In this document: positions 1 through 64,000 of the stretch, one piece after another
How the letters are laid out: the number at the start of each line of letters is the position of its first letter
Position numbering within the stretch: position 1 is the first letter of the stretch
Origin: Acidimicrobiia bacterium
GTDB taxonomy: Bacteria > Actinomycetota > Acidimicrobiia > Spongiisociales > UBA5794
Reading direction: 5' to 3'
DNA length: 64,000 bases
NCBI GenBank assembly: GCA_965216945.1
Contig: CBDCGU010000003.1
Location: forward strand, 3,868 to 67,867
The notes under the pieces: model-generated
The model's database searches: none
Told to the model about the DNA's origin: nothing
What the model saw: the letters and a program-made list of their open reading frames with translations, nothing else
Position numbers and translations under genes: made by a program

Positions 1-1
1 G

Positions 2-277
2 CTGGCAGGCTATTTCGTCGCCATCACGTCCCTCGAGAGCGGCGACAACATCGCGGTGCGCATCATGTCTCTCGTGCCGCCGTTCTCCCCCCTCACGATG
101 CCATTGCGCGAGGCGGCCGGGGATGCCGCACCGTGGGAGGTGGCGGTTTCGGTGGTCCTGATGGTCGCTGCGATCGTCGTGATGCTGCGGATCGGTGGCC
201 GTGCCTATTCGGGCGGGCTGCTCCGCACAGGCGGGAAGATCAGGTTGCGCGAGGCCTTCCGCTCGGCCGACACGTAG
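2..277 (+). CDS. C-terminal fragment of an ABC-2 type transporter permease (5' partial, runs off the window start)
   Basis: Open frame from window start to TAA at 275-277. The translation (LAGYFVAITSLESGDNIAV...VVLMVAAIVVMLRIGGRAYSGGLL) is hydrophobic, TM-like, and typical of an ABC-2 permease C-terminus. Confidence 0.4.
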   Translation: MAGYFVAITSLESGDNIAVRIMSLVPPFSPLTMPLREAAGDAAPWEVAVSVVLMVAAIVVMLRIGGRAYSGGLLRTGGKIRLREAFRSADT

Positions 278-387
278 CCCCGACGGCCGACCCGCAACGG
301 CAGCCGCGCTTTGCGTCATCAGCGCTACCATGCCCCGCCCATCCCCCTGTTGTGGCGACAGCAATCAAACACGGGAGCACAACGACG

Positions 388-1539
388 ATGAACCTGTCCG
401 TGACTCACCGCGGCGCGTATGCCCCGCCGGTGGAGTTCGTAGAGCGCAAAGGGATGGGCCATCCCGACACCATCTGCGACCATCTGGCGGAGGACCTCGC
501 CAGGCGGTTGGCGTCGGACTACCTCACCCACACGGGAAACGTACAGGCCTTCAACGTCGACAAGGCGATCCTGGCCGCCGGTTCGGTCAAGGTCGACTAC
601 GGCGGTGGCGAGCACGTCACGCCGGCCAAGCTCGTCCTCGTCGGCAAGGCCAATTTCTCGACGCACTGGCAGCCCGACGTCGATGCACTGGCGCCCGAGT
701 ACAAGCAGAAGCTGCTCGACCTGCTCCCCGATGCCGACCCCGATGCCTTCAGCGTCGAGATTTGGCTGAGCCAGTCCTCCGCCGACCTCGCCGCCGTGGT
801 CACGCACAGTGACGAAGCCCCGCTCGCCAACGACACGTCGTTCGCCGCCGTATCGCTGCCGCGCTCACCCCTGGAGCGGGCCGTGCACGCCGTGGAGCAT
901 CACCTCAACGGCGATGCGTACCGCAGCGCCGTGCCGGTTGGGCGCGACATCAAGGTGATGGGGGCTCGTGTCGGCCTGGAGGCGCGACTCACCGTTGCTG
1001 CACCGGTGATGGCCAGGGCCGTGTCGAGCCGCAGCGAGTACGACGACGTCGTCACATCCATCCAGGGCACGGCCATCGACGTGGCCACGGAGGCCTTCGA
1101 CGGCCCCGTCGATGTCTTCGTCAACCAGGGAGACCAGGACGACTCCGCATACCTGACGCTCACAGGCACATCCGCCGAGGCCGGGGACGACGGGCAGGTG
1201 GGCCGGGGCAACCGGTTTGGGGGTCTGATCACGCCGTACCGACCCATGAGCCTCGAGGCGGCGGCGGGCAAGAACCCGGCTGCCCACGTTGGGAAGACCT
1301 ACCACGCCATCGGAGCCGACATCTCCGAACGGCTGATCGCCGACATGGATGTCGAGGAAGTCACCATCCGGCTGCTCAGCTCGATCGGCCATCCGGTGAC
1401 GAGCCCGCAGGCGGTGCACCTCGAGATCTCCGGGGGCCCGGTGGACGACGTCGCCATTCTCAAGATCGTCGAGGATGCGTTCGAGGACTGGTCCGGCGTT
1501 CGCGATCGGCTGATCGCCGGCGAGTACGAGCTGTACTGA
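388..1539 (+). CDS. mat: S-adenosylmethionine synthetase, archaeal type (MAT)
   Basis: Internal ATG at 388 of ORF 133..1539. Motifs ERKGMGHPDTICD, LANDTSF, RDIKVMG, YLTLTGTSAEAGDDGQVGRGNR, LITPYRPMSLEAAAGKNPAAHVGK match the archaeal-type AdoMet synthetase family (M. jannaschii MAT-like), not bacterial MetK. Confidence 0.85.
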   Translation: MNLSVTHRGAYAPPVEFVERKGMGHPDTICDHLAEDLARRLASDYLTHTGNVQAFNVDKAILAAGSVKVDYGGGEHVTPAKLVLVGKANFSTHWQPDVDALAPEYKQKLLDLLPDADPDAFSVEIWLSQSSADLAAVVTHSDEAPLANDTSFAAVSLPRSPLERAVHAVEHHLNGDAYRSAVPVGRDIKVMGARVGLEARLTVAAPVMARAVSSRSEYDDVVTSIQGTAIDVATEAFDGPVDVFVNQGDQDDSAYLTLTGTSAEAGDDGQVGRGNRFGGLITPYRPMSLEAAAGKNPAAHVGKTYHAIGADISERLIADMDVEEVTIRLLSSIGHPVTSPQAVHLEISGGPVDDVAILKIVEDAFEDWSGVRDRLIAGEYELY

Positions 1540-1564
1540 GGAGAACCCGCGGCCACGGGCGCCG

Positions 1565-2461
1565 TCAGTTGGCGCGGATGTCGCGGGAGGCGGTCTTCGG
1601 CCCGTACTTCGGGGCGCTGTAGCCGGCACCCTTGAGCAGCAACAGGACTCGCCTGCGGTTCCCGGCGTACGGCTCGAGCAGCTCGAGCATCCTCGCATCG
1701 GTGCCGCGCGGCTCCCCGGCCAGCGCCCAGGTGACCATGTTGGGGATGTGGTAGTCGCCCAAGGGCACCGCATCGGGATCGCCCATGGCCGAGCCCAGCA
1801 CCTGTGCCGCCGTCCACGGCCCGATACCGCGCACGGCGTTGAGTCGGGCATAGGCGTCGTCACGGTTCATCGTCACGACGGCCTCGAGCCGCTTGGCCCG
1901 CCGGGCTGCCTCGATGAGGTTCATGGCCCGGGACCGCTCCACACTGAGCGGGTGGAGATCGGCGTAGCTCAACGGAGCGATCCTGGAGGCCGGGGGCGGC
2001 ACCCAGGCGTCGACCGGTCCCGGTGCCGGGGAACCGTACCTGCGGACGATGCCGCGGTAGGCGCGTTTGGCCTCGATCGACGTGACCCGTTGACCGAGGA
2101 TCGTCGGCAGAAGCGTCTCGAAGACCTTGCCCGTTCGACCGAGCCGCAGGCCGGGACGGCGGCGGTGAAGATCGGCCACGAGCCCGCGTTCGGGACGAAA
2201 CGCCGCTGGGTCGTCGGCGAGTCCGAGAAGGTCAGGCACCGTGTCGAGCACCTCCCGTGCGCCATCTCCCCATGCGGACGCGCCCACCTCGATGCCCCGC
2301 TGCTCGAGCCGCAACGAGGCAGTGCCCGACGAGGTGTTGGTGACCCACCAGACCACACCCGGCTCCGCCGGGAGGCGGCCGACCGCCTTCGCCATCATCG
2401 CCGCGATCGTCGCCCTCACGTCGAGGGGGCCCACAACGACAACGGTGCGCTCCAGAGGCAT
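1565..2461 (-). CDS. alkA: DNA-3-methyladenine glycosylase II (AlkA-like, HhH-GPD family)
   Basis: C-terminal 299 aa of ORF 1565..3637 starting at ATG 2461 (MPLERTVVVVGPLD...). The HhH-GPD region is LRLGRTGKVFETLLPTILGQRVTSIEAKRAYRGIVRRYG...IPNMVTWALAG. The N-terminal 390 aa of the long ORF is an antisense shadow of the enolase gene. Confidence 0.7.
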   Translation of the reverse strand: MPLERTVVVVGPLDVRATIAAMMAKAVGRLPAEPGVVWWVTNTSSGTASLRLEQRGIEVGASAWGDGAREVLDTVPDLLGLADDPAAFRPERGLVADLHRRRPGLRLGRTGKVFETLLPTILGQRVTSIEAKRAYRGIVRRYGSPAPGPVDAWVPPPASRIAPLSYADLHPLSVERSRAMNLIEAARRAKRLEAVVTMNRDDAYARLNAVRGIGPWTAAQVLGSAMGDPDAVPLGDYHIPNMVTWALAGEPRGTDARMLELLEPYAGNRRRVLLLLKGAGYSAPKYGPKTASRDIRAN

Positions 2462-2521
2462 GATGGCGACGGTAGCGGCCCGATCGAGTGGCGGATCACG
2501 AGCACCGTATGATCCGAGCGT

Positions 2522-3595
2522 GTGCGACGGGCAATCCTCCGGGTGATCCGGCCAACTGAGATCGAGGCGTGGGAGCTGGAGCTCCCCCTGCGTCGACCGC
2601 TGATCACGGCCTCCCAGCGGATTGGCGTCCGCCATTCCACCGTGATCCGGGTCGAAACCGCAGATCTCGAAGCGTGGGGGGAGGCGGCGGCGTACCCCGG
2701 CCACACCAGCGACGACTCGGAGGACGTGTGGCAACTCGTTTCCACCGAGGCCAAGCGCCTGCTCGGGGCAGCAGATCCGGTGCTGATCGAAGGCTCTGCG
2801 GCGACATCGGGCGTCGATCAGGCGATGACTGCTCTTCAAGCGGCGGCTGCCGACCAGCCCCTCGCAGTCCATTTGGGTGGTGGCTTGGATCCGGTGCTGC
2901 CCTCGCTCGCCATACCGCTCGCCCCGGCAGGTGAGACCATCCGGATGGTTGCGGACGCGGTCGAGCAGAGGTACCGGCACGTGAAGCTGAAGACCGCACC
3001 CGGCCACCTCGCCGTCGTCGAGCAGGTGAGGCGAGAGTTCCCCGATCTCGGGATCGCCGTCGACGGCAACGGCTCGTTTCGCCGGCCCGATTGGGATGAT
3101 CTGGCCGCTCTCGACACGTTGGGCCTCGACTACGTCGAGCAGCCGCTCGCTGCCGCCAACCTGCAGGGGCATGCCGGGCTGCAAGCCAGGATGGAGACGC
3201 CGATCTGCCTCGACGAGTCGGTGCGCCGGCTCGGCGACGTCGTCACGATCGCCACGTCCGGCGCCGCACGGGCGGTGAGCCTCAAACCCGGCCGGCTGGG
3301 GCCGACGCTGACGTTGCGGGCGCTGACGCTGGCCGTGCGTCACGAATTGGATGTGAAGATCGGTGGGCTCGTCGAGACGGGCGTCGGCAAGCACACCCTC
3401 ACCGCTCTCGCCGCGACGGACGGCGTGACCCTGCCATCCGATCTGGCCGTTTCGGCCCACTTCTTCGACGAGGACGTCGTCATCCCGCCGTGGCGGCTCG
3501 ATCCCGAAGGAATGATGGCCCCCCGCCGAACCCTGGAGGTCGATCGCGATCTGGTCGACGAGACGGCGGTGCGCCATCACCGGTTCCGTCGCTGA
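2522..3595 (+). CDS. Enolase-superfamily enzyme (mandelate racemase/muconate lactonizing, o-succinylbenzoate synthase-like)
   Basis: 357 aa with MR/MLE metal-ligand region IAVDGNGSF...LDYVEQPL...ICLDES typical of OSBS/MenC-like enzymes. Divergent from alkA. Confidence 0.7.
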   Translation: MRRAILRVIRPTEIEAWELELPLRRPLITASQRIGVRHSTVIRVETADLEAWGEAAAYPGHTSDDSEDVWQLVSTEAKRLLGAADPVLIEGSAATSGVDQAMTALQAAAADQPLAVHLGGGLDPVLPSLAIPLAPAGETIRMVADAVEQRYRHVKLKTAPGHLAVVEQVRREFPDLGIAVDGNGSFRRPDWDDLAALDTLGLDYVEQPLAAANLQGHAGLQARMETPICLDESVRRLGDVVTIATSGAARAVSLKPGRLGPTLTLRALTLAVRHELDVKIGGLVETGVGKHTLTALAATDGVTLPSDLAVSAHFFDEDVVIPPWRLDPEGMMAPRRTLEVDRDLVDETAVRHHRFRR

Positions 3596-3879
3596 CGCAC
3601 GCCCCCTGCCCGCGGGTCGGCGTCCGCACCTTTTCACCCTTGCCAGACGGCGATGTGCGGGTTACCTTCGACGTCGACGCGCTCATCCAGAGCGGTGGAG
3701 GGACGGGCCCTTCGAAGCCGCGGCAACCGGCGTTGCGACGCACGGTGCCAATGCCTGAGCGATGAGCTGCAGTGCGGGACACCCGCTTGCGGCGCTCCAA
3801 GAGCGCGTACGCGAGAAGGGGGTGGTCACGTACATGAACGGGCAGGGATTTCGGAGAATCTGCGTTCGTTGGTGGCGCC

Positions 3880-6800
3880 GTGGCTGACTACCGAGCCGCA
3901 ACACGGGACCGTGTCGTGATCTTCGACGGGGCCACGGGCACATCTCTTCAGGCGGTCGATCTCGGACCCGACGACTTCGGCGGGCCCGACTTCGAGGGTT
4001 GCAACGAGATCCTGAACCTCACGCGACCCGACGTCGTGGCCCGGCTGCATGCGGGGTTCCTCGACGTCGGTGTCGACGTGATCGAGACCAACACCTTCGG
4101 CGGTTTTGCGATTCCGCTCGACGAGTACGGCATCGCCGATCGGGCCTACGAGATCGCTCGTGCGGGTGCGGCGATCGCGGCCGGCGTCGCAGCCGACTAC
4201 GCGACCCCGGATCGGCCACGGTGGGTTGCGGGCTCGATCGGTCCCGGGACCAAGTTCCCGTCCCTGGGACAGATCACATACCGCGAGCTGCGCGACGCCT
4301 ACGAGATCGCGGCACGGGGGCTGCTGGATGGCGGGGTCGATCTCTTCATCATCGAGACCATGTTCGACCTGCTCGGGCTCAAAGCGGCGGTGGCCGCATG
4401 CCGGCGGGCCATGACAGCGACCGGGCGCGAGGTTCCGATCCAAGCCCAGGTGACGATCGAGCTCACCGGGCGCATGTTGCCGGGCACAGAGATCGGCGCC
4501 GCCCTCGCCGCCGTCGCCCCACTGGGGCCGGCGGTGATCGGCTTGAACTGCGCCACCGGGCCGGTCGAGATGTACGAGCCGCTGCGCCATCTGTCCCAGT
4601 CGGCTCCCATGCCGATCTCGGCCATACCGAACGCGGGCCTGCCGTCCGTCGTCGACGGGGCCATGCACTACGACCTGTCACCCGATGCCCTGGCCGAGCA
4701 CCACCGTCACTTCATCACCGACCTCGGCGTGAGCGTCGTGGGAGGTTGTTGCGGCACCACTGTGGAGCACCTTGCGGCTGTCGTGGATATGTGTCGGGAA
4801 CTGGAGCCGAAGCGCCGCAAACCCCTGCTGGAGCCCGGAGCCACTTCGATCTACAGCTTCACGCCGTTCCGCCAGGACACGTCGTTCCTCATCGTCGGCG
4901 AGCGCACCAACGCCAACGGCTCGAGGAAGTTCCGCGAGCTCATGCTGGCCGAGGACTGGGACGGGTGCGTGCAGATGGCCAAAGAGCAAGTGAAGGAGTC
5001 GGCCCACATGCTCGACCTCTGCGTCGACTACGTCGGCCGCGACGGTGTGCGCGACATGGACGCCCTGGCGTCTCGGCTGGCGACTCAGTCGTCGGTACCG
5101 ATCGTGCTCGACTCGACCGAGCCTGATGTGATGCAAGCCGGGTTGGAGTGGCTCGGCGGCCGCGGCGTCCTCAACTCGGCCAACCTGGAGGACGGCGATG
5201 CTGCCGGCTCACGCGCCGACCGGGTGTTCCGCCTGGCGAAGGAGCACGGCGCCGCCGTGATCTGCCTGCTCATCGACGAGGAGGGCCAGGCCCGCGATGC
5301 CGACTGGAAGCTGCGGATCGCCCACCGCCTCCACAACCTCGCGGTCGATCGCTACGGCCTGTCCCCCGGCGACCTGATCTTCGACGCACTCACATTCCCG
5401 CTCTCGACAGGTGACGATGATCTCCGGGGTGACGCCATGGCGACACTCGAAGCCGTGCGGCGCATCAAGACGGATCTCCCCGGCGTCTTCACCGTCTTGG
5501 GCGTCTCCAACGTGTCCTTCGGGCTCAAGCCGGCGGCGCGGCACGTGCTCAACTCCGTGTTTCTCCACGAGGCCGCGGCGACGGGGCTGGATGCAGCGAT
5601 CATCCATGCGGGTCGGATCGTGCCGCTCACCAAGATCCCCGACGAGCAGCGTGAGGTCTGCCTGGACCTGATCTACGACCGACGCAGTGGGGGGTACGAC
5701 CCACTGCAGCGACTACTCGAGGTGTTTGCGGACGTGACGGCCGCGGCGACGGTGGTCGAGGACCGCAGCGGCTGGTCGCTCGAGAAGCGGCTCTCCCGCC
5801 GCATCGTCGATGGTGACCGGGATGGTCTCGAGCCGGATCTGGACGAGGCGCTGTCGGCAGGGATGGCTCCGCTCGCCGTCATCAACGACATCCTGCTCGA
5901 CGGCATGAAGGTAGTCGGTGACCTCTTCGCCTCAGGGGAGATGCAGCTGCCGTTCGTGCTGCAGTCGGCCGAGACCATGAAGCAGGCGGTTGCGTACCTC
6001 GAACCACACATGGACCGCAGCGACACCAGCGGCAAGGGCACGATCGTGCTCGCCACGGTGAAGGGCGACGTGCACGACATCGGCAAGAACCTGGTCGACA
6101 TCATCCTCACCAACAACGGGTACGACGTGAAGAACCTCGGCATCAAGGTGGGAATCCAGGAGATGCTCGAGGCCTTCACCACCGAGGAGGCGGATGCGAT
6201 CGGGATGAGCGGACTGCTCGTGAAGAGCACACTCATCATGCGGGACAACCTCGAGGAGCTCAACCGGCGAGGCCTCGGAGCGGTCCCGGTACTCCTCGGC
6301 GGTGCCGCCCTCACCCGCACCTATGTAGAGAAGGACCTACGCGATGTCTACGCAGGCCCGCTCTTCTACGGAAAGGATGCGTTCACGGCGCTCCGGGTGA
6401 TGGAGCGACTCGACGAGATGCAACGCACGGGCGAGTCCGACCCGACGTTCGGCAGGGTGGCCGAGGGGCGCCGGCTACCCGACGTGCCGCGGCGGCAACA
6501 CAGCGCCGCGGCGCTCGTCCCGGCGCCGTCGCCGGACGTGGATTCCACCGCACCGGTGTTCACGCCGCCATCCCTGGGAAGCCGCATCGTCAAGGGCGTA
6601 CCCCTCGACGCCATCGCCGGCTACGTCAACGAAACCGCCTTGTTCCGCAACCAATGGCAATTCCGCCCGGAGAAGGGTGAGAAGGATGCCGAGTTCAAGG
6701 AGCGAGTGCGCACCGTGTTCCGCGAGCAGCTGGCGGCGGCCCGGGAGGATGATCTGCTCGTGCCACAGGTCGTCTACGGGTTCTTCCCCGTTGCCGCGGA

Positions 6801-7347
6801 TGGCAACGATCTCGTCGTGTTCACCGACGACTCCCGATCCACCGAGCGGATGCGCTTCACCTTCCCCCGGCAACGCCGGCCTCCCTGGCTCTGCATCGCC
6901 GACTTCCACAAACCGGTCGGTGCTGCCGAGGGCGACTATGCGGCGTTCCACATCGCAACGATGGGCCGCCGTGTATCGGAGCGCGCCGCCGAGTTGTTTG
7001 CGGCAGATCGCTACCGGGATTACTTGTTCCTCCACGGTCTCGGGGTGGAGATGACGGAGGCGCTGGCCGAGCTGTGGCACCGCCGCATCCGCGAAGAATG
7101 GGGATTCGCCGGCGAGGACGGTCCGACCATCCAGGGGTTGTTCCGCCAGCAGTACCGCGGCGGTCGATACTCGTGGGGGTATCCCGCGTGTCCCGATCTG
7201 GAGGACAACGTCAAGGTCGCCGAGCTGCTCGGCGCCGATCGCATCGGCGTCGATGTCGGTGAGCACACCGCGTTCCAGTACCAGCCGGAGCAAACGACGT
7301 CGGCCATCGTTTGCCACCATCCACAAGCCAAATACTTCATCACGTGA
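3880..7347 (+). CDS. metH: Cobalamin-dependent methionine synthase (5-methyltetrahydrofolate--homocysteine methyltransferase)
   Basis: 1155 aa. Shows the homocysteine-binding domain, pterin-binding domain, B12-binding region (GDVHDIGKNLV) and C-terminal AdoMet activation domain (VGAAEGDYAAFHIATMG...SWGYPACPDLED). Confidence 0.9.
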   Translation: MADYRAATRDRVVIFDGATGTSLQAVDLGPDDFGGPDFEGCNEILNLTRPDVVARLHAGFLDVGVDVIETNTFGGFAIPLDEYGIADRAYEIARAGAAIAAGVAADYATPDRPRWVAGSIGPGTKFPSLGQITYRELRDAYEIAARGLLDGGVDLFIIETMFDLLGLKAAVAACRRAMTATGREVPIQAQVTIELTGRMLPGTEIGAALAAVAPLGPAVIGLNCATGPVEMYEPLRHLSQSAPMPISAIPNAGLPSVVDGAMHYDLSPDALAEHHRHFITDLGVSVVGGCCGTTVEHLAAVVDMCRELEPKRRKPLLEPGATSIYSFTPFRQDTSFLIVGERTNANGSRKFRELMLAEDWDGCVQMAKEQVKESAHMLDLCVDYVGRDGVRDMDALASRLATQSSVPIVLDSTEPDVMQAGLEWLGGRGVLNSANLEDGDAAGSRADRVFRLAKEHGAAVICLLIDEEGQARDADWKLRIAHRLHNLAVDRYGLSPGDLIFDALTFPLSTGDDDLRGDAMATLEAVRRIKTDLPGVFTVLGVSNVSFGLKPAARHVLNSVFLHEAAATGLDAAIIHAGRIVPLTKIPDEQREVCLDLIYDRRSGGYDPLQRLLEVFADVTAAATVVEDRSGWSLEKRLSRRIVDGDRDGLEPDLDEALSAGMAPLAVINDILLDGMKVVGDLFASGEMQLPFVLQSAETMKQAVAYLEPHMDRSDTSGKGTIVLATVKGDVHDIGKNLVDIILTNNGYDVKNLGIKVGIQEMLEAFTTEEADAIGMSGLLVKSTLIMRDNLEELNRRGLGAVPVLLGGAALTRTYVEKDLRDVYAGPLFYGKDAFTALRVMERLDEMQRTGESDPTFGRVAEGRRLPDVPRRQHSAAALVPAPSPDVDSTAPVFTPPSLGSRIVKGVPLDAIAGYVNETALFRNQWQFRPEKGEKDAEFKERVRTVFREQLAAAREDDLLVPQVVYGFFPVAADGNDLVVFTDDSRSTERMRFTFPRQRRPPWLCIADFHKPVGAAEGDYAAFHIATMGRRVSERAAELFAADRYRDYLFLHGLGVEMTEALAELWHRRIREEWGFAGEDGPTIQGLFRQQYRGGRYSWGYPACPDLEDNVKVAELLGADRIGVDVGEHTAFQYQPEQTTSAIVCHHPQAKYFIT

Positions 7348-7360
7348 GGAGCCAGACCTG

Positions 7361-8308
7361 ATGAAGGTCACCGAACATCTGGAGCGGGCCGGCGGACCGC
7401 TCATCAGCTTCGAGATCATCCCACCACGTCGCGGCGGTCAACTCAGCAGCGTGTTGCAACTGGTCGACGAGCTCGCCAAGCACCGTCCTCCGTTCATCGA
7501 CATCACGAGCCACGCCGCCGAGGTCGTCTACGAGGAGACACCAACGGGCTTCAGCAAGCGCATCAAACGCAAGCGACCCGGGACCTTGGGACTCTGCGCC
7601 CTGGTGCAGAACACCTTCGATGTCGATGCGGTCCCCCACGTGCTGTGCGAGGGATTCACGAGGGAGGAGACCGAGGACTTCCTCATCGAGCTGCGCTATC
7701 TCGGCATCGACAACGTGCTGGCCATCCGCGGTGACTCGATCGGGTATGAGAAGTCACTGGAACACGGGCGAAGCCGGAATGAACACGCCACCGACCTCAT
7801 CGCCCAGATCACCGACATGAACAAGGGCGTCTACCTCGAGGAGTTGCTCGACGCCTCCCCGACCGAGTTCTGCGTGGGCGCCGCCGGCTATCCGGAGAAG
7901 CACTTCGAAGCGCCGAATCTCGAGGCCGACGTGGCACGGGTCGCCGAGAAGGTGGCCGCCGGCGCCGAGTACATCGTCACCCAGATGTTCTTCGAGAACG
8001 CTCATTTCTTCAGATTCGTGGATGAGTGTCGCCGGCTGGGTATCTCGGTACCGATCATCCCGGGCATCAAGATCCTGGCATCGAGGCGTCAAGTCACGAG
8101 CATCCCTCGCACGTTTCACTGCGACATCCCGCAGCAGCTGGTCGAAGCCGTCGCCGCCGCACCGGACGACCAGGTCGGCGAGCTCGGTGTGCAGTGGGCG
8201 GTTGCCCAGACGACGGAGCTGCTCGAGCGTGGCGTGCCTTCCGTGCATTTCTACGTGATGCAGAGTGCCCGCCTCGTCAATCGAGTCCTGGCACGGCTCG
8301 ACGTGTGA
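7361..8308 (+). CDS. metF: 5,10-methylenetetrahydrofolate reductase
   Basis: ATG at 7361 follows the metH stop (7345-7347) by 13 nt, with GAGGAG at 7346-7351. MetF family over the full length (ISFEIIPPRRG...YPEKHFEAPNLEADVARVAEKVAAGAEYIVTQMFFE). Confidence 0.85.
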   Translation: MKVTEHLERAGGPLISFEIIPPRRGGQLSSVLQLVDELAKHRPPFIDITSHAAEVVYEETPTGFSKRIKRKRPGTLGLCALVQNTFDVDAVPHVLCEGFTREETEDFLIELRYLGIDNVLAIRGDSIGYEKSLEHGRSRNEHATDLIAQITDMNKGVYLEELLDASPTEFCVGAAGYPEKHFEAPNLEADVARVAEKVAAGAEYIVTQMFFENAHFFRFVDECRRLGISVPIIPGIKILASRRQVTSIPRTFHCDIPQQLVEAVAAAPDDQVGELGVQWAVAQTTELLERGVPSVHFYVMQSARLVNRVLARLDV

Positions 8309-8367
8309 GAAGATCGCAGCGCTCCCGGCGGACGTGAACATTGCACGGGCGTTCCACACCGACCATC

Positions 8368-9300
8368 ATGCGCGACGACATGTCACGCCTTCTCGTCGTC
8401 GGAGCAGGACCGATCGGGACGGCCGCTACGGCAGCGGCCATCGACGACGGAGTCGTCGATCTCGTAGCCGGTGTCGTCGATCCGGACGGGGCGGCTCGGA
8501 TGCGACTCGGCAATCGTTACGACGCTCCGATGTACGCCTCGACGGTCGAAGTTCCCCGCGCCAGTGAAGGCGATCGCGCCCTCGTCGCCATCTCACCGAA
8601 GGTGGATGCCGTCGCCCCCGAGATCCTGCGGCTGCTGGCGCTGGGCTACGACGTGGTCTCGACGTGCGAGGAGCTCGCCTGGCCACCCCGCCACATGTGG
8701 AACGCCCTGCACACGGCAGCCCGCACCCACGGCCGCGTGATCGTCATGACGGGAGTGAATCCGGGATTCGTCATGGACCGCCTCCCCCTGCTCGCCACCT
8801 CGGCGTGCCGCAATGTGAAAGGCGTCATGGTCTCGCGACGCATCGACTCGGCGGCGCGCCGCGAGTCCTATATCGCCAAGACGGGCCGCGGTCTCGCCGT
8901 CTCCGGCTGGGAAGCTGCTGTGGCGGCAGGCACCGTTGGACATCGCGGGCTCATTCCGTCGGCCCGGTTGCTCGCCCACTCGCTGAACTGGCCGAACCGG
9001 GACGTCACCGAGACGTTGGACCCGATCGAGAAGGGCGATCTCGTCTCGGGCTTCCGCCAGCACGTGACGCTCCGGGCCGGGGAGCGCACCATCGACCTCG
9101 ATTTCGTGGTCGATTGGGGGCTGCCGGAGCCGGGTGACCGCATCGTCGTCGACGGCGAACCGCCCCTCCATCTCGAGATCCCCGGGGGCTACCACGGCGA
9201 CTTCGGCGCAAGCGCCCAGATCGTGATGGCGCTGCGGCGCTGCACGGAGCTGGCCCCCTCCTTCTATCGCCCGACCGACCTGCCGTTGCGCTTCGGCTGA
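8368..9300 (+). CDS. NAD(P)-binding oxidoreductase, dihydrodipicolinate reductase (DapB)-like family
   Basis: Rossmann motif LLVVGAGPIGTAA. Length and composition resemble DapB-like / 2,4-diaminopentanoate dehydrogenase-type enzymes. Start is uncertain (ATG 8341, 8368 or 8380). Confidence 0.5.
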   Translation: MRDDMSRLLVVGAGPIGTAATAAAIDDGVVDLVAGVVDPDGAARMRLGNRYDAPMYASTVEVPRASEGDRALVAISPKVDAVAPEILRLLALGYDVVSTCEELAWPPRHMWNALHTAARTHGRVIVMTGVNPGFVMDRLPLLATSACRNVKGVMVSRRIDSAARRESYIAKTGRGLAVSGWEAAVAAGTVGHRGLIPSARLLAHSLNWPNRDVTETLDPIEKGDLVSGFRQHVTLRAGERTIDLDFVVDWGLPEPGDRIVVDGEPPLHLEIPGGYHGDFGASAQIVMALRRCTELAPSFYRPTDLPLRFG

Positions 9301-9337
9301 GGCGGGCTGGCGCGACCGTTCGATTAGCGTCTCTTCC

Positions 9338-10138
9338 ATGAGATTCCTGCGTGTGCTTCCTGCCGCCCTCCTCGTGCTGATCGTGCCTGCGGCGGCTGCC
9401 TCGGCCACGGAGGAGCCGACGGGGCCTGTCGACTGTGGCGTGTTCGAGGGCGTCGTGTGCCAAGGGTGGTTCACCGATGACGCCGGCGTCGTCGACGACG
9501 ACCAGCGGGTCGAGGACGCCATCGATCGCGTCGTGGGTCGCTACGGAAACGAGATCGCCGCAGTGATCGTCACCGACAGCCGGGGCCAGTCCCCGCGTGA
9601 TTTCGCCTTCGGTCTCGGAAACGCGTGGGGCGTCGGGGGCCCCGGGCAGGATGGTGTCGTTGTGCTCGTCGCCCTCGACGAGCGACGGACCGAGGTGGTT
9701 CCGGGCGCCGGGCTCGAGATGAGCGACACTCGTGCGGAGAGTATCGCCGGTGCCGCCAACTCCTTCTTCGGCGTCGGCGATTTCGAGGGCGGAATGCTGG
9801 CGATCGTGGGTAGCCTCGAACAGGAGCTCGCCGCGCTGGGCACGGCTACCGCACCCGCACCGGTCGACACCCCGGTGACACCCCAGCCGGCCTCCGATGG
9901 CGGCAACGTCGGATGGGTGGTGCTGATCCTCGCGGCAGGCATTGGCGTCGTCGGCGCCGGCGCCGGCTACGTCTCCAATCGCCGCACCAAGCACAAGCGC
10001 ATCGCGGACCGCAGAACCGAATTGATCAACGGCGATCTCGGAGCGCTCGAGCCGGCCGGCCACGAGCTGCCTCAGTTCGAGGAGTACGCCCGTCCCCCGC
10101 CCGCCACGGCCCCGGACGTAGGGACCAGCGCGCCCTGA
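9338..10138 (+). CDS. TPM-domain (TLP18.3/Psb32/MOLO-1 type) protein with signal peptide and C-terminal TM helix
   Basis: N-terminal signal peptide MRFLRVLPAALLVLIVPAAAASA. TPM-like core is DDAGVVDDDQRVEDAIDRVVGRYGNEIAAVIVTDSRG...GVVVLVALDERRTEVVPGAGLE. TM segment is GWVVLILAAGIGVVGAGAGYV. Confidence 0.65.
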   Translation: MRFLRVLPAALLVLIVPAAAASATEEPTGPVDCGVFEGVVCQGWFTDDAGVVDDDQRVEDAIDRVVGRYGNEIAAVIVTDSRGQSPRDFAFGLGNAWGVGGPGQDGVVVLVALDERRTEVVPGAGLEMSDTRAESIAGAANSFFGVGDFEGGMLAIVGSLEQELAALGTATAPAPVDTPVTPQPASDGGNVGWVVLILAAGIGVVGAGAGYVSNRRTKHKRIADRRTELINGDLGALEPAGHELPQFEEYARPPPATAPDVGTSAP

Positions 10139-10224
10139 CGCAAGCGCTGTCCGCCGTCGCAGCAGGAAGCGCACCCCGGAGCCCGGACGCAATCCGGTTT
10201 GCCTGGACGGCCGGCCTCGTCGAG

Positions 10225-11670
10225 ATGCTCGAACGGGACCGGCTGGTCGCCGAGAGCGAGGTGCCATTGGAGCTGCGGGCCACCGATGAACGCCCGATAC
10301 TCGAGGGCGCCGTCCAGCAGGCCGCCCGGGATGCTCTGGCCGTTGCGGTGGACGATGACGACACGTTCGATGTTCGTCGCCAGGAGCTGCAGCGGGTCAT
10401 CGCATCACTGCGCCCCCACCGGGTAGCCGCCGCACGCCAGAGAGCTGCCACCGCACTCGCCAACCAGCTGGTGGAGACGGAGGTCGGGGACGCCCTCCTC
10501 ACCGACGAGGGCTCGCGGCTGGTGCGAGCCGCCGGCGCACTCGACCCCGGGGCCCCGGCACAACAATCCATCGACGAGCTCGCCGGGGTGTACGGCACCG
10601 CTCAGGCCAAGACCAGGAAGCTCGAATCGCTGTACGCCGCGCTCCCCGCATCGACGGCCCGCCCGGCGGTCGCCGCCGCTCTCGCCGACGTCACGGACGA
10701 CCCCGACATCGCCGTGGAGCGCTACGAGGAGGTGCGGGTGAAGCTGGAGGAGGAGGGAGCGGCCCTCAAGGCGGACGGGCTGTCGATCCCGGCCATCGCC
10801 GCGCTGCTCCTCATGAACAACGACCAGGACGACCTGGAGGAGTTCGTCGACACCTACCGGGAGAACCGCAATCGTGGCTTCCCGGCAGACGAGGCCGTGG
10901 AGTACGCCCTGGCCGGCCTGCGCACATCGCGCGAGATCGAGTACGTCCGCGAGGAGGCGAAACGGCTCGACCTGCCCATCGCCATCACGGCGGCCCTCTT
11001 GCGGCGCCGCGACGACGGTCCCGAGGTGTATCGCCAACTGCTCGACCGCCTCGCCGGGCAAGGCGTGGAGACCGACGATCGACGAACGATCGCCGGGATA
11101 CTGGCCGTGTCGCTCGAGCCTGCCCTCGCCATCGACCGATGGGTCGAAGCCCGCAACGCCCTGACCGCGTTGGGGCTCCAAGGAGCATACGCCGACATCG
11201 CCGCCGCCTTCGGGGCGTCCGACCCACGCGGTCCCCGGACCTTCGCTCTGGCCTACGCCGCCCAGCGCCAATCCCTGGCGCGCAGCACGATCGACGACGC
11301 CGACCGCTTCGCTCCCGAGCTCGCCCACGAGGGCACACGGCGCCAGGAGGACACGTGGACCGGCGAGCCCATACCTCGTGGTCTGTACAGCTTCGACCCG
11401 TACACGCTGCTCTTCTACCACTGGGTCATCACTCGCGGTCACCACGGCAGCTTCGGCTGGGAGCCCATCTACCGCGACCAGTCCTGGTCGCAGGACCGCG
11501 GTTCGTGGTGGGGCGGCACCGGCGGCTTCGGCGGCTGGGGCGGCGGTGGCGGCTTCGGGGGCGGCGGTGGTGGCTCGTCGTGGGGCGGCAGCTCGTGGGG
11601 CGGCGGTGGTTTTGGCGGGTTCGGTGGCGGAGGCGGGTTCGGTGGCGGAGGCGGCGGCAGCAGCTGGTAG
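10225..11670 (+). CDS. Hypothetical protein with a glycine-rich (GGFGG/SSWGG) C-terminal tail, partner of the TPM-domain gene
   Basis: Long ORF (frame of 9913..11670) with the first ATG after the upstream stop at 10225. CTG 10147 or GTG 10261 are also possible starts. Ends in WGGTGGFGGWGGGGGFGGGGGGSSWGGSSWGGGGFGGFGGGGGFGGGGGGSSW, the tail type known from TPM/YgcG-family proteins. Confidence 0.5.
   Translation: MLERDRLVAESEVPLELRATDERPILEGAVQQAARDALAVAVDDDDTFDVRRQELQRVIASLRPHRVAAARQRAATALANQLVETEVGDALLTDEGSRLVRAAGALDPGAPAQQSIDELAGVYGTAQAKTRKLESLYAALPASTARPAVAAALADVTDDPDIAVERYEEVRVKLEEEGAALKADGLSIPAIAALLLMNNDQDDLEEFVDTYRENRNRGFPADEAVEYALAGLRTSREIEYVREEAKRLDLPIAITAALLRRRDDGPEVYRQLLDRLAGQGVETDDRRTIAGILAVSLEPALAIDRWVEARNALTALGLQGAYADIAAAFGASDPRGPRTFALAYAAQRQSLARSTIDDADRFAPELAHEGTRRQEDTWTGEPIPRGLYSFDPYTLLFYHWVITRGHHGSFGWEPIYRDQSWSQDRGSWWGGTGGFGGWGGGGGFGGGGGGSSWGGSSWGGGGFGGFGGGGGFGGGGGGSSW
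11500..11667 (+). repeat. GGC-rich low-complexity coding repeat (Gly-rich tail)
   Basis: Degenerate (GGCGGYKKC) reiterations encoding the GGFGG/SSWGG tail. It is coding low complexity, not an interspaced array. Confidence 0.6.
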
Positions 11671-11672
11671 CC

Positions 11673-12452
11673 GTGATCACCTCAACCGCCAACCCTCGCG
11701 TCAAGGCGCTCGCCCGGCTGAAACGACGCAGCGCTCGGGACACGACGGGCTCCTTTCCCATCGAGGGGATGCGGGCGGTGCAGCGGGCCGTCGCCGCCGG
11801 CTGGCCCCTGAAAGAGCTGATTGTTGCCCCTGAGCTGATGAGCGCCCCGGTGAGGGCATCGATCTCCACCGTGAGGCCGGCCGGGCTCGCCGTCACCGAG
11901 CTGGGCGAGGCGGCATTCCGCAAGATCGCCTACCGGCAGCATCCAGATGGCGTCCTGGCTGTTGGGCACGCTGTCGACCTGACGCTCCAAAGACTCTCGC
12001 TCCCGCCCCATCCGCTGATCCTCGTCGCGGAGAGCATCGAGAAGCCGGGCAATCTCGGCGCCATGCTCCGCAGCGCCGACGGCGCCGGTGCGGACGCCGT
12101 GATCGCGGCGGATGTCTCCACCGACCCGTTCAATCCCAACGTCGTGCGGGCCTCGCAAGGATCGCTCTTCACGGTGCCCCTTGCCGTGGCGACCGCAGCC
12201 GACACGATTGCCTGGCTCGATGCGCACGCCGTCTCCGTATTGGCGGCGGGCCCAGACGGGTCGACCGCGATCTGGGACACCGACCTCACCGGACCGACTG
12301 CGCTCGTGGTGGGCGGTGAACACGGCGGCCTCACCGATCTCTGGGCGGGACGCACCCGCGTGGCCCTGCCGATGGCGGGTTCCGCCGACAGCCTCAATGC
12401 CGCCACCACCGCAGCAGTGTTGCTGTACGAGGCGGTGCGCCAGCGCCGCTGA
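11673..12452 (+). CDS. TrmH/SpoU-family RNA 2'-O-methyltransferase
   Basis: GTG at 11673 immediately after the upstream TAG (11668-11670). SpoU MTase motifs are LVAESIEKPGNLGAMLRSADGAGADAVI, VVGGEHGGL and LPMAGSADSLNAATTAAVLLYE. Confidence 0.75.
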   Translation: MITSTANPRVKALARLKRRSARDTTGSFPIEGMRAVQRAVAAGWPLKELIVAPELMSAPVRASISTVRPAGLAVTELGEAAFRKIAYRQHPDGVLAVGHAVDLTLQRLSLPPHPLILVAESIEKPGNLGAMLRSADGAGADAVIAADVSTDPFNPNVVRASQGSLFTVPLAVATAADTIAWLDAHAVSVLAAGPDGSTAIWDTDLTGPTALVVGGEHGGLTDLWAGRTRVALPMAGSADSLNAATTAAVLLYEAVRQRR

Positions 12453-12480
12453 GTGGGCCGTCCCGGCATGCGGGCCGGTC

Positions 12481-12711
12481 TCAGCCCGGGGCTCGATCCT
12501 CGTCGATGGCATCGTCGCGCTGGCACCAGCGGCACACCACTCGGTCGATCCTCGACTCGAGGACCTCCTCCTCGTCGATCGTCATACCACCACCGAGGTC
12601 GTAGTGGGCGAACCGGCGACGTCGTACCGTCTCGTACACGTCGAAACGAGTGCGATTGCCGCAGTGCTCACACCGGTAGCTCCGCTCCGTCACGGCTTCA
12701 CGAGACCCCAC
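12481..12711 (-). CDS. Small zinc-ribbon protein (two CxxC pairs)
   Basis: 76 aa with CEHCGN...CRWCQ, a four-Cys zinc-ribbon pattern. Overlaps the upstream minus-strand gene by ~22 nt. Confidence 0.45.
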   Translation of the reverse strand: MGSREAVTERSYRCEHCGNRTRFDVYETVRRRRFAHYDLGGGMTIDEEEVLESRIDRVVCRWCQRDDAIDEDRAPG

Positions 12712-13232
12712 AGCCCGTCGTCTGCCAGCATCTGGTCGATCAGGTCGAGGCGAGGTCTCGCCCTCCCCATCTGGACCGCGGGCGTCGTCGTCACGTGGAC
12801 GGCGGGCCCCTGCCGGGCAATGCTCGGCACTACCGACACCCCGGCCTCCACCGCCGTCCGATGAGCCAGCACGAGGCTGCGATGCCCGACGTCGGGAATC
12901 GCTGCGAGCAGCACATCACCGTCGACGCCCGCCACCTTCGCCGCGGCCCGGTAGGTCAGCTCCGCATCCAACGCATCGCCCTGGCTGTGCCGCAACGTGA
13001 ACAGCGCCTGCCGCAACCGCTGCTGCCGCTCGGGTTCGATGACCGCCGCATGGGCGGCCAGCGCCCGCACTCCCGGCGTCATGTCCCCTGCGCTGCCGGG
13101 GCCGTCCACCGGGAAGCCCACCCACGTGACGTCCAGTGCGGCTCCCTCCTCGGCCGCCGTCGTCAACAACAAGAACAACCGCCAGGAGTCCGCCGACTCG
13201 AAGTCGAAGTACACGGTGCCGCTGAAGCTCAC
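12690..13232 (-). CDS. DsbA-like thioredoxin-fold protein lacking the CxxC cysteines
   Basis: DsbA/FrnE-like fold (VYFDFESADSWRLF...QALFTLRHSQGDALDAELTYRAAAKVAGVDGDVLLAAI), but the active-site position reads ESADSW, not CxxC. Start set at GTG 13232; upstream in-frame ATGs would overlap the LexA box and the divergent gene. Confidence 0.45.
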   Translation of the reverse strand: MSFSGTVYFDFESADSWRLFLLLTTAAEEGAALDVTWVGFPVDGPGSAGDMTPGVRALAAHAAVIEPERQQRLRQALFTLRHSQGDALDAELTYRAAAKVAGVDGDVLLAAIPDVGHRSLVLAHRTAVEAGVSVVPSIARQGPAVHVTTTPAVQMGRARPRLDLIDQMLADDGLWGLVKP

Positions 13233-13291
13233 GTCGGCCGAGGGTACCAGCGGCCAGGCACTGCCCAGCTTTGTCTCGCTGGATGCTTGAC

Positions 13292-13307
13292 TCGAACATA
13301 TGTTCGA
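13292..13307. promoter_or_regulatory. LexA (SOS) box TCGAAC-ATAT-GTTCGA
   Basis: Perfect match to the actinobacterial/mycobacterial LexA operator consensus TCGAAC(N4)GTTCGA. Sits in the divergent intergenic region ~32 nt upstream of the DnaQ-GIY-YIG gene. Confidence 0.75.
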
Positions 13308-13338
13308 TGTAGCGTCGCTGGCCCGAACGAGGACGCAC

Positions 13339-14964
13339 ATGCTCGGCACACAACGCACCTTCGATGATCTGGGTGCTCCGCTCCACTCCGTGCCCTTTTG
13401 CATCCTCGATCTGGAAACGACCGGGGGCTCGCCGCACGACTGTGAGATCACCGAAGTGGGGGCGGTTCGCTACGAGGGCGGCGAGCTCACCGGCACGTTC
13501 CAGACGCTGGTCGACCCGGGAGCCCCGATCCCGCCGTCGATCACGATCCTCACTGGGATCACCCAGTCGATGGTCGTCGACGCCCCCAAGATCGAGGAGG
13601 TGCTGCCTTCGCTGCTCGAGTTCATCGGCGAGGCGGTCATCGTCGGCCACAACGTGCGATTCGACCTCTCCTTTCTCAATGCCGCCGCCCTGCGGCTCGG
13701 GTACGGCCGGCTTCCCAACCGCAGCTCCGACACCGCGGCCTTGGGTCGGCGGCTGCTGGCATCGGAGGTACGCAACTTCCGCCTCGGTACGCTGGCACGT
13801 CACCTCCGGTCGCCGACCAAGCCGAACCATCGCGCCCTCGAAGACGCCAAGGCCACTGCCCACGTCTTCTTCGAGTTGCTGGCACGGGCCGGCGCCATCG
13901 GCGTCACCTACCTGGAGGATCTCCTGGCGCTGCCGACGGCCCGCGGCGCACCGCATTACGCCAAGCTGGAGCTGACGGACGGCCTGCCGCGCCGGCCCGG
14001 TGTCTACCTGTTCCGGGACCGCAACGACCGCGTCATCTACGTCGGCAAGGCCAAGAACCTGCGTGCCCGCGTGCGCTCCTACTTCTACGGCGACAAGCGC
14101 CGCCGCATCGCCGACATGCTGCGCGACCTGGTACGGATCGAGACGAGGGTGTGCCCGACGGAGGTCGAGGCCGGGATCGCAGAACTGCGGTTGATCCACG
14201 CCCACCGGCCCCACTACAACCGCCGCTCCCGCCCCGCCAGGTCCACGCACTGGCTTCGGCTCACCCGTGAGGAGTACCCCAGGCTGTCGATCGTCCGGAC
14301 CCAGCGACCGGAGGTCACACTCGCCCAGCTGGGGCCGTTCCGGCACCGGCGCACCGCCGAGCTCGTCATGCATGCGATCTGGGACGCGATCCCCATCCGG
14401 CGCTGCACGGGACGCCGCGGACACCCGTCGTGCCGGTATGCGCAGCTCGGTGTCGCCCTCTGCCCCTGCGACGGCGCCATCGACGACGAGCTGTACAGGG
14501 CCACGACGGACAACCTCGTATCCGGCATCACTGCGGATCCGGGCCTCCTCCTCGAGCCGCTCGTCGATCGGATGCGCAGTCTGGCCGGTGGAAGCCGATT
14601 CGAGGAGGCCGCCGACGTGCGCGATCGCCACAGGGCCCTGGCGCGGGCGCTCGAGGTACGCAGGATCTGGCAGGCTCTCGCCGGCGCCGGTCTCGTCTGG
14701 GCACAGAGCGACGAGGGCGAGTCCGTGGTCATCGACCACGGATCGCTCGTGGCGTCGTGGGGCCCCGGCGACCCCACGCCATTGCTCCCGGTCGCAGCGG
14801 CCGACGTCGATCTCCCGCCGACGCCCCCGACCGTCGCCGCCGCAGAGGAGCTGTGGCTGCTCTGGCGCTGGCTCGACCGCCCGGGCGTGGCGATCGTCGA
14901 GAGCACCACCCCCATCACGATGCCGGCCCGACCGGTGCGCACGCTCACCACCCTCGCCTCATGA
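13339..14964 (+). CDS. DEDDh 3'-5' exonuclease (DnaQ/epsilon-like) fused to a GIY-YIG nuclease domain (Cho/UvrC-homolog type)
   Basis: N-terminus FCILDLETTG...VIVGHNVRFDLSFL...HRALEDAKAT (Exo I/II/III motifs). Followed by GVYLFRDRNDRVIYVGKAKNLRARVRSYF (GIY-YIG). Architecture matches the LexA-regulated mycobacterial Rv2191-type protein. Confidence 0.8.
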   Translation: MLGTQRTFDDLGAPLHSVPFCILDLETTGGSPHDCEITEVGAVRYEGGELTGTFQTLVDPGAPIPPSITILTGITQSMVVDAPKIEEVLPSLLEFIGEAVIVGHNVRFDLSFLNAAALRLGYGRLPNRSSDTAALGRRLLASEVRNFRLGTLARHLRSPTKPNHRALEDAKATAHVFFELLARAGAIGVTYLEDLLALPTARGAPHYAKLELTDGLPRRPGVYLFRDRNDRVIYVGKAKNLRARVRSYFYGDKRRRIADMLRDLVRIETRVCPTEVEAGIAELRLIHAHRPHYNRRSRPARSTHWLRLTREEYPRLSIVRTQRPEVTLAQLGPFRHRRTAELVMHAIWDAIPIRRCTGRRGHPSCRYAQLGVALCPCDGAIDDELYRATTDNLVSGITADPGLLLEPLVDRMRSLAGGSRFEEAADVRDRHRALARALEVRRIWQALAGAGLVWAQSDEGESVVIDHGSLVASWGPGDPTPLLPVAAADVDLPPTPPTVAAAEELWLLWRWLDRPGVAIVESTTPITMPARPVRTLTTLAS

Positions 14965-15132
14965 GCCGGCCCCAACCGCTGCCTCGCGGCAACGTCCCGC
15001 CGCCGGCGAGCGGCGTCCCCGGGGCGGAGCCGTGCCCACCACCGGAGCGGGCCGCCAGCCTGCGTGGCGCCCGAACGCCCCGTGGAGGGACACCACAGCG
15101 CGAGCGCGGCCGGCAACTAGCCTGCTCCGGGC

Positions 15133-17136
15133 ATGCGCTTCATCGTTCGCCAAGGCACTGATCCTGTCGCACGGGCCGACTCGGCACTGTTGCGTGCGCT
15201 CGGTCTTCCCGGCGGCGGCGTTGTCAGGATCGGCAAGACCCATTGCAAGGTCTCTCCCGGCGACGTCCCGTCGCCGACGGCTCTCCTCCTGGGCGTGCGC
15301 TCGATGCAGAACGCCGGTGTCGAAGTCGGCGACAGTGTCGACGTGGTGCGCGTTCCGCTGCCCGAGGCGTATCGCGTCACCGTCGACGGTGCGGACGCAC
15401 CACTCAACACCCGTCATCTGTCGCGTGCCTTGCAGGGCATTCCCGTCACCGTCGGCGACCGGGTGGTGGCGCAGAGCGCCTACGGGAAGGATGAGGCCGC
15501 TACGGAGATCGAGTTGACCGTCATGGCAGTCGAGCCTGGTGACGCCGGGCTCGTGGGAAGCGCAACCGTGGTGTCGGAGGAGGGCGAGACGCCGACGGCC
15601 GTCGTGGAGCACCCGACCGGAAAGGTGGCGGGCGACGCACCGACCGCAGCCGAGGCGCTGCTCGCCGGGCTCGACACCGAGCTCGACGTGATGACAGGTT
15701 GGTTGTCGCTGCTGACATCTCGGCAGGACCTGCCCGATGCTTGGGGCCTCCCCAAGGTGGCCGGCGTGCTGCTCGAGGGGCCGGCGGGATGCGGCAAGTC
15801 GGAGCTGGTGGCTGCCGCGGCCGCCAATGCCAAGGCTCGTGTGCACGAGGTGTCGCTAGAGCTGGTGTTCAAGCCCGACAAGCTGCTCGAGCGGTTGGAG
15901 AAGGCGGTCAAGAGCGCGGTCGGGCCCACGGTGATCTTCGTCGACCGCCTCGATGCCGTGGCGGGCGACGACGGCATGTTCCGCACCCAGGTGGCCGCCA
16001 TCATGCGATGGTTCCTCGATGCTGTCGCCGACAAGCCCCGCATCGCGTGCGTGCTGGCCGTGTCCGCGGTCGCCAAGCTCCCGGCGTCCGTCACCACGAC
16101 GCCCTTGCTGCCCCGCACGCTGTCGATCCCACCACCGGACGCCGAACGTAGGGCTCTCCTGTTCGAGTCCGCCATCTCCCGGGTCCCTGCCGAGGAGATC
16201 GACTTCGATCAGCTGGCGGCGCGTACCGCCGGGTTCTCCGGGGCCGACATCCTCGCCGCAGTCGTGCATGCTTCGGCGATGATCGCCCCGAAGGGCGGCG
16301 CCTTGACCCAGGACCTGCTGGTGCAGGCGGCGGATGAGACCACGCCGTCTCTCGGCGCCACCGGCATGGGCGAGATGCCCTCGTACGGCTTCGAGCGGGT
16401 GGCCAACCTCGACGAGGTGAAGCAGCGCTTGACGGAAGCAGTGATCTGGCAGATGAGGGAACCGGAACGGTTCTCCCGCCTCGGGATCGAACCGCCGAGG
16501 GGGCTCCTTTTGTACGGCCCACCAGGGACGGGCAAGACGTTCGTGATTCGGGCGCTCGCCAACGAGTCCGGTGCCGCGTTCTTCACGGTGAAAGGCGCCG
16601 AGCTACTGGACAAATACGTCGGCGAGTCGGAGCGAGCGGTTCGCGAGGTGTTTGCGAGAGCCCGCGCCGTCGCCCCTGCCATACTCTTCTTCGACGAGAT
16701 CGACGCACTGGCGCCGGTCCGCGGCAACTCCACCAATTCGGTCACCGACTCGGTCGTGGCCGCTCTTTTGACCGAGATGGACGGCGTCGCAGAACGCGGC
16801 GACGTGTTCACGATCGGTGCAACCAACCGGCGTGATCTGGTCGACCCTGCACTGCTCCGCCCCGGCCGTCTCGAGACCCACCTGTATCTGGGGCTGCCAC
16901 CTCCCGAGTCGCGGCGTGCGTTCTTCGGCATCAGTGACGTCCCCTTCGCCGCTGACGTCGATGTCGAGCGGATCATCGAGGCCACCGACGGGTTGTCGTT
17001 CGCCGAGCTGTCCGGCTTGCTGCGTGAAGCGGCGCTGCAAGCACTACGACGCGACTCCTCGGCGATCGCCGTGACGAATGCCGACATCGACTTTGCATTG
17101 GAGCGCTACCGAATGAACGAGGCACCCGCCGGCTGA
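15133..17136 (+). CDS. AAA+ ATPase, CDC48/VCP-like with two AAA modules
   Basis: 667 aa with an N-terminal double-psi-like domain. D1 is LLEGPAGCGKSE, with a degenerate Walker A. D2 is LLYGPPGTGKT...ILFFDEIDALAP with conserved Walker A/B and a second-region-of-homology. Confidence 0.8.
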   Translation: MRFIVRQGTDPVARADSALLRALGLPGGGVVRIGKTHCKVSPGDVPSPTALLLGVRSMQNAGVEVGDSVDVVRVPLPEAYRVTVDGADAPLNTRHLSRALQGIPVTVGDRVVAQSAYGKDEAATEIELTVMAVEPGDAGLVGSATVVSEEGETPTAVVEHPTGKVAGDAPTAAEALLAGLDTELDVMTGWLSLLTSRQDLPDAWGLPKVAGVLLEGPAGCGKSELVAAAAANAKARVHEVSLELVFKPDKLLERLEKAVKSAVGPTVIFVDRLDAVAGDDGMFRTQVAAIMRWFLDAVADKPRIACVLAVSAVAKLPASVTTTPLLPRTLSIPPPDAERRALLFESAISRVPAEEIDFDQLAARTAGFSGADILAAVVHASAMIAPKGGALTQDLLVQAADETTPSLGATGMGEMPSYGFERVANLDEVKQRLTEAVIWQMREPERFSRLGIEPPRGLLLYGPPGTGKTFVIRALANESGAAFFTVKGAELLDKYVGESERAVREVFARARAVAPAILFFDEIDALAPVRGNSTNSVTDSVVAALLTEMDGVAERGDVFTIGATNRRDLVDPALLRPGRLETHLYLGLPPPESRRAFFGISDVPFAADVDVERIIEATDGLSFAELSGLLREAALQALRRDSSAIAVTNADIDFALERYRMNEAPAG

Positions 17137-17167
17137 GGGTGACTCGCCGGTGCGGCGTGTGCCGGGA

Positions 17168-17851
17168 TCAGAATCCGCGCTGGTGATCGGCGTAAGGTGG
17201 TTCGGCGCCGGCGCGGAACTCCTCGACGTTCGGCCCCCCGAGTCGATGCAGTTTGCGGTTGCCGTACACGTAGCTGACGATGAGCAGCGGGATGATCGTC
17301 GGCCATGATGTGAGCACCTTGGCGATGGCGAGAAGCTCCGGCTCCCCGTTGGTGAAGAGGACCCACTGGACCAGCGCACGCCCCGCGAAGAACGCCACCC
17401 AGATCCACGACACGGAGGTGTAGGCGGGCCGGACGTCGGGCCGCACATACCACTCCATGGGCCACTGCCGAACGAGGCGGCTCGACCAGGCAGCAAGCGG
17501 GCGGCGGACGACGATGCTCACGACCGTACCGATCGCCGCCCCGGCGGCGCCAAGGATGCCGGGTAGGAAATAGCTCTCGGCGCGCCCACTGCGCAGGGCG
17601 AGGAAGGCGGTGAACGCAATGGCCCCGATGCCTCCGATGGCGTAGACGACCTGCTGTCCTTTGCGCAGGCGCCATGCCGCAACGCCCAAGCCGACGAACA
17701 GGGCCGCGGTGGCCGCCCATCCGAGCCCGGCCCAGGCGTTGACCGCGACGAACACGAGCGGAGCAGGAAACGAGTCGCCGATCGTGCGCTCCCCGGTGAA
17801 GAGGTCACGCAGATCGTTGCGGATGTCGGTGCGCAGGGTCGGATCACTCAC
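17168..17851 (-). CDS. DUF3159-family integral membrane protein
   Basis: 227 aa with multiple TM segments. N-terminal DLRDLFTGERTIGDSFPAPLVFVAVNAW pattern characteristic of actinobacterial DUF3159. Confidence 0.65.
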   Translation of the reverse strand: MSDPTLRTDIRNDLRDLFTGERTIGDSFPAPLVFVAVNAWAGLGWAATAALFVGLGVAAWRLRKGQQVVYAIGGIGAIAFTAFLALRSGRAESYFLPGILGAAGAAIGTVVSIVVRRPLAAWSSRLVRQWPMEWYVRPDVRPAYTSVSWIWVAFFAGRALVQWVLFTNGEPELLAIAKVLTSWPTIIPLLIVSYVYGNRKLHRLGGPNVEEFRAGAEPPYADHQRGF

Positions 17852-17878
17852 AGGCCGAGGTTATTGGCGGGCCGACCA

Positions 17879-18598
17879 CTACGGGGACGGCTCTACCGCC
17901 CGCAGTGCTTCCTCGACGGTGAAGGCCCCCTCGTAGAGGGCGCGCCCCACGATGGCGCCCTCGGCGCCCGTCGCCGCGAGCCGCACCAGGTCGGCCACGC
18001 TGCCCACTCCTCCGGATCCGAGGATCGAGAGTTGTGGAGCCGCCGCCTGGACACGTGCGATGACCTCGAGGTCGGGACCCTCCATGGTCCCGTCACGACC
18101 GATGCCGGTGACCAGGACCCGCTCGACTCCCGCCCCCACCAGGCCATCCACGACAGCCTCCAACGGGCGACCGTCGTCCCGCCATCCCTGACCCGTTGCG
18201 CTGTTTCCCCGCACGTCGAGTGCGGCGACGACACGGGACGACCCAACACGAGCAACCGAGCCTGCAAGCAACTCTGGGTGCCACACGGCCGCGGTGCCCA
18301 TGACCACTCTGTGCGCACCGAGGCCGATGGCATGGGAGGCTGCGTCCGGCGTCCGGATACCACCGCCGACCTGGAACGGAACGCCGGCCACGGCCATCGC
18401 CCGCCACAGTCCGTCGGCCGGAACGCCGTCGCGAGCCCCTGCCAGGTCGACGACGTGGACCAGGGCCGCACCGGCTGCACACCACTCCGTGGCCTGCTGC
18501 ACGGGGTCGTCGGCGTACACGGTGACGCGGCCGTAGTCCCCTCGCATCAGCCGCACCACACGGCCGTCGAGCACGTCGACGGCAGGGATCAGCTGCAC
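17879..18598 (-). CDS. hisA: ProFAR isomerase HisA (probably bifunctional PriA-type in an actinobacterium)
   Basis: MQLIPAVDVLDGRVVRL...VGGGIR...VVMGTAAV...VTGIGRDGTMEGPDLEVI...GSGGVGSVADLVRL...GAIVGRALYEG. Encoded on the strand opposite to the rest of the his operon. Confidence 0.85.
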   Translation of the reverse strand: MQLIPAVDVLDGRVVRLMRGDYGRVTVYADDPVQQATEWCAAGAALVHVVDLAGARDGVPADGLWRAMAVAGVPFQVGGGIRTPDAASHAIGLGAHRVVMGTAAVWHPELLAGSVARVGSSRVVAALDVRGNSATGQGWRDDGRPLEAVVDGLVGAGVERVLVTGIGRDGTMEGPDLEVIARVQAAAPQLSILGSGGVGSVADLVRLAATGAEGAIVGRALYEGAFTVEEALRAVEPSP

Positions 18599-18627
18599 CA
18601 GCCGTCCAGCCGATGTTTGTGGTGTGA

Positions 18628-18637
18628 TAGCATGCTA
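18628..18637. promoter_or_regulatory. Perfect palindrome TAGCATGCTA inside a larger GTGGT...ACCAC inverted repeat, in the AT-richer hisA/yerC divergent promoter region
   Basis: The 74-nt divergent intergenic region 18599-18672 contains TGTGGTGTGATAGCATGCTAGAACGTTACCACG, a candidate operator. Confidence 0.35.
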
Positions 18638-18672
18638 GAACGTTACCACGATGAAACGACGGGGGGCGTGCG

Positions 18673-18993
18673 ATGGGCATTCCGATGACGACCGACGACT
18701 GGCGCAACGACGACACTGCGGCACTGTTCGATGCGATCCTGACGCTCGAGAGTCGAGACGGGGCCGCCCACTTCTTTCGTGATCTCTGCACGTACCGCGA
18801 GCTCGAAGAGATGGCTTCACGTTGGGCAGTCGTCCGTCTCCTCGACAAGGGAATCCCCTATCGCGAGATCCGCGACCGCACCGGCGTGTCGACGGCAACG
18901 ATTACCCGAATCAACCAGTGGCTCCAGCACGGCACGGGCGGCTACCGCACCATGCTGGACCGGCTCGCCGGCGTAGACCCGGGCGGACGATGA
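18673..18993 (+). CDS. YerC/YecD (TrpR-related) family DNA-binding protein
   Basis: 106 aa with LFDAILTLESRDGAAHFFRDLCTYRELEEMASRWAVVRLLDKGIPYREIRDRTGVSTATITR, matching the Trp-repressor-like YerC family. Its stop overlaps the hisG start (ATGA). Confidence 0.7.
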   Translation: MGIPMTTDDWRNDDTAALFDAILTLESRDGAAHFFRDLCTYRELEEMASRWAVVRLLDKGIPYREIRDRTGVSTATITRINQWLQHGTGGYRTMLDRLAGVDPGGR

Positions 18994-19847
18994 GCACCCT
19001 TCGGATCGCCCTTCCCAACAAGGGCAGGCTGGATCGACCCGCCACCGACCTGCTGCAACACAGCGGCATGCGATTCGAGAAGACGGAGCGCTCACTGTCC
19101 GTCCCGGTGTCCAACGTCGACATCGAATTGCTGTTCGTCCGCACCGAGGACATCCCCGAGCTCGTCGCCGACGGGGTTGCCGGCATGGGTATCACCGGTC
19201 TCGACCTGGTCCAGGAGGCAGGCCTACCCGTCACGGTCGCACTCGAACTCGGCTTCGGCCGCTGCCGGCTGGCGGCCGCCGTCGCCGCATCGTCGCCGAT
19301 CACCGACGTCTCGGAGTTCGACCGGCTCCGTATCGCGACGTCGCACCCCAACGTGACGGCCCGCTTCTTCGCGGACAAGGGCATCCCGATCACGCCCGTG
19401 CCGTTGCGCGGCTCGGTCGAGGTGGCCCCACGTCTCGATGTGGCCGACGCCGTGGTCGACCTCGTCTCGTCCGGTAGCACCATGCGAGTCAACGGCCTCC
19501 GACCCGTCGCCGTCCTCCTCGAATCACAAGCGGTCCTCATCGAGCGCTGCGATCTCGCCGGCGCCGAGGCCGACCTGGCGGCTCAGGTCGAGACGATGCT
19601 GCGCGCCGTACTCGCCGGGCGCCGGCGGCGCTATCTCCTCATGAACGCCAGGCGTGCCGACGTGCCAACCCTGGCCACGATCATCCCCGGCCTGGAGGCG
19701 CCGACCGTCGTCCCACTCGCCGAGGAGGGCATGGTGGCGCTGCATTCGGTTGTCGACGCCGACGAGGTCTGGTCCGTGCTTCCCCGGCTCGAGGAAGCCG
19801 GAGCGTCCGGGATCCTCGTGCTGCCCATCGAGCAGCTGATCCCGTGA
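18990..19847 (+). CDS. hisG: ATP phosphoribosyltransferase (long form)
   Basis: MSTLRIALPNKGRL...LLFVRTEDIPELVADGVAGMGITGLDL... plus the C-terminal regulatory domain. ATG 18990 overlaps the yerC stop. Confidence 0.85.
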   Translation: MSTLRIALPNKGRLDRPATDLLQHSGMRFEKTERSLSVPVSNVDIELLFVRTEDIPELVADGVAGMGITGLDLVQEAGLPVTVALELGFGRCRLAAAVAASSPITDVSEFDRLRIATSHPNVTARFFADKGIPITPVPLRGSVEVAPRLDVADAVVDLVSSGSTMRVNGLRPVAVLLESQAVLIERCDLAGAEADLAAQVETMLRAVLAGRRRRYLLMNARRADVPTLATIIPGLEAPTVVPLAEEGMVALHSVVDADEVWSVLPRLEEAGASGILVLPIEQLIP

Positions 19848-21145
19848 TGCGGCTGCGTACGATCGACTTGCGCTCCGCAGCTCCGGACGAGCTGGCCGCC
19901 GTGCTGCGCCGCTCGGCCGTCCCCGACCCGTCGATCCGCGGCCGCGCCGCGGAGATCGTGCACGCCGTGCGCACGGGCGGCGACGGTGCGCTCCACGCTG
20001 CAGCAACCCAGTTCGGCGGGAGCCCGGCCGGCGGTGCGATTCACGTCGACCGGAGCCGCCCCGCAGAAGCATGGCGCACCTCCCCCACCGGCCTCCGCAG
20101 TGCTCTGGAGCATGCCGCCCGCAACATCCGCATCGCCCACGAGCCGCAACGTCCCGTCGACGCCGAACTGGAGGTATCGCCCGGGGTCCAGGTCGATCGG
20201 CGCTGGACCCCGCTCAACCGCGTTGGCGTCTACGTCCCCGGCGGAATGGCGCCGTACCCGTCGTCGCTGCTGATGGGCGCCATACCCGCCCAAGTCGCCG
20301 GCGTGACCGAAGTCGTCGTCGCCACGCCGGCCGACGCCTCAGGCCGCGTCTCGGATGCCGTCCTCGCCACAGCAGGGATGCTTGGCATCACCGAGGTGTA
20401 TGCGATGGGCGGGGCACAGGCCGTGGGTGCGCTGGCTTACGGCACGGAAACGATCGACAGAGTCGACAAGATCGTCGGACCGGGCAGCGTCTGGGTGACG
20501 GCGGCCAAGCTCGCCGTGTATGGCGACTGCGCAGTCGACCTCCCTGCCGGACCGAGCGAGGCACTCGTGATGGCCGACGACGCGGCAGACGCTCGGCTCG
20601 TAGCCGCCGATCTGCTGTGCCAGGCCGAGCACGGCCCCGACTCGCCGGTGGTGCTCGTCACGACGTCTGCCGCACTGGCCGATGCCGTCGGCGCACAGCT
20701 CGACGACCTGTTGCCCCGCCTCGCTCGCCGCGACATCTTGCGCAAGGCGCTGGGTGACCACGGGCTCGTCGTCCACACCACCGACATCGCCCAAGCCGTC
20801 GCATTCGCCAACCGGTACGCCCCCGAGCACCTCTCCGTGCACACCCGAGACGCCCGCCGCGTTGCCAGAGGCATCACCGCTGCGGGATCGGTGTTTGTCG
20901 GAACCTGGTCGCCGGAGTCCGCCGGCGACTACGCCACCGGCGCCAATCACGTATTGCCCACCGGTGGCCTGGCGGGCAGCCACGGCCCGCTGTCAGTCGA
21001 GGATTTCGGCTCGTGGCGCCAGGTGCAGGAACTGACCCAAGATGGGCTGGCATCGTTGCGCTCGACGATCGCGACGCTCGCCGAGGCGGAAGGGCTCACC
21101 GCCCACCGGCTTGCGGTCGACATCCGATTCGAGGACAGGCGATGA
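19844..21145 (+). CDS. hisD: Histidinol dehydrogenase
   Basis: 433 aa with HisD motifs (VYVPGGMAPYPSSLLMGAIPAQVAGV, CQAEHGPDS, HLSVHTRDA). Its start overlaps the hisG stop. Confidence 0.9.
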   Translation: MMRLRTIDLRSAAPDELAAVLRRSAVPDPSIRGRAAEIVHAVRTGGDGALHAAATQFGGSPAGGAIHVDRSRPAEAWRTSPTGLRSALEHAARNIRIAHEPQRPVDAELEVSPGVQVDRRWTPLNRVGVYVPGGMAPYPSSLLMGAIPAQVAGVTEVVVATPADASGRVSDAVLATAGMLGITEVYAMGGAQAVGALAYGTETIDRVDKIVGPGSVWVTAAKLAVYGDCAVDLPAGPSEALVMADDAADARLVAADLLCQAEHGPDSPVVLVTTSAALADAVGAQLDDLLPRLARRDILRKALGDHGLVVHTTDIAQAVAFANRYAPEHLSVHTRDARRVARGITAAGSVFVGTWSPESAGDYATGANHVLPTGGLAGSHGPLSVEDFGSWRQVQELTQDGLASLRSTIATLAEAEGLTAHRLAVDIRFEDRR

Positions 21146-22194
21146 CCGTACCGCGCTACAAATGGCAGCCGACCACACCCGAGATCGCACGCAACGCCGG
21201 CATCGCCCCCTCCGCGGTCGTGCGTTTCGACCACAACACCTCGCCGTTCAGCACCGAATGGGCCGTGGACGTCGCCGTCGCTGCAGCCCGGTCCTTGAAC
21301 GAGTATCCCGGCGCCTCCTACCTTCCCATCCGGGAGGCGGCGGGGGCTCTCCACGGGCTTGCGCCGGAACAGGTGGCGGTTGGCGCAGGCGTCGATGAGC
21401 TGTTGCTGCTTGCCGGACGCACCTTCCTCGGGCCCGACAAGCGCAGCCTGGCGATCACGCCCTCCTACCCGCTGTACGAGATCGCATCACTGCAAGCAGG
21501 GGCCGGCTTCACCGAGGTCCCGGCGATCGGGCCCGAGCTGGTCCTTCCCGAGAATGCGCTCATCGAGGGGGCGCGCAACGCCGACGTGACGTGGCTCTGC
21601 GTCCCCGACAATCCCACCGGCAGCCGGATGGCGGACGACGTAGTCCGCGCCGTGATCGCCGCCACCGACGGGCTCGTGGTTCTCGACGCCGCATACGCCG
21701 AGTTCGCCGGAGACCACTGGTCGGAGTGGGTCGAGCGATACCACAACCTGCTCGTTCTCCACACGATGTCGAAGGGATTCGGCCTTGGTGGTCTCCGTGT
21801 GGGATACGGCCTCGGCCACCCCGACCTGGTCGATGCACTCGACGCCATGCGCCCGCCCGGGAGCATCGCAAGCTTGTCCGTCGAGATCGCCGTTGCCGCC
21901 CTGGCCGATCCGCAGCGCATGCGCAGCCAGGTCGCCGCCATCGTGGCGGAGCGTTCTGCTCTGGCGGCGAGGCTGAGCAACCTGGGCATTCATCCGCTGC
22001 CGTCGGACACCAACTTCATCCTGTGCGAAGTCGGCTCGCATGCCAGAGCGACGGCCGAGGCGCTGATGGGCGACGGCCTGGTGGTCCGGATGTATCCCGC
22101 AGACGGTCCCCTCGGTTCTCACCTACGCTTCACCGTCCGATCGCCCGATGAGAACGACCGCTTGATCGACGCCCTCAGGAGGAACCTGCCATGA
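21142..22194 (+). CDS. hisC: Histidinol-phosphate aminotransferase
   Basis: ATG 21142 overlaps the hisD stop (ATGA). Class-II aminotransferase with HTMSKGFGLGGLRVGY (PLP lysine). Confidence 0.85.
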   Translation: MTVPRYKWQPTTPEIARNAGIAPSAVVRFDHNTSPFSTEWAVDVAVAAARSLNEYPGASYLPIREAAGALHGLAPEQVAVGAGVDELLLLAGRTFLGPDKRSLAITPSYPLYEIASLQAGAGFTEVPAIGPELVLPENALIEGARNADVTWLCVPDNPTGSRMADDVVRAVIAATDGLVVLDAAYAEFAGDHWSEWVERYHNLLVLHTMSKGFGLGGLRVGYGLGHPDLVDALDAMRPPGSIASLSVEIAVAALADPQRMRSQVAAIVAERSALAARLSNLGIHPLPSDTNFILCEVGSHARATAEALMGDGLVVRMYPADGPLGSHLRFTVRSPDENDRLIDALRRNLP

Positions 22195-22790
22195 GCCGCT
22201 CGGCAACGAAGCATCGCAAGACCGCCGAGACCGAGGTTTCCGTGACGCTCGAGCTCGATGGCACCGGCAGTGCGACGGTGTCCACGGGAATCGGGTTCTT
22301 CGACCACCTGCTCGCCGCCCTCGCCCACCATGGGTTGTTCGACCTCACGCTGACCACCGTCGGGGACCTCGATGTCGACGACCACCACAGCGTCGAGGAC
22401 ACCGCACTCGTCCTGGGTTCGGCTTTCGCCGAGGCGCTGGGCCGGCGAGAGGGCATTGCTCGATACGGCGATGCGTCGGTCCCGATGGACGAGGCGCTGG
22501 CCACCGCGGTCGTCGACGTCGGTGGCCGGCCCTACGCCGTGATCGACCTTCGGTTCGCCGCCGATCGTATCGGGGCGTTGTCCACGCAGATGGTCCCTCA
22601 CGCCCTCGAGGCGCTGGCCCGCACCGCAGGGTTCACGCTCCACCTGACGGCGACAGGACGCAACGATCACCACATCGCCGAGGCGGCGTTCAAGGCCCTG
22701 GCACATGCATTGCGCAGCGCAGTGGCAGAGGACCCGCGCCGGTCCGGCATCGCATCGACGAAGGGAATCCCGGAGGAGCGATCACCATGA
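22191..22790 (+). CDS. hisB: Imidazoleglycerol-phosphate dehydratase
   Basis: RKTAETEVSVTLELDG...GFFDHLLAALAHHG...DDHHSVEDTALVLG...NDHHIAEAAFKALAHALR (IGPD motifs). Confidence 0.9.
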   Translation: MSRSATKHRKTAETEVSVTLELDGTGSATVSTGIGFFDHLLAALAHHGLFDLTLTTVGDLDVDDHHSVEDTALVLGSAFAEALGRREGIARYGDASVPMDEALATAVVDVGGRPYAVIDLRFAADRIGALSTQMVPHALEALARTAGFTLHLTATGRNDHHIAEAAFKALAHALRSAVAEDPRRSGIASTKGIPEERSP

Positions 22791-23404
22791 CCCGTATCGC
22801 CGTGGTCGACCACGGTGCCGGGAACCTGGTCTCGATCGCTCGCGGTCTGGAGCGAGCCGGTGCGACGGTTCTGGTGGTCGACGGGGCTGCACGATTCGGC
22901 GAAGCCAGCGGCGTCGTTTTACCCGGGGTGGGCACGACCGGTGCTGCGATGGAACGGCTGTCGGCCGCCGGCCTCGTCGAGCCGCTGCGGGAGTGGGCCG
23001 GACCATTGCTGGGAATCTGCGTCGGGCTCCAGCTCTTCTTCGAATCCTCAGACGAACAGGGAGGCACAGACGGACTCGGGCTCATCGGGGGCCGGGTGGA
23101 GCGCCTGGCCGGGGCACCACTTCTCCCCCACATCGGCTGGAACGATGTCACGACCAACGGCCACCCCGTCCTTGCCGGCATCCCCTCGGGGACGCCTTTC
23201 TACTTCGTGCACAGTTACGCACCGGTGCCGGCGAATCCCGATGTCGTGGTGGCAACGGCCGACTACGGGGAGACCTTCGTTGCGGCCGCTGCCTCCGCAG
23301 GACGAATCGGCGTTCAGTTCCACCCCGAGCGTTCCGGGGAGGCCGGGCTCCGGGTGCTGGCGAACTTCGTTGCGATCGCTGCGGCGGCCGAACGTGCTGC
23401 GTAA
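22787..23404 (+). CDS. hisH: Imidazole glycerol phosphate synthase, glutamine amidotransferase subunit
   Basis: [22 protein letters not shown]...GICVGLQLF...VQFHPERSG (class I GATase triad region). Confidence 0.9.
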
Positions 23405-24167
23405 GCGCATCATCCCCTGCCTCGACGTCCATGCCGGAAGGGTGGTGAAGGGAGTCCGGTTCGTCGACCTCGTCGACGAGGGCGATCCCGTCGAGCTGGC
23501 GGAACGCTACGTCGCCGAGGGGGCGGACGAGATCTGCTTTCTCGACATCACGGCGAGCCACGAGGGCCGGGATACGATGACCGACGTGATACGCCGCACC
23601 GCCCAGAACGTGTTCGTGCCGCTGACGGTGGGCGGTGGCGTTCGGTCGGTCGCGGACATGCGGGCGGTGCTCCGTGCCGGCGCGGACAAGGTGTCGGTCA
23701 ACACCGCCGCCGTCGAGCGTCCGGACCTGATCGACGAATGCGCCACTGCATTCGGCACGCAGTGTGTGGTGCTTGCGATCGATGCGAAGCGCAATGAGTC
23801 CGGGGTTGGATGGGAGGTCTATGTGCACGGAGGTCGCACTGCGACCGGACGCAACGCCGTGGCCTGGGCTGCCGAGGGTGTCGAACGTGGCGCCGGTGAG
23901 ATCCTGTTGACATCGATGGACCGCGACGGCACGAAGAAGGGGTACGACCTGGAGCTGCTCGAAGCCGTGCGAAGTGCGGTGACGGTCCCGGTGATCGCAT
24001 CAGGCGGCGCCGGCACCATCCAACATTGTGTGGAAGCCCTGCAACCGGGACGGGCCGATGCGGTGCTGGCTGCGTCGATCTTCCATCGTCGCGAGATCGC
24101 CATTGCGCATCTCAAGGCGGAGCTTGCGGCAGCCGGCGTACCCGTGCGTCAGGAGATGGTGACATGA
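23394..24167 (+). CDS. hisF: Imidazole glycerol phosphate synthase, cyclase subunit
   Basis: GTG 23394 ([12 protein letters not shown]...) overlaps hisH by 11 nt. HisF motifs are [19 protein letters not shown] and VIASGGAG. hisA is not in the expected hisH-hisA-hisF position. Confidence 0.85.
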
Positions 24168-24781
24168 CGGCGATTCGCTTCGACGCCACCGGGTTGGTCG
24201 CGGCCATCGTCCAGGATGCCCACACGGGGCGCGTGCTGATGCTCGGCTGGATGAACGCCGAGGCGATACGCCTCACCGAGTCGACTGGATCGGTGCACTT
24301 CTGGTCGCGGTCCCGCAACGAGCTGTGGAGAAAGGGAGCGACAAGCGGCAACACGCTCGAATTCGTCTCCATGGCTGCGGACTGCGACGGCGATGCGGTG
24401 CTCGTGCAGGCGATCCCGGCCGGCCCCACGTGCCACACCGGATCCGCATCCTGCTTCGACGACCTCCATGGCGCGACGCTGCAGGGCTTCATCGGGCTGG
24501 AGCCGCTCTGGGCCGTCATCACCTCGCGGGCCGCGGAGCGACCCGCCGGCAGCTACACGACGAGCCTCCTCGAAGGCGGCGTCGAGGCCGTCGCACGCAA
24601 GGTCACCGAGGAGGCGACTGAAGTGCTCCTCGCCGCCAAGGATCACGCCGTGGCCCGCGCAGACGACCGGCGTCTCGCCGAGGAGGCGGCCGATCTCCTC
24701 TACCACCTCTTCGTGCTGCTCGCCGAACGGGGGCTCGAGCCGCACAATGTGCTCGAACAGCTTCGTGCCCGGGCCCGCTGA
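24164..24781 (+). CDS. hisI: Bifunctional phosphoribosyl-AMP cyclohydrolase / phosphoribosyl-ATP pyrophosphatase
   Basis: ATG 24164 overlaps the hisF stop. N-terminal HisI region is [24 protein letters not shown]...[26 protein letters not shown]-terminal HisE region is [13 protein letters not shown]...[14 protein letters not shown]. Confidence 0.8.
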
Positions 24782-24926
24782 ATCGAGTAGCCGTTCCGGC
24801 GCTCGCGGCGTCGCCGGCTCCCGCATCACGATCTCGGCTCACTTCGGGTGCTTCATCGCTGCGGCGAGATGCCGTGGAGACCACGCTGCTACATTCTGCG
24901 CCTCGAAGCCACCTGGGGCGTGACGG

Positions 24927-26009
24927 TTGACGGAAGATCTGTCGAACAACGAGGGAACGGCGCCGCCCGGCGAGGCGGTGCAGCCACGATTCGGCAAGGA
25001 GCAGATCGTCGCCGGGGTCATCACCCTCGTGATCCTCGTCCTGGTCTTTGCGGTCGTTCTGCCACAGCTCGGCGACTACGGGGCGGCGTGGGACGCCATC
25101 AGCGGCATGGACACCTGGCAGCTGTCCTTCTTGATCGCGGCGACGCTCGTCATGCTCGTGTTCTACGTCTTCCCCTTCCAGGCGGCGTTGCCCGACTTGA
25201 GCTTCCGCCAGGGATTTCTCGTCCGCCAGACGTCGTTCATGATCAGCAACGTGATACCGGCCGGCGGCGCCTTCGGGCTGGCCGTGCAGTTCGGCATGCT
25301 GCAGAGCTACGGCTTCGGAGCCGCCCCCTCGACGGCGGCGATCGGGATCACGAGCCTGTGGAATGTGCTCATCACGCTCTCGCTCCCGGTCCTCGGCCTC
25401 ATCGCGTTGTTCGTCATCGGCGAAGGTGACGGTACGGCGGTCGGTCTCACCGTGCTCGCAACGGTGGTGATCGTGGTTCTCATCGCTGGATTGGCGCTCG
25501 TACTCCGCAAAGAGTCGACCGCCCGCAAGGTCGGTGCGTGGGGCAACAGCCTGATCCAGTGGGCGGCCCGTGTGGTGAAGAGGGACATCGACTTCGATGC
25601 GGCCGAGGCTCTCGTCGACTTCCGCGAGTCCATCATCGGAGTTGTCGCCGATCGCTGGCTCGTCATCACGCTGGCAAACCTCTTCCAGCACGTGACACAG
25701 TTCTCGATCCTCTACGTCGCCGTGCTCATACTCCAGGGCGGCTTCGACGGCCCGATCAGCCTGGCCGAAGCCTTTGCCGCATTCGCCTTCGGGCGTCTCG
25801 CCACCTTCGTCCCCGTGCCTCCGGGAGGTCTGGGCACGACGGATGCGATCATCGCCGGGCTGCTCACCCAGTTTGGGCTGCCCAACAACGATGCTTTGGC
25901 CGCCACCATGATCTGGAGGGCTGCGACGTTCTTCCCGCAGGTCGTCATCGGATTCTTTGCGTTCCTCGCATTCCAACGCGAGCAGAAGCGGTCGGCGGCC
26001 GCGGCCTGA
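24927..26009 (+). CDS. Flippase-like / lysylphosphatidylglycerol-synthase TM-region family (UPF0104) membrane protein
   Basis: 360 aa with ~8 predicted TM helices. C-terminal FGRLATFVPVPPGGLGTTDAIIAGLL pattern typical of the LPG_synthase_TM family. Confidence 0.6.
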   Translation: MTEDLSNNEGTAPPGEAVQPRFGKEQIVAGVITLVILVLVFAVVLPQLGDYGAAWDAISGMDTWQLSFLIAATLVMLVFYVFPFQAALPDLSFRQGFLVRQTSFMISNVIPAGGAFGLAVQFGMLQSYGFGAAPSTAAIGITSLWNVLITLSLPVLGLIALFVIGEGDGTAVGLTVLATVVIVVLIAGLALVLRKESTARKVGAWGNSLIQWAARVVKRDIDFDAAEALVDFRESIIGVVADRWLVITLANLFQHVTQFSILYVAVLILQGGFDGPISLAEAFAAFAFGRLATFVPVPPGGLGTTDAIIAGLLTQFGLPNNDALAATMIWRAATFFPQVVIGFFAFLAFQREQKRSAAAA

Positions 26010-26052
26010 CGACCCCGTGTGACGGGACCGCCCGGCCCACCGACCTTCGTAT

Positions 26053-27708
26053 TCAGTTCGACGGTACGGCGGCATCCATGCCGTCGGCCCAGGCACCTTC
26101 CTCACCGGCGGCACCGAGTGCGATGTCATGCCCGTTCTCGGTGGCGTCGAATCCATCGTCGGGTCTGTCGTCGATGTCACGCACGTTCATCCCGATGGCG
26201 GACACCGCCTTCCCGGGTCCCGCGTAGCCGCGAAGCCCGGACATCACCGTGCCGTGGGGAGCACGAATCTCGAATGGAACACCGTCGGTGTGCCCAAACG
26301 GTCCGATCGTGTTGCCGGTCACCGTCTCGAACCCCACCGACGTGATGACGGAGCGGTAGGTGCCGAACAGAGCCACGACGTCGTCGTCTCCGCCGAGGCG
26401 GAACGAGATCACGGTGGCGCCGTCATGATCGACGTGATCCGGGGTCACCGCACGATCGACCGGCTCAACCGATTCGAGCCCTGCACCGAGTGTCACGATG
26501 ACCCCCTGGACGCGCTCCAGTCGCTGGTTGAAGAAGCGCCCCGCTTCCCGGCCGAAGACCGGGCCGTAGGCGTGGCCGTGGGAGCGATGCGGTGCGATGT
26601 CGATCATCTTCGGCGACGAGGCGAGCCCGCGGCCATCGAACAACGTCACCGCATACGTTCCAGGAGACAGGATCGTCGGATCGGCCGGGATCGTGATGTT
26701 CAGCTCCCCGTCGCCATGGGCGAACTCGAGCTCGGCGAACCGCTGCTCGACGAGATCCCACGTGCGGGTGCCCCCGGTCTTCACGGCCGTGACCCTGACG
26801 ACGTTGTGCGCATCGGGTGTCGTCAGTGAGACCACGTCGCCGGGTGCCGCACCGGTCGGTCGCAACGATTCGATCCGCGGTGGATTGGCACCGCGTGGCA
26901 CGGGAGCGGCGAGACGGAACGCTCGATCCTTACCCTCCGGATCGACGAGATACGAGCCGTCGTCGAGACGCTCGGCCTGCCCGTGGAGCGGGCGCACGAC
27001 CCAGCCCTCCGCCTTCGACCACTTCTCCGTGTCCGGGTCCCAGATCTCGAGCGAGAGGCCCTCGGGCGTGCTGCGTGACCCTCCGTGACTCCCCACGGCC
27101 AGGATCCGCCCGTCGGCGAGCAGCGTGCCCATGACCCGTGGCGTGTGGCGATGCATCGGTGCCACCTCCCGCACGACGGGGCTCTTGGCGGACGTGTCGA
27201 TCGAAACCGTCCGTGTGGAGTGCCCCCCGAAGACGAGAATGCGATGCGGTGCGTACATGACGGCACCTGCTGCCGGCCCCCCTACTCCGACGTCCAGCTG
27301 CCCCCGCACCCTGAGGCGGAGCAGCCCGTCGAGAATGAGATAGAGCCTGCCCTCCGTGTCGATGCCGAAGATCCTCCCGTCACCGAGATCGAAGTTCTTC
27401 GGCGCTTCCGGGTGAATCGCTGCGGTGCTGAAGGGCAGCGCCACCGCCTCGTCGTCTTTGGTCAGCAGCTCGGCACGTTCATCGCCGTGGAGCCCACCTT
27501 GGACGTACACATCCCCCGTGATCAGTGTGATGGCCGTTTCGTACGGGCGAACAGATCGCCCTCGCGTCACGGCCGCGTCGTACCCCCTCATGCCGGAACC
27601 TGCATGATCCTGGCTCCTCCCTATTGCTCCCCACCCACGATGATACGCGACCCCACCGGCAATCAGAACAGGGAATCTCGACACCGATCGCATCGACGGT
27701 CGACGCAT
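26053..27708 (-). CDS. Galactose-oxidase-like kelch/beta-propeller protein with DUF1929 (E-set) and C-terminal jacalin-type lectin domain
   Basis: 551 aa. Kelch-like repeats, then the segment ELEFAHGDGELNITIPADPTILSPGTYAVTLFDGRGLASSPKMI (DUF1929-like), then VITSVGFETVTGNTIGPFGHTDGVPFEIRAPHGTVMSGLRGYAGPGKAVSAIGMNV (jacalin-like). Start uncertain. Confidence 0.5.
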   Translation of the reverse strand: MRRPSMRSVSRFPVLIAGGVAYHRGWGAIGRSQDHAGSGMRGYDAAVTRGRSVRPYETAITLITGDVYVQGGLHGDERAELLTKDDEAVALPFSTAAIHPEAPKNFDLGDGRIFGIDTEGRLYLILDGLLRLRVRGQLDVGVGGPAAGAVMYAPHRILVFGGHSTRTVSIDTSAKSPVVREVAPMHRHTPRVMGTLLADGRILAVGSHGGSRSTPEGLSLEIWDPDTEKWSKAEGWVVRPLHGQAERLDDGSYLVDPEGKDRAFRLAAPVPRGANPPRIESLRPTGAAPGDVVSLTTPDAHNVVRVTAVKTGGTRTWDLVEQRFAELEFAHGDGELNITIPADPTILSPGTYAVTLFDGRGLASSPKMIDIAPHRSHGHAYGPVFGREAGRFFNQRLERVQGVIVTLGAGLESVEPVDRAVTPDHVDHDGATVISFRLGGDDDVVALFGTYRSVITSVGFETVTGNTIGPFGHTDGVPFEIRAPHGTVMSGLRGYAGPGKAVSAIGMNVRDIDDRPDDGFDATENGHDIALGAAGEEGAWADGMDAAVPSN

Positions 27709-27720
27709 CGAAGGATCGTC

Positions 27721-28779
27721 TCAGTGGGTTCCCGGTTCGCGCTCGTCCCTCAGCTCCCGGGTCATGAGCTCCACGGCGACGACCTCCGGGTCCTTGTCTT
27801 CGTAGAGCACCCGGTACACCTGTTCCGTGATTGGCATGTCTACCCCGAGCCGAGTTGCCAGGGCGTGCGCCGCCTGTGTGGTCTTGACCCCCTCCGCCAC
27901 CATGTCCATCTCCGCCAAGATCTCCTCGAGCCTCTTGCCCCGGCCCAGCTGCTCGCCGACCGTGCGATTTCGCGACAGCGAGCCCGTACAGGTGAGCACG
28001 AGGTCGCCCATGCCCGAGAGCCCGGCGAAAGTGAGCGGATTGCCGCCTCGAGCCACCCCGAGGCGCGTGACCTCGGCGAGACCGCGTGTGATCAGTGCGG
28101 CCATGGTGTTGCTGCCGTAGCGGAGACCTTCGACGATTCCGGCAGCGATGGCGATCACGTTCTTCAGTGCTCCGCCCAGCTCCACACTGAGGACGTCGTC
28201 GGAGGAGTACACGCGGAAACGTGGGGTGGCGAAGAGGTCGCGAACGTCACGGGCATGCCGCGCCACGATGCTCGCCGCGACAACGGCAGTCGGATGCTCG
28301 GCCGCGACCTCCCGGGCGAACGACGGGCCGGAGAGGGTGGTGATGCCTCCGGCGATGGCGCCACCAATCACATCGCCGAAGATCTCGCCGGGAGTGAGCA
28401 GGGTTCCCACTTCGATCCCCTTGGACACCGTGACGAGACGTTGGGCGGCGCCGAAGCTTGCCGCCAGCGGCGCATACGTGTTGCGAATGAACTGGGTGGG
28501 AACGGCATTGACGATGACCTCTGCCGCCGTGAGCCCATCCCGGAGATCGGACACTGCCCGCAGTGACTCCGCAAGCTTGATGCCGGGAAGGAACACCGTG
28601 TTCTCCCTGCGCATGTTGATGCCGTCGACAACGTCGGGTTCGCGTGCCCAGATCGTTGTCGGCACGCCCTTGTGCGCCAGGAGATTGGCGAGCGCCGTGC
28701 CCCACGAGCCCGCTCCCACGACGCAGGTCCGCGCCAACTCCGTCACGTGCTTCCTCCGTCCCTCGGGTGGCCGCATGCT
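27721..28779 (-). CDS. gpsA: NAD(P)H-dependent glycerol-3-phosphate dehydrogenase
   Basis: VVGAGSWGTALANLL...GPSFAREVAAEHPTAVV...GALKNVIAIAAGIVEGL...TCTGSLSRNRTVGEQLGRGK. Start taken at ATG 28779 (MRPPEG...); upstream in-frame ATG at 28863 is also possible. Confidence 0.8.
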   Translation of the reverse strand, partial: SMRPPEGRRKHVTELARTCVVGAGSWGTALANLLAHKGVPTTIWAREPDVVDGINMRRENTVFLPGIKLAESLRAVSDLRDGLTAAEVIVNAVPTQFIRNTYAPLAASFGAAQRLVTVSKGIEVGTLLTPGEIFGDVIGGAIAGGITTLSGPSFAREVAAEHPTAVVAASIVARHARDVRDLFATPRFRVYSSDDVLSVELGGALKNVIAIAAGIVEGLRYGSNTMAALITRGLAEVTRLGVARGGNPLTFAGLSGMGDLVLTCTGSLSRNRTVGEQLGRGKRLEEILAEMDMVAEGVKTTQAAHALATRLGVDMPITEQVYRVLYEDKDPEVVAVELMTRELRDEREPGTH

Positions 28780-28871
28780 GCCACGACCGCGGACCCATCG
28801 TCCCCGACCGGATGTCCCTTCGCCGGTGCCGTCCGTCGGGATTCGAGCCCTTCGTCGATACACTGGACTCG

Positions 28872-29363
28872 GTGATCCGCCGCCGTCTCGCCGCCGTCGC
28901 GCTCGTTGCCCTCGCCGCCTCTGCTTGCTCGCCGAGCGACGTCGACATCGCCGCGGTCCCCGAACTGCCGGCCGTCAGATCCGAGGACGTCGCGACGCTC
29001 CTCGCCGCATCGACCCAGCCGGTCGTGCTGAACGTGTGGGCTTCCTGGTGCATCCCCTGCCGGTCGGAGGCCCCGCTGCTCGATCGAGCCTCGTCCCAGT
29101 TCTCTGACCGCATCCAGTTCCTCGGACTCAACGTACGCGACAGCCAGCCCGGGGCCCGCGAGTTCATCGCCGAGTTCTTGCCCGAGGCACCGTTCGATCA
29201 CCTCTTCGACTCCGCCGGCGACATCCCGGTCGATCTCGGTGGTTCCCGCGCCGTGCCGCTGACATTCTTCTACGCACCCGACGGTGCGCTCGTCGACCTG
29301 CACACGGGGGTGCTCGACGAGCGCACGCTGGCGCTTCAGATCGACGAGCTGCTGGCCCGGTAA
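28872..29363 (+). CDS. TlpA/ResA-like thiol:disulfide oxidoreductase lipoprotein (CxxC)
   Basis: GTG 28872 (VIRRRLAAVALVALAASACS, lipobox). Thioredoxin motif VVLNVWASWCIPCRSEAP. Confidence 0.6.
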   Translation: MIRRRLAAVALVALAASACSPSDVDIAAVPELPAVRSEDVATLLAASTQPVVLNVWASWCIPCRSEAPLLDRASSQFSDRIQFLGLNVRDSQPGAREFIAEFLPEAPFDHLFDSAGDIPVDLGGSRAVPLTFFYAPDGALVDLHTGVLDERTLALQIDELLAR

Positions 29364-30067
29364 TGGAGTTCACCCTGCTGGCTGCGGCGGCCATCGGCGT
29401 CGCGTCGCTCTATGTGATGCTGTGGTGGGAGGCGAAGCGAGGCAATGCCGCCGATTGCACCCGCGATCTGTGGGAGGTCGCCCTGGCCGCCATCATCGCC
29501 GGGGTGTTCGTCGGCAGGCTCGCCGCCATGATCATCGACGGGGTGAATCCGCTCGCCAATCCCGGCGACATCCTCATCGTGCGTGCCGGTGTGGCCACGG
29601 GTTGGGCCTCGGCGGCCGCCCTCCTCACCGTGGTGTGGCTGGCTCGTGATGAGCTGCGGCCCGTCGCCGACGGGCTGGCCGCGGCCGCCCTCGCCGGGTT
29701 GGCCGGCTGGCATGCCGGTTGTCTGCCGCGGGAGGCATGTCTCGGCACGCCGACGGATCTTCCCTGGGCGATGTCCCAACCGGGGTCGAGTGTCGGCCGC
29801 CACCCGGTCGAGCTCTACGCCGCCCTGGGGTTTGCGCTCGCCGCGATCGCACTTGCATGGTGGCGCAAGGTGAGCCCTCCCCCGGCGGGCGTCGCCGCCT
29901 TCGCGGCGCTGGCCGTCGCCGGTGGGGTGAGGCTGGTCACGGAGCCCATACGCCCGGCGCTGTCGCCGGGCCCGGTCTGGTGGTACGTCGCCGGCGTCGC
30001 CGTGGGTGTGGCCGGGCTCGGCTGGTCGTACCGCCAGGTGCGGCGTCGTCCCGGCGCACCCGGCTAG
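29363..30067 (+). CDS. Polytopic membrane protein, possibly prolipoprotein diacylglyceryl transferase (Lgt)-like
   Basis: 234 aa with 6-7 TM segments. GRHPVELYAALGFALAAIALAWW resembles the Lgt signature region. Start overlaps the upstream TlpA stop (TAATG). Confidence 0.4.
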   Translation: MEFTLLAAAAIGVASLYVMLWWEAKRGNAADCTRDLWEVALAAIIAGVFVGRLAAMIIDGVNPLANPGDILIVRAGVATGWASAAALLTVVWLARDELRPVADGLAAAALAGLAGWHAGCLPREACLGTPTDLPWAMSQPGSSVGRHPVELYAALGFALAAIALAWWRKVSPPPAGVAAFAALAVAGGVRLVTEPIRPALSPGPVWWYVAGVAVGVAGLGWSYRQVRRRPGAPG

Positions 30068-30225
30068 TGCTCCGTCTCAAAACATGGCGATGTTCAGGGC
30101 GAGTCAGGGGCGTTGCTGGCAAGGACGCAGGACGCAGGCGCATTCGTGCAATGCGTCAAGGACGAGGACGCCGCCAGCTGCGGTCCTGGCCGTCCCGAAC
30201 GCGGCAAATGTTGTGTGACGGGGCA

Positions 30226-30867
30226 CTAGACCGAGAGTGCCAGCAGATTGTCGATCCGGGTGCGGATCTCGCTCTCGTCGAGAGCGCCGGGCCATCCGTC
30301 GACGATGGTGTCTCCGCCGGTGACGAGGAAGGTCACCGGCTGGTACGGCACGCCGTAGAGATCCCAGATGGAGTCGTCCAGACCCCACAACAGTGCGTCT
30401 CCGAACAGCTCGTCTGCCCGCTCTGCGGTCGAGCCGAGGTCGGACCGGCCCGCTACGGCGACGAATGCTACCTCGTCCTCATAGTCCTGGGAGATGTTGG
30501 CGACGACGGGCAACTCCCGCCGGCAGGTGGGTCACCACTCCGCCCAGAAGACGAGGTACACCGGCCTCTCCTCAGCACTCAGCGAGAACTCCCCGCCATC
30601 GGCGAGGGCCAGCGTGAAATCGGGAGCGGGGTCGCCTTCGGGCTCCGGTTGCGTCCCGCCCGCCGTCGTGGTCGGATCGTCGACATCCGCTGTTCCCCCG
30701 TCCCCGGCTACGGCGGCGGTGGTCGTGGTGTCACCGTCGTCGGTCTGGGCCTCCGCCGTGGCGGCGTCACCGCCGTGGGTCGTCGTGGCCCCGGAGTCGT
30801 CGCTACCGCCGCCGCAGGCCGCGGCGACGATCACAAGAGCGGCCAGAACGGCGATCCATCGCTTCAT
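30226..30867 (-). CDS. TlpA-like thioredoxin lipoprotein with TGA at the first active-site Cys position (putative selenoprotein, UxxC)
   Basis: ORFs 30532..30897 and 30226..30513 are in the same frame, separated only by TGA at 30532-30534. The joined translation reads ...ERPVYLVFWAEW-[TGA]-PTCRRELPVVANISQDYEDEVAFVAVAGRSD..., i.e. the W-C-P-x-C thioredoxin motif with U in place of the first C. Lipoprotein signal MKRWIAVLAALVIVAAACGG. Confidence 0.55.
30504..30522 (-). promoter_or_regulatory. Candidate bacterial SECIS hairpin for the TlpA-like UGA
   Basis: mRNA UGA CCCACCUGC CGGCGGG-AGUUG-CCCGUCG: a 7-bp stem starts 9 nt after the UGA, with a G/U-containing apical loop at about +17 to +21. Confidence 0.35.
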
Positions 30868-30929
30868 GGCGAGGACCTTAGACCGGACTATTCGCAAGCG
30901 AATCCCATTCGGCGCTGTTCACGGAATGT

Positions 30930-31976
30930 TCACCGATCGCGGGAGAAGGCCACCGCCCGCTCGAGGACTGCAAGTGCATCACCCGAGTCGAGCGCCTGGA
31001 TCGCGAGCTCCATGCCTTCGGTGAACCCGTCGGCCAGCCCGGCCGCAACGATGGCGGGGGCAGCGTTGACGAGAGCGATATCCCGCTTGGGACCGGCGTC
31101 ACCATGAAGCACCCCCCTCGTGATGGCGAGGTTCTCCTGGACATCCCCGCCGAGGAGGTCTTCACGGCGGGAGCGCCCGATGCCGAAGTCCTCCGGGGTG
31201 AACTCGGCGTGGGTGATCTCATCGTCGATGAGCCGGTAGATGAATGACGGACCCGTCGTCGTCAGCTCGTCGAGCCCGTCCTCACCGTGGAACACGAATG
31301 CGACCTCGGCGCCCGTGTTGCGCAGCACCTCGATCATCTTCCCTGCAAGTGCGTGGTCTGCCACGCCAACCGCATAACGGCGAGCCCGTGCCGGATTGCA
31401 CAGCGGCCCGAGGACATTGAAGACCGTGCGGATCCCGATCTCGCGCCGCACCGGCCCGGCGTGTCGCATGGCAGGGTGGTACCGCGGCGCAAAGAAGAAG
31501 CCGAACCCGATGGTGCGGATCATCTCGACGGTGGCGTCCGGTGGCAGGTCGATGTCGATACCCAAAGCCTCCAGCAGGTCTGCCGAGCCCGTTTTCGATG
31601 AGGCAGCCCGGTTGCCGTGTTTGGCGACCTTGGCGCCCGCACCGGCAGCGATGAAGGCGGCCGTGGTCGAGATGTTGAAGGTGCCGGAATGGTCGCCGCC
31701 CGTGCCCACGATGTCGACGACACGTTCCCCGACGTCCACCGTCACCGCAGCATCGAGCATTGCCTCGACCATGCCGGTGATCTCGTCGCTCGTCTCGCCT
31801 TTGGCTCGCAACCCCGTGACGAACGCGGCGATCTGCGCCGGCGATGCATCACCGGCCATGACCTGCTGCATCGCCGCCCGAGCCGTCTCCCTGCTCAGCG
31901 CCTCCCCCGCCACCAGAGGCGAGAGCACAACGGCCCAATCGAACGATGCGTCGCCGCCGACATCTCTCTCGGTCAC
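30930..31976 (-). CDS. trpD: Anthranilate phosphoribosyltransferase
   Basis: GTG 31976 (VTERDVG...). TrpD motifs are DIVGTGGDHSGTFNISTTAAFIAAGAGAKVAKHGNRAASSKTGSADLLEALG and NPARARRYAVGV. Confidence 0.8.
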   Translation of the reverse strand: MTERDVGGDASFDWAVVLSPLVAGEALSRETARAAMQQVMAGDASPAQIAAFVTGLRAKGETSDEITGMVEAMLDAAVTVDVGERVVDIVGTGGDHSGTFNISTTAAFIAAGAGAKVAKHGNRAASSKTGSADLLEALGIDIDLPPDATVEMIRTIGFGFFFAPRYHPAMRHAGPVRREIGIRTVFNVLGPLCNPARARRYAVGVADHALAGKMIEVLRNTGAEVAFVFHGEDGLDELTTTGPSFIYRLIDDEITHAEFTPEDFGIGRSRREDLLGGDVQENLAITRGVLHGDAGPKRDIALVNAAPAIVAAGLADGFTEGMELAIQALDSGDALAVLERAVAFSRDR

Positions 31977-32047
31977 GCCGGCAGCGTAGCCACCAATCGG
32001 GCTCGTGCCCCCGTGGCGACTTTCGAGCGAGCTGCGAGCGATACGGC

Positions 32048-32362
32048 TCAGGCGGTGCGGCGGAGTGCGAGGCGACGTTGCTTCTCGGTGCGGCCACCCC
32101 AGACGCCAAACGTCTCGCGAGCGTCCATCGAGTACGACTGGCACTCCCGCATCACGGGGCACATGGCACAGAGAGCGAGCGCAGCCTTCTCATCGGCCTT
32201 GCTGCCGGGGAAAAACAGGTCGGGGTCGGCATCACGGCATGCGGCGAAGACCACCCAGGGGCGTTCGTCGGTGATGGGGGCTTGCAGGAAGGCGGCAAGG
32301 GCCGCCAACTCGTCGGTCAGGGTGTCACTCATGCGGGCGCACTCCTCCTCAAGGGCGCTCAT
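32048..32362 (-). CDS. WhiB-family (Wbl) Fe-S transcription factor
   Basis: Four Cys in C...C..C.....C spacing (FAACRDADPDLFFP...ALALCAMCPVMRECQ) and the C-terminal GVWGGRTEKQRR motif. Confidence 0.7.
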   Translation of the reverse strand: MSALEEECARMSDTLTDELAALAAFLQAPITDERPWVVFAACRDADPDLFFPGSKADEKAALALCAMCPVMRECQSYSMDARETFGVWGGRTEKQRRLALRRTA

Positions 32363-32465
32363 AACCATCAGACGACCAGGACGGCCGCGGAGTTCCCTCG
32401 AATCGCTGCAGCGGCTTGGCGAACTACACTCCATCGACCGACCACGTCATCCAACGACACTCGAT

Positions 32466-32924
32466 GTGAGGGAGGCCGTTCTGCTCTACTTCGCTTACAC
32501 CGCTCGGATCGCCCCCGAGCGCATGTCCGCGGCGGCGCCCGGAGCAGAGTTCCAGTTCATCGCACACCTCCCGCAGTGGGGCCTCGACTGGCCGATCGAG
32601 AACGGCGAGTGGGGCGGTGCACTTCCGACGGTGCGCCCCGACGAGGCGAGCACGGTGTGGGGTGCCGTCTTTGCCGTTCCCGAAGACGAGTTCGACCAGC
32701 TCGATACCATCGAGTCGTCAGAGGGCCGCTCCGCCGCCACGATCGAGGCTATGGACCGCACCGGCAAGCGACATCTCGTGACGGTTCACGTCAGCGAGGG
32801 CAACGGAGCGAGCCACCCCCCGTCGCCGGAATATGTCTCAGTGATGTTGCGTGGTTCCCGGCATTGGAGCCTCCCGGCGGGATGGATCGCCGGGCTCGAG
32901 GAGCATCTCGGCAGCGGCTTCTAG
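32466..32924 (+). CDS. Gamma-glutamyl cyclotransferase-like (AIG2/GGCT fold) protein
   Basis: GTG 32466 (VREAVLLYFAYTARIAPERMS...EFQFIAHLPQWGLDW...VWGAVFAVPEDEFDQLDTIES), the typical GGCT/AIG2 YGSL-like N-terminus. Confidence 0.5.
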   Translation: MREAVLLYFAYTARIAPERMSAAAPGAEFQFIAHLPQWGLDWPIENGEWGGALPTVRPDEASTVWGAVFAVPEDEFDQLDTIESSEGRSAATIEAMDRTGKRHLVTVHVSEGNGASHPPSPEYVSVMLRGSRHWSLPAGWIAGLEEHLGSGF

Positions 32925-33292
32925 TGGTCCGCTCCCCCGGCTCGTGGGGCGCCATCGTCCTGGGGGCCATGGCGGGTCTCGGTCTTTCGCTCAGCGTGTT
33001 CCTCGTGCTCGCAGCCACCGGCATCGTGGATGACAGCGGTGAGCAGGCGATCCTGGTCTTCGTGCAGTTCCTCGGGCTGTTGGTCGCCGGTTTCGTCGCC
33101 GGCCGGCTCGGCGGCGGCACCCCGGCACTCGACGGCGGCCTCGCCGGCATGACCGCATTCGTCATCGCCGTTGCCATCAGCGTCGCAGCTGGGGCGTCGC
33201 TCGGTGTGGGTGCGATCGTGCTCCTCGGCGTGGTGGCGGCGGTGCTCGGGTCCGCCGGCGGCGTGCTGGCCCAGTTCATGAGGGACCGCTGA
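32924..33292 (+). CDS. Small hydrophobic membrane protein (hypothetical)
   Basis: GTG overlapping the upstream TAG (TAGTG). ~120 aa with 3-4 TM helices. Low information. Confidence 0.3.
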   Translation: MVRSPGSWGAIVLGAMAGLGLSLSVFLVLAATGIVDDSGEQAILVFVQFLGLLVAGFVAGRLGGGTPALDGGLAGMTAFVIAVAISVAAGASLGVGAIVLLGVVAAVLGSAGGVLAQFMRDR

Positions 33293-33298
33293 GACGGC

Positions 33299-34162
33299 TC
33301 AGAGCTCGGCCAGATACTCCTGACGCCACCGCTCCGTGCTCTCGACCTGGTTGAACGTGTAGACGTGGACGCCGGCAATGTTCGCCACCGGATCGACGAG
33401 CGTGCCGGCCATGTCCTCGAGCAGCTCGTCGGGGCTGTAGCCGCCCGGCTCGACGAAGGAGCGCAGCAGCCCGCGGTGACGGCTCAGGAACCGCATTGAG
33501 CGTCCGACGCCGATCCGAGCGGAGATCCGCATGAGCTTGAGACGGTCGGCAACTCCCGGAACGCCGATCACCGCCGGCAGGCGGATGCCGCTGGTGCGCA
33601 TGTCACGCAGCCACGTAGTGATCGCCTCCGCGTCGAAACACATCTGGGTCGTCATCGACGTGGCGAAGGGTTGTTTGTCGTGTAGCGCCAGCCGGGCCGT
33701 TTCGTCGTCGAAGATGTGGTGCCCCTCCGGGTAGGACCCGATGCCGATCTCATCGAACTCTGCGCCGAGCTCGGCGATTGCCCGCAGCAGCGAGCCGGCG
33801 TCGAAGAACTCGCCGGCCTCTGCGGCGTCCCCGCCGATGACGAAGATACGCCGGATCTCGAGGTCGTCGATCCGGGCGAGGAGCTTCTCCAGATGCGTCC
33901 GATCGTGGATCATCCGTGCCGACAGGTGCGGGATCACGTCGAAGCCACGGCGCCGCAGCACGGCGGCGAGCTCGATCGTGTCTTCTAGTGGCTTCACCGG
34001 TGACGCCGTCACGGAGACCGCTGCGGCCGGGGGCAGATACGCCACCTGATCGAGCACGTTCTTCAGCGGTATCACCTCGAAGATCGCGTTCTCCAGCACG
34101 CGGCGGATCGCCGCCCGCTGCGCTTCGTTGAGTTCACGTTCCATGGGCGGGGGGCTCCTCAT
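33299..34162 (-). CDS. Methylenetetrahydrofolate reductase-like protein (second MetF paralog, short form)
   Basis: 287 aa MetF-family protein (EVIPLKN...ISARMIHDRTHLEKLLARIDDLEIRRIFVIGGDAAE...). Start abuts the mttB-family stop, making it the last gene of the corrinoid methyltransferase operon. Confidence 0.7.
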   Translation of the reverse strand: MRSPPPMERELNEAQRAAIRRVLENAIFEVIPLKNVLDQVAYLPPAAAVSVTASPVKPLEDTIELAAVLRRRGFDVIPHLSARMIHDRTHLEKLLARIDDLEIRRIFVIGGDAAEAGEFFDAGSLLRAIAELGAEFDEIGIGSYPEGHHIFDDETARLALHDKQPFATSMTTQMCFDAEAITTWLRDMRTSGIRLPAVIGVPGVADRLKLMRISARIGVGRSMRFLSRHRGLLRSFVEPGGYSPDELLEDMAGTLVDPVANIAGVHVYTFNQVESTERWRQEYLAEL

Positions 34163-35697
34163 GTGTCAGAGTCGGGGAACGAGCTCTTGCGACGGTCGAT
34201 CCAATCGACGAGCTCGGCGTCGATCGCCTCATCGAGCGCCGGCGGCTCGTAGTCGGCGAGCATCTGCTTCCACTTGGCGTTGGCGCGCTGGACGGCGTCC
34301 CGACTCCCTTCGAGCTCCCATTGCTCGAAGCTGTTGTTGTCGGCGAGATCGGACCGCCAGAAGGCGGTTTCGAAGTTGGCCAGCGTGTGCTCGGTTCCGA
34401 GGAAGTGCTGCCCGGGCCCCGTCGCGATCATCGCATCGAGGGCAAGGGCGTTGTCGTCCACGGCGACGCCCGCAACCCACCGCTCCATCATCGTCGCTTG
34501 GATGGAGTCGATGATGAACTTCTCGTAGCCGACGGTGAGGCCGCCTTCGAGCCATCCAGCGGAGTGGAGCACGAAGTTCACCCCGGCCTGGACGGTGGGG
34601 AGAAAGGTGAGGGCGCTCTCGTAGGCGGCTTGGGCGTCGGCAACCTTCGACGCAGTGAAGTTCCCGCCGGAGCGGAACGGCACACCCAGCCGTCGCGCCA
34701 GCTGGGCCACGAGATAGAGCATCAGCGCAGGCTCAGGGGTGCCGAAGGTCGGGGCGCCCGATTGCATCGACATGGAGCTGGCGAAAGATCCGAAGATCAC
34801 AGGCGCTCCAGGACGGACGATCTGCGTGAACGCCATGCCTGCCATGGCCTCGGCGAGAGTCTGGGTCGCTGCCCCCGCCACGGTCGACGGCGCCATCGCC
34901 CCCGCCAGGATGAACGGAGTCACCAGCACGGCCTGATTGTTCTCGGCATACACCTTGGCAGAGCCGAGCATGGCGTGGTCCCAGGACATCGGGGAGTTGG
35001 CGTTCGCAAGGGCCAGCACGAACGTTCGCTCCTGCAACGCGTCGTCGCCGAACAGCACCTTGACGATGTCGATCGTGTCCTGGGCACGGTCGGGGTGTGT
35101 CACCGACCCCATGAAGGGTTTGTCGCTGTACTTGATGTGGGTGTACACCATGTCGAGATGACGCTTGTTGACCGGCAGGTCGACCGGCTCACAGAGAGTG
35201 CCGCCCGCATGATGGAGCGCAGGCGACATATACGTCAGCTTGGCGAGGTTGCGGAAGTCCTCGATGGTGGCGTAGCGGCGGCCGCCTTCCAGATCGCGCA
35301 CGAAAGGGGGCCCGTAGACGGGTGCGAACACCAGATGCGGGTCGCCGATGACGACTGAGCGCTCGGGGTTGCGTGCGTGCTGGGTGAACTTCTTCGGCGC
35401 TGTGGCTTGGATGAGCTGCCGGCACATCCCGCGGGGAAAGCGCACACGAGTCCCGTCGACATCGGCCCCGGCCGCGGCGAAGATCCGCACCGCCTCCTCG
35501 TAGCCGACGATGTCGATTCCCACCTGCTCCAGCAGGGTCTCGGCGTTCTCCTCGATGAGGCCGAGAGCTTCGGCCGACAGCACTTCGACCGGAGCCAGGT
35601 TGCGGGTGAGGAACTTCTGCTGCTCGATGGCCTTCGACACCCGCGCCGCCTGGCGTGCCGAGCGACCCCCGCCGCGCCGTCCCCGTCGTTCGCTCAT
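34159..35697 (-). CDS. MttB-superfamily (non-pyrrolysine) quaternary-amine:corrinoid methyltransferase, glycine-betaine (MtgB) type
   Basis: 512 aa trimethylamine methyltransferase (MttB) family over the full length with no in-frame amber codon. The genomic context (corrinoid protein, RACo, MtrH-like, DMGDH) points to a glycine betaine/quaternary amine substrate. Start ATG overlaps the RACo stop (ATGA). Confidence 0.8.
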   Translation of the reverse strand: MSERRGRRGGGRSARQAARVSKAIEQQKFLTRNLAPVEVLSAEALGLIEENAETLLEQVGIDIVGYEEAVRIFAAAGADVDGTRVRFPRGMCRQLIQATAPKKFTQHARNPERSVVIGDPHLVFAPVYGPPFVRDLEGGRRYATIEDFRNLAKLTYMSPALHHAGGTLCEPVDLPVNKRHLDMVYTHIKYSDKPFMGSVTHPDRAQDTIDIVKVLFGDDALQERTFVLALANANSPMSWDHAMLGSAKVYAENNQAVLVTPFILAGAMAPSTVAGAATQTLAEAMAGMAFTQIVRPGAPVIFGSFASSMSMQSGAPTFGTPEPALMLYLVAQLARRLGVPFRSGGNFTASKVADAQAAYESALTFLPTVQAGVNFVLHSAGWLEGGLTVGYEKFIIDSIQATMMERWVAGVAVDDNALALDAMIATGPGQHFLGTEHTLANFETAFWRSDLADNNSFEQWELEGSRDAVQRANAKWKQMLADYEPPALDEAIDAELVDWIDRRKSSFPDSDT

Positions 35698-37706
35698 CGC
35701 TCCTCCTTCTCGATGCGCCGGCGGCGCCGGCGTCCCGTGACGCCGACCGCCTCTTGACGTGCGGAGGCCGGCAGCGTCACGAGTGTCGAGAGATGGGGTG
35801 CCGGCTCGGTGCCGTGTGGGAATGCCATCGCCGCCACGAAGAGATCCTGGAAGCGAGGCTCGGTCGCCGTCTCCACCTTCTCGACATCGGCGGCGACCGC
35901 GGCCATCTCGCTCCGTTCGGTGCCGGAGAGGAGGGCGCGCACCGCACCGAGGCCGGAGGCGTTGCCCGCAGACCGCGCCTGGGAGAGTGGGATGTCCGGA
36001 ATCAGGCCGAGCACCATCGCGTAGAGCGGGTCGATGTGAGAACCGAATGCTCCGGCGAGTCGGATCGTGTCGACGGTCGTGTGCCCGGAACGCTCCCGCA
36101 ACAGGTCGATGCCTGCTCGCAGCGCCGCCTTCGCCAGCTGGATGGCTCGCACGTCGTTTTGCGTGATGCGCAGCTCCGGTTGCCCGCGATGCAGGACGTA
36201 GGCATGGGTGCGGCCGTCGGCGACGATGCGGTCGCTGCGGGCCGTGAGCGCGCCGTTCATCTTCCCCTGGGGATCGATGATGCCGGCGAGGAACATCTCA
36301 CCGATCACCTCGATGATGCCCGAGCCGCACACACCGGCGATGGCGACGCCGGCGCTGCTGTCGCTCCACCCCGGATCGTCGGACCAACCGTCGACGCCGA
36401 TGACAGCAAACCGGGGCTCCAAAGTCGCCGGATCGATTCGCACCCGCTCGATGGCTCCGACGGTTGCCCGCACCCCACAGCTGATCTCGCCACCCTCGAG
36501 GGCCGGACCCGTGGGGCTCGATGCTGCATAGAGACCCGCACTACTGCCGAGGACGATCTCTGCATTGGTGCCCACGTCGACGAGCAGCTGCACGTCATCG
36601 GCGCGATGGGGCCCTTCGGCGAGGATCGCCCCTGCCGTATCGGCACCGACGTGGCCGGCGATGCAGGGACCGAACGTCGCACGAGCGCTCGGAGCGGCGA
36701 TGCCAACCGCGGCGGCAGTCGTCACCACCGGCTCGCTGGTTGCCAGCGTGAAGGGTGCCGTGCCGAGCGGCGTCGGGTCGAACCCGAGGTAGAGGTGGTG
36801 CATGATCGGATTGCCCACGAGGAACACCTCGAGCAGGCGATCGGCGTCGACATCGGCCTGCACGAGCAACTCTGCCACGAGATCCGCCACGGCGTCACGC
36901 ACGGCGGCCGTCAACTCGGTTCGGCCGTCACCGTGCATCATGACGTACGAGACGCGGCTCATGAGGTCTTCACCGAACCGGATCTGTGGATTCATGATGC
37001 CGGCCGTCGCCAGTAGCTCACCGGTTCCGAGGTCGCACAGATAGGCGGCGATCGTCGTCGATCCGATGTCAACTGCAACGCCGACGATGTGGTCGACGAA
37101 CCCCGGCCACACGGCGACGACTTCACCGTCCCGCACCGCAGCCGTAACCTCGAGCTCCCCGCCGGCCAGCACGTCGCGGAGACGGGCCAGCGTCCCGTGC
37201 TCCACGCTCAGATCCTGCAGGTTCCACTGCTCTTCGAGGGCGTTGAGCAGTGCCGTATGGTCGCTGACTGCATCGCCCAGGCTCCGTAGCGCCACCTCCA
37301 CGTAGCGCAGGTCGACCAGGGGATCCAGCACCAGACCGGCGAGGTCGACGTCCTTCCGCACGACTTGTTTGTGGACCTGGCTCTCCGGGGGGATGTCGAT
37401 GATGATGTCGCCGAGCACCACGGCTCCACAACCAAGTCGATGTCCAGGCGGCATACCCCGTTTGGCATCGTATTTGCGCTCGTTGTCCGACCAATCGCCG
37501 AGGGCCCCGGCCGCCGAGCTGATCTCCCATTTGGGAAACTCCCCGAAGGAGGGCACGACACGGCATCGCCCGCAGATGCCACGCCCTCCGCACACCGAAT
37601 CGAGGTCGGCGCCGGCCACCCGGGCCGCGTCGAGGACCGAGATGCCGGCGGGCACGACGGCCTCGAGACCGGATGGCGTGAAAACGATGCGGGGTGTGCG
37701 TGTCAA
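35694..37706 (-). CDS. Reductive activator of corrinoid enzymes (RACo/RamA-like): [2Fe-2S] ferredoxin domain + ASKHA ATPase
   Basis: N-terminal plant-type ferredoxin CGGRGICGRC. Long ASKHA-fold region (DIGSTTIAAYLCDLGTGELLATAG...). Start is uncertain: the long ORF begins inside the upstream gene. The first start after the upstream stop is TTG 37706; GTG 37808 is the alternative. Confidence 0.65.
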   Translation of the reverse strand: MTRTPRIVFTPSGLEAVVPAGISVLDAARVAGADLDSVCGGRGICGRCRVVPSFGEFPKWEISSAAGALGDWSDNERKYDAKRGMPPGHRLGCGAVVLGDIIIDIPPESQVHKQVVRKDVDLAGLVLDPLVDLRYVEVALRSLGDAVSDHTALLNALEEQWNLQDLSVEHGTLARLRDVLAGGELEVTAAVRDGEVVAVWPGFVDHIVGVAVDIGSTTIAAYLCDLGTGELLATAGIMNPQIRFGEDLMSRVSYVMMHGDGRTELTAAVRDAVADLVAELLVQADVDADRLLEVFLVGNPIMHHLYLGFDPTPLGTAPFTLATSEPVVTTAAAVGIAAPSARATFGPCIAGHVGADTAGAILAEGPHRADDVQLLVDVGTNAEIVLGSSAGLYAASSPTGPALEGGEISCGVRATVGAIERVRIDPATLEPRFAVIGVDGWSDDPGWSDSSAGVAIAGVCGSGIIEVIGEMFLAGIIDPQGKMNGALTARSDRIVADGRTHAYVLHRGQPELRITQNDVRAIQLAKAALRAGIDLLRERSGHTTVDTIRLAGAFGSHIDPLYAMVLGLIPDIPLSQARSAGNASGLGAVRALLSGTERSEMAAVAADVEKVETATEPRFQDLFVAAMAFPHGTEPAPHLSTLVTLPASARQEAVGVTGRRRRRRIEKEER

Positions 37707-37716
37707 CGGTCGACGA

Positions 37717-38619
37717 TCAGCCGGCGGCGCGACGTCTGTTGCTGCGACGCCGGCCGCGCTCCTCGCCGCTTGCGGGCGGCGTGCGGTAGTGCCTGATCCA
37801 CGCGGCACAGTCGTTGTCGACGCCGCGCAGGACGTCTGCGGCCCGGATCGACTGCATGATCTCCGGCTCCAGCGGGTTTGTGATGGCCGACGTGAGCCCG
37901 GCGCCGATCGCCATGGCCAGGAAGGCTGCGTTGATGCCGGCACGGTTCGGCAGACCGAAGCTGACGTTCGACGCTCCGCATGTGGAGTTGACCTGCAGCT
38001 CGTCGCGCAGCCGTCCCACGAGATGCAGGACCTGCCGCCCTGCAGTCGCCATGGCGCCGATCGGCATGACGAGCGGGTCGACCACGATGTCCTCGCGACC
38101 GATGCCGTAGTCGTGCGCCCGGTCGACGATCTTCTCCGCAACCGAAAAACGGACATCGGGGTCTTCGGAGATGCCCGTCTCGTCATTGGTGATCGCCACC
38201 ACCGCGGCGCCGTGCCTGGCGACGAGCGGCAGAACCCGTTCGAGTGACTCGTCCTCGCCCGTCACCGAATTGACGAGCGCCTTGCCTTGGTACACGGCGA
38301 GCCCCGACTCCAGCGCCTCGATGATGGAGGAGTCGATGGAGAGTGGCACATCGGTCAGCGACTGGACGAGTTGCACGGCGTCGGCGAGGATCGTCGGCTC
38401 GTCGGCCAGCGGGATCCCGGCGTTGACATCGAGCATGTGCGCCCCGGCGGCCACCTGGGCCAGGGCATCCCTCTCCACACGGCTGTAGTCGCCGTTGCGC
38501 ATCTCCTCGGCGAGCAGCTTCCGGCCCGTCGGGTTGATACGCTCGCCGATGACGACGAAGGGCCGCTCGAAACCGAGCAATACCTCCTTCGTCGCCGAGC
38601 CGATGACGGTGTCGGTCAT
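37717..38619 (-). CDS. Pterin-binding methyltransferase (MtrH/AcsE-like methylcorrinoid:tetrahydrofolate methyltransferase)
   Basis: ATG 38619 (MTDTVIGSATKEVLLGFERPFVVIGERINPTG...). DHPS-like pterin-binding barrel: MLDVNAGIP, LSIDSS, GKALVNSVTGE, NSTCGASNVSFGLPNR. Confidence 0.7.
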   Translation of the reverse strand: MTDTVIGSATKEVLLGFERPFVVIGERINPTGRKLLAEEMRNGDYSRVERDALAQVAAGAHMLDVNAGIPLADEPTILADAVQLVQSLTDVPLSIDSSIIEALESGLAVYQGKALVNSVTGEDESLERVLPLVARHGAAVVAITNDETGISEDPDVRFSVAEKIVDRAHDYGIGREDIVVDPLVMPIGAMATAGRQVLHLVGRLRDELQVNSTCGASNVSFGLPNRAGINAAFLAMAIGAGLTSAITNPLEPEIMQSIRAADVLRGVDNDCAAWIRHYRTPPASGEERGRRRSNRRRAAG

Positions 38620-38969
38620 GATGTCGCTCCCTCGGATCTGTCGATACCGCCTGCGGCCACGAGTCGGCGCAGCACATCCTTCGTGAAGGCCGACTCCAGC
38701 GCCTCTACCGCCGCATCGACCTCGGCCTGCAGATCCTCGCTGCACGGCCGAGAGACACGGCGCCACTCGGCGAGATACTCATTCGTGGTCTTCTTGTCCG
38801 CGTTGACAGCCGCCTGATCAACCGCGATCTGGAAGCGGGAGTGGAGCTGCACGCTGGCTTTGCGACGGCCGGCTCGGGCCGTGACCTGGGCTGGGATGTC
38901 ACGCCAGTAGATGGTGATGAGCTCGGGCCTTGCGGCAGCGTTTCTGCCGTTGTCACGATTACCCCGCAT
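38616..38969 (-). CDS. Conserved hypothetical protein within the methyltransferase operon
   Basis: 117 aa ORF. Its start overlaps the DUF1638 stop and its stop overlaps the MtrH-like start, indicating translational coupling. No recognisable domain. Confidence 0.4.
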   Translation of the reverse strand: MRGNRDNGRNAAARPELITIYWRDIPAQVTARAGRRKASVQLHSRFQIAVDQAAVNADKKTTNEYLAEWRRVSRPCSEDLQAEVDAAVEALESAFTKDVLRRLVAAGGIDRSEGATS

Positions 38970-39606
38970 GCTTCACCTCCGGGCGGACCTCGATCGGGCG
39001 CCCGCGTCGCTCACCGAATCGCACGAGCGTGGTTTCCAAATCGCCGTAGCCGACCCGGCGATGCTCGAAGCGCAATCCGAGCCGATCGGCGGCAGCCCTC
39101 GCCTTCGCCACGAGCGCCTCCGTGGGTCGTTGCGAGAGGTAGACGAGGCGGGTGTAGTTGCCGAAATACGCATCGAGGAGGTGGGGGTGGCGGTCGAGAC
39201 CGAGCCCGGCCCACATGATGCGATCGAAGTGCTTGGTGAGGTAGTCGGTCAGGTAGAACGTGCCGATCTCCTCATCGGCGAGCGCGGCGAACACCGGCGA
39301 GGTGGCGTAGAACTCGTAACAGTGATCTCCGGGCAGACGGGTGGCGCCGTAGCGGGCGACGATCGGGTCGAGCAGACCGCCGGTGCCGCAGTCGGCATAG
39401 CCGACGAGGACCCGTTCGTACACATCGCCGGCTGCCGCCAGCCTCGCCTCGACGGCGCCGGGGATCCGGTCGGGCCGGTTGTGCAGCGAGGCGGGCAGAC
39501 ACTCGAGCTCGACGTGTTTCCAGCCGCTCGCCCTGATGACGTCGGCCAGCTCGCGGGCGAGGGCGCCGCATGCCAGCACCAGGACCCGGGGTGGAGCGTC
39601 AGACAT
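38959..39606 (-). CDS. DUF1638-domain protein (accessory protein of corrinoid methyltransferase systems)
   Basis: 215 aa. N-terminus VLVLACGALARELADVIRASGW and GYADCGTGGLLD, typical of DUF1638, which co-occurs with MttB-family/corrinoid gene sets. Confidence 0.55.
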   Translation of the reverse strand: MSDAPPRVLVLACGALARELADVIRASGWKHVELECLPASLHNRPDRIPGAVEARLAAAGDVYERVLVGYADCGTGGLLDPIVARYGATRLPGDHCYEFYATSPVFAALADEEIGTFYLTDYLTKHFDRIMWAGLGLDRHPHLLDAYFGNYTRLVYLSQRPTEALVAKARAAADRLGLRFEHRRVGYGDLETTLVRFGERRGRPIEVRPEVKHAG

Positions 39607-40309
39607 CCTCGGACGCCAGCAGGCGGCGGCGGGTCACGAGCTCTTTGGCGGTTTCGGCTGCCACTGCGGCATCGCGGCAGTAGGCGTCGGCGCCGACGGC
39701 GTCGCCGAACTCCTCGTTGAGGGGCGCTCCACCGACCAGCACAAGGTAGTCGTCGCGGATGCCTCTCTCTTTCATCGCCTCGATCACGACTTTCATGTAG
39801 GGCATCGTGGTGGTGAGAAGCGCCGACATCCCCAAGATGTCGGGTTTGTGCTGCTCGAGCGCATCCAGGTACTCGTCGACGTCGGTGTTGATGCCGAGAT
39901 CGACGACGTCGAACCCGGCCCCTTCCAGCATCATCGCCACGAGGTTCTTGCCGATGTCGTGAATGTCGCCTTTGACGGTGCCGATCACGACCTTGCCGAC
40001 GTTGGCGGCGCCGGTCTCGGCGAGCAGCGGCCGGAGGATCTCCATTCCCGCCTTCATCGCATTTGCGGCCAGCAACACCTCCGGGACGAAGAGGATGCCG
40101 TCCCGGAAGTCGATGCCGACGATCCGCATGCCTTCGACCAGGGCCTCGTTGAGCACGTCGCCGGCGGTCCACTCCCGCGACAGGAGGATGTTCGTGCCCT
40201 CGACGATCTCCTCGGCGAGGCCGTCGTAGAGGTCGTCGTGCATCTGTTCGACGAGCTCTTCGTCCGACAGGCTGCTGAGGTCGAGTTCTTGGTCGTGTTC
40301 GTCAGTCAT
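39599..40309 (-). CDS. Cobalamin-binding corrinoid protein (MtgC/MtbC-like)
   Basis: ATG 40309 (MTDEHDQ...). B12-binding cap plus Rossmann domain with the DxHxxG motif (KGDIHDIGKNLV) and MSALLTTT. Confidence 0.8.
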   Translation of the reverse strand: MTDEHDQELDLSSLSDEELVEQMHDDLYDGLAEEIVEGTNILLSREWTAGDVLNEALVEGMRIVGIDFRDGILFVPEVLLAANAMKAGMEILRPLLAETGAANVGKVVIGTVKGDIHDIGKNLVAMMLEGAGFDVVDLGINTDVDEYLDALEQHKPDILGMSALLTTTMPYMKVVIEAMKERGIRDDYLVLVGGAPLNEEFGDAVGADAYCRDAAVAAETAKELVTRRRLLASEDV

Positions 40310-40398
40310 GGTGGTCTCGCGGGGCGGGCTGGTGGCAACCAACCGGTGCCGTCCCACGACCTGGTTTGGCTGTCCTTGATCCGGCCCGATGGTTCCAT

Positions 40399-40426
40399 GA
40401 TACGGAACGGTCCTACATGGTGGAAC
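40399..40426. promoter_or_regulatory. Conserved 28-nt cis-element GATACGGAACGGTCCTACATGGTGGAAC (copy 1) in the corrinoid-operon / dmgdh divergent region
   Basis: 24 of 28 positions are identical to 55267-55294 upstream of fhs. The element is built from overlapping imperfect palindromes of the type GTnCCAC-ATS-GTGGnAC. Confidence 0.5.
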
Positions 40427-40574
40427 ACTACAACACCGGCATCCCCCTCGCCACCCGTTCCGCTGCCGCCGGATCGACCCGGAGTCACATTGAACAGCCC
40501 TCTGGCGGGCCAGTAGCGTGGTTCTGGGAATGCGTCACCCGCCGCCGGCAGGTAGTGTTCCACCATGTAGCATC

Positions 40575-40591
40575 GTGCCACATCGTGGTAC
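40575..40591. promoter_or_regulatory. Palindromic site GTGCCAC-ATC-GTGGTAC immediately upstream of dmgdh
   Basis: 7-3-7 inverted repeat with one mismatch. Related to the sites at 55278-55294 and 57595-57611. Confidence 0.45.
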
Positions 40592-40630
40592 GCCGCGCCC
40601 AGCCACCACCCGCATGAAGGAGCAGACGTC

Positions 40631-43141
40631 GTGAGCGATCTACCCACGAAGGCAAAGGTCGTCGTCGTCGGCGCCGGCATCGTCGGGAACTCGGTCGTGA
40701 AGCATCTCGCCGAGCTCGGGTGGCGTGAGATCGTGCAGCTCGACAAAGGCCCACTCCCCAACCCCGGCGGCTCCACAGGACATGCGTCCAACTTCATCTT
40801 CCCGGTCGACCACAACAAGGAAATGGCCTACCTGACGCTGGACAGCCAGCAGCAGTACGAAGAGATGGGCGTCAACACGACGTGTGGTGGCATCGAAGTG
40901 GCCCGGACCGAGGCGCGCATGGAGGAGCTGAAGCGGCGTATGACGTCCGCCACCGCCTGGGGCATCGAGTCCAGGCTGCTCACCCCGCAGGAGGTGAAGG
41001 AGATGGTGCCGTTCATCGACGAGGGCATCATCCTCGGCGGATGGTACACACCGAGCGTCTCGGTCGTCGACTCCCTACGCGCCGGCACGATCATGCGAGA
41101 ACGTGCCATGGAGCTCGGGGCCCTCACCGTCTCCCCCAACACCGAGGTGACCGACGTCACCGTCGAGGACGGCGCCGTGACGGGAGTCACGACGGACAAG
41201 GGCCACATCGAATGCGAGTACGTCGTGATCGCCTGTGGTGTGTGGAGCCCGCGCATCGCGGCAATGGCGGGAGCGACCATCCCACTGACGCCCGCCGTTC
41301 ACCAGATGATCGACGTGGGGCCGCTCGAGCCGCTGCAGTCGACCAACAACGAGATCGGCTACCCGATCGTGCGCGACATGGACACGTTCTGCTACGAAAG
41401 ACAGACGGCGGGTTCCATGGAGGTCGGCTCGTACGCCCACCGACCGATCTTCCACCACCCCGACACGATCCCCTCGATCGAGGAGTCGCGGCTCTCCCCC
41501 ACCGAGCTGCCGCTGACGATGGACGACTTCGACCCCCAACTCGAACAGGCCCTGGAGCTGATGCCGTTCCTCGGCGACGCCGAGATCAAATACGGCATCA
41601 ACGGATTGCTCTCCCTGACACCGGATGCGATGCCCCTCGTCGGCGAGACGGTCGAGGTACGAAACCTCTGGTCGTGTGCCGCCATCTGGATCAAGGAGGG
41701 CCCGGGCACGGGCCGGGCGCTCGCCGAGTGGATGACCTATGGCTATCCGGAGATCGACCCGCACGCCTCGGACATCGCCCGTTTCTACACCTACCAGCGG
41801 AGCGAGCATCACATCCTCGAGCGCTGCGCCGAGCACTTCAACAAGACATACGGCATCGTTCACCCGCGCGAGCAGTGGGACTCGGAGCGGCTGAGCCGGA
41901 TCGCCCCGTTTCACGTGCGGACTCAAGCGCTGGGCGCCGTCTACTTCGAGGCCGGAGGGTGGGAGCGGCCCCACTGGTACGAGAGCAATACCCCGCTGCT
42001 GGAGAAGTACGCCGACCAGATCCCGGAGCGTCCCCACGAGTGGGATGCCCGATGGTGGTCGCCGATTCAGAACGCCGAGCACCTCGCCCTCCGCGAGAGC
42101 GTCGGAATGGTCGACGTGACAGCGTTCGCCATCTTCGACTTCACCGGACCTGGAGTGGTCGACTACATCGAGAAGATGGCGGTGAACAAGTGCGACCGAC
42201 CCGTCGGCGCGGCGATCTACACACCGCTGTTGAACGAGCAGGGAGGGTTCCGCTCCGACCTGACCATCATGCGCCTCGGCGACAGGCACTTCCGGGTCGT
42301 CACGGGTGGATTCGACGGAGGACGCGACAAGTACTGGTTCCGCAAGTGGCTGCCGCACGATGGGTCGGTGGTGATGGAGGACATGACATCCGCGATCTGC
42401 ACGGTCGGCGTGTGGGGCCCCAACGCCCGCAACCTCGTGAGCACGGTCACCCGCGACGACATCTCCAACGAAGGCTTCCGCTACGGCTCCGTCAAGCAGG
42501 TGACCATCGGGTCCATCCCATGCACGATGTTCAGGATCTCCTACGTCGGTGATCTGGGCTGGGAGATCTACACCAACATGGAGCACGGTCTGAAGCTGTG
42601 GGACCTCCTCTGGGAGGCCGGCCAGGAGTTCGGCGTGGTCCCGGTCGGAGCCGGGGTCTACGGGACGACGGGGCGGCTCGAGAAGGGATACCGGCTGATG
42701 GGAGCCGAGCTCGAGTCCGAGTACACGCCGATCGAGGCCGGTCTGGCCCGGCCCAAGGTGAAGGCCGCCGACTTCATCGGCAAGGCGGCCTATCTCGCCG
42801 CCCGCGAGGAAGAGCCCGCCGCCATCTGCTGCACGCTCACGATGGAGTCGCACGTCTCCGACTCCGGTATTGCCCGGTTCCCGATGGGCGGCAACGAACC
42901 GATCCTCACGCTCGACGGCCGGCGCATCGTCGATGGCAAGGGCCGAGTCTCGCGAGTCACCAGCGCCGGCGCCGGTCCCTCGGTCGGCAAATACCTGCTT
43001 CTCGGATACCTGCCGCCCGAGTACGCCGTCGTGGGCACCGAGTTGCAGATCATGTACCAGAACGAGTTGTTCCCGGTGAAGGTGGCCGTAGCCGGGAGCA
43101 CACCGCTGTTCGATCCCGACGACACGCGCATGAAGGCCTGA
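40631..43141 (+). CDS. Dimethylglycine/sarcosine dehydrogenase family (FAD oxidase domain + GcvT-like folate-binding domain)
   Basis: 836 aa. Dinucleotide fold VVVVGAGIVGNS. GGSTGHASN carries the conserved His for covalent FAD. C-terminal aminomethyltransferase-like domain. GTG start with a GAAGGAG RBS. Confidence 0.85.
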   Translation: MSDLPTKAKVVVVGAGIVGNSVVKHLAELGWREIVQLDKGPLPNPGGSTGHASNFIFPVDHNKEMAYLTLDSQQQYEEMGVNTTCGGIEVARTEARMEELKRRMTSATAWGIESRLLTPQEVKEMVPFIDEGIILGGWYTPSVSVVDSLRAGTIMRERAMELGALTVSPNTEVTDVTVEDGAVTGVTTDKGHIECEYVVIACGVWSPRIAAMAGATIPLTPAVHQMIDVGPLEPLQSTNNEIGYPIVRDMDTFCYERQTAGSMEVGSYAHRPIFHHPDTIPSIEESRLSPTELPLTMDDFDPQLEQALELMPFLGDAEIKYGINGLLSLTPDAMPLVGETVEVRNLWSCAAIWIKEGPGTGRALAEWMTYGYPEIDPHASDIARFYTYQRSEHHILERCAEHFNKTYGIVHPREQWDSERLSRIAPFHVRTQALGAVYFEAGGWERPHWYESNTPLLEKYADQIPERPHEWDARWWSPIQNAEHLALRESVGMVDVTAFAIFDFTGPGVVDYIEKMAVNKCDRPVGAAIYTPLLNEQGGFRSDLTIMRLGDRHFRVVTGGFDGGRDKYWFRKWLPHDGSVVMEDMTSAICTVGVWGPNARNLVSTVTRDDISNEGFRYGSVKQVTIGSIPCTMFRISYVGDLGWEIYTNMEHGLKLWDLLWEAGQEFGVVPVGAGVYGTTGRLEKGYRLMGAELESEYTPIEAGLARPKVKAADFIGKAAYLAAREEEPAAICCTLTMESHVSDSGIARFPMGGNEPILTLDGRRIVDGKGRVSRVTSAGAGPSVGKYLLLGYLPPEYAVVGTELQIMYQNELFPVKVAVAGSTPLFDPDDTRMKA

Positions 43142-43143
43142 CG

Positions 43144-43911
43144 ATGCGTGTGCTGGTGTGTGTCAAGCGTGTGCCGGCCCCAGGGGCCAAGATCGCCGTC
43201 ACCCCGGACGGGCGAGACGTCGACACCAATCTCCTCGGGTTCACCGTCAGCCCCCACGAGGAGTGTGCGGTGGAGGAAGCGGTCCGCATCGTCGAGAACC
43301 ATGGCGGCAGCGCCACCGTGCTCACGCTTGGGCCCCCCGAAGCCGAGGAGCAAATCCGCACGGCCTACTCGGTGGGTGCCACACACGGGGTGCTGATCGA
43401 AACGCCCGTCACCGACTGGGAGCCCATCGCCACGGCATCAGCCATCACGGCGACGGTTCAGGAGCTGGAGGCAAGGGACGGACCATTCGACCTGCTGCTG
43501 TTCGGCAACGAGTCGGCCGACTCGGGAGGATTCCAGGTCGGCATCCGCGTCGCAAGAGCGCTTGGTCGCCCCATCGTCTCAGGCATCAAGGGCATCGACA
43601 TCGGCGACGGCACGATCACAGCCCGACGGGAGACACCGCACGGCTCCGAGGTCTACGAGGTACCACTCCCGGCGGCGGTCGCCGTCAAAGAAGGAATCAA
43701 CCTGCCCCGCTACCCGACCCTCAAGACCCGCATGTCGGCCAAGAAGCTCCCGGTGGAGAAGACGGCCGCCGAGCCGGCACCGGGGCCGCAGTCAAAGGTC
43801 AGGTTCGAGGCGCCGCCTCAGGTGGCTTCGTCCGTGGAGATCCTCGGGAACGGGCCGGATGCGGCACGTGCCGTGGTCGACGTGCTGGAAGAGCTGGGGA
43901 TCGTCGGATGA
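43144..43911 (+). CDS. etfB: Electron transfer flavoprotein beta subunit
   Basis: MRVLVCVKRVP...LLLFGNESADSGGFQVG...LPRYPTLKTRMSAKKLPVE. Its stop overlaps the etfA start. Confidence 0.85.
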   Translation: MRVLVCVKRVPAPGAKIAVTPDGRDVDTNLLGFTVSPHEECAVEEAVRIVENHGGSATVLTLGPPEAEEQIRTAYSVGATHGVLIETPVTDWEPIATASAITATVQELEARDGPFDLLLFGNESADSGGFQVGIRVARALGRPIVSGIKGIDIGDGTITARRETPHGSEVYEVPLPAAVAVKEGINLPRYPTLKTRMSAKKLPVEKTAAEPAPGPQSKVRFEAPPQVASSVEILGNGPDAARAVVDVLEELGIVG

Positions 43912-44879
43912 CGTATCTCTATCTCCTCGAGCACGACCGTGGCGAGATGAACGATGCGACATTGGGTGGGCTGACCGCCGCCGTCGAGCTGGCTCGCGGC
44001 CACGGGACGGTGGTCGACGTCGCCGTCTTGGGAAGGAGTGGTGACGCGCTTGCGGCGGACCTCGCCGGCTCGGGAGCCGCCACGGTCCATCAGGTCCACC
44101 ACGAGCTGCTCGCCGACTACGGACCGGACGCTTGGGCAGAGGCCCTGAGCGCCCTGGGAGACGCAGTGGGAGCGACCGCCTATCTCGCCACGGGCACCGA
44201 TCGGGGCAACGAGGTGCTGGCCCACGTGGCGGCGATCGCCGGCACTGCGATGGTCGCCAACTGCCTCGATGTCCACGACACCGGCGAAGCGTGGGAAGTC
44301 AAGCGCCTGCGCTGGGGCGGGAGCCTGCACGAGATCACCCGGCTCGAAGCTCCGCTGAGGATTGCCACATTTGCCCCACACACCACCGAACCCAAGACCG
44401 TGTCGGGTGACGCTCCCACGATCACCACATTCACCCCGGATCTCAGCGAGCGCGCTGCGATCACTCTGGTGCGGGATCGGGTCGTGACCGCCGAGGGTGT
44501 CACCCTGGCCACCGCACCCGTGGTGGTCAGCGGCGGGCGCGGCGTCGGCAGCGCCGAAGGCTTCGCCGCTCTCGAGGAACTGGCGGATCTGGTGAATGGA
44601 GTCGTGGGTTGCAGCCGTGTCGTGACCAACAACGGGTGGCGGCCGCACTCCGATCAGGTCGGGCAGACCGGTACCGTGGTCGCCCCCGATCTGTACATCG
44701 CATGCGGCATCTCCGGCGCCGTCCAGCACTGGGTTGGCATGATGAACGCCAAACACGTCTTGGCCATCAACACGGATCCGGAAGCCCCGATGGTCACCAA
44801 GGCCGACTGGGCGGTGGTCGCCGACCTGCACGCAGTGCTCCCCGCCGTGGTCGAGGAGATCAAGCGCCGCAGGGGTTGA
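43908..44879 (+). CDS. etfA: Electron transfer flavoprotein alpha subunit
   Basis: C-terminal FAD-binding domain [15 protein letters not shown]...[20 protein letters not shown]. Confidence 0.85.
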
Positions 44880-44890
44880 GCGACCCCGTA

Positions 44891-44944
44891 CCCGTTCTTG
44901 CGTAGCTCATGGCGGCATTCCGCCGTGAGCTACGCAAGAACGGG
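44891..44944 (+). terminator. Large hairpin (19-bp perfect stem with a structured 16-nt loop) just after etfA; candidate intrinsic terminator without a U-tract
   Basis: CCCGTTCTTGCGTAGCTCA-[TGGCGGCATTCCGCCG]-TGAGCTACGCAAGAACGGG begins 12 nt after the etfA stop. Confidence 0.5.
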
Positions 44945-45067
44945 CCGCGATCGCCCTCGCTCGACCCAGCACGACGCACAACGGAACGATCAGTCGTCGA
45001 TCACCTGTCAGAATTCCGGTGTAGGCGAACAATCAACAGATGAGACCGACACCGGGGAGCAGATCCG

Positions 45068-45613
45068 GTGCCCGACACCACGAGAACCCGGTTCACCCGC
45101 CTCTACGAGGAGTATTACGACGACGTGCTCGCCTACTGCAGCCGCCGCATCGGCCCAACCGAGGCCGACGACGCCACCGCCGACGTGTTCGCCGTGGCCT
45201 GGCGCCGCATCGATGACATCGAATGGCCTACGGTGCGTCCCTGGCTGTACGGCGTCGCGCGCGGCGTCCTCGCCAATCGTCTTCGGTCGAGTGGGCGACG
45301 GAGGCGGCTGCTGGATCGCATTTCCGGCATGGCTCCCGTCTTCGAGGAGCTGCCCGAGGTGCAGGTGGTGCGACGCGCCCAGGACGAAGCCATCATCGCC
45401 GCCGTGCAGAGTCTCAAACCCACCGATCAGGAGGTGCTCTTGCTCGCCGCATGGGAGGAGCTCAAGGCACCCGAGATCGCACAGGCGCTCGGAATCTCCA
45501 CGTCGGCGGCAGAGCAGCGCCTGCATCGCGCCAAGAGGCGTCTTGCGGCGGCGCTGCCCTCGCACCAGGCCTCCACCAACCAGCCGCTGCGCTCCGGCGA
45601 TGGAGGCCGATGA
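45068..45613 (+). CDS. ECF-subfamily RNA polymerase sigma-70 factor
   Basis: 181 aa. Region 2 (YYDDVLAYCSRR...ADDATADVFAVAW) and region 4 HTH (ELKAPEIAQALGISTSAAEQRLHRAKRRL). Confidence 0.75.
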   Translation: MPDTTRTRFTRLYEEYYDDVLAYCSRRIGPTEADDATADVFAVAWRRIDDIEWPTVRPWLYGVARGVLANRLRSSGRRRRLLDRISGMAPVFEELPEVQVVRRAQDEAIIAAVQSLKPTDQEVLLLAAWEELKAPEIAQALGISTSAAEQRLHRAKRRLAAALPSHQASTNQPLRSGDGGR

Positions 45614-46695
45614 TGTCCGTCGAGGCAGCCTTCCGACAGCTTCAGGAAGCAAACCCGGTGCCTGAGCCCGGGGCGCTCAGACGGCAGCGCCGGGGCGCAG
45701 CCGACTTCCACGCCGAGGCCAAGCGAAGGAGCACGACCTTGCAGACACAGCAGATCCCTCGCGTCGCCACCCGCCCCGACGAGTCACATCGGCACTCGAG
45801 ACGGTGGGCGGCAGCCCTCGCCTCCGGCGTCGGACTGCTGGCCGTGTTCGTCATCTTCTCCGGAATCGGCGACCGTGGATTGGACACCGTCGCCGGGGAG
45901 GGTGTCTTGACGGTCGATGTGCTCACCGACCTCGACATGTCGCCATTCACCGATGCAACCGGGGACGTCGCCACCGGCTTCGACATCGACCTCCTTGCAG
46001 AGATGGCTCGGCGCAGCGGCCTCACCCTCGCTACCTCCGAGAGCCTGAGCGTGTTCTCCGCACAGCCCCAGGCGCACCTCTTCCTGGCGGAGTTCGGGAC
46101 GGTCGACGTGACGACCCGCGGGTACCGGGCGGACATCTACAGGTATGCAGACGCCATCAACGTGAGCGGTGACCGGCTGGAACGCCAAGCCCGATTCACC
46201 GACCCCTACTTCCTCCAGGACTTCGCATTGATCGTCGATCCTCAGGCGTCGCCCGATGTGACGTCTACCGCCGACCTGACCGCCGGCGATGTCGTGGCCG
46301 CTTGGGGTGATGCCAATGCGTCCTTTTGGATCGACGACAATCTCGCACCAAGGGGCATCGTGCCCGGCTACGTATTCGACGCAGGACCACGCCGGCCGGG
46401 CTCGGCGTCTCCGCAGACACCATTGGACTCCGTCGCCGCCGGCGAGGCGGTGGCTGCCATCGTGCACTCCGCCATCGCATCCGACTTGCTGCAGCAGCAT
46501 CCGCACCTGAGCGTCGTCGACGTCATCGACGCCAACGTCCCGCTCGGCTTCGCCGTCGACCCGGACAACCCGGCGCTCCTGATGGCGCTCAACCGAGCGC
46601 TGGCGGAGATGATCGAAGATGGCTCCTATCAGGCGATCTACGACACGTGGTTCGACGATCCAAGCGGGAGCGTGGCCGCAGGAGAACGCAGCTGA
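45610..46695 (+). CDS. Putative anti-sigma factor: N-terminal cytoplasmic segment, single TM, extracytoplasmic family-3 solute-binding-protein-like (SBP_bac_3) domain
   Basis: ATGATG start overlapping the sigma-factor stop. TM segment AAALASGVGLLAVFVIF. Periplasmic region with GFDIDLLAEMARRSGL...AAIVHSAIASDLL, amino-acid-binding-protein-like. Confidence 0.5.
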   Translation: MMSVEAAFRQLQEANPVPEPGALRRQRRGAADFHAEAKRRSTTLQTQQIPRVATRPDESHRHSRRWAAALASGVGLLAVFVIFSGIGDRGLDTVAGEGVLTVDVLTDLDMSPFTDATGDVATGFDIDLLAEMARRSGLTLATSESLSVFSAQPQAHLFLAEFGTVDVTTRGYRADIYRYADAINVSGDRLERQARFTDPYFLQDFALIVDPQASPDVTSTADLTAGDVVAAWGDANASFWIDDNLAPRGIVPGYVFDAGPRRPGSASPQTPLDSVAAGEAVAAIVHSAIASDLLQQHPHLSVVDVIDANVPLGFAVDPDNPALLMALNRALAEMIEDGSYQAIYDTWFDDPSGSVAAGERS

Positions 46696-47153
46696 TGAAA
46701 GCGATCGATGCCGCCGTCTGGAACAGCACGTCGTTCTGGAGTGAGGACGCAGAGCACGAGTTCGCCCGGGCTCGGCGGCGCGCCACCCGAGAACGGTTGC
46801 TCGCCTGGGTGCTGAATCGTTGCGCCCGGTTGGAGTCCTTCGATGCGCTTCGCACCCGGCGCCGGCTGCTGCCGACAGCGGGACGCCGTATCGCCACCGT
46901 GCCGCTGGATCGCATCGTGGGCACATTGGGGAAGGGCGAGTTGTTCACGCGGTCGTTCCATCCGAAGGCGAACCGTCTCAAGGCCCGCTGGAAGAGCGTG
47001 TACGCCCTGGTTCGCGGCCTGCGCGGATCAGATCCTGTCGAGCTGTACGAGGTGGGCGACGTCTACTACGTGGTGGACGGCCACTTCCGCATCTCGGTGG
47101 CGCGTTCCCTGAAGTCGCCGTCGATCGAAGCCAGCATCCGCCGCTGGCAGTAG
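46695..47153 (+). CDS. Hypothetical protein with a ParB/sulfiredoxin-like DGHxR motif
   Basis: 152 aa ending ...VGDVYYVVDGHFRISVARSLK. Its start overlaps the upstream stop by 1 nt. Confidence 0.35.
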   Translation: MKAIDAAVWNSTSFWSEDAEHEFARARRRATRERLLAWVLNRCARLESFDALRTRRRLLPTAGRRIATVPLDRIVGTLGKGELFTRSFHPKANRLKARWKSVYALVRGLRGSDPVELYEVGDVYYVVDGHFRISVARSLKSPSIEASIRRWQ

Positions 47154-47362
47154 CCCGGGCGCACCATTGCCATCGCATGCATCTCTGCTAACTTCCACGT
47201 CAGAAACAGCGCCAGATTTGACTCGTCAGCTTGCGGGCGCTCTAGAAGTACAGCTAAAGCGACACGGCACGAGCCGCTTGCTTTAGCAGCGGCTCTTCTC
47301 TTTGGAGCCTCTGCTTCGGCCCGCACCCCGGCGAGCGAATCTCGAGGGGGATCGGAGACGGT

Positions 47363-48391
47363 ATGAGCAGCGGCACACGACAGACAGCCTTCCAGACACT
47401 GCTCGCCACCGGCAACGTGCTGGTGGCGGATGGCGGGATGGGCACGTCGCTGTTCTCGCTCGGCCTCGCCAACGGCGAGTCTCCGGAGCTGCTCAACGTT
47501 GCCGAGCCCGACATCGTGGTGAAGGCCCACCGCGGGTTCGTCGAGGCCGGCGCCGACATCATCCTGACCAATACGTTCGGAGGGAACCGGCGCCGTCTGG
47601 CACTCCACCAGCTGCAGGACAAGGTGGCAGAGCTCAATGCCGCGGCGGTCGATGTGGCTCGTGAAGCTGCGGCCCTCGGTGACCGCCCGGTGGCCGTTGC
47701 CGGCAGCATTGGACCTACCGGCGATCTCATCGCGCCCCTCGGTGAGCTCTCGTGGGACGAAGCCGTCTCCGTCTTCTCCGAGCAGGCTCGATCCCTTGCT
47801 GGATCCGGAGTCGATGTGCTGTGGATCGAGACCATGTCCAGTGTCGAGGAGCTCTCGGCGGCTTTCGATGCGACCGATGGCATCGATCTGCCCGTGGTCA
47901 CCACGATGAGCTTCGACACGAACGGCAGCACGATGATGGGGGTCGCCCCGGCGCAACTCGCTCGCTGGTCGCGGGACGCCGCGCGCGGCCCGGCGGCGTT
48001 GGGCGCCAACTGCGGCATCGGGCCCGGCGACGTGCTGGCGGCGGTTCACGACATCGTGCAGACGGCACCCGGAAGCGTCGTCGTGGCCAAGGCCAATGCC
48101 GGGATTCCCGCCTACACCAAGACGGGTGGCCTCACGTACCCGACGGCAGCCGTGGACATGGTCGACTACGCCCGGCTGGCGATCGGTGTCGGTGCACGCA
48201 TCATCGGAGGTTGCTGCGGATCGACCCCCGACCATCTCTCATCGATCCGGGAGGTCGTGGACACGGTGGACATGGGAGAGGCGGCCGCCGATCTCACCGC
48301 GATCGAGGCTCGGTTCGGCACCAGCGGCCCGGTGGCGCAGGCGTCGCGGGAGCGGCGCAACCGGCGGCGGACGTCGCGCCGGTCGGCCTGA
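47363..48391 (+). CDS. Homocysteine S-methyltransferase family protein (betaine--homocysteine methyltransferase-like)
   Basis: Pfam S-methyl_trans-type fold: VLVADGGMGTSLF...DIILTNTFGGN...GANCGIGP...GGCCGSTPDHL (zinc/homocysteine-binding Cys triad). GGAGACGG RBS. Confidence 0.7.
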   Translation: MSSGTRQTAFQTLLATGNVLVADGGMGTSLFSLGLANGESPELLNVAEPDIVVKAHRGFVEAGADIILTNTFGGNRRRLALHQLQDKVAELNAAAVDVAREAAALGDRPVAVAGSIGPTGDLIAPLGELSWDEAVSVFSEQARSLAGSGVDVLWIETMSSVEELSAAFDATDGIDLPVVTTMSFDTNGSTMMGVAPAQLARWSRDAARGPAALGANCGIGPGDVLAAVHDIVQTAPGSVVVAKANAGIPAYTKTGGLTYPTAAVDMVDYARLAIGVGARIIGGCCGSTPDHLSSIREVVDTVDMGEAAADLTAIEARFGTSGPVAQASRERRNRRRTSRRSA

Positions 48392-48395
48392 GAGC

Positions 48396-48680
48396 TCAGC
48401 GGTAGAACTCGACGTCGAACAGGACCGGGCCGTCGAATGCGAGGTGGTGTGGCCGGCCTGGGGGAATGTCCACGCAGCGGCCGCTCTCGACTCGGATGAC
48501 GCCCGTTGCGTCATCCTCGAACCGGAAGAGCAACGCTCCGTCGTGGACGATGAGCCGGCCCCACACCCCGTCGGCGATACGGTGCGCCTTGCGGAACCCT
48601 GCGGGGGCGCTGGTTTCGTCGAACCGAGACGTCGTCCGCACATGCTCGAGACCGGGCGGCATCGTGGGATGGTCGCTCAC
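48396..48680 (-). CDS. DUF1971-domain (cupin-like, TehB N-terminal-type) small protein
   Basis: 94 aa (...GVWGRLIVHDGALLFRFEDDATGVIRVESGRCVDIPPGRPHHL...). Confidence 0.5.
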   Translation of the reverse strand: MSDHPTMPPGLEHVRTTSRFDETSAPAGFRKAHRIADGVWGRLIVHDGALLFRFEDDATGVIRVESGRCVDIPPGRPHHLAFDGPVLFDVEFYR

Positions 48681-48687
48681 GGCCCCG

Positions 48688-49637
48688 TCATGCCGATCGG
48701 GCTCGTCGCAGCACGACGTCGATCGGAGTCGCCTCCATGTCGCCGAGCTCCTGGACGTACTCGTAGCCGAAGCGTCCCTTGATGCACAGGTGGCCGTTGG
48801 TCACCGAGTGATCGATCGGTGAGGTGACCTTGACGATCCGGTTGTCTTGCACGTGCAGGTCCAGATTGCACCCGACACCGCAGTAGGAGCACACGGTCCG
48901 GGTCACCGTCTGCTCCTCCTCGTTCCACATGTCCGCTTCACGCAGCTCGTACTCCGATCGGAACATCAATGCCCCGGTCGGGCACACCCCGATGCAGTTG
49001 CCACAGAACACACAGGCAGAATCGGTCAGGCCCGTGTCGAACTCTGTGGAGATACGGGCGTCGAACCCACGGCCGGCAACACCGAGCGCAAAGGTGTTCT
49101 GCGCCTCGGTCCCGCATGCCTGGACACACTTGTAACAGAGGATGCATTTGGAGTAGTCGCGCACATAGAGCTCGTTGTCGATCTTCACCGGCTGCGCGAC
49201 GGAGGCGGCCTGCTCGCCGTCTGGCGGAGCGTGATGACCGGGATGGCGGTGGTCGCGATCGTCCTGGGCGGGCTGTGCCGGGCCAAACCGATCAGGATCG
49301 GCTCCGTAGTCGTCGATCCACGCCTTGGTCGATGCATCGACGAGATCCATGTCGACGGAGGAGCCGAGCAGTTCGAAGACGAGCTTGCGGGAATGCCGCA
49401 CCCGCTCGCTGTCGGTGTGCACCACCATTCCCTCCTCGACGGGTCGGGAGCAGGACGGCACCAGCGCCCGTGAGCCCTCCACCTCGACCACACAGACCCG
49501 GCACACGTTGACCGGCGTCAGGTTGTCGAGGTAGCAGAGCGTGGGCTGCTCGCGGCCCATGCTCCGGCAGGCGTCGAGGATGGTCGAGCCCTCGGGCACG
49601 GCGGTCCCCGCCCCGTCGATGGTGACATGGACTTCCG

Positions 49638-49641
<4 letters not shown>
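48688..49641 (-). CDS. Formate dehydrogenase Fe-S subunit (NuoG/HylA-like): [2Fe-2S] ferredoxin + 2x[4Fe-4S] + Molybdop_Fe4S4 domain, lacking the molybdopterin catalytic domain
   Basis: ATG 49641 (MTEVHVTIDGAG...), overlapping the nuoEF-like stop (ATGA). 2Fe-2S region CYLDNLTPVNVCRVCVVEV. Ferredoxin CxxCxxCxxxCP motifs. C-terminal CSYCGVGCNLDLHVQDNRIVKVTSPIDHSVTNGHLCIKGRFGYEYV equals the N-terminal Fe4S4 domain of FdhF-type enzymes. Confidence 0.75.
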
Positions 49642-51410
<1,769 letters not shown>

Positions 51411-51424
51411 CAGCTTGAGGTCCA

Positions 51425-53317
51425 CTAGGCCACCGTTTCGATGCGCACTGCGGTGGCTTTGAACTCTGCGGTACCCGACTTCGGGTCCCACACGTCGATC
51501 GTGAGCTCGTTGACGTCGGCTTCGTCGGGGAAGTGGAAGGCCATGAACGCAAGCCCGGGGCGAAGCGACTCGTGGAACCATACGGGTACGTCGATGCTGC
51601 CTCGCCGCGATGTCACTCGGACGATGTCCCCTTCGGTCACGCCGAGGGTCGCTCCGTCCTCGGGTGCGACCTCGATGATGCCACCGTGGCGAATCGGCGA
51701 TCGGTAGCGGCCGGACTGAACGCCGGTGTTGTACGAGTCGAGCCGGCGGCCGGTCGTGAGGCGGATGGGGAAGTCGTCGCTCAGCTCATCGACCGGAGGC
51801 ACCCACTCGGTCGGTATGAACGGTGCGGGATCTCGTGGCATCGGATCTTCCCACAGCCACCCATGGAGGTACTGGGTTCCGGGATGACTCTCGTCGGGAC
51901 ATGGCCATTGCAGCCCGCCCAGCTCTTCGAGGCGGCGGTACGACATCCCGCCGTGCATCGGTGACAGGCTGCGACATTCGTCCCACACCTCCTCGGCCGT
52001 CGGGATGCCCCAGCCGACCCCGAGCCGTTCTGCGAGCAGGCTGATGATCTCGAGGTCGTCCTTGGCATCTCCCGGCGGGTCGAGTGCCTTGCGAACGCGC
52101 TGCACCCGTCGCTCGGACGACGTCACGGTTCCCTCGCTCTCCGCCCAGCCGGCGGCAGCAGGGAGGACCACGTCGGCCATCTCGGCGGTCTTGGTGAGGA
52201 ACATGTCCTGCACGATGATGAAGTCGAGGCCGTCGAGGATCTTGCGGATGTGCCCTACGTCGGCCTCCGACTGTGCCGGGTTCTCGCCGATGCAATACAG
52301 CGCGTTGATCTCGCCGCGCTCCATGGCTTCGAACATGAGCGAGATGTGGAGCCCGTTCCGCGGCGGGATGGGATGCCCCCAGAGAGCCTCGAACTTGCCG
52401 CGGATCTCGGCATCTTCGACGTTCTGGAACCCGGGGAGCTTGTTGGGGAGCGCCCCCATGTCCCCGCCGCCTTGCACGTTGTTCTGGCCGCGGATCGGAA
52501 CGAGCCCTGATCCGTAACGTCCGACGTGTCCTGTGAGCATCGCCAGGTTGATGAGCGCCAGGACGTTGTCGGTGGCGTTGTGATGCTCGGTGATCCCCAG
52601 CGTCCAGCAGATCTGTGCGGAGCCTGCGGTCGCGTAGGCATGGGCCATCTCCTTGATGGCCGCAGCCGGCACACCGGTGACCTGCTCGGCCCGGTGCAAC
52701 GTCCACTCGTCGACCGTCGTGCGATACGCCTCGTAGCCAGAGGTGGAGTGCGCGATGAACTCCTCGTTCTGCAGCCCGGCGTCGATGATCTCCCGACCGA
52801 CGGCATTGGCCAGGGCGATGTCCGACCCGACATCCAGCCCGAGCCACATCTCGGCCCAGGCCGACGAGGTCGTGCGCCGAGGATCGACCGCAAACAACCT
52901 CGCACCGTTACGCACACCCTTGAGAAGGTGGTGAAAGAAGATCGGGTGCGCTTCGCGCGCGTTGGATCCCCACAGCAAGATGACGTCTGTGGTCTCGATC
53001 TCCTCGTAGGAGGAGGTGCCTCCTCCTGCTCCCAGCACTGCCGCCAGACCGGCGACGGAGGGAGCGTGTCAGGTGCGGTTGCACGAGTCGATGTTGTTCG
53101 AGCCCATGGCAATCCGGGAGAACTTCTGTGCGAGGAAGTTCATCTCGTTCGTCGCCTTCGAGCACGAGAACATTCCGTAGGACTGGCCGTCGTGCCGCCG
53201 CAATCCCGTCGCTGCGGCATCGAGCGCCTCGTCCCACGACGCGGCCACCAGGTCACCCTTCCGCCGCACCAGCGGGGTGGTCAACCGTCCACGCTGCATT
53301 CCGTCACCTCCTTCCAC
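51425..53317 (-). CDS. fdhA: Formate dehydrogenase catalytic (molybdopterin) subunit, selenocysteine-containing (TGA at 53069-53071 read as Sec)
   Basis: ORFs 53069..53317 and 51425..53038 share one frame and are separated by a single TGA. The joined translation ...FSRIAMGSNNIDSCNRT-U-HAPSVAGLAAVLGAGGGTSSYEEIETTDVILLWGSNAREAHPIFFHH aligns with E. coli FdhF ...GTNNVDCCARV-U-HGPSVAGLHQSVGNGAMSNAINEIDNTDLVFVFGYNPADSHPIVANH. The downstream sequence is a full MopB formate-dehydrogenase domain (VRGQNNVQGGGDMGALPNKLPGFQ...). The N-terminal Fe4S4 domain is absent from this gene. Confidence 0.8.
53040..53056 (-). promoter_or_regulatory. SECIS-like hairpin downstream of the fdhA UGA (GUCGCC-GGUCU-GGCGGC)
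   Basis: mRNA UGA CACGCUCCCUCC GUCGCC GGUCU GGCGGC: a 6-bp stem begins 12 nt after the UGA. The apical loop GGUCU is identical to the GGUC(U) loop of the E. coli fdhF SECIS. Confidence 0.5.
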
Positions 53318-53449
53318 TCTCGACTCTCAGAAATCTAGTGACTCACCTTCGCCGTGCTGGCGAAGCAGGCGCCGACGCCCGCAGCCGGCCCACCCCCTCC
53401 CGGTGCGAAGCGGGGCAGTGTGGGAAAGAGGTGCTGCCGAGGGCGACAG

Positions 53450-55246
53450 TCAGAACAATCCGACGACGTTGCCGTCCTCGTCGATATCGACATTCATGTA
53501 CGCAGGCTTCGTGCCGAGACCCGGCATGGTTCGCATCTCGCCGAGCAGCGGGTAGATGAAGCCGGCACCGACAGATGCGCGCACCTCCCGCACCGGCACC
53601 GTGAAGCCAGAAGGTGCGCCCTTCAGCGCCGGATCGTGAGAGATCGACAGATGGGTCTTCGCCATGCAGATCGGCAGATACCCGAATCCGGACCGCTCGA
53701 ACTCGGCGATCTGCCGCTCGGCGACCGGGGCGTATTCCACCTCGGCGGCTCCATAGATCTGCGTCGCGATCGCCTCGATCTTCTCCTTGATCGACCTGTC
53801 GAGCGGGTAGAGGAATCCGAACTTGGATGGCTCCTCGCACGCCTGCTCGACGGCAGCAGCGAGCTCCAACGCACCTTTGCCGCCCTCGGCCCAGTGGTTC
53901 GATCGCACGGCGGAGGAGGCGCCCGCATCCATCGCCGCCTCTTGGATGAGCTCCATCTCGCGCCGGGTGTCTGTCGGGAACTGGTTCACCGCAACCACCA
54001 CGGGCACGCCAAATCGACGGGCGTTGGCGACATGTGCCTTCAGATTGGAGAGCCCGGCGCGGAGCAGAGCGAGATTCTCCTCCGTGTAGGCCTTGTCGAG
54101 CGGTCTACCCGGCACGACCTTGGGACCGCCGCCGTGCGTCTTCAGGGCCCGCACCGTCGCCACCAAGACCACGCAGTCCGGCTTGAGGCCGGAGACCCGG
54201 CACTTGATGTCGAAGAACTTCTCCATACCCATGTCGGCACCGAAGCCGGATTCGGTCACGACGTAGTCCCCGATGTGGAGCGCCACCCTGTCGGCGAGGA
54301 TCGAGGAGTTGCCGTGGGCGATATTGGCGAACGGACCCGCATGGACGAAAGCGAGCTGCCCCTCGAGCGTCTGCATGATCGTCGGGTGGAGCGTCTCCTT
54401 CATCAGGACGGCGACTGCTCCGGCGACACCGACGTCCTCGAGTGTCACCGGCTCGTTGCTCTTCGAGGTGCCGATGACGACCCGCCCACAACGTTCGCGG
54501 AAGTTGCGCAGCGCCGAGGCATAGTCGGACCCGTCGACGAGGGCCAAGATCGCCATCAGCTCCGAAGCCACGGTGATGTCGTAACCGGTCTCACGCGGTC
54601 GCCCGTCCGCCGAGCCGCCGAGCCCGATGATCGTGTTACGGAGTGCCCGGTCGTTGACATCGACGACACGACGCCACGAGATCCTGTTGGGATCGAGGGA
54701 GATCCGTTCGAGCCCGAGTGCGGCGAGCCGGTCGTCGGTGAGCCTTCCCTCGTGGTACCAGCGGGCATCGATCGCGGCCGCAACGAGGTTGTGGGCCACC
54801 GAGATGGCATGCATGTCGCCCGTGAGATGGAGGTTGAACTCGTCCATGGGGATCACCTGGGAGTAGCCGCCACCGGCGGCACCACCCTTGATCCCGAACG
54901 TCGGGCCCATCGACGGCTGGCGGATGGCGGCGATCGCCTTGTGCCCGCGCCGCCCGAGCCCCTGGACGAGACCGATCGTCGTCGTGGTCTTGCCCTCGCC
55001 GAGTGGCGTGGGAGTGATCGCCGTGACGTCGACGTACTTGCCGTGCGGGTTGGCGCCGATTCTCTTGAGAGCGTCGAGGTGGACCTTGGCCTTTGTCGTG
55101 CCGAAGGCGATCAGGTCGTCGTCCTCGAGACCATGCCGACGGGCGACGTCGAAGATCGGCTCGACGGTCGCCTGCTGTGCGATCTCGAGATCGCTGGGAA
55201 CCCCGCTCATGGTTTCTCCGCGGTTGGTGAATCGGGCCGGGAGCAC
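53450..55246 (-). CDS. fhs: Formate--tetrahydrofolate ligase
   Basis: 598 aa FTHFS over the full length (TPTPLGEGKTTTTIGL...AVNQFPTDT...). Its stop is 130 nt upstream of the fdhA start. Confidence 0.9.
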   Translation of the reverse strand: MLPARFTNRGETMSGVPSDLEIAQQATVEPIFDVARRHGLEDDDLIAFGTTKAKVHLDALKRIGANPHGKYVDVTAITPTPLGEGKTTTTIGLVQGLGRRGHKAIAAIRQPSMGPTFGIKGGAAGGGYSQVIPMDEFNLHLTGDMHAISVAHNLVAAAIDARWYHEGRLTDDRLAALGLERISLDPNRISWRRVVDVNDRALRNTIIGLGGSADGRPRETGYDITVASELMAILALVDGSDYASALRNFRERCGRVVIGTSKSNEPVTLEDVGVAGAVAVLMKETLHPTIMQTLEGQLAFVHAGPFANIAHGNSSILADRVALHIGDYVVTESGFGADMGMEKFFDIKCRVSGLKPDCVVLVATVRALKTHGGGPKVVPGRPLDKAYTEENLALLRAGLSNLKAHVANARRFGVPVVVAVNQFPTDTRREMELIQEAAMDAGASSAVRSNHWAEGGKGALELAAAVEQACEEPSKFGFLYPLDRSIKEKIEAIATQIYGAAEVEYAPVAERQIAEFERSGFGYLPICMAKTHLSISHDPALKGAPSGFTVPVREVRASVGAGFIYPLLGEMRTMPGLGTKPAYMNVDIDEDGNVVGLF

Positions 55247-55266
55247 CCTAGCGCACAGTGTGCTGC

Positions 55267-55294
55267 GATACGGGACGGTCCCGCATCGTGGTAC
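55267..55294. promoter_or_regulatory. Conserved 28-nt cis-element GATACGGGACGGTCCCGCATCGTGGTAC (copy 2) upstream of fhs, divergent from the MFS gene
   Basis: 24/28 identity with 40399-40426. Contains the palindromes CGGGAC-G-GTCCCG and GTCCCGC-ATC-GTGGTAC. Confidence 0.5.
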
Positions 55295-55415
55295 GAACCG
55301 TCAGACCGAGATGGCCGAGAAGGTGTGGACACAGGGTCACCTGCGGCGATAGTCTCCCGGGCCCATCGCAACGACGTGGGACGGGCTCGAGATCCGGCGG
55401 ACCCGAGAGAGCGCG

Positions 55416-56795
55416 ATGACAGGCGTCGTCGTGCGGGCAACCGGCTCCCTGTCCGTGAGGACAGCTCTCTTGTCGCCGGGAGGCGTCGTGGGCATCGACC
55501 AGCGTCCCGCACCGGGCCATCGCAACACAACAACCACTGCCGCCCTCGGCTCGTGGGGCTTGCTGCTGGCAGTGTTGTTCCTCCAGTTGGGGAACGGTCT
55601 CCTGGGCACCGTCATCGGGCTCAGATCTGAGATCGCCGGGTTCGGCGACGGCGCGATCGGTCTCATCCTCTCCGGGTACTACACGGGCTTCCTGCTCGGC
55701 GCCATCGTCGTGCCGAAGTTCGTTGGCTCGGTCGGCCACATCCGCGTGTACGCCGCCCTCGCCTCCCTGGCCAGCACGGCTGCGCTCGTCTATGCGCTGA
55801 GCGACGATCCCATGCTGTGGTTCTTCATGCGGGTCGTGGGCGGGTTCGCCCTCTCCGGGCTGTACATCGTCGCCGAGAGCTGGCTCAACGATCAATCCAC
55901 CAACGAGACGAGGGGACGGCTCCTCTCGGTGTACATGATCGTGGTCATGGGCGGCATCGCCGCAAGCCAGCTCCTGCTCACGGTCGCGGACCCCGAGGGT
56001 GCCAGTCTCTTCATCTTGTCGTCGATCTTGGTCTCCCTCGCGGTCGTTCCCGTCACGCTCTCGGTCGGCTCGGCGCCAAGATTCGAATGGGCACCACGGT
56101 TGCCGGTCCGGGAGATCTGGAAGGCGGCACCCGCCGGCGTCGTCGGCGGCTTCGGCGCCGGAATCACCAACGGCGGCATCATGGCGATCGGGGCGGTCTA
56201 TGCGGCTCGCGTGGGGATGTCGGTCGATCGCATCGCCATCTTCATGGGCCTGCTGATCCTCGGCTCCGTCGTCCTGCAGTGGCCGATTGGTGCGATGTCG
56301 GACCGGATCCGCCGCAGGGTGGCCCTGCTCCTGGTTTCGCTGGCCGCCGCCCTCGTCGCCGCCGCCAATGCGCTGGTGGACCCGCTGAGCTCTGCCGCAC
56401 TCCTGGCGATCTTCACGTTCGGTGGACTCACTTTCCCGATGTATTCACTGTCACTCAGCCACATCAACGACCATGTCCCGGTCGGCACCACGATCTCCGT
56501 CAGCGCGGTCTACGTGTTCATCAGCGGCATCGGGGCGATCGTGGGGCCTCTGGCCGCCTCGGCCACGATGTCGGCCAGTGGCCCCGCCGGGGTGTTCTGG
56601 CTGATGTGTGGCGTTCACCTGGCCGTTGGACTCTTCGCCGCGGGCCGGATCCGTCTGCGGCACGGGCTGCCCGTGGACGCCCAGCGCCGCTATGCCCTCG
56701 TCCCGGCACGTGCGGGAGCGATGATCATCCACCTCGCCCGTCGTCGCCGCCGCTCCCCCGACTCGAACGGTGGAGGGCCGGCAGCCGACGGCTGA
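55416..56795 (+). CDS. MFS transporter
   Basis: 459 aa with 12 predicted TM helices and an MFS-like duplicated 6-TM pattern. Start uncertain. Confidence 0.6.
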   Translation: MTGVVVRATGSLSVRTALLSPGGVVGIDQRPAPGHRNTTTTAALGSWGLLLAVLFLQLGNGLLGTVIGLRSEIAGFGDGAIGLILSGYYTGFLLGAIVVPKFVGSVGHIRVYAALASLASTAALVYALSDDPMLWFFMRVVGGFALSGLYIVAESWLNDQSTNETRGRLLSVYMIVVMGGIAASQLLLTVADPEGASLFILSSILVSLAVVPVTLSVGSAPRFEWAPRLPVREIWKAAPAGVVGGFGAGITNGGIMAIGAVYAARVGMSVDRIAIFMGLLILGSVVLQWPIGAMSDRIRRRVALLLVSLAAALVAAANALVDPLSSAALLAIFTFGGLTFPMYSLSLSHINDHVPVGTTISVSAVYVFISGIGAIVGPLAASATMSASGPAGVFWLMCGVHLAVGLFAAGRIRLRHGLPVDAQRRYALVPARAGAMIIHLARRRRRSPDSNGGGPAADG

Positions 56796-56822
56796 CGGCT
56801 CACGGCTGACGGCCGGAGCCAC

Positions 56823-57572
56823 TCACTGCTCTGCGCGATGCGCATCCGTCAGGCTGGCCGCGACGTCGGCAACCCGCTCGCCGATCGCATCCGGATCGCG
56901 ACCACCGGGGAACCTATATGCGGGTCCGTGAATACCAATGGCGCCGATGATCCCTGTCCTGCCGAGGACCGGCGCCGCGACCGAATGGAGCTCCTCGGTG
57001 AGCTCGCCGTGCGCCCATGCATACCCCTGGCGCCGGACGCTCTCCATGCGGGAGACGATGGCGTCAGGATCGGTGACGGAGTGTGACGTCGCCACCTCGA
57101 GGGGCCCCGCGAGCACACGTTGCACGACGGCGACCGGCGAGTGCGCCAGGATCGCAAGTCCGGCGGGCACGAGGTGATAGGGGGCGACCGTGCCGGTCCA
57201 GTCCCTCACCAGGATCGAGTTGTCGGCCGACTCTTGCGCCACGTAGTGGACACCGGAGCGCACCGGGACGCTCACCCCGGCATCTTCCCCGAACTCCTGA
57301 GCGAGTGTGCGTAGGTAGGGCCGGGCGTGCTGGACGAAGTCCGCAGTCGTCGTGCCGTCGCTGACGAGGCTGCGCACCATGTCCCCGATCCGGTAGGTCC
57401 CGTCATCCTCGTCGCGATCGACGGCGCCGATCGACGTGAGCGTGTTGAGGAGGCGCGCCACCGTCGACTTCGGGAGGTCGACCTCATCGGCGATCTCGGT
57501 GAGACCCTTGCCCGAGGTCGCAACCCGCTCGAGGATCAGAAAGGCCCGATCGATCGATTGCACTCTGCTCAT
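56823..57572 (-). CDS. IclR-family transcriptional regulator
   Basis: ATG 57572 (MSRVQSIDRAFLILERVA...LTEIADEVDLPKSTVARLLNTL...), HTH plus IclR effector domain. The longer ORF from 57632 would run across the palindromic site at 57595-57611. Confidence 0.7.
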   Translation of the reverse strand: MSRVQSIDRAFLILERVATSGKGLTEIADEVDLPKSTVARLLNTLTSIGAVDRDEDDGTYRIGDMVRSLVSDGTTTADFVQHARPYLRTLAQEFGEDAGVSVPVRSGVHYVAQESADNSILVRDWTGTVAPYHLVPAGLAILAHSPVAVVQRVLAGPLEVATSHSVTDPDAIVSRMESVRRQGYAWAHGELTEELHSVAAPVLGRTGIIGAIGIHGPAYRFPGGRDPDAIGERVADVAASLTDAHRAEQ

Positions 57573-57594
57573 TGCGACACCGCCATGCGGCACG

Positions 57595-57611
57595 GTACCA
57601 CATCGTGGAAC
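57595..57611. promoter_or_regulatory. Near-perfect 7-3-7 palindrome GTACCAC-ATC-GTGGAAC at the iclR promoter/5' end
   Basis: Same consensus as the sites at 40575-40591 and 55278-55294. Located 23 nt upstream of the preferred iclR start, a candidate autoregulatory operator. Confidence 0.45.
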
Positions 57612-57700
57612 AGGCCCCCAGGGGGTCTCCACTCGGCCCTCGTGAAGCTCTTCACAAAGAGGACATATGGCCCTAGATGCATATGCACGAGAGGCAGAAC

Positions 57701-57736
57701 ATGCATCAGATGCATCGCATGCATCAGATGCAGCAG
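57701..57736 (+). repeat. Tandem 9-nt ATGCATCRS reiteration (ATGCATCAG ATGCATCGC ATGCATCAG ATGCAGCAG) at the 5' end/leader of the HTH-PocR gene
   Basis: Four head-to-tail units, each containing the palindromic ATGCAT. If translated they give a His/Met-rich N-terminus (MHQMHRMHQMQQ). Confidence 0.5.
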
Positions 57737-57754
57737 AGACTGGACCAAGCCTCC

Positions 57755-58537
57755 ATGAGCACGCTTCTCACCACCAAAGACCTCCAAGCGATGATCCACG
57801 TCGACAAGTCCACGATCTACCGGATGGCGGAGGACGGCAGGCTCCCGGCCATCAAGGTTGGGCGCCAGTGGCGCTTTCCCGCCGACGCCGTCGAGGCGGT
57901 GCTCGGCAACGGCGTTGTCTCCCACGCCGCGACTCGCGAGGTCGATCCACGACCGACCGACCTCGCCGCGCTCCTGGCGCCCGAAGCTGCGCAGGCCATC
58001 GCCGATCTCGCGGCCGACCTGTTCGGGGTCATGGCCATCGTCACCGACATCGACGGCAACCCACTGACCGATGTGGCCAACCCCTGTGGCTACTTCGCCG
58101 CCATACACGATCAGCCCGGGGCAGTGTCCGGATGCATCGACGGTTGGCGGCAGCTGGCGGACGAGATCGACATCGAGCCCCGTTTCATGCCGAGCCAGCT
58201 CGGTTTTCTCTGCGCCCGCACGTTCATTCGCGTCGGATCGGAGCTCGTCGGCATGCTCATCGTCGGCGGCGTGACCCCCGGCAGCTGGCCCCCGGAGCCG
58301 CAGTTCCTCGAGAAGCTGGCCGGCGAGCTGGAGCTTCCCGTCTCGCTTCTCGTCGACCACGTCGACGAGACGTACTACCTCGACGCGGCGCACCAGCAAT
58401 GGGTGGTCGGTCTGCTGCCCCGCTTCAGCGACCTGATCTCGCGCCTCGCCACCGCCCGCAGCCAACTCTTGTCAAAGCTGGATGCCATCGCCGCCCTCGC
58501 CGGGGCAGCGACATCAACACAAAGGAGCACACAGTGA
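57755..58537 (+). CDS. Transcriptional regulator: excisionase/MerR-type HTH (HTH_17) + PocR-like sensory domain
   Basis: LTTKDLQAMIHVDKSTIYRMAEDGRLPAIKVGRQWRF (HTH_17), followed by a PocR-type ligand-binding region. Start is either ATG 57755 or ATG 57677, which would include the His/Met-rich repeat. Confidence 0.55.
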   Translation: MSTLLTTKDLQAMIHVDKSTIYRMAEDGRLPAIKVGRQWRFPADAVEAVLGNGVVSHAATREVDPRPTDLAALLAPEAAQAIADLAADLFGVMAIVTDIDGNPLTDVANPCGYFAAIHDQPGAVSGCIDGWRQLADEIDIEPRFMPSQLGFLCARTFIRVGSELVGMLIVGGVTPGSWPPEPQFLEKLAGELELPVSLLVDHVDETYYLDAAHQQWVVGLLPRFSDLISRLATARSQLLSKLDAIAALAGAATSTQRSTQ

Positions 58538-59775
58538 AGCGACTACTCGTTCTGGGGGCCGGCACGGCCGGCACGATGGTGGTCAACAAGCTCAGACCAC
58601 GCCTCCCTGCCGACGAATGGTCGATCACCGTCGTCGACGAGGACGAGGTGCACCACTACCAGCCAGGATTCCTCTTCATCCCCTTCGGGATGTACCACCG
58701 CCGCGACGTGGTGAAGCCCAAGCGCCGGTTCATCCCTTCCGGGGTCGACCTCGTGATCGGCCAGATCGATGCCATCGACGCCGCCGCCAACCGCGTCGAG
58801 ATGGTCGACGGGAGCACGCTGGACTACGACTACCTGGTCATCGCCACCGGCACCCACCCTCGACCCGATCAGACGCCGGGGCTCGAGAGCTCGGAGTACG
58901 GCAAGACGATCCATGACTTCTACACCCTCGAAGGGGCCGAGGCCCTCGCCGGCACGCTCCGTTCGTGGGACGGTGGCCGGCTGGCGATCAACGTCATCGA
59001 GATGCCGATCAAGTGCCCGGTGGCGCCCCTGGAGTTCACGTTCCTCGCCGACTGGTTCTTCACAGACAAGGGCATCCGCGATCGGGTCGAGCTGGTCTAT
59101 GTCACGCCGCTGGGCGGAGCGTTCACCAAACCCGTCGCATCGAAGGCACTCGGGCACTTGCTCGAGGAGCGCAAGGTCGGGCTGGAGAGCGACTTCTATC
59201 TCATGGAGGTCGATGCCGACAACCGCAAACTGGTCTCCTACGACGAGCGTGAGGTGCCCTACGACCTGCTGGTCACGGTGCCGGTCAACATGGGCGCCGA
59301 CTTCGTCGCTCGCTCAGGTCTCGGCAACGAGCTGAATCACGTGCCGGTGGACAAGCACACGTTCCTCTCCAAAGACCACGAGAACATCTTCGCTCTCGGC
59401 GACGCTGCCGACCTGCCGACGTCGAAGGCGGGCTCGGTCGCCCACTTCGCCGTCGACATGTTCACCAACAACTTCCTCGACTACATCGAGGGACGCCCGA
59501 TGCTCGAGCAGTTCGACGGTCACGCCAACTGCTTCATCGAATCCGGCTACGGGAAGGGCCTGCTCATCGACTTCAACTACGACACCGAGCCCCTGCCGGG
59601 CAAATACCCGCTACCGGGCGTTGGACCCTTCAGTCTGTTGGAGGAGACCGAGATGAACCACTGGGGCAAGATGATGTTCAAGTGGACGTACTGGAACGTC
59701 TTGTTGCCCGGTCGTGAGCTCCCGCTTCCCGCCCACATGTCCCTCGCCGGGAAGAACCTGGAGGCGTCGTCATGA
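58534..59775 (+). CDS. Sulfide:quinone oxidoreductase-like flavoprotein (FAD-dependent pyridine nucleotide-disulfide oxidoreductase, SQR/NDH-2 family)
   Basis: GTG 58534 preceded by AAAGGAGCACACA. LLVLGAGTAGT dinucleotide motif, IKCPVAPLEF, ALGDAADLPTSKAGSVAHF, and a second Cys in ANCFIESG, consistent with the SQR-type cysteines. Confidence 0.65.
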   Translation: MKRLLVLGAGTAGTMVVNKLRPRLPADEWSITVVDEDEVHHYQPGFLFIPFGMYHRRDVVKPKRRFIPSGVDLVIGQIDAIDAAANRVEMVDGSTLDYDYLVIATGTHPRPDQTPGLESSEYGKTIHDFYTLEGAEALAGTLRSWDGGRLAINVIEMPIKCPVAPLEFTFLADWFFTDKGIRDRVELVYVTPLGGAFTKPVASKALGHLLEERKVGLESDFYLMEVDADNRKLVSYDEREVPYDLLVTVPVNMGADFVARSGLGNELNHVPVDKHTFLSKDHENIFALGDAADLPTSKAGSVAHFAVDMFTNNFLDYIEGRPMLEQFDGHANCFIESGYGKGLLIDFNYDTEPLPGKYPLPGVGPFSLLEETEMNHWGKMMFKWTYWNVLLPGRELPLPAHMSLAGKNLEASS

Positions 59776-60518
59776 CCACCAGGACGGCGGACCGCACCGA
59801 GGTGTTGGAGCGCAAGATCGACCTCCTGGCGGAGCAGGTCGCCCTGCTCACCGAGGAAGCCGTCTGGCGAAAGCGGCAGCGGGAGCAGCTCAATGAGCTC
59901 CTCGCCGACGTGACCCCCCTCGCCGGCGAAGCCATGGCAATGGCGACCCATCAACTCGAAGACCTACGCCAGCGCGGCGATCTGGGCAACCTCGTCGGTC
60001 TGGCGGTCCGTCTGGTCGAGGTGGCGCCGGCGCTCGACCGCATGCTCGTGACGCTCGATTCGCTCTCGGAGCTGGCGGCCGATGCGATGCCATTGACGCA
60101 CGACGCCATGGCGCTGGCGACCGACCGGCTGGGCGAGATGCAACGACGCGGCTATTTCGAGTTCGTCAGAGCAAGCGCCGGGGTCGTGGACAGGGTCGTC
60201 ACCAGCTTCAGCGAGGACGACGTCAACCAGCTCGGCGACAACGTCGTCACCATGCTGGAGACGGTCAAGGAGCTCACCCAACCCGAGATGCTGGCGTTGA
60301 TCCAGCACATGATCGAAGGCTTGCAACGCCAGCAACAGACCGTCGTCGACGAAGCGGAAGAGGCACCCAGCCTCCTCGCCTTGGCGAAGCAGCTCCGCAA
60401 CCCCGACGTGCGCAGGGGCATGGCCCGGGCGCTCAACACCCTCGCCGCCGTCTCCGCCGAGACGGGCCCCGAGACCATTCAAGAGATCAACCAGACACAC
60501 CCGAAAGGAGAGGCGTAA
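59772..60518 (+). CDS. DUF1641-domain protein (accessory protein commonly adjacent to SQR-type oxidoreductases)
   Basis: 248 aa, helical, with internal duplication (LVGLAVRLVEVAPALDRMLVTLDSLSELAADAMPL / ...). Its start overlaps the SQR stop. Confidence 0.55.
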   Translation: MTTRTADRTEVLERKIDLLAEQVALLTEEAVWRKRQREQLNELLADVTPLAGEAMAMATHQLEDLRQRGDLGNLVGLAVRLVEVAPALDRMLVTLDSLSELAADAMPLTHDAMALATDRLGEMQRRGYFEFVRASAGVVDRVVTSFSEDDVNQLGDNVVTMLETVKELTQPEMLALIQHMIEGLQRQQQTVVDEAEEAPSLLALAKQLRNPDVRRGMARALNTLAAVSAETGPETIQEINQTHPKGEA

Positions 60519-60832
60519 TGCCGACCACAACCATCGCCGACCGCGAAGTCACCGTCGACGAAGAGGGCTTCATGACCGTGTACGACGAGTGGGACGAGGA
60601 GCTCGGCGCCGTGCTGGCGAGCCAGATCGGCATCGAGATGACCGAGGACCACTGGCGGGCCGTCAAGTTCCTGCGCGAGGACTTCGCAACCGAGGGCGAG
60701 ACCCCCACCATCCGTCGTGTCAGCTCCGTGGGTGGGATTCCCACCAAGCAGCTGTTCATGCTCTTCCCGAAGAAGCCCGCCAAGAAGATGGCGTACGTGG
60801 CCGGGCTGCCCAAGCCTGCCGGCTGCGTATAG
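60518..60832 (+). CDS. TusE/DsrC-family sulfur relay protein (single C-terminal Cys, TusE-like)
   Basis: 104 aa ending MAYVAGLPKPAGCV, the TusE/DsrC signature C-terminus. There is no second Cys 10 residues upstream, so TusE-type rather than DsrC-type. Confidence 0.7.
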   Translation: MPTTTIADREVTVDEEGFMTVYDEWDEELGAVLASQIGIEMTEDHWRAVKFLREDFATEGETPTIRRVSSVGGIPTKQLFMLFPKKPAKKMAYVAGLPKPAGCV

Positions 60833-60882
60833 GGACGGCACTCCACCGAGCATCTCGACTTCCGAACGCGAAAGGACCACAC

Positions 60883-61416
60883 ATGACAACCACCGAGGCA
60901 GCTCCCGCGGTCGTCCCGGACTTCGGCGACGACGCCGAGGAGCGCCAGATCTGCTTCATCTGCTCCAAGGGCGACCTGGACATGGCCTACCCGGCGCTCA
61001 TCATGGCCAACGGGGCCCTCACCGAGGGTGTCGAGGTGGACATCTTCTTCACCTTCTGGGGCATGGACATGATCAACAAAGGTACGTGGGACAACCTGCA
61101 GTTCTCGATGCTCGGCAACACGGCCATGCACATGCCGGGCTCGTCGAAGCACCTGCCCCAGGGCTTGGGCGGACTCCCCGGCATGACGAGCTTCGCCACC
61201 AAGATGCTGAAGAAGCAGATTGCCGATCTCAACGTGCCCGAGGTCCCCGAGTTCCTCCAGTTGCTCCACGACATGGGAGCCCGGTTCTGGGCCTGCAAGA
61301 TGTCCGTCGACATGATGGGGCTCACCAAGGACGACATGTTCGAGGGCGTCGAGGACATCATCAACGTCAACGAGTTCATCGAGCTGTCGAGCGGATCGCA
61401 AGTGATCTTCGTCTAG
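60883..61416 (+). CDS. DsrE/DsrF-like sulfur-carrier family protein
   Basis: ATG 60883 preceded by AAAGGACCACAC. RQICFICSKGDLDMAYPALIMANGAL...IFFTFWGMDMI matches the DsrE2/DsrE-like fold. Confidence 0.6.
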   Translation: MTTTEAAPAVVPDFGDDAEERQICFICSKGDLDMAYPALIMANGALTEGVEVDIFFTFWGMDMINKGTWDNLQFSMLGNTAMHMPGSSKHLPQGLGGLPGMTSFATKMLKKQIADLNVPEVPEFLQLLHDMGARFWACKMSVDMMGLTKDDMFEGVEDIINVNEFIELSSGSQVIFV

Positions 61417-61498
61417 TCCCACGCGCACGTGCCGGGTACCGAACACGAGGTACCCGGTACGTTGGCTCCCCACCTCTCGACGTACGAGGAGAAACACA

Positions 61499-61891
61499 TT
61501 GTCCAACTACACCTTTGGCGTGACACTCGACGACGACTTCGAGCTCGTCGTGGACCGGGTCACCGGAGCACTCGCCGAGGAAGGCTTCGGCGTGCTCACC
61601 ACGATCGACGTCCAAGCCACGATGAAGGCGAAGCTCGACATCGACCGCGATCCGTACATGATCCTCGGCGCCTGTAATCCTCCGTTGGCCAACCGGGCCA
61701 TCTCGGCAGAGCCGTCGATCGGTGCGCTGCTCCCTTGCAATGTGGTCGTTCGCCAAGACGGCCGGCGGGTCGTGGTCGAGTTCATGGATCCGGCGGCGGT
61801 GCTGAGGATCGTCGACAACCCCGACGTCCCCCAGCTGGCCGACGAAGTCCGGAGCCGCCTCGACAAGGTGGCCCGCGCCATCGCCGCCTGA
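61499..61891 (+). CDS. DUF302-domain protein
   Basis: TTG start preceded by GAGGAGAAACACA. 130 aa (FGVTLDDDFELVVDRVTGALAEEGFGVLTTIDVQATMKAKL...), DUF302 being commonly linked to sulfur-oxidation gene sets. Confidence 0.6.
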   Translation: MSNYTFGVTLDDDFELVVDRVTGALAEEGFGVLTTIDVQATMKAKLDIDRDPYMILGACNPPLANRAISAEPSIGALLPCNVVVRQDGRRVVVEFMDPAAVLRIVDNPDVPQLADEVRSRLDKVARAIAA

Positions 61892-62009
61892 GCAAGAGGA
61901 CACTTCCACGACGGCCGGCGGCCGGCCCTCGGGACGGGCCCTCGCCGGTCATCGGCACGTCCACTGGTAGCGTCAAGGCCAAGGGAACACGGGAAGTGGA
62001 GTCGACGCC

Positions 62010-64000
62010 TTGACGACGGGCCGTTCATCCGACGCGGGCGATGGCAATCCTCCGGGCTCGGATGCTCGTATAGCCGAGCTGGCCCGGTATGTGCCTCGCA
62101 TCGCCGCGGGCTGGGACGACATCGCCGGCGGCCGCCAATGGTATGAGGTCGAAGGCTCCCTCTGCCTCATCGACGTTTCCGGGTTCACCAGTCTCTCGGA
62201 GCGTCTGGCGACGCGAGGCCGTATCGGCGCCGAGGAGCTGACCGACGTGCTGGGTGCCGTCTTCTCGCCCATGCTGGGAACCGCATACGCATACGGTGGC
62301 AGCCTGATCAAGTTCGGTGGCGATGCGTTGCTCCTGCTGTTCACCGGTGAGGCCCATGCGATCCGGGCGACCTCCGCCGTCACCGCAATGCAGGCGACCC
62401 TACGCCGGACCGAGTTCCCACCAACGGCCGCCGGCCGAGTCAAGCTCCGCATGTCGGTCGGCGTCCATTCCGGCACGATCCAGCTCTTCTGCGTTGGGAC
62501 ATCACATCGCGAGCTCATGATCACCGGCCCTGCCGGCACCGTGACCACCTCCATGGAGCGCATCGCCGACCCGGGAGAGATCGTGGTGAGCTCAGCGACA
62601 CGAGAGCTGCTGCCCGCAGGGGCGACCTCGGCCCCTCGCCAATCTGGCTGGCGTCTGCGATGGCGCAAGCCCGCAGTCGCACCGGAAGGTTTTGCCGGCC
62701 GCGGCGACCTCGCCCGCCACGACATGAGGATATGGATGTCAACGGGACTGCGGTCGTTTCTCACAGCGATGTCGCCGGAGCCCGAGCACCGCACCGTCAC
62801 CGTCGGCTTCGTGCGGTTCTGCTCAGTCGACGACGTGATCGCGACCGAGGGGCTCGAGGCCGTCGCCGCCCACCTGCAGGAAATGGTCGACGTGATCCAA
62901 GCAGCCGCCGAGGCGGAGAGCGTCACCTTCCTGGCCACCGACATCAACGAGGACGGGGGCAAGGTGATCCTCGTTGCCGGTGCCCCCACCGTCCACGAGG
63001 ACGACGAGGGCCGCATGCTGCGAGCGGCGCGCCGCATCGCCGAGGCGAACACCCGATTCGACCTCCACATCGGCGTCAACCGCGGCCACGTGTTTGCGGG
63101 AGAGGTCGGCACGGAGTATCGCTCGACGTACACGGTGATGGGTGACACCGTGAACGTCGCCGCCCGGCTGTGTGGCGCAGCGTGGGCGGGCAAGATCTAT
63201 GCGACGCCCGATGTCCTCGAGCGCTCCCACACCCGGTTTGCCACCACCCAGCTCGACCCCCTCACGGTCAAGGGCAAATCCGAGCCGTTGCTGGTGTACG
63301 ACGTCGGCGAGGAGTTGGGATTCCGAAGTGCCGCAACGCGCACGGATCTGCCGTTCGTGGGTCGCAACGAGGAGCTTGCCCGCCTGAGAGCCACCCTCGA
63401 TCCGAAGCAGGGCGAGACGGGTGCCGTCACCACCGTGACCGGTGAGATGGGCACCGGCAAGAGCCGGCTCGTCGACGAGGCTTTGAGCAATCGAGCCGAC
63501 CTGCGGACGATCGCTCTTCGAGCCGAACCCTATGGCGCTGCCAACCCGTACCGACCGATGCGAGACCCGTTGCGGGACCTGATCGGCATCACACGCGGCT
63601 CACAAGCCGAGATGACAGCAATGCTGCGCGACAGGATCTCCGCCGTCGATGCCTCATTGCTGCCGGTGGTGCCGCTGCTCGGCGATGCAATGCACATCGA
63701 CGTGGCCGAAACGGACGACACCGGTGCGATCGAACCCCGCTTCCGCCGAGACCGCCTCGCCGACGTCGTCATCGAGGTCATGGATCTTCTCCTCGACGGT
63801 CCGGCACTGCTCCTCGTCGAGGACGCCCAGTGGATGGACGAAGCATCGGCGCACTTGCTGGAACGAATCGCCGCTGCAACCAGAACGCGGCACTGGCGAA
63901 TGGTGGTCACCCGACGTCCCGGCGAAGGCGGCTTCGCACCCCCGGACGCAGCCGAGGTGGTGCTCGGACCGCTCACGCCGGAGGAAGCGACCGAGCTCGT
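62010..64000 (+). CDS. Adenylate/guanylate-cyclase-domain regulator (two CHD domains followed by an AAA/NACHT-like ATPase; 3' partial)
   Basis: Open frame from ~62010 (start uncertain, TTG/GTG) to the window end. First cyclase domain YEVEGSLCLIDVSGFTSLSE...FGGDALLLLF...VGVHSGTIQLFCVG. Second is TVGFVRFCSVDD...GVNRGHVFAGEVG...YTVMGDTVNVAARL. Then P-loop VTGEMGTGKSRLV. Confidence 0.6.
   Translation, partial: MTTGRSSDAGDGNPPGSDARIAELARYVPRIAAGWDDIAGGRQWYEVEGSLCLIDVSGFTSLSERLATRGRIGAEELTDVLGAVFSPMLGTAYAYGGSLIKFGGDALLLLFTGEAHAIRATSAVTAMQATLRRTEFPPTAAGRVKLRMSVGVHSGTIQLFCVGTSHRELMITGPAGTVTTSMERIADPGEIVVSSATRELLPAGATSAPRQSGWRLRWRKPAVAPEGFAGRGDLARHDMRIWMSTGLRSFLTAMSPEPEHRTVTVGFVRFCSVDDVIATEGLEAVAAHLQEMVDVIQAAAEAESVTFLATDINEDGGKVILVAGAPTVHEDDEGRMLRAARRIAEANTRFDLHIGVNRGHVFAGEVGTEYRSTYTVMGDTVNVAARLCGAAWAGKIYATPDVLERSHTRFATTQLDPLTVKGKSEPLLVYDVGEELGFRSAATRTDLPFVGRNEELARLRATLDPKQGETGAVTTVTGEMGTGKSRLVDEALSNRADLRTIALRAEPYGAANPYRPMRDPLRDLIGITRGSQAEMTAMLRDRISAVDASLLPVVPLLGDAMHIDVAETDDTGAIEPRFRRDRLADVVIEVMDLLLDGPALLLVEDAQWMDEASAHLLERIAAATRTRHWRMVVTRRPGEGGFAPPDAAEVVLGPLTPEEATEL

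Follow-up and report, generated by a model that had tools for sequence, protein, structure and literature searches.

Redox proteins of the UxxC TlpA/Prx-like type that carry selenocysteine (Sec) have been known since about 2005. Selenoproteins described as UxxC Prx-like, thiol-disulfide isomerase-like, and TlpA-like (cd02966, PF00578, PF08534) have come from genomes and from the Sargasso Sea/GOS metagenomes, and they rank among the more abundant selenoprotein families in those metagenomes (PMC1088965, PMC1794560, PMC2398784; table of PMC13188914). That Sec and Cys are often exchanged is likewise known (PMC1794560), and bacterial SECIS elements have been described as small stem-loops that follow the UGA immediately and present a G in a small apical loop (PMC1088965). 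In the literature that we searched, selenoproteins of Acidimicrobiia appeared only in a 2026 Actinomarina preprint, which does not include the family described here.

The locus in question lies in a stretch of 64,000 nucleotides from an Acidimicrobiia bacterium (the window). Its minus-strand frame 30226-30897 turned out to be unbroken except for one internal stop, TGA 30532-30534, and the peptide across this codon reads VFWAEW-*-PTCRRELPV, precisely the junction that the initial annotation had reported for a single frame broken only by TGA. The same annotation let the gene begin at 30897. On this point we depart from it, as ATG 30867 (MKRW...), which opens a signal peptide with a lipobox, is likely the start rather than TTG 30897. 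The coding sequence delimited in this way (30226-30867, minus strand) comprises 213 residues and a TAG stop, with Sec as residue 112; it was drawn on the basis of the single frame, of domain matches that run over the junction, and of homologues that are full-length with Cys or TGA at the same codon.

From ATG 30867 the N terminus reads MKRWIAVLAALVIVAAAC-GGGS, and the signal peptide with its lipobox, MKRWIAVLAALVIVAAA-C18, is encoded at 30814-30867 (minus strand), Cys18 being the predicted lipidation site. This residue is conserved at 90% or more in the homologue alignment (A1), and a Gram-positive lipoprotein pattern matched 73 of 90 family members as well as the window protein, with 5'-truncated gene calls accounting for nearly all of the misses. 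The predicted lipoprotein signal is a trait of the family, and lipidation would take place at Cys18. A low-complexity linker rich in Thr, Ala, Gly, and Asp (30640-30813, minus strand), whose length and composition vary across homologues, connects the lipid anchor to the catalytic domain (residues 77-213; 30229-30639, minus strand), which by its Pfam and PDB matches has a thioredoxin fold of the TlpA/DsbE/ResA type. The UGA at 30532-30534 (minus strand), read as U112 on the strength of the homologue scan and the alignment, occupies the site of the N-terminal nucleophilic Cys of W-C-x-x-C, and the UGC at 30523-30525 (minus strand) encodes Cys115, the resolving cysteine of UxxC, invariant in all Sec and Cys forms. 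W111, U112, and C115 are present, Q176-P177 at the position of the cis-Pro loop is invariant and would adopt the cis conformation, and all these residues align with the same positions in DsbF, DsbE, and ResA.

The domain searches were run with the 213-residue protein in which the stop had been replaced by Cys. The Pfam models Redoxin (49.7 bits; cut-off, 26.6), AhpC-TSA (45.3 bits; cut-off, 26), and Thioredoxin (31.2 bits; cut-off, 23.5) all matched, and each match runs over the junction. By sequence, the best solved-structure matches were Mycobacterium tuberculosis DsbF (3ios; E = 2e-13) and DsbE/MPT53 (1lu4; E = 5e-13), with alignments of about 125 residues that span the active site, followed in third place by Bacillus subtilis ResA. 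The scores against the NCBIfam orthologue models stayed below the cut-offs for ResA (the top match, 47.2 versus 170), DsbE (27.7 versus 123), TlpA (25.8 versus 230), and StoA (31.3 versus 210). The model for ResA-like WAxxUGC selenoproteins (NF041054) likewise gave only 23.6 bits, with a cut-off of 300, and the window protein has U-P-T-C in place of the U-G-C motif. Since the NCBIfam scores were so far under their cut-offs, we assign the protein to no group narrower than the TlpA-like/Redoxin superfamily, as a predicted lipid-anchored thiol-disulfide oxidoreductase of the TlpA/DsbE/ResA type.

The protein search returned about 62 full-length homologues with the motif VFWAEWCxxC and about 35 short database ORFs of 117 to 150 residues, all of which end exactly at ...VFWAEW. 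On the contigs of three of these short ORFs a second ORF of about 95 residues starts 18 nt later, as it does in the window. We then scanned metagenome contigs with the pattern GTN-TTY-TGG-GCN-GAR-TGG-TRR, which permits TGA, TAA, TAG, or TGG after the conserved Trp. The tally over all fetched loci gave 114 TGA, 2 TAA, 2 TAG, and 8 TGG sites; it also took in 23 TGC/TGT sites from an earlier scan of genome contigs, the pattern of which contained Cys and so yielded Cys forms only. The metagenome scan supplied the Sec forms, together with the exact look-ups. About 100 of the 114 TGA sites belong to true homologues, with xxC after the stop, about 95 conserved in-frame codons, and a common stop, while the TAA, TAG, and TGG matches were all unrelated sequence and no true homologue had TAA or TAG at the recoded codon. 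About 80 homologues carry TGC or TGT there, and the UGA aligns with the invariant first Cys of WCxxC in these Cys forms. The alternation of Sec and Cys at one codon, which the initial annotation had proposed to look for in orthologues, was thus found, and its proposal of a UxxC selenoprotein gained support from the roughly 100 TGA and 80 TGC/TGT codons, from the lack of TAA and TAG at this site, and from the conserved protein that follows.

One objection is that translation ends at the TGA, either because the gene has decayed into a pseudogene or because the codon is a sequencing error. Gene callers do split the gene, the same genome has a protein entry of its own for the 95-residue C-terminal piece, and the database ORFs mentioned above, about 35 in number, end at the same point. 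Against this, TGA occupies the same codon on about 100 independent contigs, with an intact downstream frame, in homologues that are only 40 to 70% identical, and TAA and TAG are never used at the codon. The variation by codon position (first, second, and third) was 0.31, 0.33, and 0.58 upstream of the UGA and 0.39, 0.27, and 0.61 downstream; the third position thus dominates downstream as it does in translated sequence, a pattern which, as judged from these substitutions, shows purifying selection on the protein beyond the UGA. The hairpin described below, moreover, has the full codon signature of the Sec forms in the window, while the closest Cys relative (L001) lacks it (67 versus 22 bits with the covariance model R1). 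The comparative data effectively refute decay or error as the explanation, which we hold to be extremely improbable.

The gene might also be read as two genes, a short N-terminal lipoprotein and a C-terminal protein starting at TTG 30513, a possible start codon that ORF finders do use. This TTG, however, is the Leu codon of the hairpin loop, and the same codon is UUA, CUC, CUU, CUG, or AUC, which we counted as non-start codons, in 20 of 94 homologues. Neither half alone makes a thioredoxin fold, the domain and PDB alignments run through the junction, and the C-terminal piece would lack a signal peptide and contain a single active-site Cys. The probability of this arrangement is in our estimate vanishingly small. 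Taken together, the conserved homologues with TGA at this site and the third-position variation rule out decay, sequencing error, and a two-gene arrangement alike. Nor has the genetic code been reassigned, since ordinary genes of the window end in TGA more often than in any other stop codon. Judging from these comparisons, the UGA at 30532-30534 almost certainly encodes selenocysteine, as in about 100 related genes of environmental Acidimicrobiia.

We then asked whether the mRNA after the UGA carries a SECIS. The hairpin (30504-30522, minus strand) consists of the 5' arm CGGCGGG (30522-30516), the loop AGUUG (30515-30511), and the 3' arm CCCGUCG (30510-30504), and it begins 9 nt past the UGA. 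Its arms and loop are exactly those put forward in the initial annotation, and it is conserved with covariation and absent from the Cys forms; the 7-bp stem of that proposal, however, shrinks to a conserved core formed by the inner 6 bp (30521-30505), which starts 10 nt past the UGA, the outer seventh pair forming in about half of the homologues. Folded as a single sequence, the hairpin was no stabler than shuffled sequences (z = 0.40; 126 of 200 shuffles fold as well, at 68% G+C), so that its significance derives only from the comparison of homologues.

For this comparison we used an ungapped alignment (A2) of 94 distinct Sec-form sequences, in which the U of the UGA is position 1, the stem is formed by positions 14-19 with 25-30, and the loop by positions 20-24. 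All six core pairs were present in 86 of the 94 Sec forms, while the Cys forms from Acidimicrobiia never had more than four (0 of 17). Compensatory changes were found at three pairs. Pair 14-30 was G-C in 70 sequences (69 with identical rows collapsed), A-U in 15, G-U in 4, and C-G in 3; five sequences had A-U instead of G-C at pair 17-27, with Gln replacing Arg at the same time (CAG...CCU); and A-U and G-U alternated at pair 15-29. The cells of the named structure were paired in 91.4% of cases, as opposed to 37 to 69% when the partners were slid by one to three columns, and 30 cells were changed on both sides, a number that none of 500 shuffles attained. RNAalifold independently predicted the same 6-bp hairpin.

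The codons under the hairpin tell the two forms apart. All 89 Arg codons of the Sec forms are CGG, compared with 2 of 4 in the Cys forms, where the position is mostly Lys; for Leu, UUG or UUA is used by 85 of 94 Sec forms and by 1 of 19 Cys forms; and for Pro, CCC or CCU is used by 91 of 94 and 6 of 19, respectively. Of the 94 Sec forms, 85 have AGUUG or AGUUA as the loop, and three sequences use a shifted solution, CCGGGAGCUCCCGG. With the covariance model R1, which was built on the Sec forms and fits its own training sequences by construction, the window scored 67 bits and the closest Cys relative 22 bits. An Rfam search matched no SECIS family, the hits in 30400-30650 being noise (E above 1). 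Since the hairpin overlaps the conserved R-E-L-P peptide, part of the sequence conservation reflects constraint on the protein; since it is written into the codons for R-R-E-L-P-V, the choice of codons there is fixed by the RNA structure. By these comparative criteria, the hairpin behaves as a bacterial SECIS across the family.

In support of Sec decoding in this organism, the initial annotation had pointed to an FdhA-type Sec gene in the same window. The gene is indeed there: a molybdopterin oxidoreductase of the FdhA type (CDS about 51425-53299, minus strand; Molybdopterin domain, E = 5e-67) carries a second in-frame TGA at 53069-53071 in the context SCNRT-U-HAPSV, which is the Sec/Cys-His context of formate dehydrogenase, and it adjoins a gene for formate-tetrahydrofolate ligase. 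The UGA is followed by a hairpin of its own, GUCGCC-GGUCU-GGCGGC (z = -2.0), the GGUCU loop of which resembles the loop of the Escherichia coli fdhF SECIS. With two independent recoding sites in 64 kb, the organism probably has an active Sec system. The Pfam search on about 30 ORFs of the 64-kb window found no selA, selB, or selD, and ARAGORN found no tRNA-Sec in the window, which has no tRNA of any kind, or in 894 kb of fetched loci, where selA, selB, and selD did not turn up either. The sel genes would lie outside the window, and the Sec competence of the genome is inferred only from the fdhA site.

The window was also screened for further in-frame TGA candidates. Two of them have Cys after the stop (10405-10407 and 21487-21489, minus strand); they were translated and proved to lie in antisense shadow frames of plus-strand genes, and seven more candidates were set aside by eye as gene ends or shadow frames. 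A PYLIS_3 match does not qualify as a pyrrolysine signal, as in-frame TAG codons are lacking in the MttB-family ORF.

The UGA could be recoded to something other than Sec, that is, to Cys via a selC-like tRNA(Cys) acting with SelB, or by near-cognate tRNA readthrough. A selC-like tRNA(Cys) that works with SelB has been reported in some bacteria, and the comparative data, which demonstrate recoding and a SelB-type hairpin, are silent on the inserted amino acid. The FdhA-type gene, with its classic U-H context and its own hairpin, argues instead for an ordinary Sec system, and recoding to Cys would bring no advantage over the TGC or TGT that many relatives use. We regard recoding to an amino acid other than Sec as very unlikely.

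To see how the Sec and Cys forms are related, we built a neighbor-joining tree from 81 Sec and 83 Cys distinct domain sequences. The two forms are interleaved in it, with at least 15 Sec/Cys switches, and for some Cys forms the similarity to Sec forms is about 90%. The upstream neighbor on the same strand is trpD (anthranilate phosphoribosyltransferase; 30930-32162, minus strand; Glycos_transf_3 domain), and trpD adjoins the gene in 51 loci, of Sec and Cys forms alike, named Acidimicrobiia genomes included. The shared trpD-adjacent position and the tree together indicate one orthologous locus that has repeatedly switched between Sec and Cys within Acidimicrobiia, and from the same two lines of evidence we infer that the metagenome contigs come from Acidimicrobiia.

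Downstream, on the plus strand, a convergent and conserved neighbor encodes a DsbE-like CxxC paralogue (28812-29363, start codon uncertain), and its stop is overlapped by the start of a gene for an LGT-family membrane protein with a C-x5-C motif (29363-30067, plus strand; PF01790, E = 5e-16). The initial annotation had noted both the motif WASWCIPCRSE and the LGT-family ORF, and both are present. Its suggestion that the neighbor and the Sec protein form a Sec/Cys paralogue pair needs qualifying, as the two are only 34% identical and the neighbor is a distant, separately conserved paralogue rather than a recent Sec/Cys duplicate; the true Sec/Cys pairs are the orthologues in other Acidimicrobiia. 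A tblastn search with the DsbE-like neighbor matched 35 loci, in which the hits of about 70% identity were adjacent genes (e.g., L059 and L086) and those of about 30% were the TlpA-like gene itself. The DsbE-like neighbor is a separate ORF in 14 loci. The LGT-family gene adjoins the family in 24 loci, and its C-x5-C Cys pair is kept in 22 of them. Other recurrent neighbors are WhiB and an AIG2-like gene upstream and, in convergent orientation, either the DsbE-like/LGT-family pair or an alpha/beta hydrolase. On one related contig (L036) a separate Redoxin gene stands alongside ccmH. The neighborhood survey of the fetched loci gave no hint of a substrate, in that ccdA/dsbD, msr, peroxiredoxin, and cytochrome c maturation genes were not found.

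We consider it very probable that the gene encodes an exported, lipid-anchored thioredoxin-fold oxidoreductase with a W-U-P-T-C active site, its UGA being recoded by means of the SECIS hairpin. During translation, the UGA at 30532-30534 would be recoded as Sec, with the hairpin (a stem of 6 to 7 bp and the 5-nt loop AGUUG, 10 nt downstream) recruiting SelB together with Sec-tRNA(Sec). Export and lipidation at Cys18 would then place the domain on the outer face of the membrane, where U112 and C115 could exchange selenenylsulfide/disulfide bonds with substrate proteins, Sec as the solvent-exposed attacking position and Cys115 as the resolving residue. When Sec replaces Cys in thioredoxin folds, the selenol is a faster nucleophile and leaving group, and the redox potential is lower. 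By analogy, these properties would favor a role as a reductase or isomerase on the outer face of the membrane. M. tuberculosis DsbE and DsbF are reportedly oxidases, so that either redox direction is possible for the window protein.

A more far-reaching interpretation, to which we assign a low probability, is that the Sec lipoprotein and the convergent DsbE-like/LGT-like pair make up an undescribed selenol-based extracytoplasmic relay, or else that the UGA is read as Cys via a selC-like tRNA. In such a relay the DsbE-like gene would be translationally coupled to the LGT-family gene, and the Cys pair of the LGT-like protein would move electrons across the membrane, this protein standing in Acidimicrobiia in place of CcdA/DsbD or VKOR.

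The finding leaves the understanding of selenoproteins as it was, and the gain is mainly one of annotation. Because gene callers stop at UGA, this genome and at least 35 database entries carry the gene in a split or truncated form. The family offers about 100 independent cases of a compact, nearly sequence-fixed SECIS lying over the codons for R-E-L-P, which makes it a clean training set for predictors of bacterial selenoproteins and a clean case of RNA structure and protein sequence constraining the same bases. It also means that at least one further selenoprotein, beyond FdhA and SelD, is common among Acidimicrobiia, and the many Sec/Cys switches could make the gene a marker of selenium use in environmental samples.

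Among characterized thioredoxin-fold proteins, M. tuberculosis DsbF (Rv1677, 3ios) and DsbE/MPT53 (1lu4) resemble the window protein in being actinobacterial and in having the conserved QP loop; they are extracytoplasmic, as the window protein is predicted to be, and the DsbF motif FWAPWCPTC...APVV parallels its active site. They differ from it in having Cys instead of Sec; the identity is only about one third, and the redox direction may not be the same. ResA, CcmG (DsbE), and TlpA, which are reductases for cytochrome c and CuA maturation, share the fold family and the W-C-x-x-C active site, but neither cytochrome c maturation genes nor ccdA adjoin the window gene. As for the RNA element, it is similar to the SECIS of the E. 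coli fdhF type in being a hairpin within the coding sequence shortly after the UGA and in having G-U in its apical loop, which in the window starts 17 nt past the UGA (position 20, with the U of the UGA as 1). Unlike the fdhF element, it lacks a bulged U, its stem is shorter (6 to 7 bp), and its loop is AGUUG where the other has GGUCU.

The closest relatives are the Prx-like and thiol-disulfide isomerase-like UxxC selenoproteins, which likewise belong to the Redoxin/AhpC-TSA family and have Sec as the first residue of UxxC. They also have plentiful Cys homologues and a bacterial SECIS with a small G-containing loop right after the UGA. The window gene, unannotated until now, belongs to a well-supported clade of this known kind of UxxC selenoprotein. 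The clade is distinct, with the published subfamilies compared by description, so that identity with one of them is possible. Features that set it apart from these UxxC selenoproteins are its occurrence in Acidimicrobiia, a predicted lipid anchor, a Thr-rich linker, the motif VFWAEW-U-xxC-RRELPV, the nearly invariant hairpin CGGGAGUUGCCCG, and conserved synteny with trpD.

The C-terminal part of the TlpA-like Sec gene (30226-30513, minus strand) exists as a separate predicted protein of the same genome (the contig being in NCBI/ENA), a 95-residue selenoprotein fragment, and the Sec gene is therefore mis-annotated in the gene calls of that protein collection. Among its homologues, the orthologue of one Acidimicrobiaceae genome (locus L004), which is a Cys form, retains the sequence CGTCGGGAGTTGCCGGTTG at 2017-2076 (plus strand); this sequence scored 59 bits against the covariance model built from Sec-form sequences. 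The segment looks like a fossil SECIS left after a recent Sec-to-Cys switch. Three tandem Sec-form paralogues, all of which have a TGA and a hairpin of their own, were found on a single metagenome contig (L153, at about 6530, 7347, and 8393, plus strand).

The gene for a DsbE-like CxxC protein (28812-29363, plus strand) and that for an LGT-family membrane protein of 234 residues (29363-30067, plus strand) are translationally coupled, the stop codon of the former overlapping the start codon of the latter. This pair is convergent to the Sec gene in at least 24 other loci. The LGT-family protein carries a C-x5-C motif (GC..R..CLGT) that is kept in 22 of 24 homologues, the Cys pair being missing from the LGT-like proteins of one Sec locus (L073) and one Cys locus (L006). 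It may serve as a redox partner.

An in-frame TGA (53069-53071) was also present in an FdhA-type molybdopterin oxidoreductase gene (51425-53299, minus strand), where it places Sec within the motif SCNRT-U-HAPSV and is followed 3' by a hairpin with a GGUCU loop. The ORF lacks the N-terminal Fe4S4 domain; its apparent start lies at the molybdopterin domain, with a stop codon just upstream. The gene directly follows that for formate-tetrahydrofolate ligase (53450-55300, minus strand).

Genes of one-carbon and corrinoid metabolism and of methyl transfer are abundant in the window, and include two MTHFR genes and those for RACo, a B12-binding protein, DUF1638, a dimethylglycine-oxidase-like protein, S-methyltransferases, FTHFS, and an archaeal-type AdoMet synthetase. 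A five-domain cobalamin-dependent methionine synthase (3838-7344) is preceded by a SAM riboswitch (3680-3768, plus strand; 74.7 bits). Rfam PYLIS_3, the mttB pyrrolysine insertion sequence, matched 34560-34659 (minus strand) inside an MttB-family ORF (34159-35697, minus strand), with a score barely over the gathering score (38.9 versus 38). Since this ORF contains no in-frame TAG, we rejected the match as a pyrrolysine signal and ascribe it to coding-sequence homology, the ORF being a non-pyrrolysine member of the MttB family.

Follow-up and report, generated by a model that had tools for sequence, protein, structure and literature searches.

Gene content of the island

Seven minus-strand genes and a divergent unit coding for a dimethylglycine enzyme and an electron-transfer flavoprotein (EtfBA) lie side by side in a 64,000-nt stretch of DNA from an Acidimicrobiia bacterium (hereafter, the window). 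The minus-strand genes were identified by Pfam and NCBIfam scans, and strong family matches were obtained across the whole arrangement, in agreement with the original prediction. Gene content, gene order, domain identity, active-site residues, conservation and motif statistics were all observed directly.

The minus-strand operon begins with mtgC (39599–40309), which specifies a cobalamin-binding corrinoid protein of 236 aa with Pfam B12-binding_2 and B12-binding domains. Its ATG is at 40309, within an ORF that reaches back to a GTG at 40357. The translation contains a DxHxxG motif (GDIHDIG) as well as the SxL and GG motifs, and its best NCBIfam match is to 'glycine betaine-specific corrinoid protein MtgC' (210 bits, under the cut-off of 370); the median identity to homologues from other phyla is 79%. 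The next CDS codes for a DUF1638 protein (38959–39606, minus strand; 215 aa; PF07796, 93 bits) with four cysteines, C13, C36, C73 and C96, that are invariant in a 40-sequence alignment. Its AF2 model (pLDDT 87.9) has an alpha/beta fold, and searches of the PDB returned no sequence match and no fold match at E ≤ 0.001. The third gene (38616–38969, minus strand) was originally described as an unnamed, conserved accessory ORF of 117 aa; it is indeed conserved, but belongs to a named Pfam family, PF13769 ('Virulence_fact', 68.6 bits), for which there are 479 stand-alone homologues and 1315 cluster representatives at 50% identity. Its model (AF2, pLDDT 84.6) had no fold match in the PDB, and no mention of the family was found in the published literature. 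Rare fusions of PF13769 to DUF1638 (P0431) and to Fer2-RACo (P0422 and P0488) were seen.

Downstream is mtgD (37717–38619, minus strand), coding for a methylcorrinoid:tetrahydrofolate methyltransferase of 300 aa (Pterin_bind, 102 bits; NCBIfam PRK07535, 352 bits, cut-off 259). The earlier label 'MtrH-like' does not hold: the protein belongs to the Pterin_bind/MeTr type, and its score with the MtrH model is just 21 bits. The corresponding protein of D. hafniense goes by the name MtgA. It is followed by the gene for a RACo-type, ATP-dependent reductive activator of corrinoid proteins (35694–37706, minus strand; 670 aa), with RACo_linker, Raco_middle and RACo_C_ter domains, an N-terminal 2Fe-2S motif (CGGRGICGRC) and a match to the AcsV model over residues 7–632 (336 bits). 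The last two genes code for an mtgB-like methyltransferase of the MttB superfamily (34159–35697, minus strand; 512 aa) and a short, divergent methylene-tetrahydrofolate (THF) reductase paralogue, MetF2 (33299–34162, minus strand; 287 aa; PF02219, only 46 bits). The MttB homologue is full length, matching PF06253 with 734 bits over profile positions 1–500 of 500, and has no internal stop. The best PDB match of MetF2 is 7xg9 (122 bits), the methyl-THF-oxidising 'type 4' reductase of Sphingobium SYK-6. The catalytic E, D and Q are retained in MetF2, and five of the seven type-4 motif residues differ.

The operon is tight and shows translational coupling. Overlaps of 8 nt (mtgC/DUF1638) and 11 nt (DUF1638/PF13769) are followed by an ATGA overlap between the PF13769 and pterin genes (ATG of the latter at 38619), a 10-nt gap before the TTG start of the RACo gene at 37706, and ATGA overlaps at both the RACo/MttB and MttB/MetF junctions. 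Five of the six junctions therefore overlap in some way, but the original statement that nearly all are of the ATGA or GTGA kind was an overstatement, because only three are 4-nt overlaps.

On the plus strand, the first gene of the divergent unit (40631–43141) specifies a flavoenzyme of the dimethylglycine oxidase/dehydrogenase family (836 aa; DAO, FAO_M, GCV_T and GCV_T_C) with a folate-binding domain. Its best PDB match, over the full length, is the N,N-dimethylglycine oxidase of Arthrobacter (1pj5, 565 bits), and its scores against mammalian DMGDH are 283–293 bits. The etfB gene (43144–43911, plus strand; ETF domain) starts 2 nt past the dmgdh stop with MRVLVCVKRVP, and overlaps etfA (43908–44879, plus strand; ETF and ETF_alpha) by ATGA. 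Directly 3' of etfA is a perfect 25-bp hairpin (44891–44944, plus strand; MFE −59.2 kcal/mol, z = −9.3), which none of 200 shuffles equalled in folding and which is likely to mark the end of the transcript.

Conservation and a shared operator-like site

An identical island with the same gene order, including the 10-nt gap before the RACo gene (seen in L001), is present in a relative (L001/L002) with an 87% identical MttB homologue, and the order is repeated at dozens of loci in other phyla, so the arrangement is not due to chance. Fifty loci with enough flanking sequence were compared, from Actinomycetota, Chloroflexota, Acidobacteriota and the Alpha-, Beta- and Gammaproteobacteria. MtgC is retained in 44 of these, which speaks against a conserved replacement of it by an unrelated partner. 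The complete MtgC–DUF1638–PF13769–Pterin_bind–RACo module occurs in 38/50, making the PF13769 protein a near-constant partner in this module across phyla. Close relatives of the MttB homologue (61–69% identity) and MetF2 are each found in 27 of the 50 loci.

A 17-bp palindrome, GTNCCNNATCNNGGNAC, has four exact matches in the window, where 0.09 would be expected, and none of 100 shuffles reached four. Two copies lie in the divergent intergenic region, on the mtgC side (40392–40408) and the dmgdh side (40575–40591), where the site falls within a 40-nt inverted repeat; L001 has kept this repeat, whereas the spacer has diverged. The third (55278–55294) lies where fhs and an MFS transporter gene diverge, and the fourth (57595–57611) is 23 bp upstream of the start codon of an IclR-family regulator gene (56823–57572, minus strand; HTH_IclR and IclR_C). 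The promoter regions of mtgC, dmgdh, fhs and iclR thus all carry the palindrome. In 13 loci of Actinomycetota and Chloroflexota, IclR homologues (42–49% identity) are encoded divergently beside mtgC with the 17-bp site in between. The IclR protein is probably a regulator of the island; via this predicted operator it would control its own gene as well as the mtgC operon, dmgdh-etfBA and fhs.

One-carbon genes elsewhere in the window

The metH, metF, fhs and formate dehydrogenase genes that had been proposed to extend the network are present. MetH has five domains (3838–7347) and is preceded by a SAM riboswitch (3680–3768), and the gene for a canonical MetF ends at 8308. The formate-tetrahydrofolate ligase gene fhs (53450–55210, minus strand; FTHFS, 829 bits) has its ATG at 55210, giving the N-terminus MSGVPSDLEIAQ. 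In the genes for an NAD-linked formate dehydrogenase (48688–53299, minus strand), the catalytic part contains an in-frame TGA; the others encode a NuoE/NuoF-like fusion and, separately, an Fe-S N-terminal part.

The gene originally called bhmt (47363–48391, plus strand; 342 aa; PF02574, 222 bits) does code for a homocysteine S-methyltransferase, named BHMT in databases and passing the NCBIfam BHMT model PRK07534 (376 bits, cut-off 338). However, it is much closer to the homocysteine domain of T. maritima MetH (167 bits) than to human or rat BHMT (78 bits), and is therefore probably MtgE, which in the re-interpretation by Mausz et al. is a module accepting the methyl group from methyl-MtgC. In L001/L002, this gene directly follows etfA.

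Likely function and alternative readings

The gene set (MtgC, MttB-family MtgB, pterin-binding MtgD, RACo/RamA-type activase, DUF1638 and MetF2, with the homocysteine module MtgE standing apart) agrees with the aerobic MtgBCD system, demonstrated genetically in Ruegeria pomeroyi (PNAS 2025, PMC12478193) and Phaeobacter inhibens (Price 2018, PMC5764234; 2025 preprint 10.64898/2025.12.19.695462). In R. pomeroyi, mutation of mtgC or mtgD abolishes the use of glycine betaine and causes methionine auxotrophy, and betaine induces MtgB candidates, RamA, DUF1638 and MetF2 (PMC12478193). [quoted passage not shown] We regard it as quite likely, from homology and from the genetics of Ruegeria and Phaeobacter, that the island represents an Acidimicrobiia-type version of MtgBCD, the aerobic glycine betaine demethylase module that depends on cobalamin, with its support genes. 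Its most likely role would be the vitamin B12-dependent removal of methyl groups from this osmolyte. Because such a system had been reported from marine bacteria in 2025, the island is a compact new example, in Acidimicrobiia, and not a new kind of system.

By analogy, MtgB would transfer one N-methyl group of glycine betaine to the Co(I) of MtgC, giving dimethylglycine and methyl-Co(III)-MtgC, and MtgD would pass it on to THF. MetF2 would oxidise methyl-THF to methylene-THF, and the oxidation to CO2 could be completed by Fhs and formate dehydrogenase, which are encoded 10 kb away. The route from a quaternary amine to methylene-THF had been predicted, and fits both the published system and all of the domain evidence, although the motif residues said to enable the oxidative direction in type-4 reductases are mostly absent from MetF2. 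MtgC that has fallen to inactive Co(II) would be re-reduced by the RACo-type activase with ATP, with DUF1638 (an accessory of corrinoid reactivation by analogy) and the PF13769 protein as putative helpers. The next methyl group would be removed by the dimethylglycine enzyme, which probably donates its electrons to EtfBA. MtgE probably draws methyl groups from methyl-MtgC for methionine, so that one corrinoid protein would serve both catabolism and methionine synthesis. The island is not quite as complete as originally described: no FolD, sarcosine-demethylating enzyme or assigned betaine transporter was found among the ORFs scanned, which were all but about a dozen smaller ones of the window.

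The MttB homologue is probably a glycine betaine:corrinoid methyltransferase. It scores 673 bits against PDB 4yyc, a rhizobial orthologue that is 83–85% identical to cluster-linked genes in L032/L046/L054 and whose cluster type was tied to betaine use by Mausz et al., and 411 bits against D. hafniense MtgB (2qne/9yce), a high value for this superfamily. Four residues define betaine binding in the latter, and an F356L variant raises the Km several hundred-fold. Equivalents of the aromatic Y97 and the carboxylate-binding R312 and H348 are kept here (three of four), while F356 is replaced by Gly, as across the orthologous group, and the loop carries an invariant Trp four positions before it. R312, and less so H348, are common to MtcB, MtpB, MthB and MtyB, and only the aromatic pair is MtgB-specific (Picking et al.); genomes with mtgC often have several MttB paralogues of unknown specificity (PMC12478193), and paralogues of 24–41% identity adjoin mtgC in other loci. 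The same machinery might therefore act on another acidic methylated compound (proline betaine, carnitine or gamma-butyrobetaine) beside a merely co-located dimethylglycine enzyme. We consider this unlikely, since Y97 is confined to this orthologous group and absent from those paralogues, 9/50 loci have a dimethylglycine-oxidase-like gene (≥50% identity) no more than 10 kb away, and in the window the dimethylglycine enzyme gene has operator sites in common with the mtgC operon. A trimethylamine system, as suggested by database names ('trimethylamine--corrinoid protein Co-methyltransferase') and a marginal Rfam PYLIS_3 match within the gene (38.9 bits, gathering score 38), is very hard to credit. 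As had been predicted, there is no in-frame UAG, and F347 aligns with Pyl334 of the pyrrolysine enzyme; the PYLIS_3 match starts exactly at this codon and so reflects coding homology. The protein scores only 110 bits against M. barkeri MttB and 284 bits with the NCBIfam trimeth_pyl model (cut-off 525), by its scores does not belong with the pyrrolysine enzymes, and has the carboxylate-binding Arg/His pair.

It is also improbable that the main role of the operon is anabolic, as a split methionine synthase (MtgC, MtgD and MtgE with RACo/DUF1638) of the type first described in P. inhibens, which would carry methyl groups from methyl-THF to homocysteine instead of from betaine to THF. MtgD has been proposed to be bidirectional (PMC12478193), and the MetH-like homocysteine module is only 2.5 kb past etfA. 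But such a role would be redundant, because a MetH that is complete, reactivation domain included, is encoded behind the SAM riboswitch, along with the canonical MetF. Moreover, the homocysteine module lies outside the operon, which does include an MttB homologue and a MetF paralogue, is divergently paired with the dimethylglycine enzyme gene, and has operators in common with fhs. The betaine demethylation and methionine synthase roles are not mutually exclusive.

Gene content of the island and its known counterparts

Scanning the long ORFs against Pfam and NCBIfam recovered exactly the seven-gene series on the minus strand (33299–40357) that, in the original prediction, formed part of a corrinoid-dependent betaine demethylation island (33299–44879). 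The gene for the B12-binding corrinoid protein, mtgC, lies in an ORF extending to 40357 and has a likely ATG start at 40309. Reading of the junctions places the following likely starts at 39606 (ATG; DUF1638 gene, 8 nt overlap with mtgC), 38969 (ATG; 117 aa ORF, 11 nt overlap), 38619 (ATG; Pterin_bind methyltransferase gene mtgD, ATGA overlap), 37706 (TTG; RACo-type activase gene, 10 nt past the preceding stop), 35697 (ATG; MttB homologue gene, ATGA overlap) and 34162 (ATG; MetF paralogue gene, ATGA overlap), the last product giving a weak match to the Pfam MTHFR profile (46 bits). The 10 nt gap ahead of the RACo gene is the same in the closest relative, L001. Nearly all junctions had been described as ATGA or GTGA stop-starts, which is true of three of the six and too strong for the rest. 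On the plus strand, the gene for an 836 aa protein with DAO, FAO_M and GCV_T domains (40631–43141, domain scan) is followed by etfB (43144–43911), etfA (43908–44879) and a perfect 25 bp hairpin beyond etfA (44891–44944, plus strand; −59 kcal/mol, z −9.3). The outlying genes named earlier, for five-domain MetH, MetF, a homocysteine S-methyltransferase, FTHFS and formate dehydrogenase, are also real. G+C content is uniformly high throughout the window (0.64–0.71), and a recent horizontal transfer, when considered, was without compositional sign.

Few osmolytes of soils and oceans are as abundant as glycine betaine, and to our knowledge the B12-dependent route by which aerobes demethylate it became known only in 2025, from Proteobacteria alone. 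The window encodes all parts of such an aerobic MtgBCD system: a separate His-on MtgC, a Pterin_bind MtgD, an MttB-family MtgB, a RACo-like activase, DUF1638 and MetF2. The interpretation as a betaine demethylation island is essentially right, as all component families were found and match a published system; the chemistry we infer. Methionine synthesis in Phaeobacter inhibens depends on five proteins (Price et al. 2018, PMC5764234). Alongside a stand-alone corrinoid protein these are a protein that binds pterin, a methyltransferase acting on homocysteine, a RamA-like ferredoxin-DUF4445 protein, and DUF1638, for the role of which that study offers no proposal. The corrinoid and pterin-binding members of this set, MtgC and MtgD, are in Ruegeria pomeroyi indispensable for growth on glycine betaine as well, and betaine induces the MttB-family MtgB, RamA, DUF1638 and the MetF paralogue MetF2; the same study puts the actinobacterial share of marine mtgC reads at about 5% (Mausz et al. 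2025, PMC12478193). According to a preprint of December 2025 (10.64898/2025.12.19.695462), P. inhibens mutated in both mtgB1 and gbcAB cannot grow on betaine. Like the Ruegeria/Phaeobacter system, the window has MtgB, MtgC, MtgD, a ferredoxin-RACo/RamA-like activase, DUF1638, a MetF paralogue and a MetH-like Hcy module, in an aerobic-type heterotroph with adjoining genes for dimethylglycine and C1 oxidation. It differs in that all but MtgE (the homocysteine module) share a single operon with translational coupling, the Ruegeria/Phaeobacter genes being scattered, and in its host, an Acidimicrobiia-like actinobacterium with an additional full MetH. The papers on that system make no mention of the PF13769 protein (the 117 aa ORF product), the IclR regulator or the operator described below. 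Since the gene set has already been described (Price 2018; Mausz 2025; preprint), the window is an actinobacterial, fully operonic version of a system known since 2018/2025 and no new kind of system.

The window and about 80 related loci extend the module to Actinomycetota, Chloroflexota and Acidobacteriota, in which it often forms a single compact operon. In the chloromethane pathway of Methylobacterium extorquens CM4 (CmuA/CmuB/MetF2/FolD/PurU), corrinoid-dependent demethylation is also aerobic and feeds methyl-THF to a dedicated MetF paralogue, but the first methyltransferase is of another family (no MttB) and acts on another substrate, and we know of no RACo/DUF1638/PF13769 block in that pathway. 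MtgC is phylogenetically near the corrinoid domain of CmuA (Mausz et al., PMC12478193). The glycine betaine:THF methyltransferase system MtgB/MtgC/MtgA of Desulfitobacterium hafniense (PMC13080624) resembles the window in having a TIM-barrel MttB superfamily member without pyrrolysine and a three-component transfer to THF via a corrinoid protein, while the window differs in its aerobic host and context and in the extra DUF1638 and PF13769. With MttB/MttC/RamA of Methanosarcina barkeri (PDB 7xcl) it shares the superfamily fold and the division of labour between a substrate methyltransferase, a corrinoid protein and an activase that uses ATP; in the window, however, the acceptor is THF and not coenzyme M, and the activase is of the RACo type with an N-terminal 2Fe-2S motif.

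The substrate methyltransferase and the proposed path of the methyl group

The MttB homologue matches PF06253 over its full length (734 bits, profile positions 1–500 of 500). Its score is 673 bits (61.6% identity) to PDB 4yyc, 411 bits to D. hafniense MtgB (PDB 2qne/9yce) and 110 bits to the pyrrolysine-containing MttB of M. barkeri. The 4yyc protein is an unpublished 'putative trimethylamine methyltransferase', which we take to come from Sinorhizobium, and is 83–85% identical to the products of cluster-linked genes at three rhizobial loci. These identities lend indirect support to a possible orthology with the R. pomeroyi (SPO2160 for MtgC, SPO2108/2134 for MtgB) or P. inhibens (PGA1_RS07270) proteins. 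Whether the window protein might itself be a pyrrolysine enzyme was raised by a match to the Rfam model PYLIS_3 (34560–34659, minus strand), just over the gathering score, inside the mttB homologue. The ORF has zero internal stops and hence no in-frame UAG, the score on the NCBIfam trimeth_pyl model, 284 bits, falls short of its cut-off of 525, and in the alignment Pyl334 of M. barkeri MttB pairs with F347. The PYLIS_3 match begins exactly at the codon for this Phe347 (34659–34657), the equivalent of pyrrolysine, and so reflects coding homology and not a recoding signal. This case shows that the Rfam model also picks up coding homology in family members without pyrrolysine.

Four betaine-binding residues of MtgB have been termed a likely minimum set (Picking et al. 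2026, PMC13080624), and their equivalents were compared in an alignment of 92 sequences. The tyrosine equivalent to Y97 is kept in the MttB homologue and in 76 aligned sequences with a YRHWGG signature, as are, in the homologue, the equivalents of R312 and H348, which bind the carboxylate; all three are conserved across the whole orthologous group (61–69% identical between phyla). The position of F356, the cation-pi residue of D. hafniense, is instead a glycine in the homologue and throughout the group, leaving the second aromatic absent at the aligned position, but four residues upstream is an invariant tryptophan, at the position of I352 (AGWLEGGL vs AGILQYFM). Paralogues with 24–41% identity, encoded beside mtgC in other loci, are without Y97. 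Judged by alignment, the homologue retains the carboxylate clamp and one aromatic, with a putative second aromatic at a different position. A further observation concerns seven loci of Gammaproteobacteria (L003, L025, L028, L029, L031, L039 and L079), where a second MttB subfamily, 38–41% identical to the window protein and with Y97 replaced by Ser or Gly, is encoded directly upstream of mtgC; some of these loci also have a 63–64% identical MttB orthologue nearby. In L003 at least, the MetF2 slot is occupied by an MTHFR of canonical length, with a DUF5981 (PF12225) gene ahead of it, an apparent non-orthologous replacement.

The 836 aa flavoenzyme is closest to N,N-dimethylglycine oxidase of Arthrobacter globiformis (PDB 1pj5; 565 bits, full length) and has the same DAO + FAO_M + GCV_T + GCV_T_C architecture, including the folate-binding domain, so that both its architecture and its closest proven relative are those of a dimethylglycine oxidase/dehydrogenase. 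In the window, unlike what is noted for Arthrobacter, etfBA follow directly, which suggests that electrons pass to ETF (a dehydrogenase) rather than to O2. The retained clamp and aromatic of the MttB homologue, together with this dimethylglycine oxidase-like neighbour, make glycine betaine its most likely substrate.

The corrinoid protein carries the DxHxxG (His-on) motif, and its top NCBIfam match is the MtgC model, yet it scores under both NCBIfam MtgC cut-offs, which fits the published statement that aerobic MtgC forms a distinct clade. The pterin-binding protein, earlier called MtrH-like, passes PRK07535 of NCBIfam and reaches just 21 bits with the MtrH model, so that the earlier name is a misnomer. 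The activase has the RACo architecture, with three RACo Pfam domains and an N-terminal 2Fe-2S motif (CGGRGICGRC). It aligns to the AcsV model over residues 7–632 at 336 bits, below the cut-off of 800, and is thus a relative of AcsV and not an equivalog; on the RamA model it scores 97 bits against a cut-off of 500. MtgC itself is unusually conserved among loci L007–L086, with a median identity of 79% and up to 87% across Actinomycetota, Chloroflexota and Proteobacteria, compared with 49–74% for its operon partners, and this could be due to constraint from numerous protein partners or to transfer having spread the module.

The homocysteine methyltransferase, whose gene comes immediately after etfA in L001, passes the NCBIfam BHMT model PRK07534 (376 bits vs 338), but scores 167 bits to the Hcy domain of MetH against 78 bits to mammalian BHMT. 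The bacterial Bhmt type lacks the betaine-binding residues, and the rhizobial 'Bhmt' is the homocysteine module MtgE (Mausz et al. 2025, PMC12478193). Annotations as 'BHMT' and 'trimethylamine methyltransferase' in genomes with such islands are probably wrong. For the short MetF, the best solved relative is S6MTHFR of Sphingobium lignivorans SYK-6 (PDB 7xg9, 122 bits), the founding 'type 4' MTHFR, which acts after demethylases to oxidise methyl-THF (Yu et al. 2025, PMC11868366). Both proteins have about 288 aa and are encoded beside demethylases that produce methyl-THF, and the short MetF keeps the catalytic Glu, Asp and Gln. Within the type 4 motif only P49 and F269 are kept, while L48, R78, F215, C219 and P268 are replaced by S, M, I, I and T, and as five of the seven residues differ the protein is not assigned to type 4. 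A role in the oxidation of methyl-THF is suggested by its gene context. Elsewhere in the window (3680–8308, plus strand), a SAM riboswitch (75 bits) is followed by genes for a canonical five-domain MetH and a canonical MetF. With both MetH and MtgC/D/E encoded, the genome has the classical and the split methionine routes, a combination that is uncommon outside a few groups (Mausz et al., PMC12478193).

PF13769 and DUF1638 beside the activase

The 117 aa ORF had been left unnamed, but its product belongs to Pfam family PF13769 ('Virulence_fact'), an accession for which no mention was found in the literature searched. The family is large: a first search gave 479 stand-alone homologues, there are 1315 cluster representatives at 50% identity, and at least 593 carriers turned up when one genome per species was scanned. 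Neighbourhoods were counted in the 50 loci with enough flank, out of 80 fetched. PF13769 lies near Pterin_bind in 45, MtgC in 44, DUF1638 in 43 and RACo in 43 of them, and all four occur together in 38 of the 50; a close MttB and MetF2 are each present in 27, and a dmgdh homologue (at least 50% identity) in nine. Carriers of the module are found in Actinomycetota, Chloroflexota, Acidobacteriota and Alpha-, Beta- and Gammaproteobacteria, and a short Myxococcota contig (L030) has MtgC, DUF1638 and PF13769. The module core is highly conserved, with PF13769 nearly always next to DUF1638 and a corrinoid protein that keeps about 79% identity from phylum to phylum (median identity to the window protein of 79% for MtgC, 74% for MtgD, 66% for MttB, 55% for RACo, 54% for DUF1638 and 49% for PF13769).

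Among the longer PF13769 members are one DUF1638-PF13769 fusion and two PF13769-Fer2-RACo fusions, which may be artefacts as they rest on metagenomic gene calls. Four cysteines are invariant in the DUF1638 alignment. The predicted models of both proteins are confident (pLDDT 84.6 for PF13769 and 87.9 for DUF1638), and no significant solved structural relative was found for either. Neighbourhoods, fusions, conservation and models link PF13769 to that part of the module which serves reactivation, and the 'virulence factor' label of the databases would be a mislabel. PF13769 and DUF1638 are two candidate accessory factors that may keep the oxygen-sensitive Co(I) cofactor functional in aerobes, and the window offers a clean, complete gene set for reconstitution.

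A candidate IclR operator and the surrounding genes

The 320 bp divergent region between mtgC and the flavoenzyme gene contains a 40 nt inverted repeat, of which the arms are kept in L001 and the spacer is not. Its core is a 17 bp palindrome of pattern GTNCCNNATCNNGGNAC, with four exact matches in the 64 kb (0.09 expected), a number reached in none of 100 shuffles. The site, a candidate IclR target, reads GTTCCRYATCRYGGAAC, and its copies lie on the mtgC side (40392–40408) and the dmgdh side (40575–40591) of the divergent region, in the fhs/MFS intergenic region (55278–55294) and 23 bp upstream (57595–57611) of an IclR-family gene (56823–57572). In 13 loci of Actinomycetota and Chloroflexota, a homologue of this IclR protein (42–49% identical) is encoded divergently beside mtgC, with the 17 bp site in between. 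From the shared site and the adjoining IclR gene in these loci, we infer that the window IclR protein regulates the island, its own gene being displaced by 17 kb. The window thus supplies a candidate regulator and operator. No Rfam match to a cobalamin or other riboswitch was found in the 320 bp region even at E ≤ 1, the only riboswitch in the window being the SAM riboswitch ahead of metH. A sigma-70 promoter scan of the operon gave zero matches, such a scan being uninformative for an actinobacterium of 67% G+C. The MFS transporter gene (55416–56795, plus strand) is divergent from fhs, and the two have the 17 bp operator region in common; it is the only transporter gene with the island operator region and encodes a candidate importer or exporter.

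These features provide modest new leads, namely the PF13769 partner, hitherto unrecognised, the four-cysteine DUF1638, the IclR operator and, for MtgB of the aerobic clade, the putatively shifted aromatic. A tentative joint reading, on balance somewhat doubtful, is that aerobic corrinoid reactivation is performed by a three-part unit rather than by RACo on its own, in which RACo, DUF1638 (possibly with a metal or iron-sulfur centre) and PF13769 would be dedicated subunits keeping the shared MtgC loaded and Co(I) in oxygen-exposed cells, and that IclR and the 17 bp operator would tie this unit to genes for betaine, dimethylglycine and formate oxidation in Actinomycetota and Chloroflexota.

Two other parts of the window hint at selenocysteine. 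The formate dehydrogenase alpha subunit is split in two (48688–53299, minus strand), and the parts are not encoded in sequence order. The series opens with the catalytic part, which has an ATG at 53299 behind a strong Shine-Dalgarno sequence and an in-frame TGA (53071–53069) followed by a predicted hairpin; the context of the TGA, NRT-U-HAPSVAGL, is typical of a selenocysteine site. A NuoE/NuoF-like fusion intervenes, and the Fe-S N-terminal part (Fer2_4, 4Fe-4S and Molybdop_Fe4S4) is last and stops exactly where the catalytic ORF resumes the alignment. No tRNA-Sec is present in the window. Near 58537–59775 (plus strand), followed by a DUF1641 gene, is a match to the NCBIfam model 'type III sulfide quinone reductase, selenoprotein subtype' (637 bits vs a cut-off of 525), which may be a second pointer to selenocysteine use by the organism.

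The nearest homologues of MttB, DUF1638 and PF13769 come from Acidimicrobiia MAGs. In the best relative, GCA_035458525.1 (loci L001/L002), MttB is 87% identical, the operon is identical to that of the window, dmgdh-etfBA are again divergent, and a WhiB-TrpD pair lies downstream, as in the window. The assignment to Acidimicrobiia rests on these nearest homologues and on the WhiB/TrpD synteny with L001. Compared with L001, the window has 2.4 kb (44945–47362) inserted between etfA and the homocysteine methyltransferase gene, with an ECF sigma factor gene (45068–45613), a gene (ending at 46695) whose product is probably an anti-sigma protein of the membrane, its outer domain being SBP_bac_3-like, and an unassigned ORF (46326–47153).

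Follow-up and report, generated by a model that had tools for sequence, protein, structure and literature searches.

Four copies of a 35-bp double palindrome lie in three intergenic regions of a 64-kb stretch of DNA from an Acidimicrobiia bacterium; this whole stretch is hereafter called the window. We consider it likely that the four elements are operators of one IclR-family regulator, encoded at 56823-57572, which is predicted to repress its own gene, the mtg operon, dmgdh-etfBA, and fhs until an inducer is present. The sites are conserved in other loci, co-occur with the iclR gene, and co-vary with the recognition helix of the IclR protein. A preliminary description of this DNA had proposed the same protein as the common regulator of a methyl-group/formate oxidation regulon, and at the level of sequence that proposal is supported by conservation, iclR co-occurrence, and helix-operator co-variation.

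The regulon is defined here within the 64 kb of the window, which has a G+C content of about 67%. Genes were called by a codon-usage score and then checked against Pfam and NCBIfam. Relatives of the window proteins carry the label Acidimicrobiia, and the organisms of the compared loci are all uncultured, represented by metagenome-assembled genomes (MAGs) or metagenome contigs.

A doubled 7-3-7 palindrome

Rereading of the window sequence located all four palindrome-bearing sequences of the preliminary description, including the perfect palindromes at 40575-40591 and 57595-57611. Two of the four are the 28-mers GATACGGAACGGTCCTACATGGTGGAAC (40399-40426) and GATACGGGACGGTCCCGCATCGTGGTAC (55267-55294), whose identity had been given as 24/28 and is corrected here to 23/28; in mononucleotide shuffles of both intergenic regions, the best 28-mer match did not exceed 21, with a mean of 18. 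As had been described, both 28-mers sit in divergent intergenic DNA, one between mtgC (-) and dmgdh (+) (40310-40630) and the other between fhs (-) and an MFS gene (+) (55211-55415).

Overlooked at that stage was a weaker partner located exactly 18 bp from each of the four palindromes. The true unit is a 35-bp composite in which two 17-mers, each of the type GTnCCAC-N3-GTGGnAC (more loosely, GTnCC-N7-GGnAC), follow one another with a 1-base gap, and the window holds four copies, referred to here as operators A to D (Table 1). Operators A and B are inverted copies at opposite ends of the mtgC/dmgdh intergenic region; once B is reverse-complemented, 28 of its 35 positions agree with A. Operator A lies 83 to 117 bp upstream of the mtgC start (40309), its stronger 17-mer distal to mtgC, and there are 39 bp between the end of operator B and the dmgdh GTG (40631). 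Operator C is found 50 to 84 bp upstream of the fhs ATG (55210) and about 120 bp from the start of the MFS gene that shares this intergenic region. Operator D is separated from the iclR ATG (57572) by 4 nt.

Table 1. Predicted operators, regulator, and predicted target genes in the window
Feature	Position	Strand	Details
Composite operator A	40392..40426	-	plus strand reads GTTCCATGATACGGAAC-G-GTCCTACATGGTGGAAC; 18.5 and 18.7 bits
Composite operator B	40557..40591	+	GTTCCACCATGTAGCAT-C-GTGCCACATCGTGGTAC; 12.9 and 22.7 bits
Composite operator C	55260..55294	-	GTGCTGCGATACGGGAC-G-GTCCCGCATCGTGGTAC; 8.4 and 19.5 bits
Composite operator D (predicted autoregulatory)	57577..57611	-	minus strand reads GTTCCACGATGTGGTAC-C-GTGCCGCATGGCGGTGT; 26.2 bits
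IclR-family regulator, 249 aa	56823..57572	-	HTH_IclR + IclR_C; recognition helix LPKSTVARLL
Predicted target operon mtgC-DUF1638-mtgD-ramA-mtgB-metF2	33299..40309	-	
mtgC, corrinoid protein	39599-40309	-	Pfam/NCBIfam
DUF1638	38959-39606	-	Pfam/NCBIfam
mtgD, methyl-THF:corrinoid methyltransferase (pterin-binding)	37717-38619	-	Pfam/NCBIfam
RACo/RamA activase	about 35694-37706	-	Pfam/NCBIfam
mtgB, MttB family	34159-35697	-	without in-frame amber codon
metF2, MTHFR-like	33299-34162	-	
Predicted target operon dmgdh-etfBA	40631..44879	+	divergent from mtgC operon
dmgdh, dimethylglycine dehydrogenase	40631-43141	+	
Electron-transfer flavoprotein beta	43150-43911	+	
Electron-transfer flavoprotein alpha	43908-44879	+	
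Predicted target fhs, formate-tetrahydrofolate ligase	53450..55210	-	MFS transporter gene divergent
Formate dehydrogenase genes	48688-53299	-	downstream of fhs

Specificity within the window

The window was scanned with a weight matrix trained only on sites from other loci. Matches of at least 18 bits occur only at 40392, 40410, 40575, 55278, and 57595, and all five are intergenic in a window of which about 7.6% is intergenic DNA. The next-best matches score 12 to 13 bits and include the partner half of site B at 40557; at a threshold of 12 bits, there are 8 matches in the window versus 0.6 expected from shuffles. A loose pattern allowing up to 3 mismatches gives 10 matches versus 4.4 expected, and so the loose pattern alone is weak evidence, while the scored matrix separates the sites. 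The preliminary description had raised the matter of chance occurrence in coding regions; across the window, the matches of at least 18 bits are confined to three intergenic regions, and none is coding.

A symmetric element of this kind might also act as RNA, in the form of a leader or attenuator hairpin, or its GGAAC segments might be -35 elements for the ECF sigma factor encoded in the window (45068-45613), both of which we regard as very unlikely. The palindromes can fold (z = -3.1 for composite C and -2.5 for B), but the four composites adopt different, mutually inconsistent folds, and those of A and D are no better than shuffles. Moreover, base identity is conserved rather than pairing, as changes at positions 3 and 15 (T/T, A/A, C/T) are not compensated. 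A covariance-model search against Rfam 15 gave no match at gathering score at the sites, the only matches in the window being a SAM riboswitch (3680-3768) and a marginal PYLIS_3 hit (34560-34659). The inconsistent folds, uncompensated pairing, and absent Rfam match led us to reject an RNA element. GGAAC does resemble the classic ECF -35 motif; however, symmetric sites are present in loci that have an IclR gene and no nearby ECF sigma gene, and the -35 reading was rejected on symmetry and IclR co-occurrence. The ECF sigma gene itself is followed by a 361-aa open reading frame (ORF) weakly similar to solute-binding proteins, and no operator was found near this two-gene region (45068-46695, +), which lies between etfA and a BHMT-like gene.

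Conservation of the operator and co-occurrence with iclR

Comparison with other loci, which the preliminary description had suggested, revealed that the operator is kept at fhs and iclR in L001 and in the mtgC/dmgdh region in L005, L077, L046, and L107. In L001, whose IclR is 76% identical to that of the window, the iclR and fhs composites are kept and the flanks have diverged. In L005 (67% identity), the PocR gene is absent and iclR adjoins hutU, followed by fhs; the iclR operator is identical to that of the window, and a composite also occurs in the dmgdh/mtgC region. Composites are likewise kept in the dmgdh/mtgC region of L077, L046, and L107.

The preliminary description had also argued for autoregulation through the palindrome at the iclR promoter. 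Consistent with this prediction, all eight orthologues that were fetched by protein similarity alone (L001, L005, L008, L010, L101, L103, L104, and L107; 48 to 79% identity) carry the palindrome ahead of their own start, at a distance of no more than about 100 bp. The neighbors of these eight genes differ, encoding or corresponding to PocR, hutU, a hydrolase, selA, a PALP enzyme, and etfA, and PocR stands beside iclR in L001 only. A scan of one genome per species (185,579 species) with the 20-mer GTTCCACGATGTGGTACNGT gave 10 matches, 9 directly upstream of an IclR orthologue and 1 in coding DNA; the nine iclR-upstream examples (L011 to L020), found via the operator itself, show gene association and not motif conservation.

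These loci also bear on whether the palindrome is read by the product of the gene divergent from iclR, an HTH_17-PocR regulator (57755-58537), rather than by IclR, an idea that we find exceedingly improbable. Site D does lie in the intergenic region shared by iclR and pocR, and PocR is syntenic in L001 to L004 and in L011. Yet the operator is found upstream of iclR without a nearby PocR in L005, L008, L010, L101, L103, L104, and L107, as well as in nine mtgC-adjacent loci; PocR heads a sulfide:quinone reductase/DsrE/DsrC cluster; and the operator co-varies with the IclR helix. PocR was rejected as the reader on the persistence of the operator in loci that lack it.

The surroundings of pocR have features of their own. 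Just upstream of the gene, whose probable start is the ATG at 57755, is a 9-bp periodic repeat, ATGCAK-NNN, in four to six copies (57677-57757, +). The in-frame reading in the window is MHMHERQNMHQMHRMHQMQQ, and in L001 (9836-9915, -) the repeat forms a separate small ORF, MQEMQKMQDMQLMQTMQQGLAP, overlapping the PocR start by ATGA. Conserved in two species, the repeat might encode a Met-rich leader peptide or serve as a repeat operator. Also in the iclR/pocR intergenic region, CGTGAAGCTCTTCACA (57641-57656) matches 9 of 10 positions of the Crp/GlxR-type consensus TGTGA-N6-TCACA, and its L001 counterpart is CGTGAAGATTTTCACG. Downstream of PocR (58534-61416, +) are genes for a type III sulfide:quinone reductase, a DUF1641/HMP protein, and DsrC- and DsrE-like proteins; this cluster for sulfide oxidation has no connection with the IclR sites. 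The sulfide:quinone reductase scores 639 bits against a "selenoprotein subtype" model, and the window copy has no in-frame stop.

A search with the MtgC protein returned 80 metagenomic loci, of which 77 were usable. In each of these, the 300 bp preceding mtgC were scanned at a threshold of at least 20 bits with a composite matrix whose training set was limited to the window, L001, and L005; in the background, a single position out of about 499,000 reached 20 bits. The composite was found upstream of mtgC in 15 of the 77 loci, including 9 of the 11 with an adjacent IclR gene versus 6 of the 66 without one (Fisher p = 1.4e-6). Among the latter six, L046 and L077 share the window layout, with dmgdh divergent from mtgC, and for the remaining four no upstream neighbor gene was identified.

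Some mtgC loci depart from the window in other ways. Extra strong palindromes occur inside the mtg cluster (mtgC/DUF1638; RACo/mttB) at 1609 in L051, 5690 in L054, and 9516 in L046, where they may be internal operators; none was seen at the matching places in the window. A gene that by eye looks to be of the GntR type is inserted between dmgdh and mtgC in L027 (2083-2966), and the mtgC promoter of L070 (about 2340-2370) carries an unrelated palindrome, TTGTTGACA...TGTCAACAA. From these two loci, it looks as if other lineages use different regulators at the mtgC promoter.

The sarcosine oxidase promoter beside iclR in L008 has no site, and more distant IclR orthologues adjoin deoD or HD-domain genes, indicating that regulon content differs by lineage. 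In L101, an IclR orthologue (51% identical, with a PKST helix) is divergent from selA-selB, with a composite between them (8556-10001). This arrangement is a hint that the L101 lineage has selenocysteine synthesis in its regulon, which would fit the selenoprotein formate dehydrogenase of the window. Finally, a protein search with a 77-residue N-terminal fragment returned fragments only, of which two are labelled Chloroflexota and one Limnocylindrales; these matches are weak evidence that the mtgC-adjacent IclR clade extends beyond Actinomycetota.

The recognition helix and the operator co-vary

Every IclR protein that is associated with GTTCCAC-N3-GTGGAAC has the recognition helix PKST(V/A)AR. 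The two mtgC-adjacent IclRs without the GTTCCAC motif, from L040 and L072, have PTSTVAR instead, and their operator reads TTCCCnC-N3-GnGGGAA, with the outermost base pair changed from G to T. A Lys-to-Thr replacement in the helix is accompanied by a G-to-T replacement at the outer operator position. PKST occurs with GTTCC..GGAAC 17 times and PTST with TTCCC..GGGAA 4 times, with no discordant case, albeit the PTST clade is probably one evolutionary event, so that the co-variation is effectively one observation. This tally takes in three new proteins (loci L105, L106, and L107) whose operator type was predicted from the helix, and all three fit. P0230 and P0270, with PTST, have the operators TTCCCATGGAGTGGGAA and TTCCCATATTGTGGGAA beside mtgC, and P0261, with PKST, has GTTCCACAATGCGGAAC.

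The regulator and its candidate ligand

The window IclR protein consists of an HTH_IclR domain (PF09339; E = 4e-14; residues 6 to 54) and an IclR_C domain (PF01614; E = 7.5e-21; residues 76 to 240). Eight IclR-family chains in the PDB match it at E < 1e-10, and TtgV (2xrn/2xro) is among the sequence matches (E = 4e-13). Its best NCBIfam match is the BhcR equivalog model (NF045644), at 141.9 bits, below the cut-off of 350 bits; scores with the IclR and AllR equivalog models are 64 and 54 bits, where the cut-offs are 380 and 406.

In Escherichia coli IclR numbering, the residues that contact glyoxylate or pyruvate are G160, A161, D212, S239, and S241 (PMC11323563, Table 1). The E. coli sequence used for the residue mapping reproduced all nine residues of the published table. 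The corresponding residues of the window IclR are P, A, A, G, and H. Across the clade, the positions of G160, D212, S239, and S241 are occupied by P, A/V, G/H, and H, respectively, and D212 and S241 are missing in all 20 members. Glyoxylate and pyruvate were rejected as effectors because these contacting residues are not conserved, and their replacement throughout the clade suggests that the ligand is something else. An intermediate of the regulated pathway is the obvious candidate for the predicted ligand.

Predicted target genes

The names mtgB, mtgC, mtgD, ramA, and metF2 follow the pathway nomenclature of PMC12478193. All parts of an MtgBCD-type cluster are present in the window, namely, an MttB-family methyltransferase, MtgC, a pterin-binding methyltransferase, RACo/RamA, and DUF1638. 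With the MtgC models the window protein reaches 210 bits, short of their "exception" cut-off of 370 bits, and betaine is assigned as the substrate by context (the adjacent dmgdh) and not by equivalog. Inside the MttB-family gene, the marginal PYLIS_3 match noted above (minus strand, 38.9 bits versus 38) is probably due to homology of the coding sequence and not to a working pyrrolysine insertion element.

The formate dehydrogenase genes downstream of fhs may be co-transcribed with it. The gene for the catalytic subunit (51425-53299, -) has an in-frame TGA (53069-53071) in the context SCNRT-TGA-HAPSVAGL, and the canonical selenocysteine position of this codon indicates one selenoprotein and not two ORFs. 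The FeS N-terminal module of the enzyme (Fer2_4, Fer4, and Molybdop_Fe4S4) is a separate ORF (48688-49836), downstream of a NuoF-like gene.

Other methyl-transfer genes lie elsewhere in the window. Between the dmgdh and fdh clusters is a BHMT/MtgE-like gene (47363-48391, +; 376 bits, above cut-off), upstream of which the matrix scan of the window found no operator. The SAM riboswitch (+ strand, 75 bits) is followed by genes for a full-length MetH (1143 aa) and MetF (3916-8308, +). The organism thus has a SAM-controlled classical methionine synthase in addition to an MtgBCD system that is predicted to be under IclR control. Most MtgBCD genomes lack MetH (PMC12478193).

Promoter geometry and the proposed mode of regulation

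Hexamers resembling -10 elements recur at the operators. The distal edge of operator A shares bases with a TAGTGT (40430 to 40425, minus strand), a TATCAT lies inside its proximal half, and another TAGTGT (40553-40558) overlaps the first two bases of operator B. TAG[TA]GT, which we classed as an actinobacterial TANNNT-type hexamer, is found at the operator edge of mtgC or dmgdh promoters in the window (A and B), L077, L046, L005, L038, L022, and L029. Where iclR lies beside mtgC, the clade has a conserved GGCTAGATT 10 to 17 nt upstream of the composite and, on the other strand, a TATGAT inside the weaker half that points toward iclR. At fhs, 9 nt separate operator C from a conserved -10-like GCTAGGGT on its downstream side (55250 to 55245, minus strand), a layout shared with L001; L005 has this hexamer ahead of fhs, with no operator. 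The junction of operator D is TACCGT, invariant as TAC(C/G)GT, and may be an embedded -10 element of iclR. A scan for the sigma-70 consensus found no promoter at operators A, B, or D, and its single promoter-like site is directed toward the MFS gene, so these candidate -10 assignments rest only on the recurring TANNNT hexamers.

Repressors of the IclR family typically recognize inverted repeats overlapping the RNA polymerase site, and they bind as tetramers that ligand causes to dissociate (PMC5814911). A dimer of dimers is the DNA-binding form reported for the family (PMC5814911, PMC11323563), with which the four alternating half-sites of each composite are compatible. In the mechanism that we propose, the two 17-bp palindromes of an operator, centered 18 bp apart, would offer these four half-sites to an IclR dimer of dimers. 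IclR would probably sit on or next to the -10 element and transcription start of the mtgC operon, dmgdh-etfBA, and its own gene, and it would also bind just upstream of the fhs -10 element. Without inducer, the target genes would be repressed. A pathway-related small molecule would then release IclR, leading to the joint induction of betaine demethylation, dimethylglycine oxidation, and the formyl-THF-to-formate branch.

The overlap of the sites with -10-like hexamers suggests repression, and the site positions favor occlusion that an inducer would relieve. At mtgC, dmgdh, and iclR, the composite is at or downstream of the candidate -10 element, where a bound factor would block RNA polymerase. 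The fhs composite is placed differently: it spans about -22 to -56 and precedes the conserved GCTAGGGT, a position compatible with activation. The same IclR might therefore activate, or repress some promoters and activate others (for example, repressing iclR and mtgC and activating fhs), and the best NCBIfam match, BhcR, is an IclR-type activator with a dual role for which own-gene repression has been proposed (PMC11323563). The BhcR score of 142 bits against a cut-off of 350, however, indicates that the window IclR is not a BhcR orthologue, and we judge such activation unlikely, with inducer-relieved repression as the preferred reading.

Relation to known systems

The founders of the family, E. 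coli IclR and AllR, which repress the glyoxylate-shunt and allantoin genes, share the HTH_IclR and IclR_C architecture of the window protein and likewise have a site at the regulator's own promoter. The E. coli IclR box is palindromic with GGAA/TTCC-type half-sites, like the window operators. The differences are that the window operator has a 7-3-7 form and is doubled with an 18-bp spacing, that the predicted regulon covers betaine and C1 catabolism, and that G160, D212, S239, and S241 are not kept, so the effector would differ. TtgV and BlcR are IclR-family tetramers that occupy two adjacent inverted repeats as a dimer of dimers, an arrangement that the window IclR would share. Their effectors, regulons, spacing, and half-site sequences differ from those of the window IclR. 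Binding as a tetramer that ligand dissociates would be a further likeness to the E. coli IclR/AllR type (PMC5814911, PMC11323563).

BhcR from Paracoccus denitrificans is the IclR-type regulator of the beta-hydroxyaspartate cycle (PMC11323563). It resembles the window IclR in binding a divergent regulator/operon intergenic region and in its proposed autorepression (PMC11323563). In contrast, BhcR senses glyoxylate and activates (PMC11323563), and the glyoxylate-contacting residues are not conserved in the window protein.

Work by Mausz et al. (2025) described cobalamin-dependent glycine betaine demethylation by MtgBCD, RamA, DUF1638, and MetF2 in aerobic Proteobacteria (PMC12478193). The window operon has the same part list, with dmgdh and C1 oxidation genes nearby (PMC12478193). 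The operator-less MtgE/BHMT-like gene of the window agrees with the constitutive MtgE reported for Ruegeria (PMC12478193). That system is Proteobacterial and no regulator was named for it (PMC12478193), whereas the window host belongs to Acidimicrobiia. Unlike the Proteobacterial system, the window also has a classical MetH-MetF pair under a SAM riboswitch.

A functional analogue is GbdR from Pseudomonas aeruginosa, an AraC-family activator of betaine, dimethylglycine, and sarcosine catabolism, in that one regulator serves successive steps of glycine betaine demethylation. GbdR belongs to an unrelated family, activates, has a different operator, and governs the oxygenase route (GbcAB) and not the corrinoid route. 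GbdR is reference 24 in PMC12478193.

Implications for betaine and C1 metabolism in Acidimicrobiia

The result is a concrete predicted regulator-operator pair for the corrinoid betaine route in Acidimicrobiia. Members of this class are abundant in soil, freshwater, and seawater, and few have been cultured. A full-text literature search found no paper linking an IclR regulator to MttB or MtgBCD betaine demethylation, and it was not until 2025 that a corrinoid route for demethylating glycine betaine was described in aerobic bacteria (PMC12478193). The understanding of IclR regulators is left unchanged; the mechanism class is conventional and is newly tied to a recently discovered pathway.

The 35-bp composite model, with its K-type and T-type variants, is usable for regulon annotation in MAGs, and it predicts which C1 genes would be induced alongside betaine use (fhs, formate dehydrogenase, and possibly selAB). 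Also, the correspondence of Lys or Thr with G or T provides a compact specificity rule.

More tentatively, and with somewhat less than even confidence, we propose that one IclR subfamily is the master switch of MtgBCD and C1 oxidation in aerobic Acidimicrobiia, acting through a doubled 7-3-7 operator whose outer base is re-specified by a single residue, Lys or Thr, with which the recognition helix begins, sensing a pathway metabolite other than glyoxylate or pyruvate, and in some lineages including the selenocysteine machinery. If true, this switch would span abundant aquatic clades and possibly soil Chloroflexota, and its effector might be, for example, betaine, dimethylglycine, sarcosine, or a signal from formate or a C1-folate. 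The selenocysteine machinery, which the selenoprotein formate dehydrogenase requires, would in certain lineages come under the control of IclR too.

Follow-up and report, generated by a model that had tools for sequence, protein, structure and literature searches.

A probable selenocysteine-containing catalytic subunit of a three-subunit, NAD(H)-linked formate dehydrogenase in Acidimicrobiia

Introduction

In this article, we discuss a gene that automated annotation truncates, with the loss of its predicted active-site residue. On the minus strand of a 64 kb (64,000-nucleotide) stretch of Acidimicrobiia DNA, referred to here as the window, the interval 53299..51425 very probably encodes the catalytic member of a three-subunit, soluble, NAD(H)-linked formate dehydrogenase (FDH) of the Mo/W type, in which the metal ligand is a selenocysteine (Sec) specified by a single in-frame UGA and decoded with the help of a SECIS element. 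The gene, its UGA and its neighbors are as follows.

53450..55246, minus strand: fhs, formate--tetrahydrofolate ligase, directly upstream of the FDH genes, start approximate (Pfam FTHFS, 1.8e-249)
51425..53299, minus strand: FDH catalytic (Mo/W-bisPGD) subunit, 624 codons including one UGA, the predicted Sec codon, at codon 77
53069..53071, minus strand: the in-frame UGA, predicted Sec codon for the Mo/W ligand, next to a His codon (80/80 species-level orthologues also have TGA)
49638..51425, minus strand: NuoE-NuoF fusion subunit (Pfam 2Fe-2S_thioredx, Complex1_51K, SLBB and NADH_4Fe-4S; NCBIfam nuoF_fam and NuoE)
48688..49641, minus strand: NuoG-like Fe-S subunit, 317 aa (Pfam Fer2_4, Fer4_Nqo3, Fer4 and a C-terminal Molybdop_Fe4S4)
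48396..48680, minus strand: DUF1971 small protein, 94 aa, final gene on the strand (Pfam DUF1971, 2.7e-10)

The catalytic gene and its interrupted frame

Two open reading frames in the same minus-strand frame, 53069..53317 and 51425..53038, are parted by one TGA (53071..53069), exactly as the original prediction had described, and their joined translation runs ...NNIDSCNRT*HAPSVAGLAAVL... without any further interruption of the gene. The mechanical start, a GTG at 53317, was set aside in favor of the likely ATG at 53299-53297, which is preceded by the ribosome-binding site GGAAGGAGG at 53315-53307. Pfam recognizes the Molybdopterin (5e-67) and Molydop_binding (1.7e-26) domains, and the closest solved structures are the FdhF of HDCR (7qv7, the top-scoring relative at 1.1e-152, aligned from residue 63), FdhH (1aa6) and FdsA (6tg9), with alignments that begin at about residue 60. 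The UGA and the codon for the catalytic His that follows it are codons 77-78, and the active-site Arg motif RGQNNVQG is also present (PIRGQNNVQGGGDMGALPN aligned to PLRGQNNVQGACDVGALPN of 7qv7 FdhF). That the TGA occupies the Sec position of FdhF, as had been claimed, is borne out by alignment with Escherichia coli fdhF, where the RefSeq record reads CCARV*HGPSVAGL against SCNRT-U-HAPSVAGL in the window, so that the two share the Sec-His pair in a common motif, xCxRx-U-HxPSVAGL; a tryptic peptide across the UGA of the window gene is predicted to be T-U-HAPSVAGLAAVLGAGGGTSSYEEIETTDVILLWGSNAR.

Gene callers do truncate this gene, as had been anticipated. The public gene call of the window sequence itself (P0001) is 537 aa long, as are 113 of the other 119 best matches, so that 114 of the best 120 database matches, at about 537 aa, cover 86% of the query; consequently, for a whole clade, protein databases lack the active-site residue together with the 76 residues that precede it.

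The same codon was then compared across relatives of the catalytic gene, which belong for the most part to the Acidimicrobiia. TGA stands at the homologous position in 80/80 of the closest species-level orthologues (genome loci), and protein similarity is found on both sides of it in all 80, most of them matching query residues ~1-5 to 621-624; of 80 metagenome loci gathered with a Cys-type protein as query, 64 have the TGA. The Cys-type orthologues of Streptomyces, Nonomuraea and Thermopolyspora read SCNRT-C-HAPSVAGL, with TGT or TGC at the TGA site. Within the window, TGA is the terminator of 32/36 other Pfam-supported genes, and the recoding of UGA is therefore local.

A conserved hairpin of the fdhF type

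Immediately downstream of the UGA, and inside the coding sequence, the messenger can fold into the following elements.

53040..53056, minus strand: apical SECIS hairpin, GUCGCC-GGUCU-GGCGGC, 6 bp with a 5-nt loop (minimum-free-energy folds and RNAalifold)
53028..53065, minus strand: putative extended SECIS, in which a weaker lower helix GCUCCC (53065-53060)/GGGAGC (53033-53028) joins the apical hairpin (minimum-free-energy fold)

The apical stem pairs GUCGCC (53056-53051) with GGCGGC (53045-53040) around the loop GGUCU (53050-53046), beginning 12 nt past the UGA, close to the ~11 nt expected of a bacterial SECIS, with the loop 18 nt past it, and forms the top of the minimum-free-energy fold at the site; the proposal of a hairpin at this distance with an E. 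coli-like loop thus holds, and fdhF places GGUCUG equally far from its UGA, its Val-Ala-Gly-Leu codons likewise forming the SECIS. Since the single sequence folds no more stably than expected by chance, with z = -1.0 and -0.87, and hairpins of at least 6 bp follow 11.8% of the window's 1395 TGA triplets at equal distance (0.43% for those with a GGT loop), the SECIS signal is comparative rather than thermodynamic.

Pairing of the apical helix amounts to 99.7% over 123 distinct TGA-type sequences; at pair 18-30, 99 of them have CG, 24 have GC and none is unpaired, a switch made through two synonymous changes, and a further G-C pair switches to A-U; the covariation score was reached by 0/500 shuffles, slid registers score far lower, and RNAalifold recovers the same apical helix unaided. 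Third-codon positions are near-invariant within the hairpin and free to vary in the neighboring codons. Among TGA-type genes the loop codons are fixed almost completely, Gly as GGT in 128/129 and Leu as CTG in 129/129, and all six pairs form in 127/129, whereas in Cys-type genes (n = 19) the Gly codon is GGC in 10, GGG in 8 and GGT in 1, the Leu codon drifts to CTC or TTG, all six pairs form in 1/19 and the hairpin register decays. Conservation of the hairpin in orthologues, the lack of which would, according to the original prediction, have weakened the SECIS call, is therefore found together with covariation and is specific to the TGA-type genes. Cys-type orthologues can still fold at this place, one of them (L083) into an alternative hairpin with z = -3.56, and so the pairing potential comes in part from the VAGLAA/VAGLSA peptide and its GC-rich codons. 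Pairing in the lower helix reaches 82%, pair 9-42 shows some compensatory changes and the outermost pair is mostly unpaired, which offers weak grounds for counting this helix as part of a putative extended SECIS. No Rfam family matched, either in the window at gathering thresholds or in 52950-53150 at E <= 10, a null result that is uninformative because the library seems to be without a model for such bacterial SECIS.

The G-U of the loop is the SelB contact in the E. coli and Moorella structures, and the loop GGUCU of the window gene presents a G-U as well. The element is not a copy of the one in E. coli, whose minihelix carries the 4-nt loop GGUC on a stem with an interruption, where the window has a 5-nt GGUCU loop and an uninterrupted 6-bp stem; the bulged U of the E. 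coli minihelix is absent from the predicted stem, this upper-stem bulge being a peculiarity of E. coli that bacterial SECIS elements in general are not known to share. We infer that the conserved hairpin is an fdhF-type SECIS to which SelB is predicted to bind. SelB would then bring Sec-tRNA(Sec) to the ribosome while tethered to the hairpin through the exposed loop G-U, as it does at E. coli fdhF, and Sec-tRNA(Sec) would decode the UGA at 53071-53069 during translation.

Alternative readings of the UGA

The alternative that survives best, although already a quite improbable one, is that a near-cognate Trp or Cys tRNA or a suppressor tRNA reads through the UGA and that the hairpin serves only as a generic stimulator, since downstream RNA structures can stimulate read-through generally and none of selA, selB, selD or tRNA-Sec was found within the 64 kb window. 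However, the letters of the loop and its offset equal those of the SelB-binding fdhF element, and the residue concerned is the Sec/Cys ligand; no bacterial selenoproteins are more widespread than the Sec forms of this family (PMC5029168). Moreover, tRNA-Sec, selA and selD adjoin the FDH genes in the related Chloroflexota locus L074, the only one of the orthologue loci L001-L080 in which ARAGORN and tblastn, the latter with approximate SelA and SelD queries, found any of the three. Finally, a second UGA in the window falls at the first cysteine of a CxxC motif, a typical selenoprotein signature, in the following gene.

30226..30867, minus strand: TlpA/ResA-like thiol-disulfide oxidoreductase, lipoprotein-like, candidate selenoprotein (in-frame TGA scan and translation)

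Here the UGA (30534-30532), ~21 kb away from the FDH gene, lies within FWAEW-U-PTC and is followed by a hairpin at 30522-30504 with the loop AGUUG; joining both halves of the protein gives Redoxin, AhpC-TSA and Thioredoxin matches, the Cys homologues read FWAEWCPTC or WCPVC, and TGA at the same codon together with the same hairpin recurs in two other lineages. This candidate resembles the described thiol:disulfide interchange and Prx-like thiol:disulfide oxidoreductase selenoproteins (PMC1794560) in its thioredoxin fold, its UxxC in place of CxxC and its post-UGA hairpin, and differs from those families in having a signal peptide of the lipoprotein type and an extended linker of low complexity. 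The TGA scan also returned candidates that were rejected: the one at 10407 (minus strand) has an Arg/Gly-rich, antisense-like translation opposite a plus-strand ORF, those at 5211, 19526, 21489 and 51962 are antisense to Pfam-supported genes, and 33301 is the normal stop of an MTHFR-like gene.

The original prediction also held that Sec usage is uncommon among actinobacterial lineages, which overstates the matter because Sec is not rare in Actinobacteria: the phylum is one of three that are rich in selenoprotein families (PMC1794560), Sec machinery and Sec-FDH occur in ~40% of 244 mycobacterial genomes (PMC13449736), and in Actinomarina, which belongs to the class Acidimicrobiia, selC, selA and selD are present in 84/84 genomes with a divergent selB (bioRxiv 10.64898/2026.04.03.716425).

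Still more improbable is a true stop at the TGA, giving two polypeptides, an N-terminal one of 76 residues and another of 537 residues that re-initiates at GTG 53038, even though that GTG lies 10 codons past the TGA and is the start picked by gene callers and databases, and even though the family tolerates splitting elsewhere, the Fe4S4 domain being on another subunit. Such a split would remove the metal ligand and detach its position from the catalytic His next to it; the stretch of ten codons lying between TGA and GTG is conserved as protein (HAPSVAGLAA), the constrained hairpin within it is unexplained by termination and re-initiation, and the Cys-type orthologues are continuous across the point of the TGA.

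Hardly credible at all is that a Cys codon was misread in sequencing or has lately mutated to an inactivating TGA, which would make the gene a pseudogene or a mis-assembled Cys-type FDH: Cys-type orthologues do exist, TGC and TGT are one substitution from TGA and a CGA at the homologous codon of one relative (P0044, locus L090) demonstrates that assemblies do show single-base variants here, but the reading is effectively refuted by the comparative data, given that the TGA recurs in all 80 independent species-level genomes and in 64 metagenome contigs, protein conservation is intact on both sides, the hairpin is kept specifically with the TGA and coding-type GC3 runs on past it.

A [4Fe-4S] domain on another subunit

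In the predicted Sec-containing enzyme, the domains are also distributed differently from those of FdhF. No Molybdop_Fe4S4 domain, the [4Fe-4S] module with the pattern CxxCxxxC...C, was found by Pfam in the catalytic ORF, upstream of which there are stop codons; this domain (FS0) forms instead the C-terminus of the NuoG-like third gene. NCBIfam TIGR01591 (Fdh-alpha) divides in the same manner: profile positions 51-672 only are matched by the catalytic subunit, whose 650.8 bits fall below the curated cut-off of 666.25 bits when taken alone, and positions 1-50 score 55.9 bits on the product of the third gene (residues 314-363 of the mechanical ORF), so that the cut-off would be passed if the scores of both pieces were summed.

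The genes are tightly packed, with the GTG start of the NuoE-NuoF gene sharing one base with the TAG stop of the catalytic gene and ATG 49641 of the NuoG-like gene, a start picked by comparison with a Streptomyces homologue, overlapping the nuoEF stop (ATGA). The order of catalytic gene, nuoEF and Fe-S gene is kept in 71/73 loci with enough sequence, and also in Cys-type operons. A scan of 48200-55500 for promoters and terminators gave none above shuffled expectation, and Pfam found no FdsD or FdhD gene in the FDH operon of the window; the DUF1971 gene stands where Cys-type operons carry fdhD (in L081-L084, FdhD-NarQ comes after the three FDH genes). The 624-residue product would assemble with the NuoE-NuoF fusion, which carries a [2Fe-2S] thioredoxin-like domain, the FMN/NAD(H) site and a [4Fe-4S] module, and with the NuoG-like Fe-S protein, whose C-terminus would contribute in trans the [4Fe-4S] domain normally found at the N-terminus of FdhF-type enzymes. 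The metal would presumably be molybdenum or tungsten. The FDH genes and fhs lie within an island of methyl-group and folate genes, fhs adjoins the FDH genes in 30/84 loci counted and its product can supply formate to the dehydrogenase; the enzyme would most likely oxidize formate derived from formyl-THF to CO2, giving NADH.

How the enzyme compares with known systems

E. coli FdhF has the Mo-bisPGD fold with the same two Pfam domains, but it carries its own N-terminal [4Fe-4S] domain, which in the window is on another subunit, and its partner is hydrogenase 3 rather than NuoE/F/G-like proteins. The cofactor modules are those of the FdsABG-type FDHs (Rhodobacter capsulatus 6tg9/6tga, Cupriavidus necator and Methylorubrum Fdh1AB, 7vw6), namely a NuoE-like [2Fe-2S] protein, a NuoF-like FMN/NAD protein, a NuoG-like Fe-S chain and an FdhF-like Mo/W domain, and the NuoE-NuoF fusion of the window resembles Fdh1B of Methylorubrum. 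The FdsABG-type alpha subunit is, however, one polypeptide of ~950-990 aa with Cys as its metal ligand, whereas the window alpha is cut directly after the FS0 domain, its catalytic half is encoded first and the predicted ligand is Sec.

The FDHs of anaerobes such as Moorella thermoacetica, Gottschalkia acidurici (FdhF-HylABC) and T. kivui (HDCR) also wire an FdhF-like subunit to separate Fe-S and flavin subunits, and several of these modules carry Sec. In these systems, the Hyl-linked FdhF and the 7qv7 FdhF among them, FdhF retains its own Fe4S4 domain, so that the break comes before the domain and not after it as in the window enzyme; in addition, these hosts are strict anaerobes, while the context in the window is methyl-group and folate oxidation in Acidimicrobiia. 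A further comparison is provided by the Cys-type orthologues of Streptomyces, Nonomuraea and Thermopolyspora, with 64-65% identity, the same split and the same gene order followed by fdhD, which differ in having TGT/TGC for TGA, often Ser for Ala and no SECIS register. These Cys-type proteins are annotated as 'molybdopterin oxidoreductase family protein' or 'formate dehydrogenase major subunit'.

Discussion

The finding is fairly ordinary in the sense that FdhA is already the commonest bacterial selenoprotein, and current understanding is not overturned; its main use is the mending of a gene model cut by automated callers. Three-subunit NAD-linked FDHs of this kind are found in Acidimicrobiia, other Actinomycetota, Acidobacteriota and Chloroflexota, and we would suggest only tentatively, as something that could well prove otherwise, that, in nature, the Sec version predominates in a widespread, biochemically uncharacterized enzyme in which FS0 has moved to the NuoG-like subunit and the catalytic gene comes first. 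A literature search on this split architecture, which was not exhaustive, found nothing relevant; if the split has not been described before, Mo/W formate dehydrogenases would gain a new type of quaternary architecture.

If this tentative reading is true, the paired Sec- and Cys-type operons would provide an unusually clean natural pair for investigating what keeps Sec in place in aerobic or microaerobic C1 oxidizers. The same operons give a clear example of synonymous sites frozen by an intragenic RNA element. The predicted Sec in this FDH would mark this lineage, together with many relatives among the Thermoleophilia, the Acidobacteriota and sponge-associated bacteria, as selenium-dependent for the oxidation of methyl-derived formate, a dependence that would bear on how trace elements limit C1 cycling in the sea and in soil.

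A formate dehydrogenase gene interrupted by one TGA

Five minus-strand genes occupy 48396-55246, and the one for the catalytic subunit of a formate dehydrogenase (FDH) is interrupted by an in-frame TGA.

53450-55246 (-), fhs, formate--tetrahydrofolate ligase (Pfam FTHFS, 1.8e-249)
51425-53299 (-), molybdopterin-oxidoreductase gene, FDH catalytic, with Pfam Molybdopterin and Molydop_binding domains
49638-51425 (-), NuoE-NuoF fusion (nuoEF)
48688-49641 (-), NuoG-like Fe-S protein
48396-48680 (-), DUF1971 small protein

A 150-nt gap containing in-frame stop codons separates fhs from the molybdopterin gene, which appears mechanically as two ORFs (53069..53317 and 51425..53038) with a single TGA (53071-53069) between them; the joined translation, ...GSNNIDSCNRT*HAPSVAGLAAVLGAGGGTSS..., confirms the original prediction that they share one frame. 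The likely start is the ATG at 53299-53297, 7 nt after GGAAGGAGG, giving 624 codons. Also, the proposed likeness to the E. coli FdhF motif held up in complete E. coli genomes, where the protein context is CCARV*HGPSVAGL and UGACACGGCCCAUCGGUUGCAGGUCUGCACC... is present in fdhF of 5419 of 5426. Gene callers do shorten the gene, as had been anticipated: among the best 120 matches from a database of 5.8 billion proteins, 114 are about 537 aa long with 86% query coverage, and these entries, including P0001, the public call of this very sequence, had their start placed at the first available start codon past the TGA. The six full-length matches (641-649 aa, 64-68% identity) carry Cys in five cases (SCNRT-C-HAPSVAGL) and Arg in one, and the named sources of the Cys-type proteins are Streptomyces, Nonomuraea and Thermopolyspora.

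Among the closest orthologous loci (one genome per species, 67-84% identity), TGA stands at the homologous codon in 80 of 80, with a protein match covering both sides; by record title about 33 are Acidimicrobiia, 20 other Actinomycetota, 11 Acidobacteriota and a few are labelled otherwise. A search of metagenomes that started from a Cys-type protein added 80 further loci, 64 of them TGA-type. In one relative (P0044, locus L090, ENA ERZ1761205 scaffold) CGA (Arg) replaces TGA while a perfect GUCGUC-GGUCU-GACGAC hairpin is kept; either the selenocysteine (Sec) codon was lost there very recently, or this soil scaffold, 2.2 kb long, contains a base-call error. Since TGA is the terminator in 32 of the 36 window genes with Pfam support, UGA is not reassigned genome-wide and the recoding is local.

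The probable SECIS hairpin

The original prediction placed a GUCGCC-GGUCU-GGCGGC hairpin after the UGA and proposed folding as a check; the hairpin does appear in the fold, but it is no better than dinucleotide shuffles (z = -1.0 and -0.87). The window contains 1395 TGA triplets: 11.8% have a hairpin of 6 bp or more downstream at equal distance, and only 0.43% one with GGT in its loop. The single-sequence fold being no better than chance, the case rests on comparison, and here fixed synonymous sites, covariation and RNAalifold all bear the hairpin out. Third-codon sites within it are nearly invariant across the genome loci (Val GTC 79/80, GCC/GTC 80/80, Gly GGT 79/80, Leu CTG 80/80, Ala GCG 79/80), and those flanking it, within the 60 nt past the TGA, use three or four bases freely. 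RNAalifold, unaided, returns the identical 6-bp helix and 5-nt loop, and over 123 distinct TGA-type sequences pairing in this apical helix reaches 99.7%. Among them pair 18-30 is never open: 99 have C-G there and 24 have G-C, a switch that takes a Val GTC to GTG change plus an Ala GCG to GCC change, both synonymous. One further switch, G-C to A-U, occurs in the helix. The covariation score was matched by 0 of 500 shuffles, and slid registers drop to 28-68% paired; pairing reaches 82% in the weaker lower helix (53065-53060 / 53033-53028).

Of the 19 distinct sequences of the Cys type, only one forms all six pairs, and their loop codons vary (glycine GGC 10, GGG 8, GGT 1; leucine CTG 11, CTC 7, TTG 1), although genes of this type can still form other hairpins at this spot. 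One in Nonomuraea muscovyensis (L083:8241-8288) is long and near-perfect (-30.7 kcal/mol, z = -3.56), with a GCUG loop and in another register. This hairpin could be a fossil or have been re-purposed, and it follows that hairpin potential alone is not diagnostic of a SECIS at this site. Pairing potential is partly due to the peptide and GC-rich codons; what is diagnostic is the unchanging register together with the fixed GGU loop. We hold it highly probable that the FDH TGA is a functional Sec codon with its SECIS. Decoding would work as in E. coli fdhF, whose SECIS has a 4-nt loop and an interrupted stem, as against 5 nt and an uninterrupted stem here.

A second candidate and the Sec machinery

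A scan of the window for further in-frame TGAs with coding signal on either side gave one more convincing case.

30226-30867 (-), TlpA/ResA thioredoxin-fold candidate selenoprotein, UGA at 30532-30534, hairpin at 30504-30522 with loop AGUUG

Its product has a lipoprotein-type signal peptide and the motif FWAEW-TGA-PTC (UxxC); the joined halves match Redoxin, AhpC-TSA, Thioredoxin and ResA models, and the separate halves match no model at a 1e-5 cut-off. Full-length homologues read FWAEWCPTC or WCPVC, and many others are fragments of 94-98 aa that begin right after the UGA point, gene callers breaking the gene into pieces of 107-121 aa and 94-95 aa. Two other lineages, sharing the trpD neighbour, have TGA at the equivalent codon followed by this same hairpin (loop AGUUG), whose stem shows a G-U to A-U change among them. 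Because two independent UGAs lie at catalytic Cys positions and each is followed by a conserved hairpin of its own, the host genome very likely decodes Sec.

The 64-kb window has no tRNA, and no SelA, SelB or SelD domain was found among the approximately 50 ORFs scanned. Sec machinery lies beside the FDH in only one of the 80 genome loci, L074 (Chloroflexota), with selA, tRNA-Sec and selD at L074:1273-4648, 2.5-6 kb upstream of a TGA-type FDH.

A split alpha subunit in a methyl-group and folate island

No Pfam Fe4S4 domain was matched in the catalytic product, and NCBIfam TIGR01591 (Fdh-alpha, 650.8 bits) matches it from profile position 51 to 672 only; the C-terminal end of the third gene's product (...CSYCGVGCNLDLHV...GHLCIKGRFGY...) is what positions 1-50 match. 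Similarly, HDCR FdhF (7qv7), FdhH (1aa6) and FdsA (6tg9) align from residue ~60 or 307, just past their own Fe4S4 domain, and therefore the alpha subunit is cut exactly behind the proximal cluster domain: its catalytic half is the first gene (51425-53299), and the NuoG-like third gene (48688-49641) has the proximal [4Fe-4S] (FS0) domain as its C-terminal part. The order catalytic gene, nuoEF, Fe-S gene recurs in 71 of the 73 loci with enough sequence and in the Cys-type Streptomyces, Nonomuraea and Thermopolyspora operons, where fdhD is next. In the window the DUF1971 gene (48396-48680, -) stands at that place, after the three FDH genes, and the window ORFs scanned gave no FdhD-NarQ domain. 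The catalytic His directly after Sec and the RGQNNVQG arginine motif are present, and the enzyme would work like FdsABG-type NAD-linked formate dehydrogenases, but compared with all characterised FDHs considered, its alpha subunit is broken elsewhere.

The operon is surrounded by methyl-group and folate genes (metK, a SAM riboswitch, metH, MTHFR, non-Pyl MttB with corrinoid protein and RACo activator, DMGDH-like and BHMT-like enzymes, fhs).

33299-48391, methyl-group catabolism island, directly adjoining the FDH operon (48396-55246)
within 33299-48391, MTHFR-like gene and DUF1638
34159-35697, non-Pyl MttB-family ORF, 512 aa, covering the whole Pfam MTTB profile
35694-38186, RACo corrinoid activator
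39599-40357, B12-binding corrinoid protein
40631-43141, DAO-GCV_T dimethylglycine/sarcosine-type dehydrogenase
47363-48391, homocysteine S-methyltransferase-like gene

From this gene context, the FDH would oxidise formate derived from formyl-THF, giving CO2 and reducing NAD+. Within the MttB-family ORF, Rfam PYLIS_3 (mttB pyrrolysine insertion sequence) matches at 34560-34659 (-) with 38.9 bits (gathering score 38); the ORF is uninterrupted and has no amber codon, so the match seems to reflect coding-sequence homology, in a methyltransferase of the non-Pyl, glycine-betaine type, rather than a Pyl signal. At 3880-8308 (+), the gene for B12-dependent methionine synthase (metH), with MTHFR next, comes directly after a SAM (S-box) riboswitch (3680-3768 (+), 74.7 bits). 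At the edge of the window, the SAM synthetase (1-1539 (+)) matches PF01941 (AdoMet_Synthase, 7.9e-101), the archaeal-type family and not the usual bacterial MetK domains, which would be unusual in an actinobacterium.

What the finding means

Sec use had been called uncommon in actinobacterial lineages, which overstates the matter: Actinobacteria are a phylum rich in selenoprotein families (PMC1794560), Sec machinery plus Sec-FDH is found in ~40% of mycobacterial genomes (PMC13449736), and the machinery was present in all genomes examined of Actinomarina, which is in class Acidimicrobiia (bioRxiv 10.64898/2026.04.03.716425). No other bacterial selenoprotein is as widespread as Sec-FDH, with reports from 822 organisms (PMC5029168), and the finding therefore belongs to a known kind. 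Only the split alpha architecture, of which a non-exhaustive literature search found no description, might turn out to be new, a prospect we consider rather doubtful. The practical value lies in a corrected gene model and a flag for selenium dependence.
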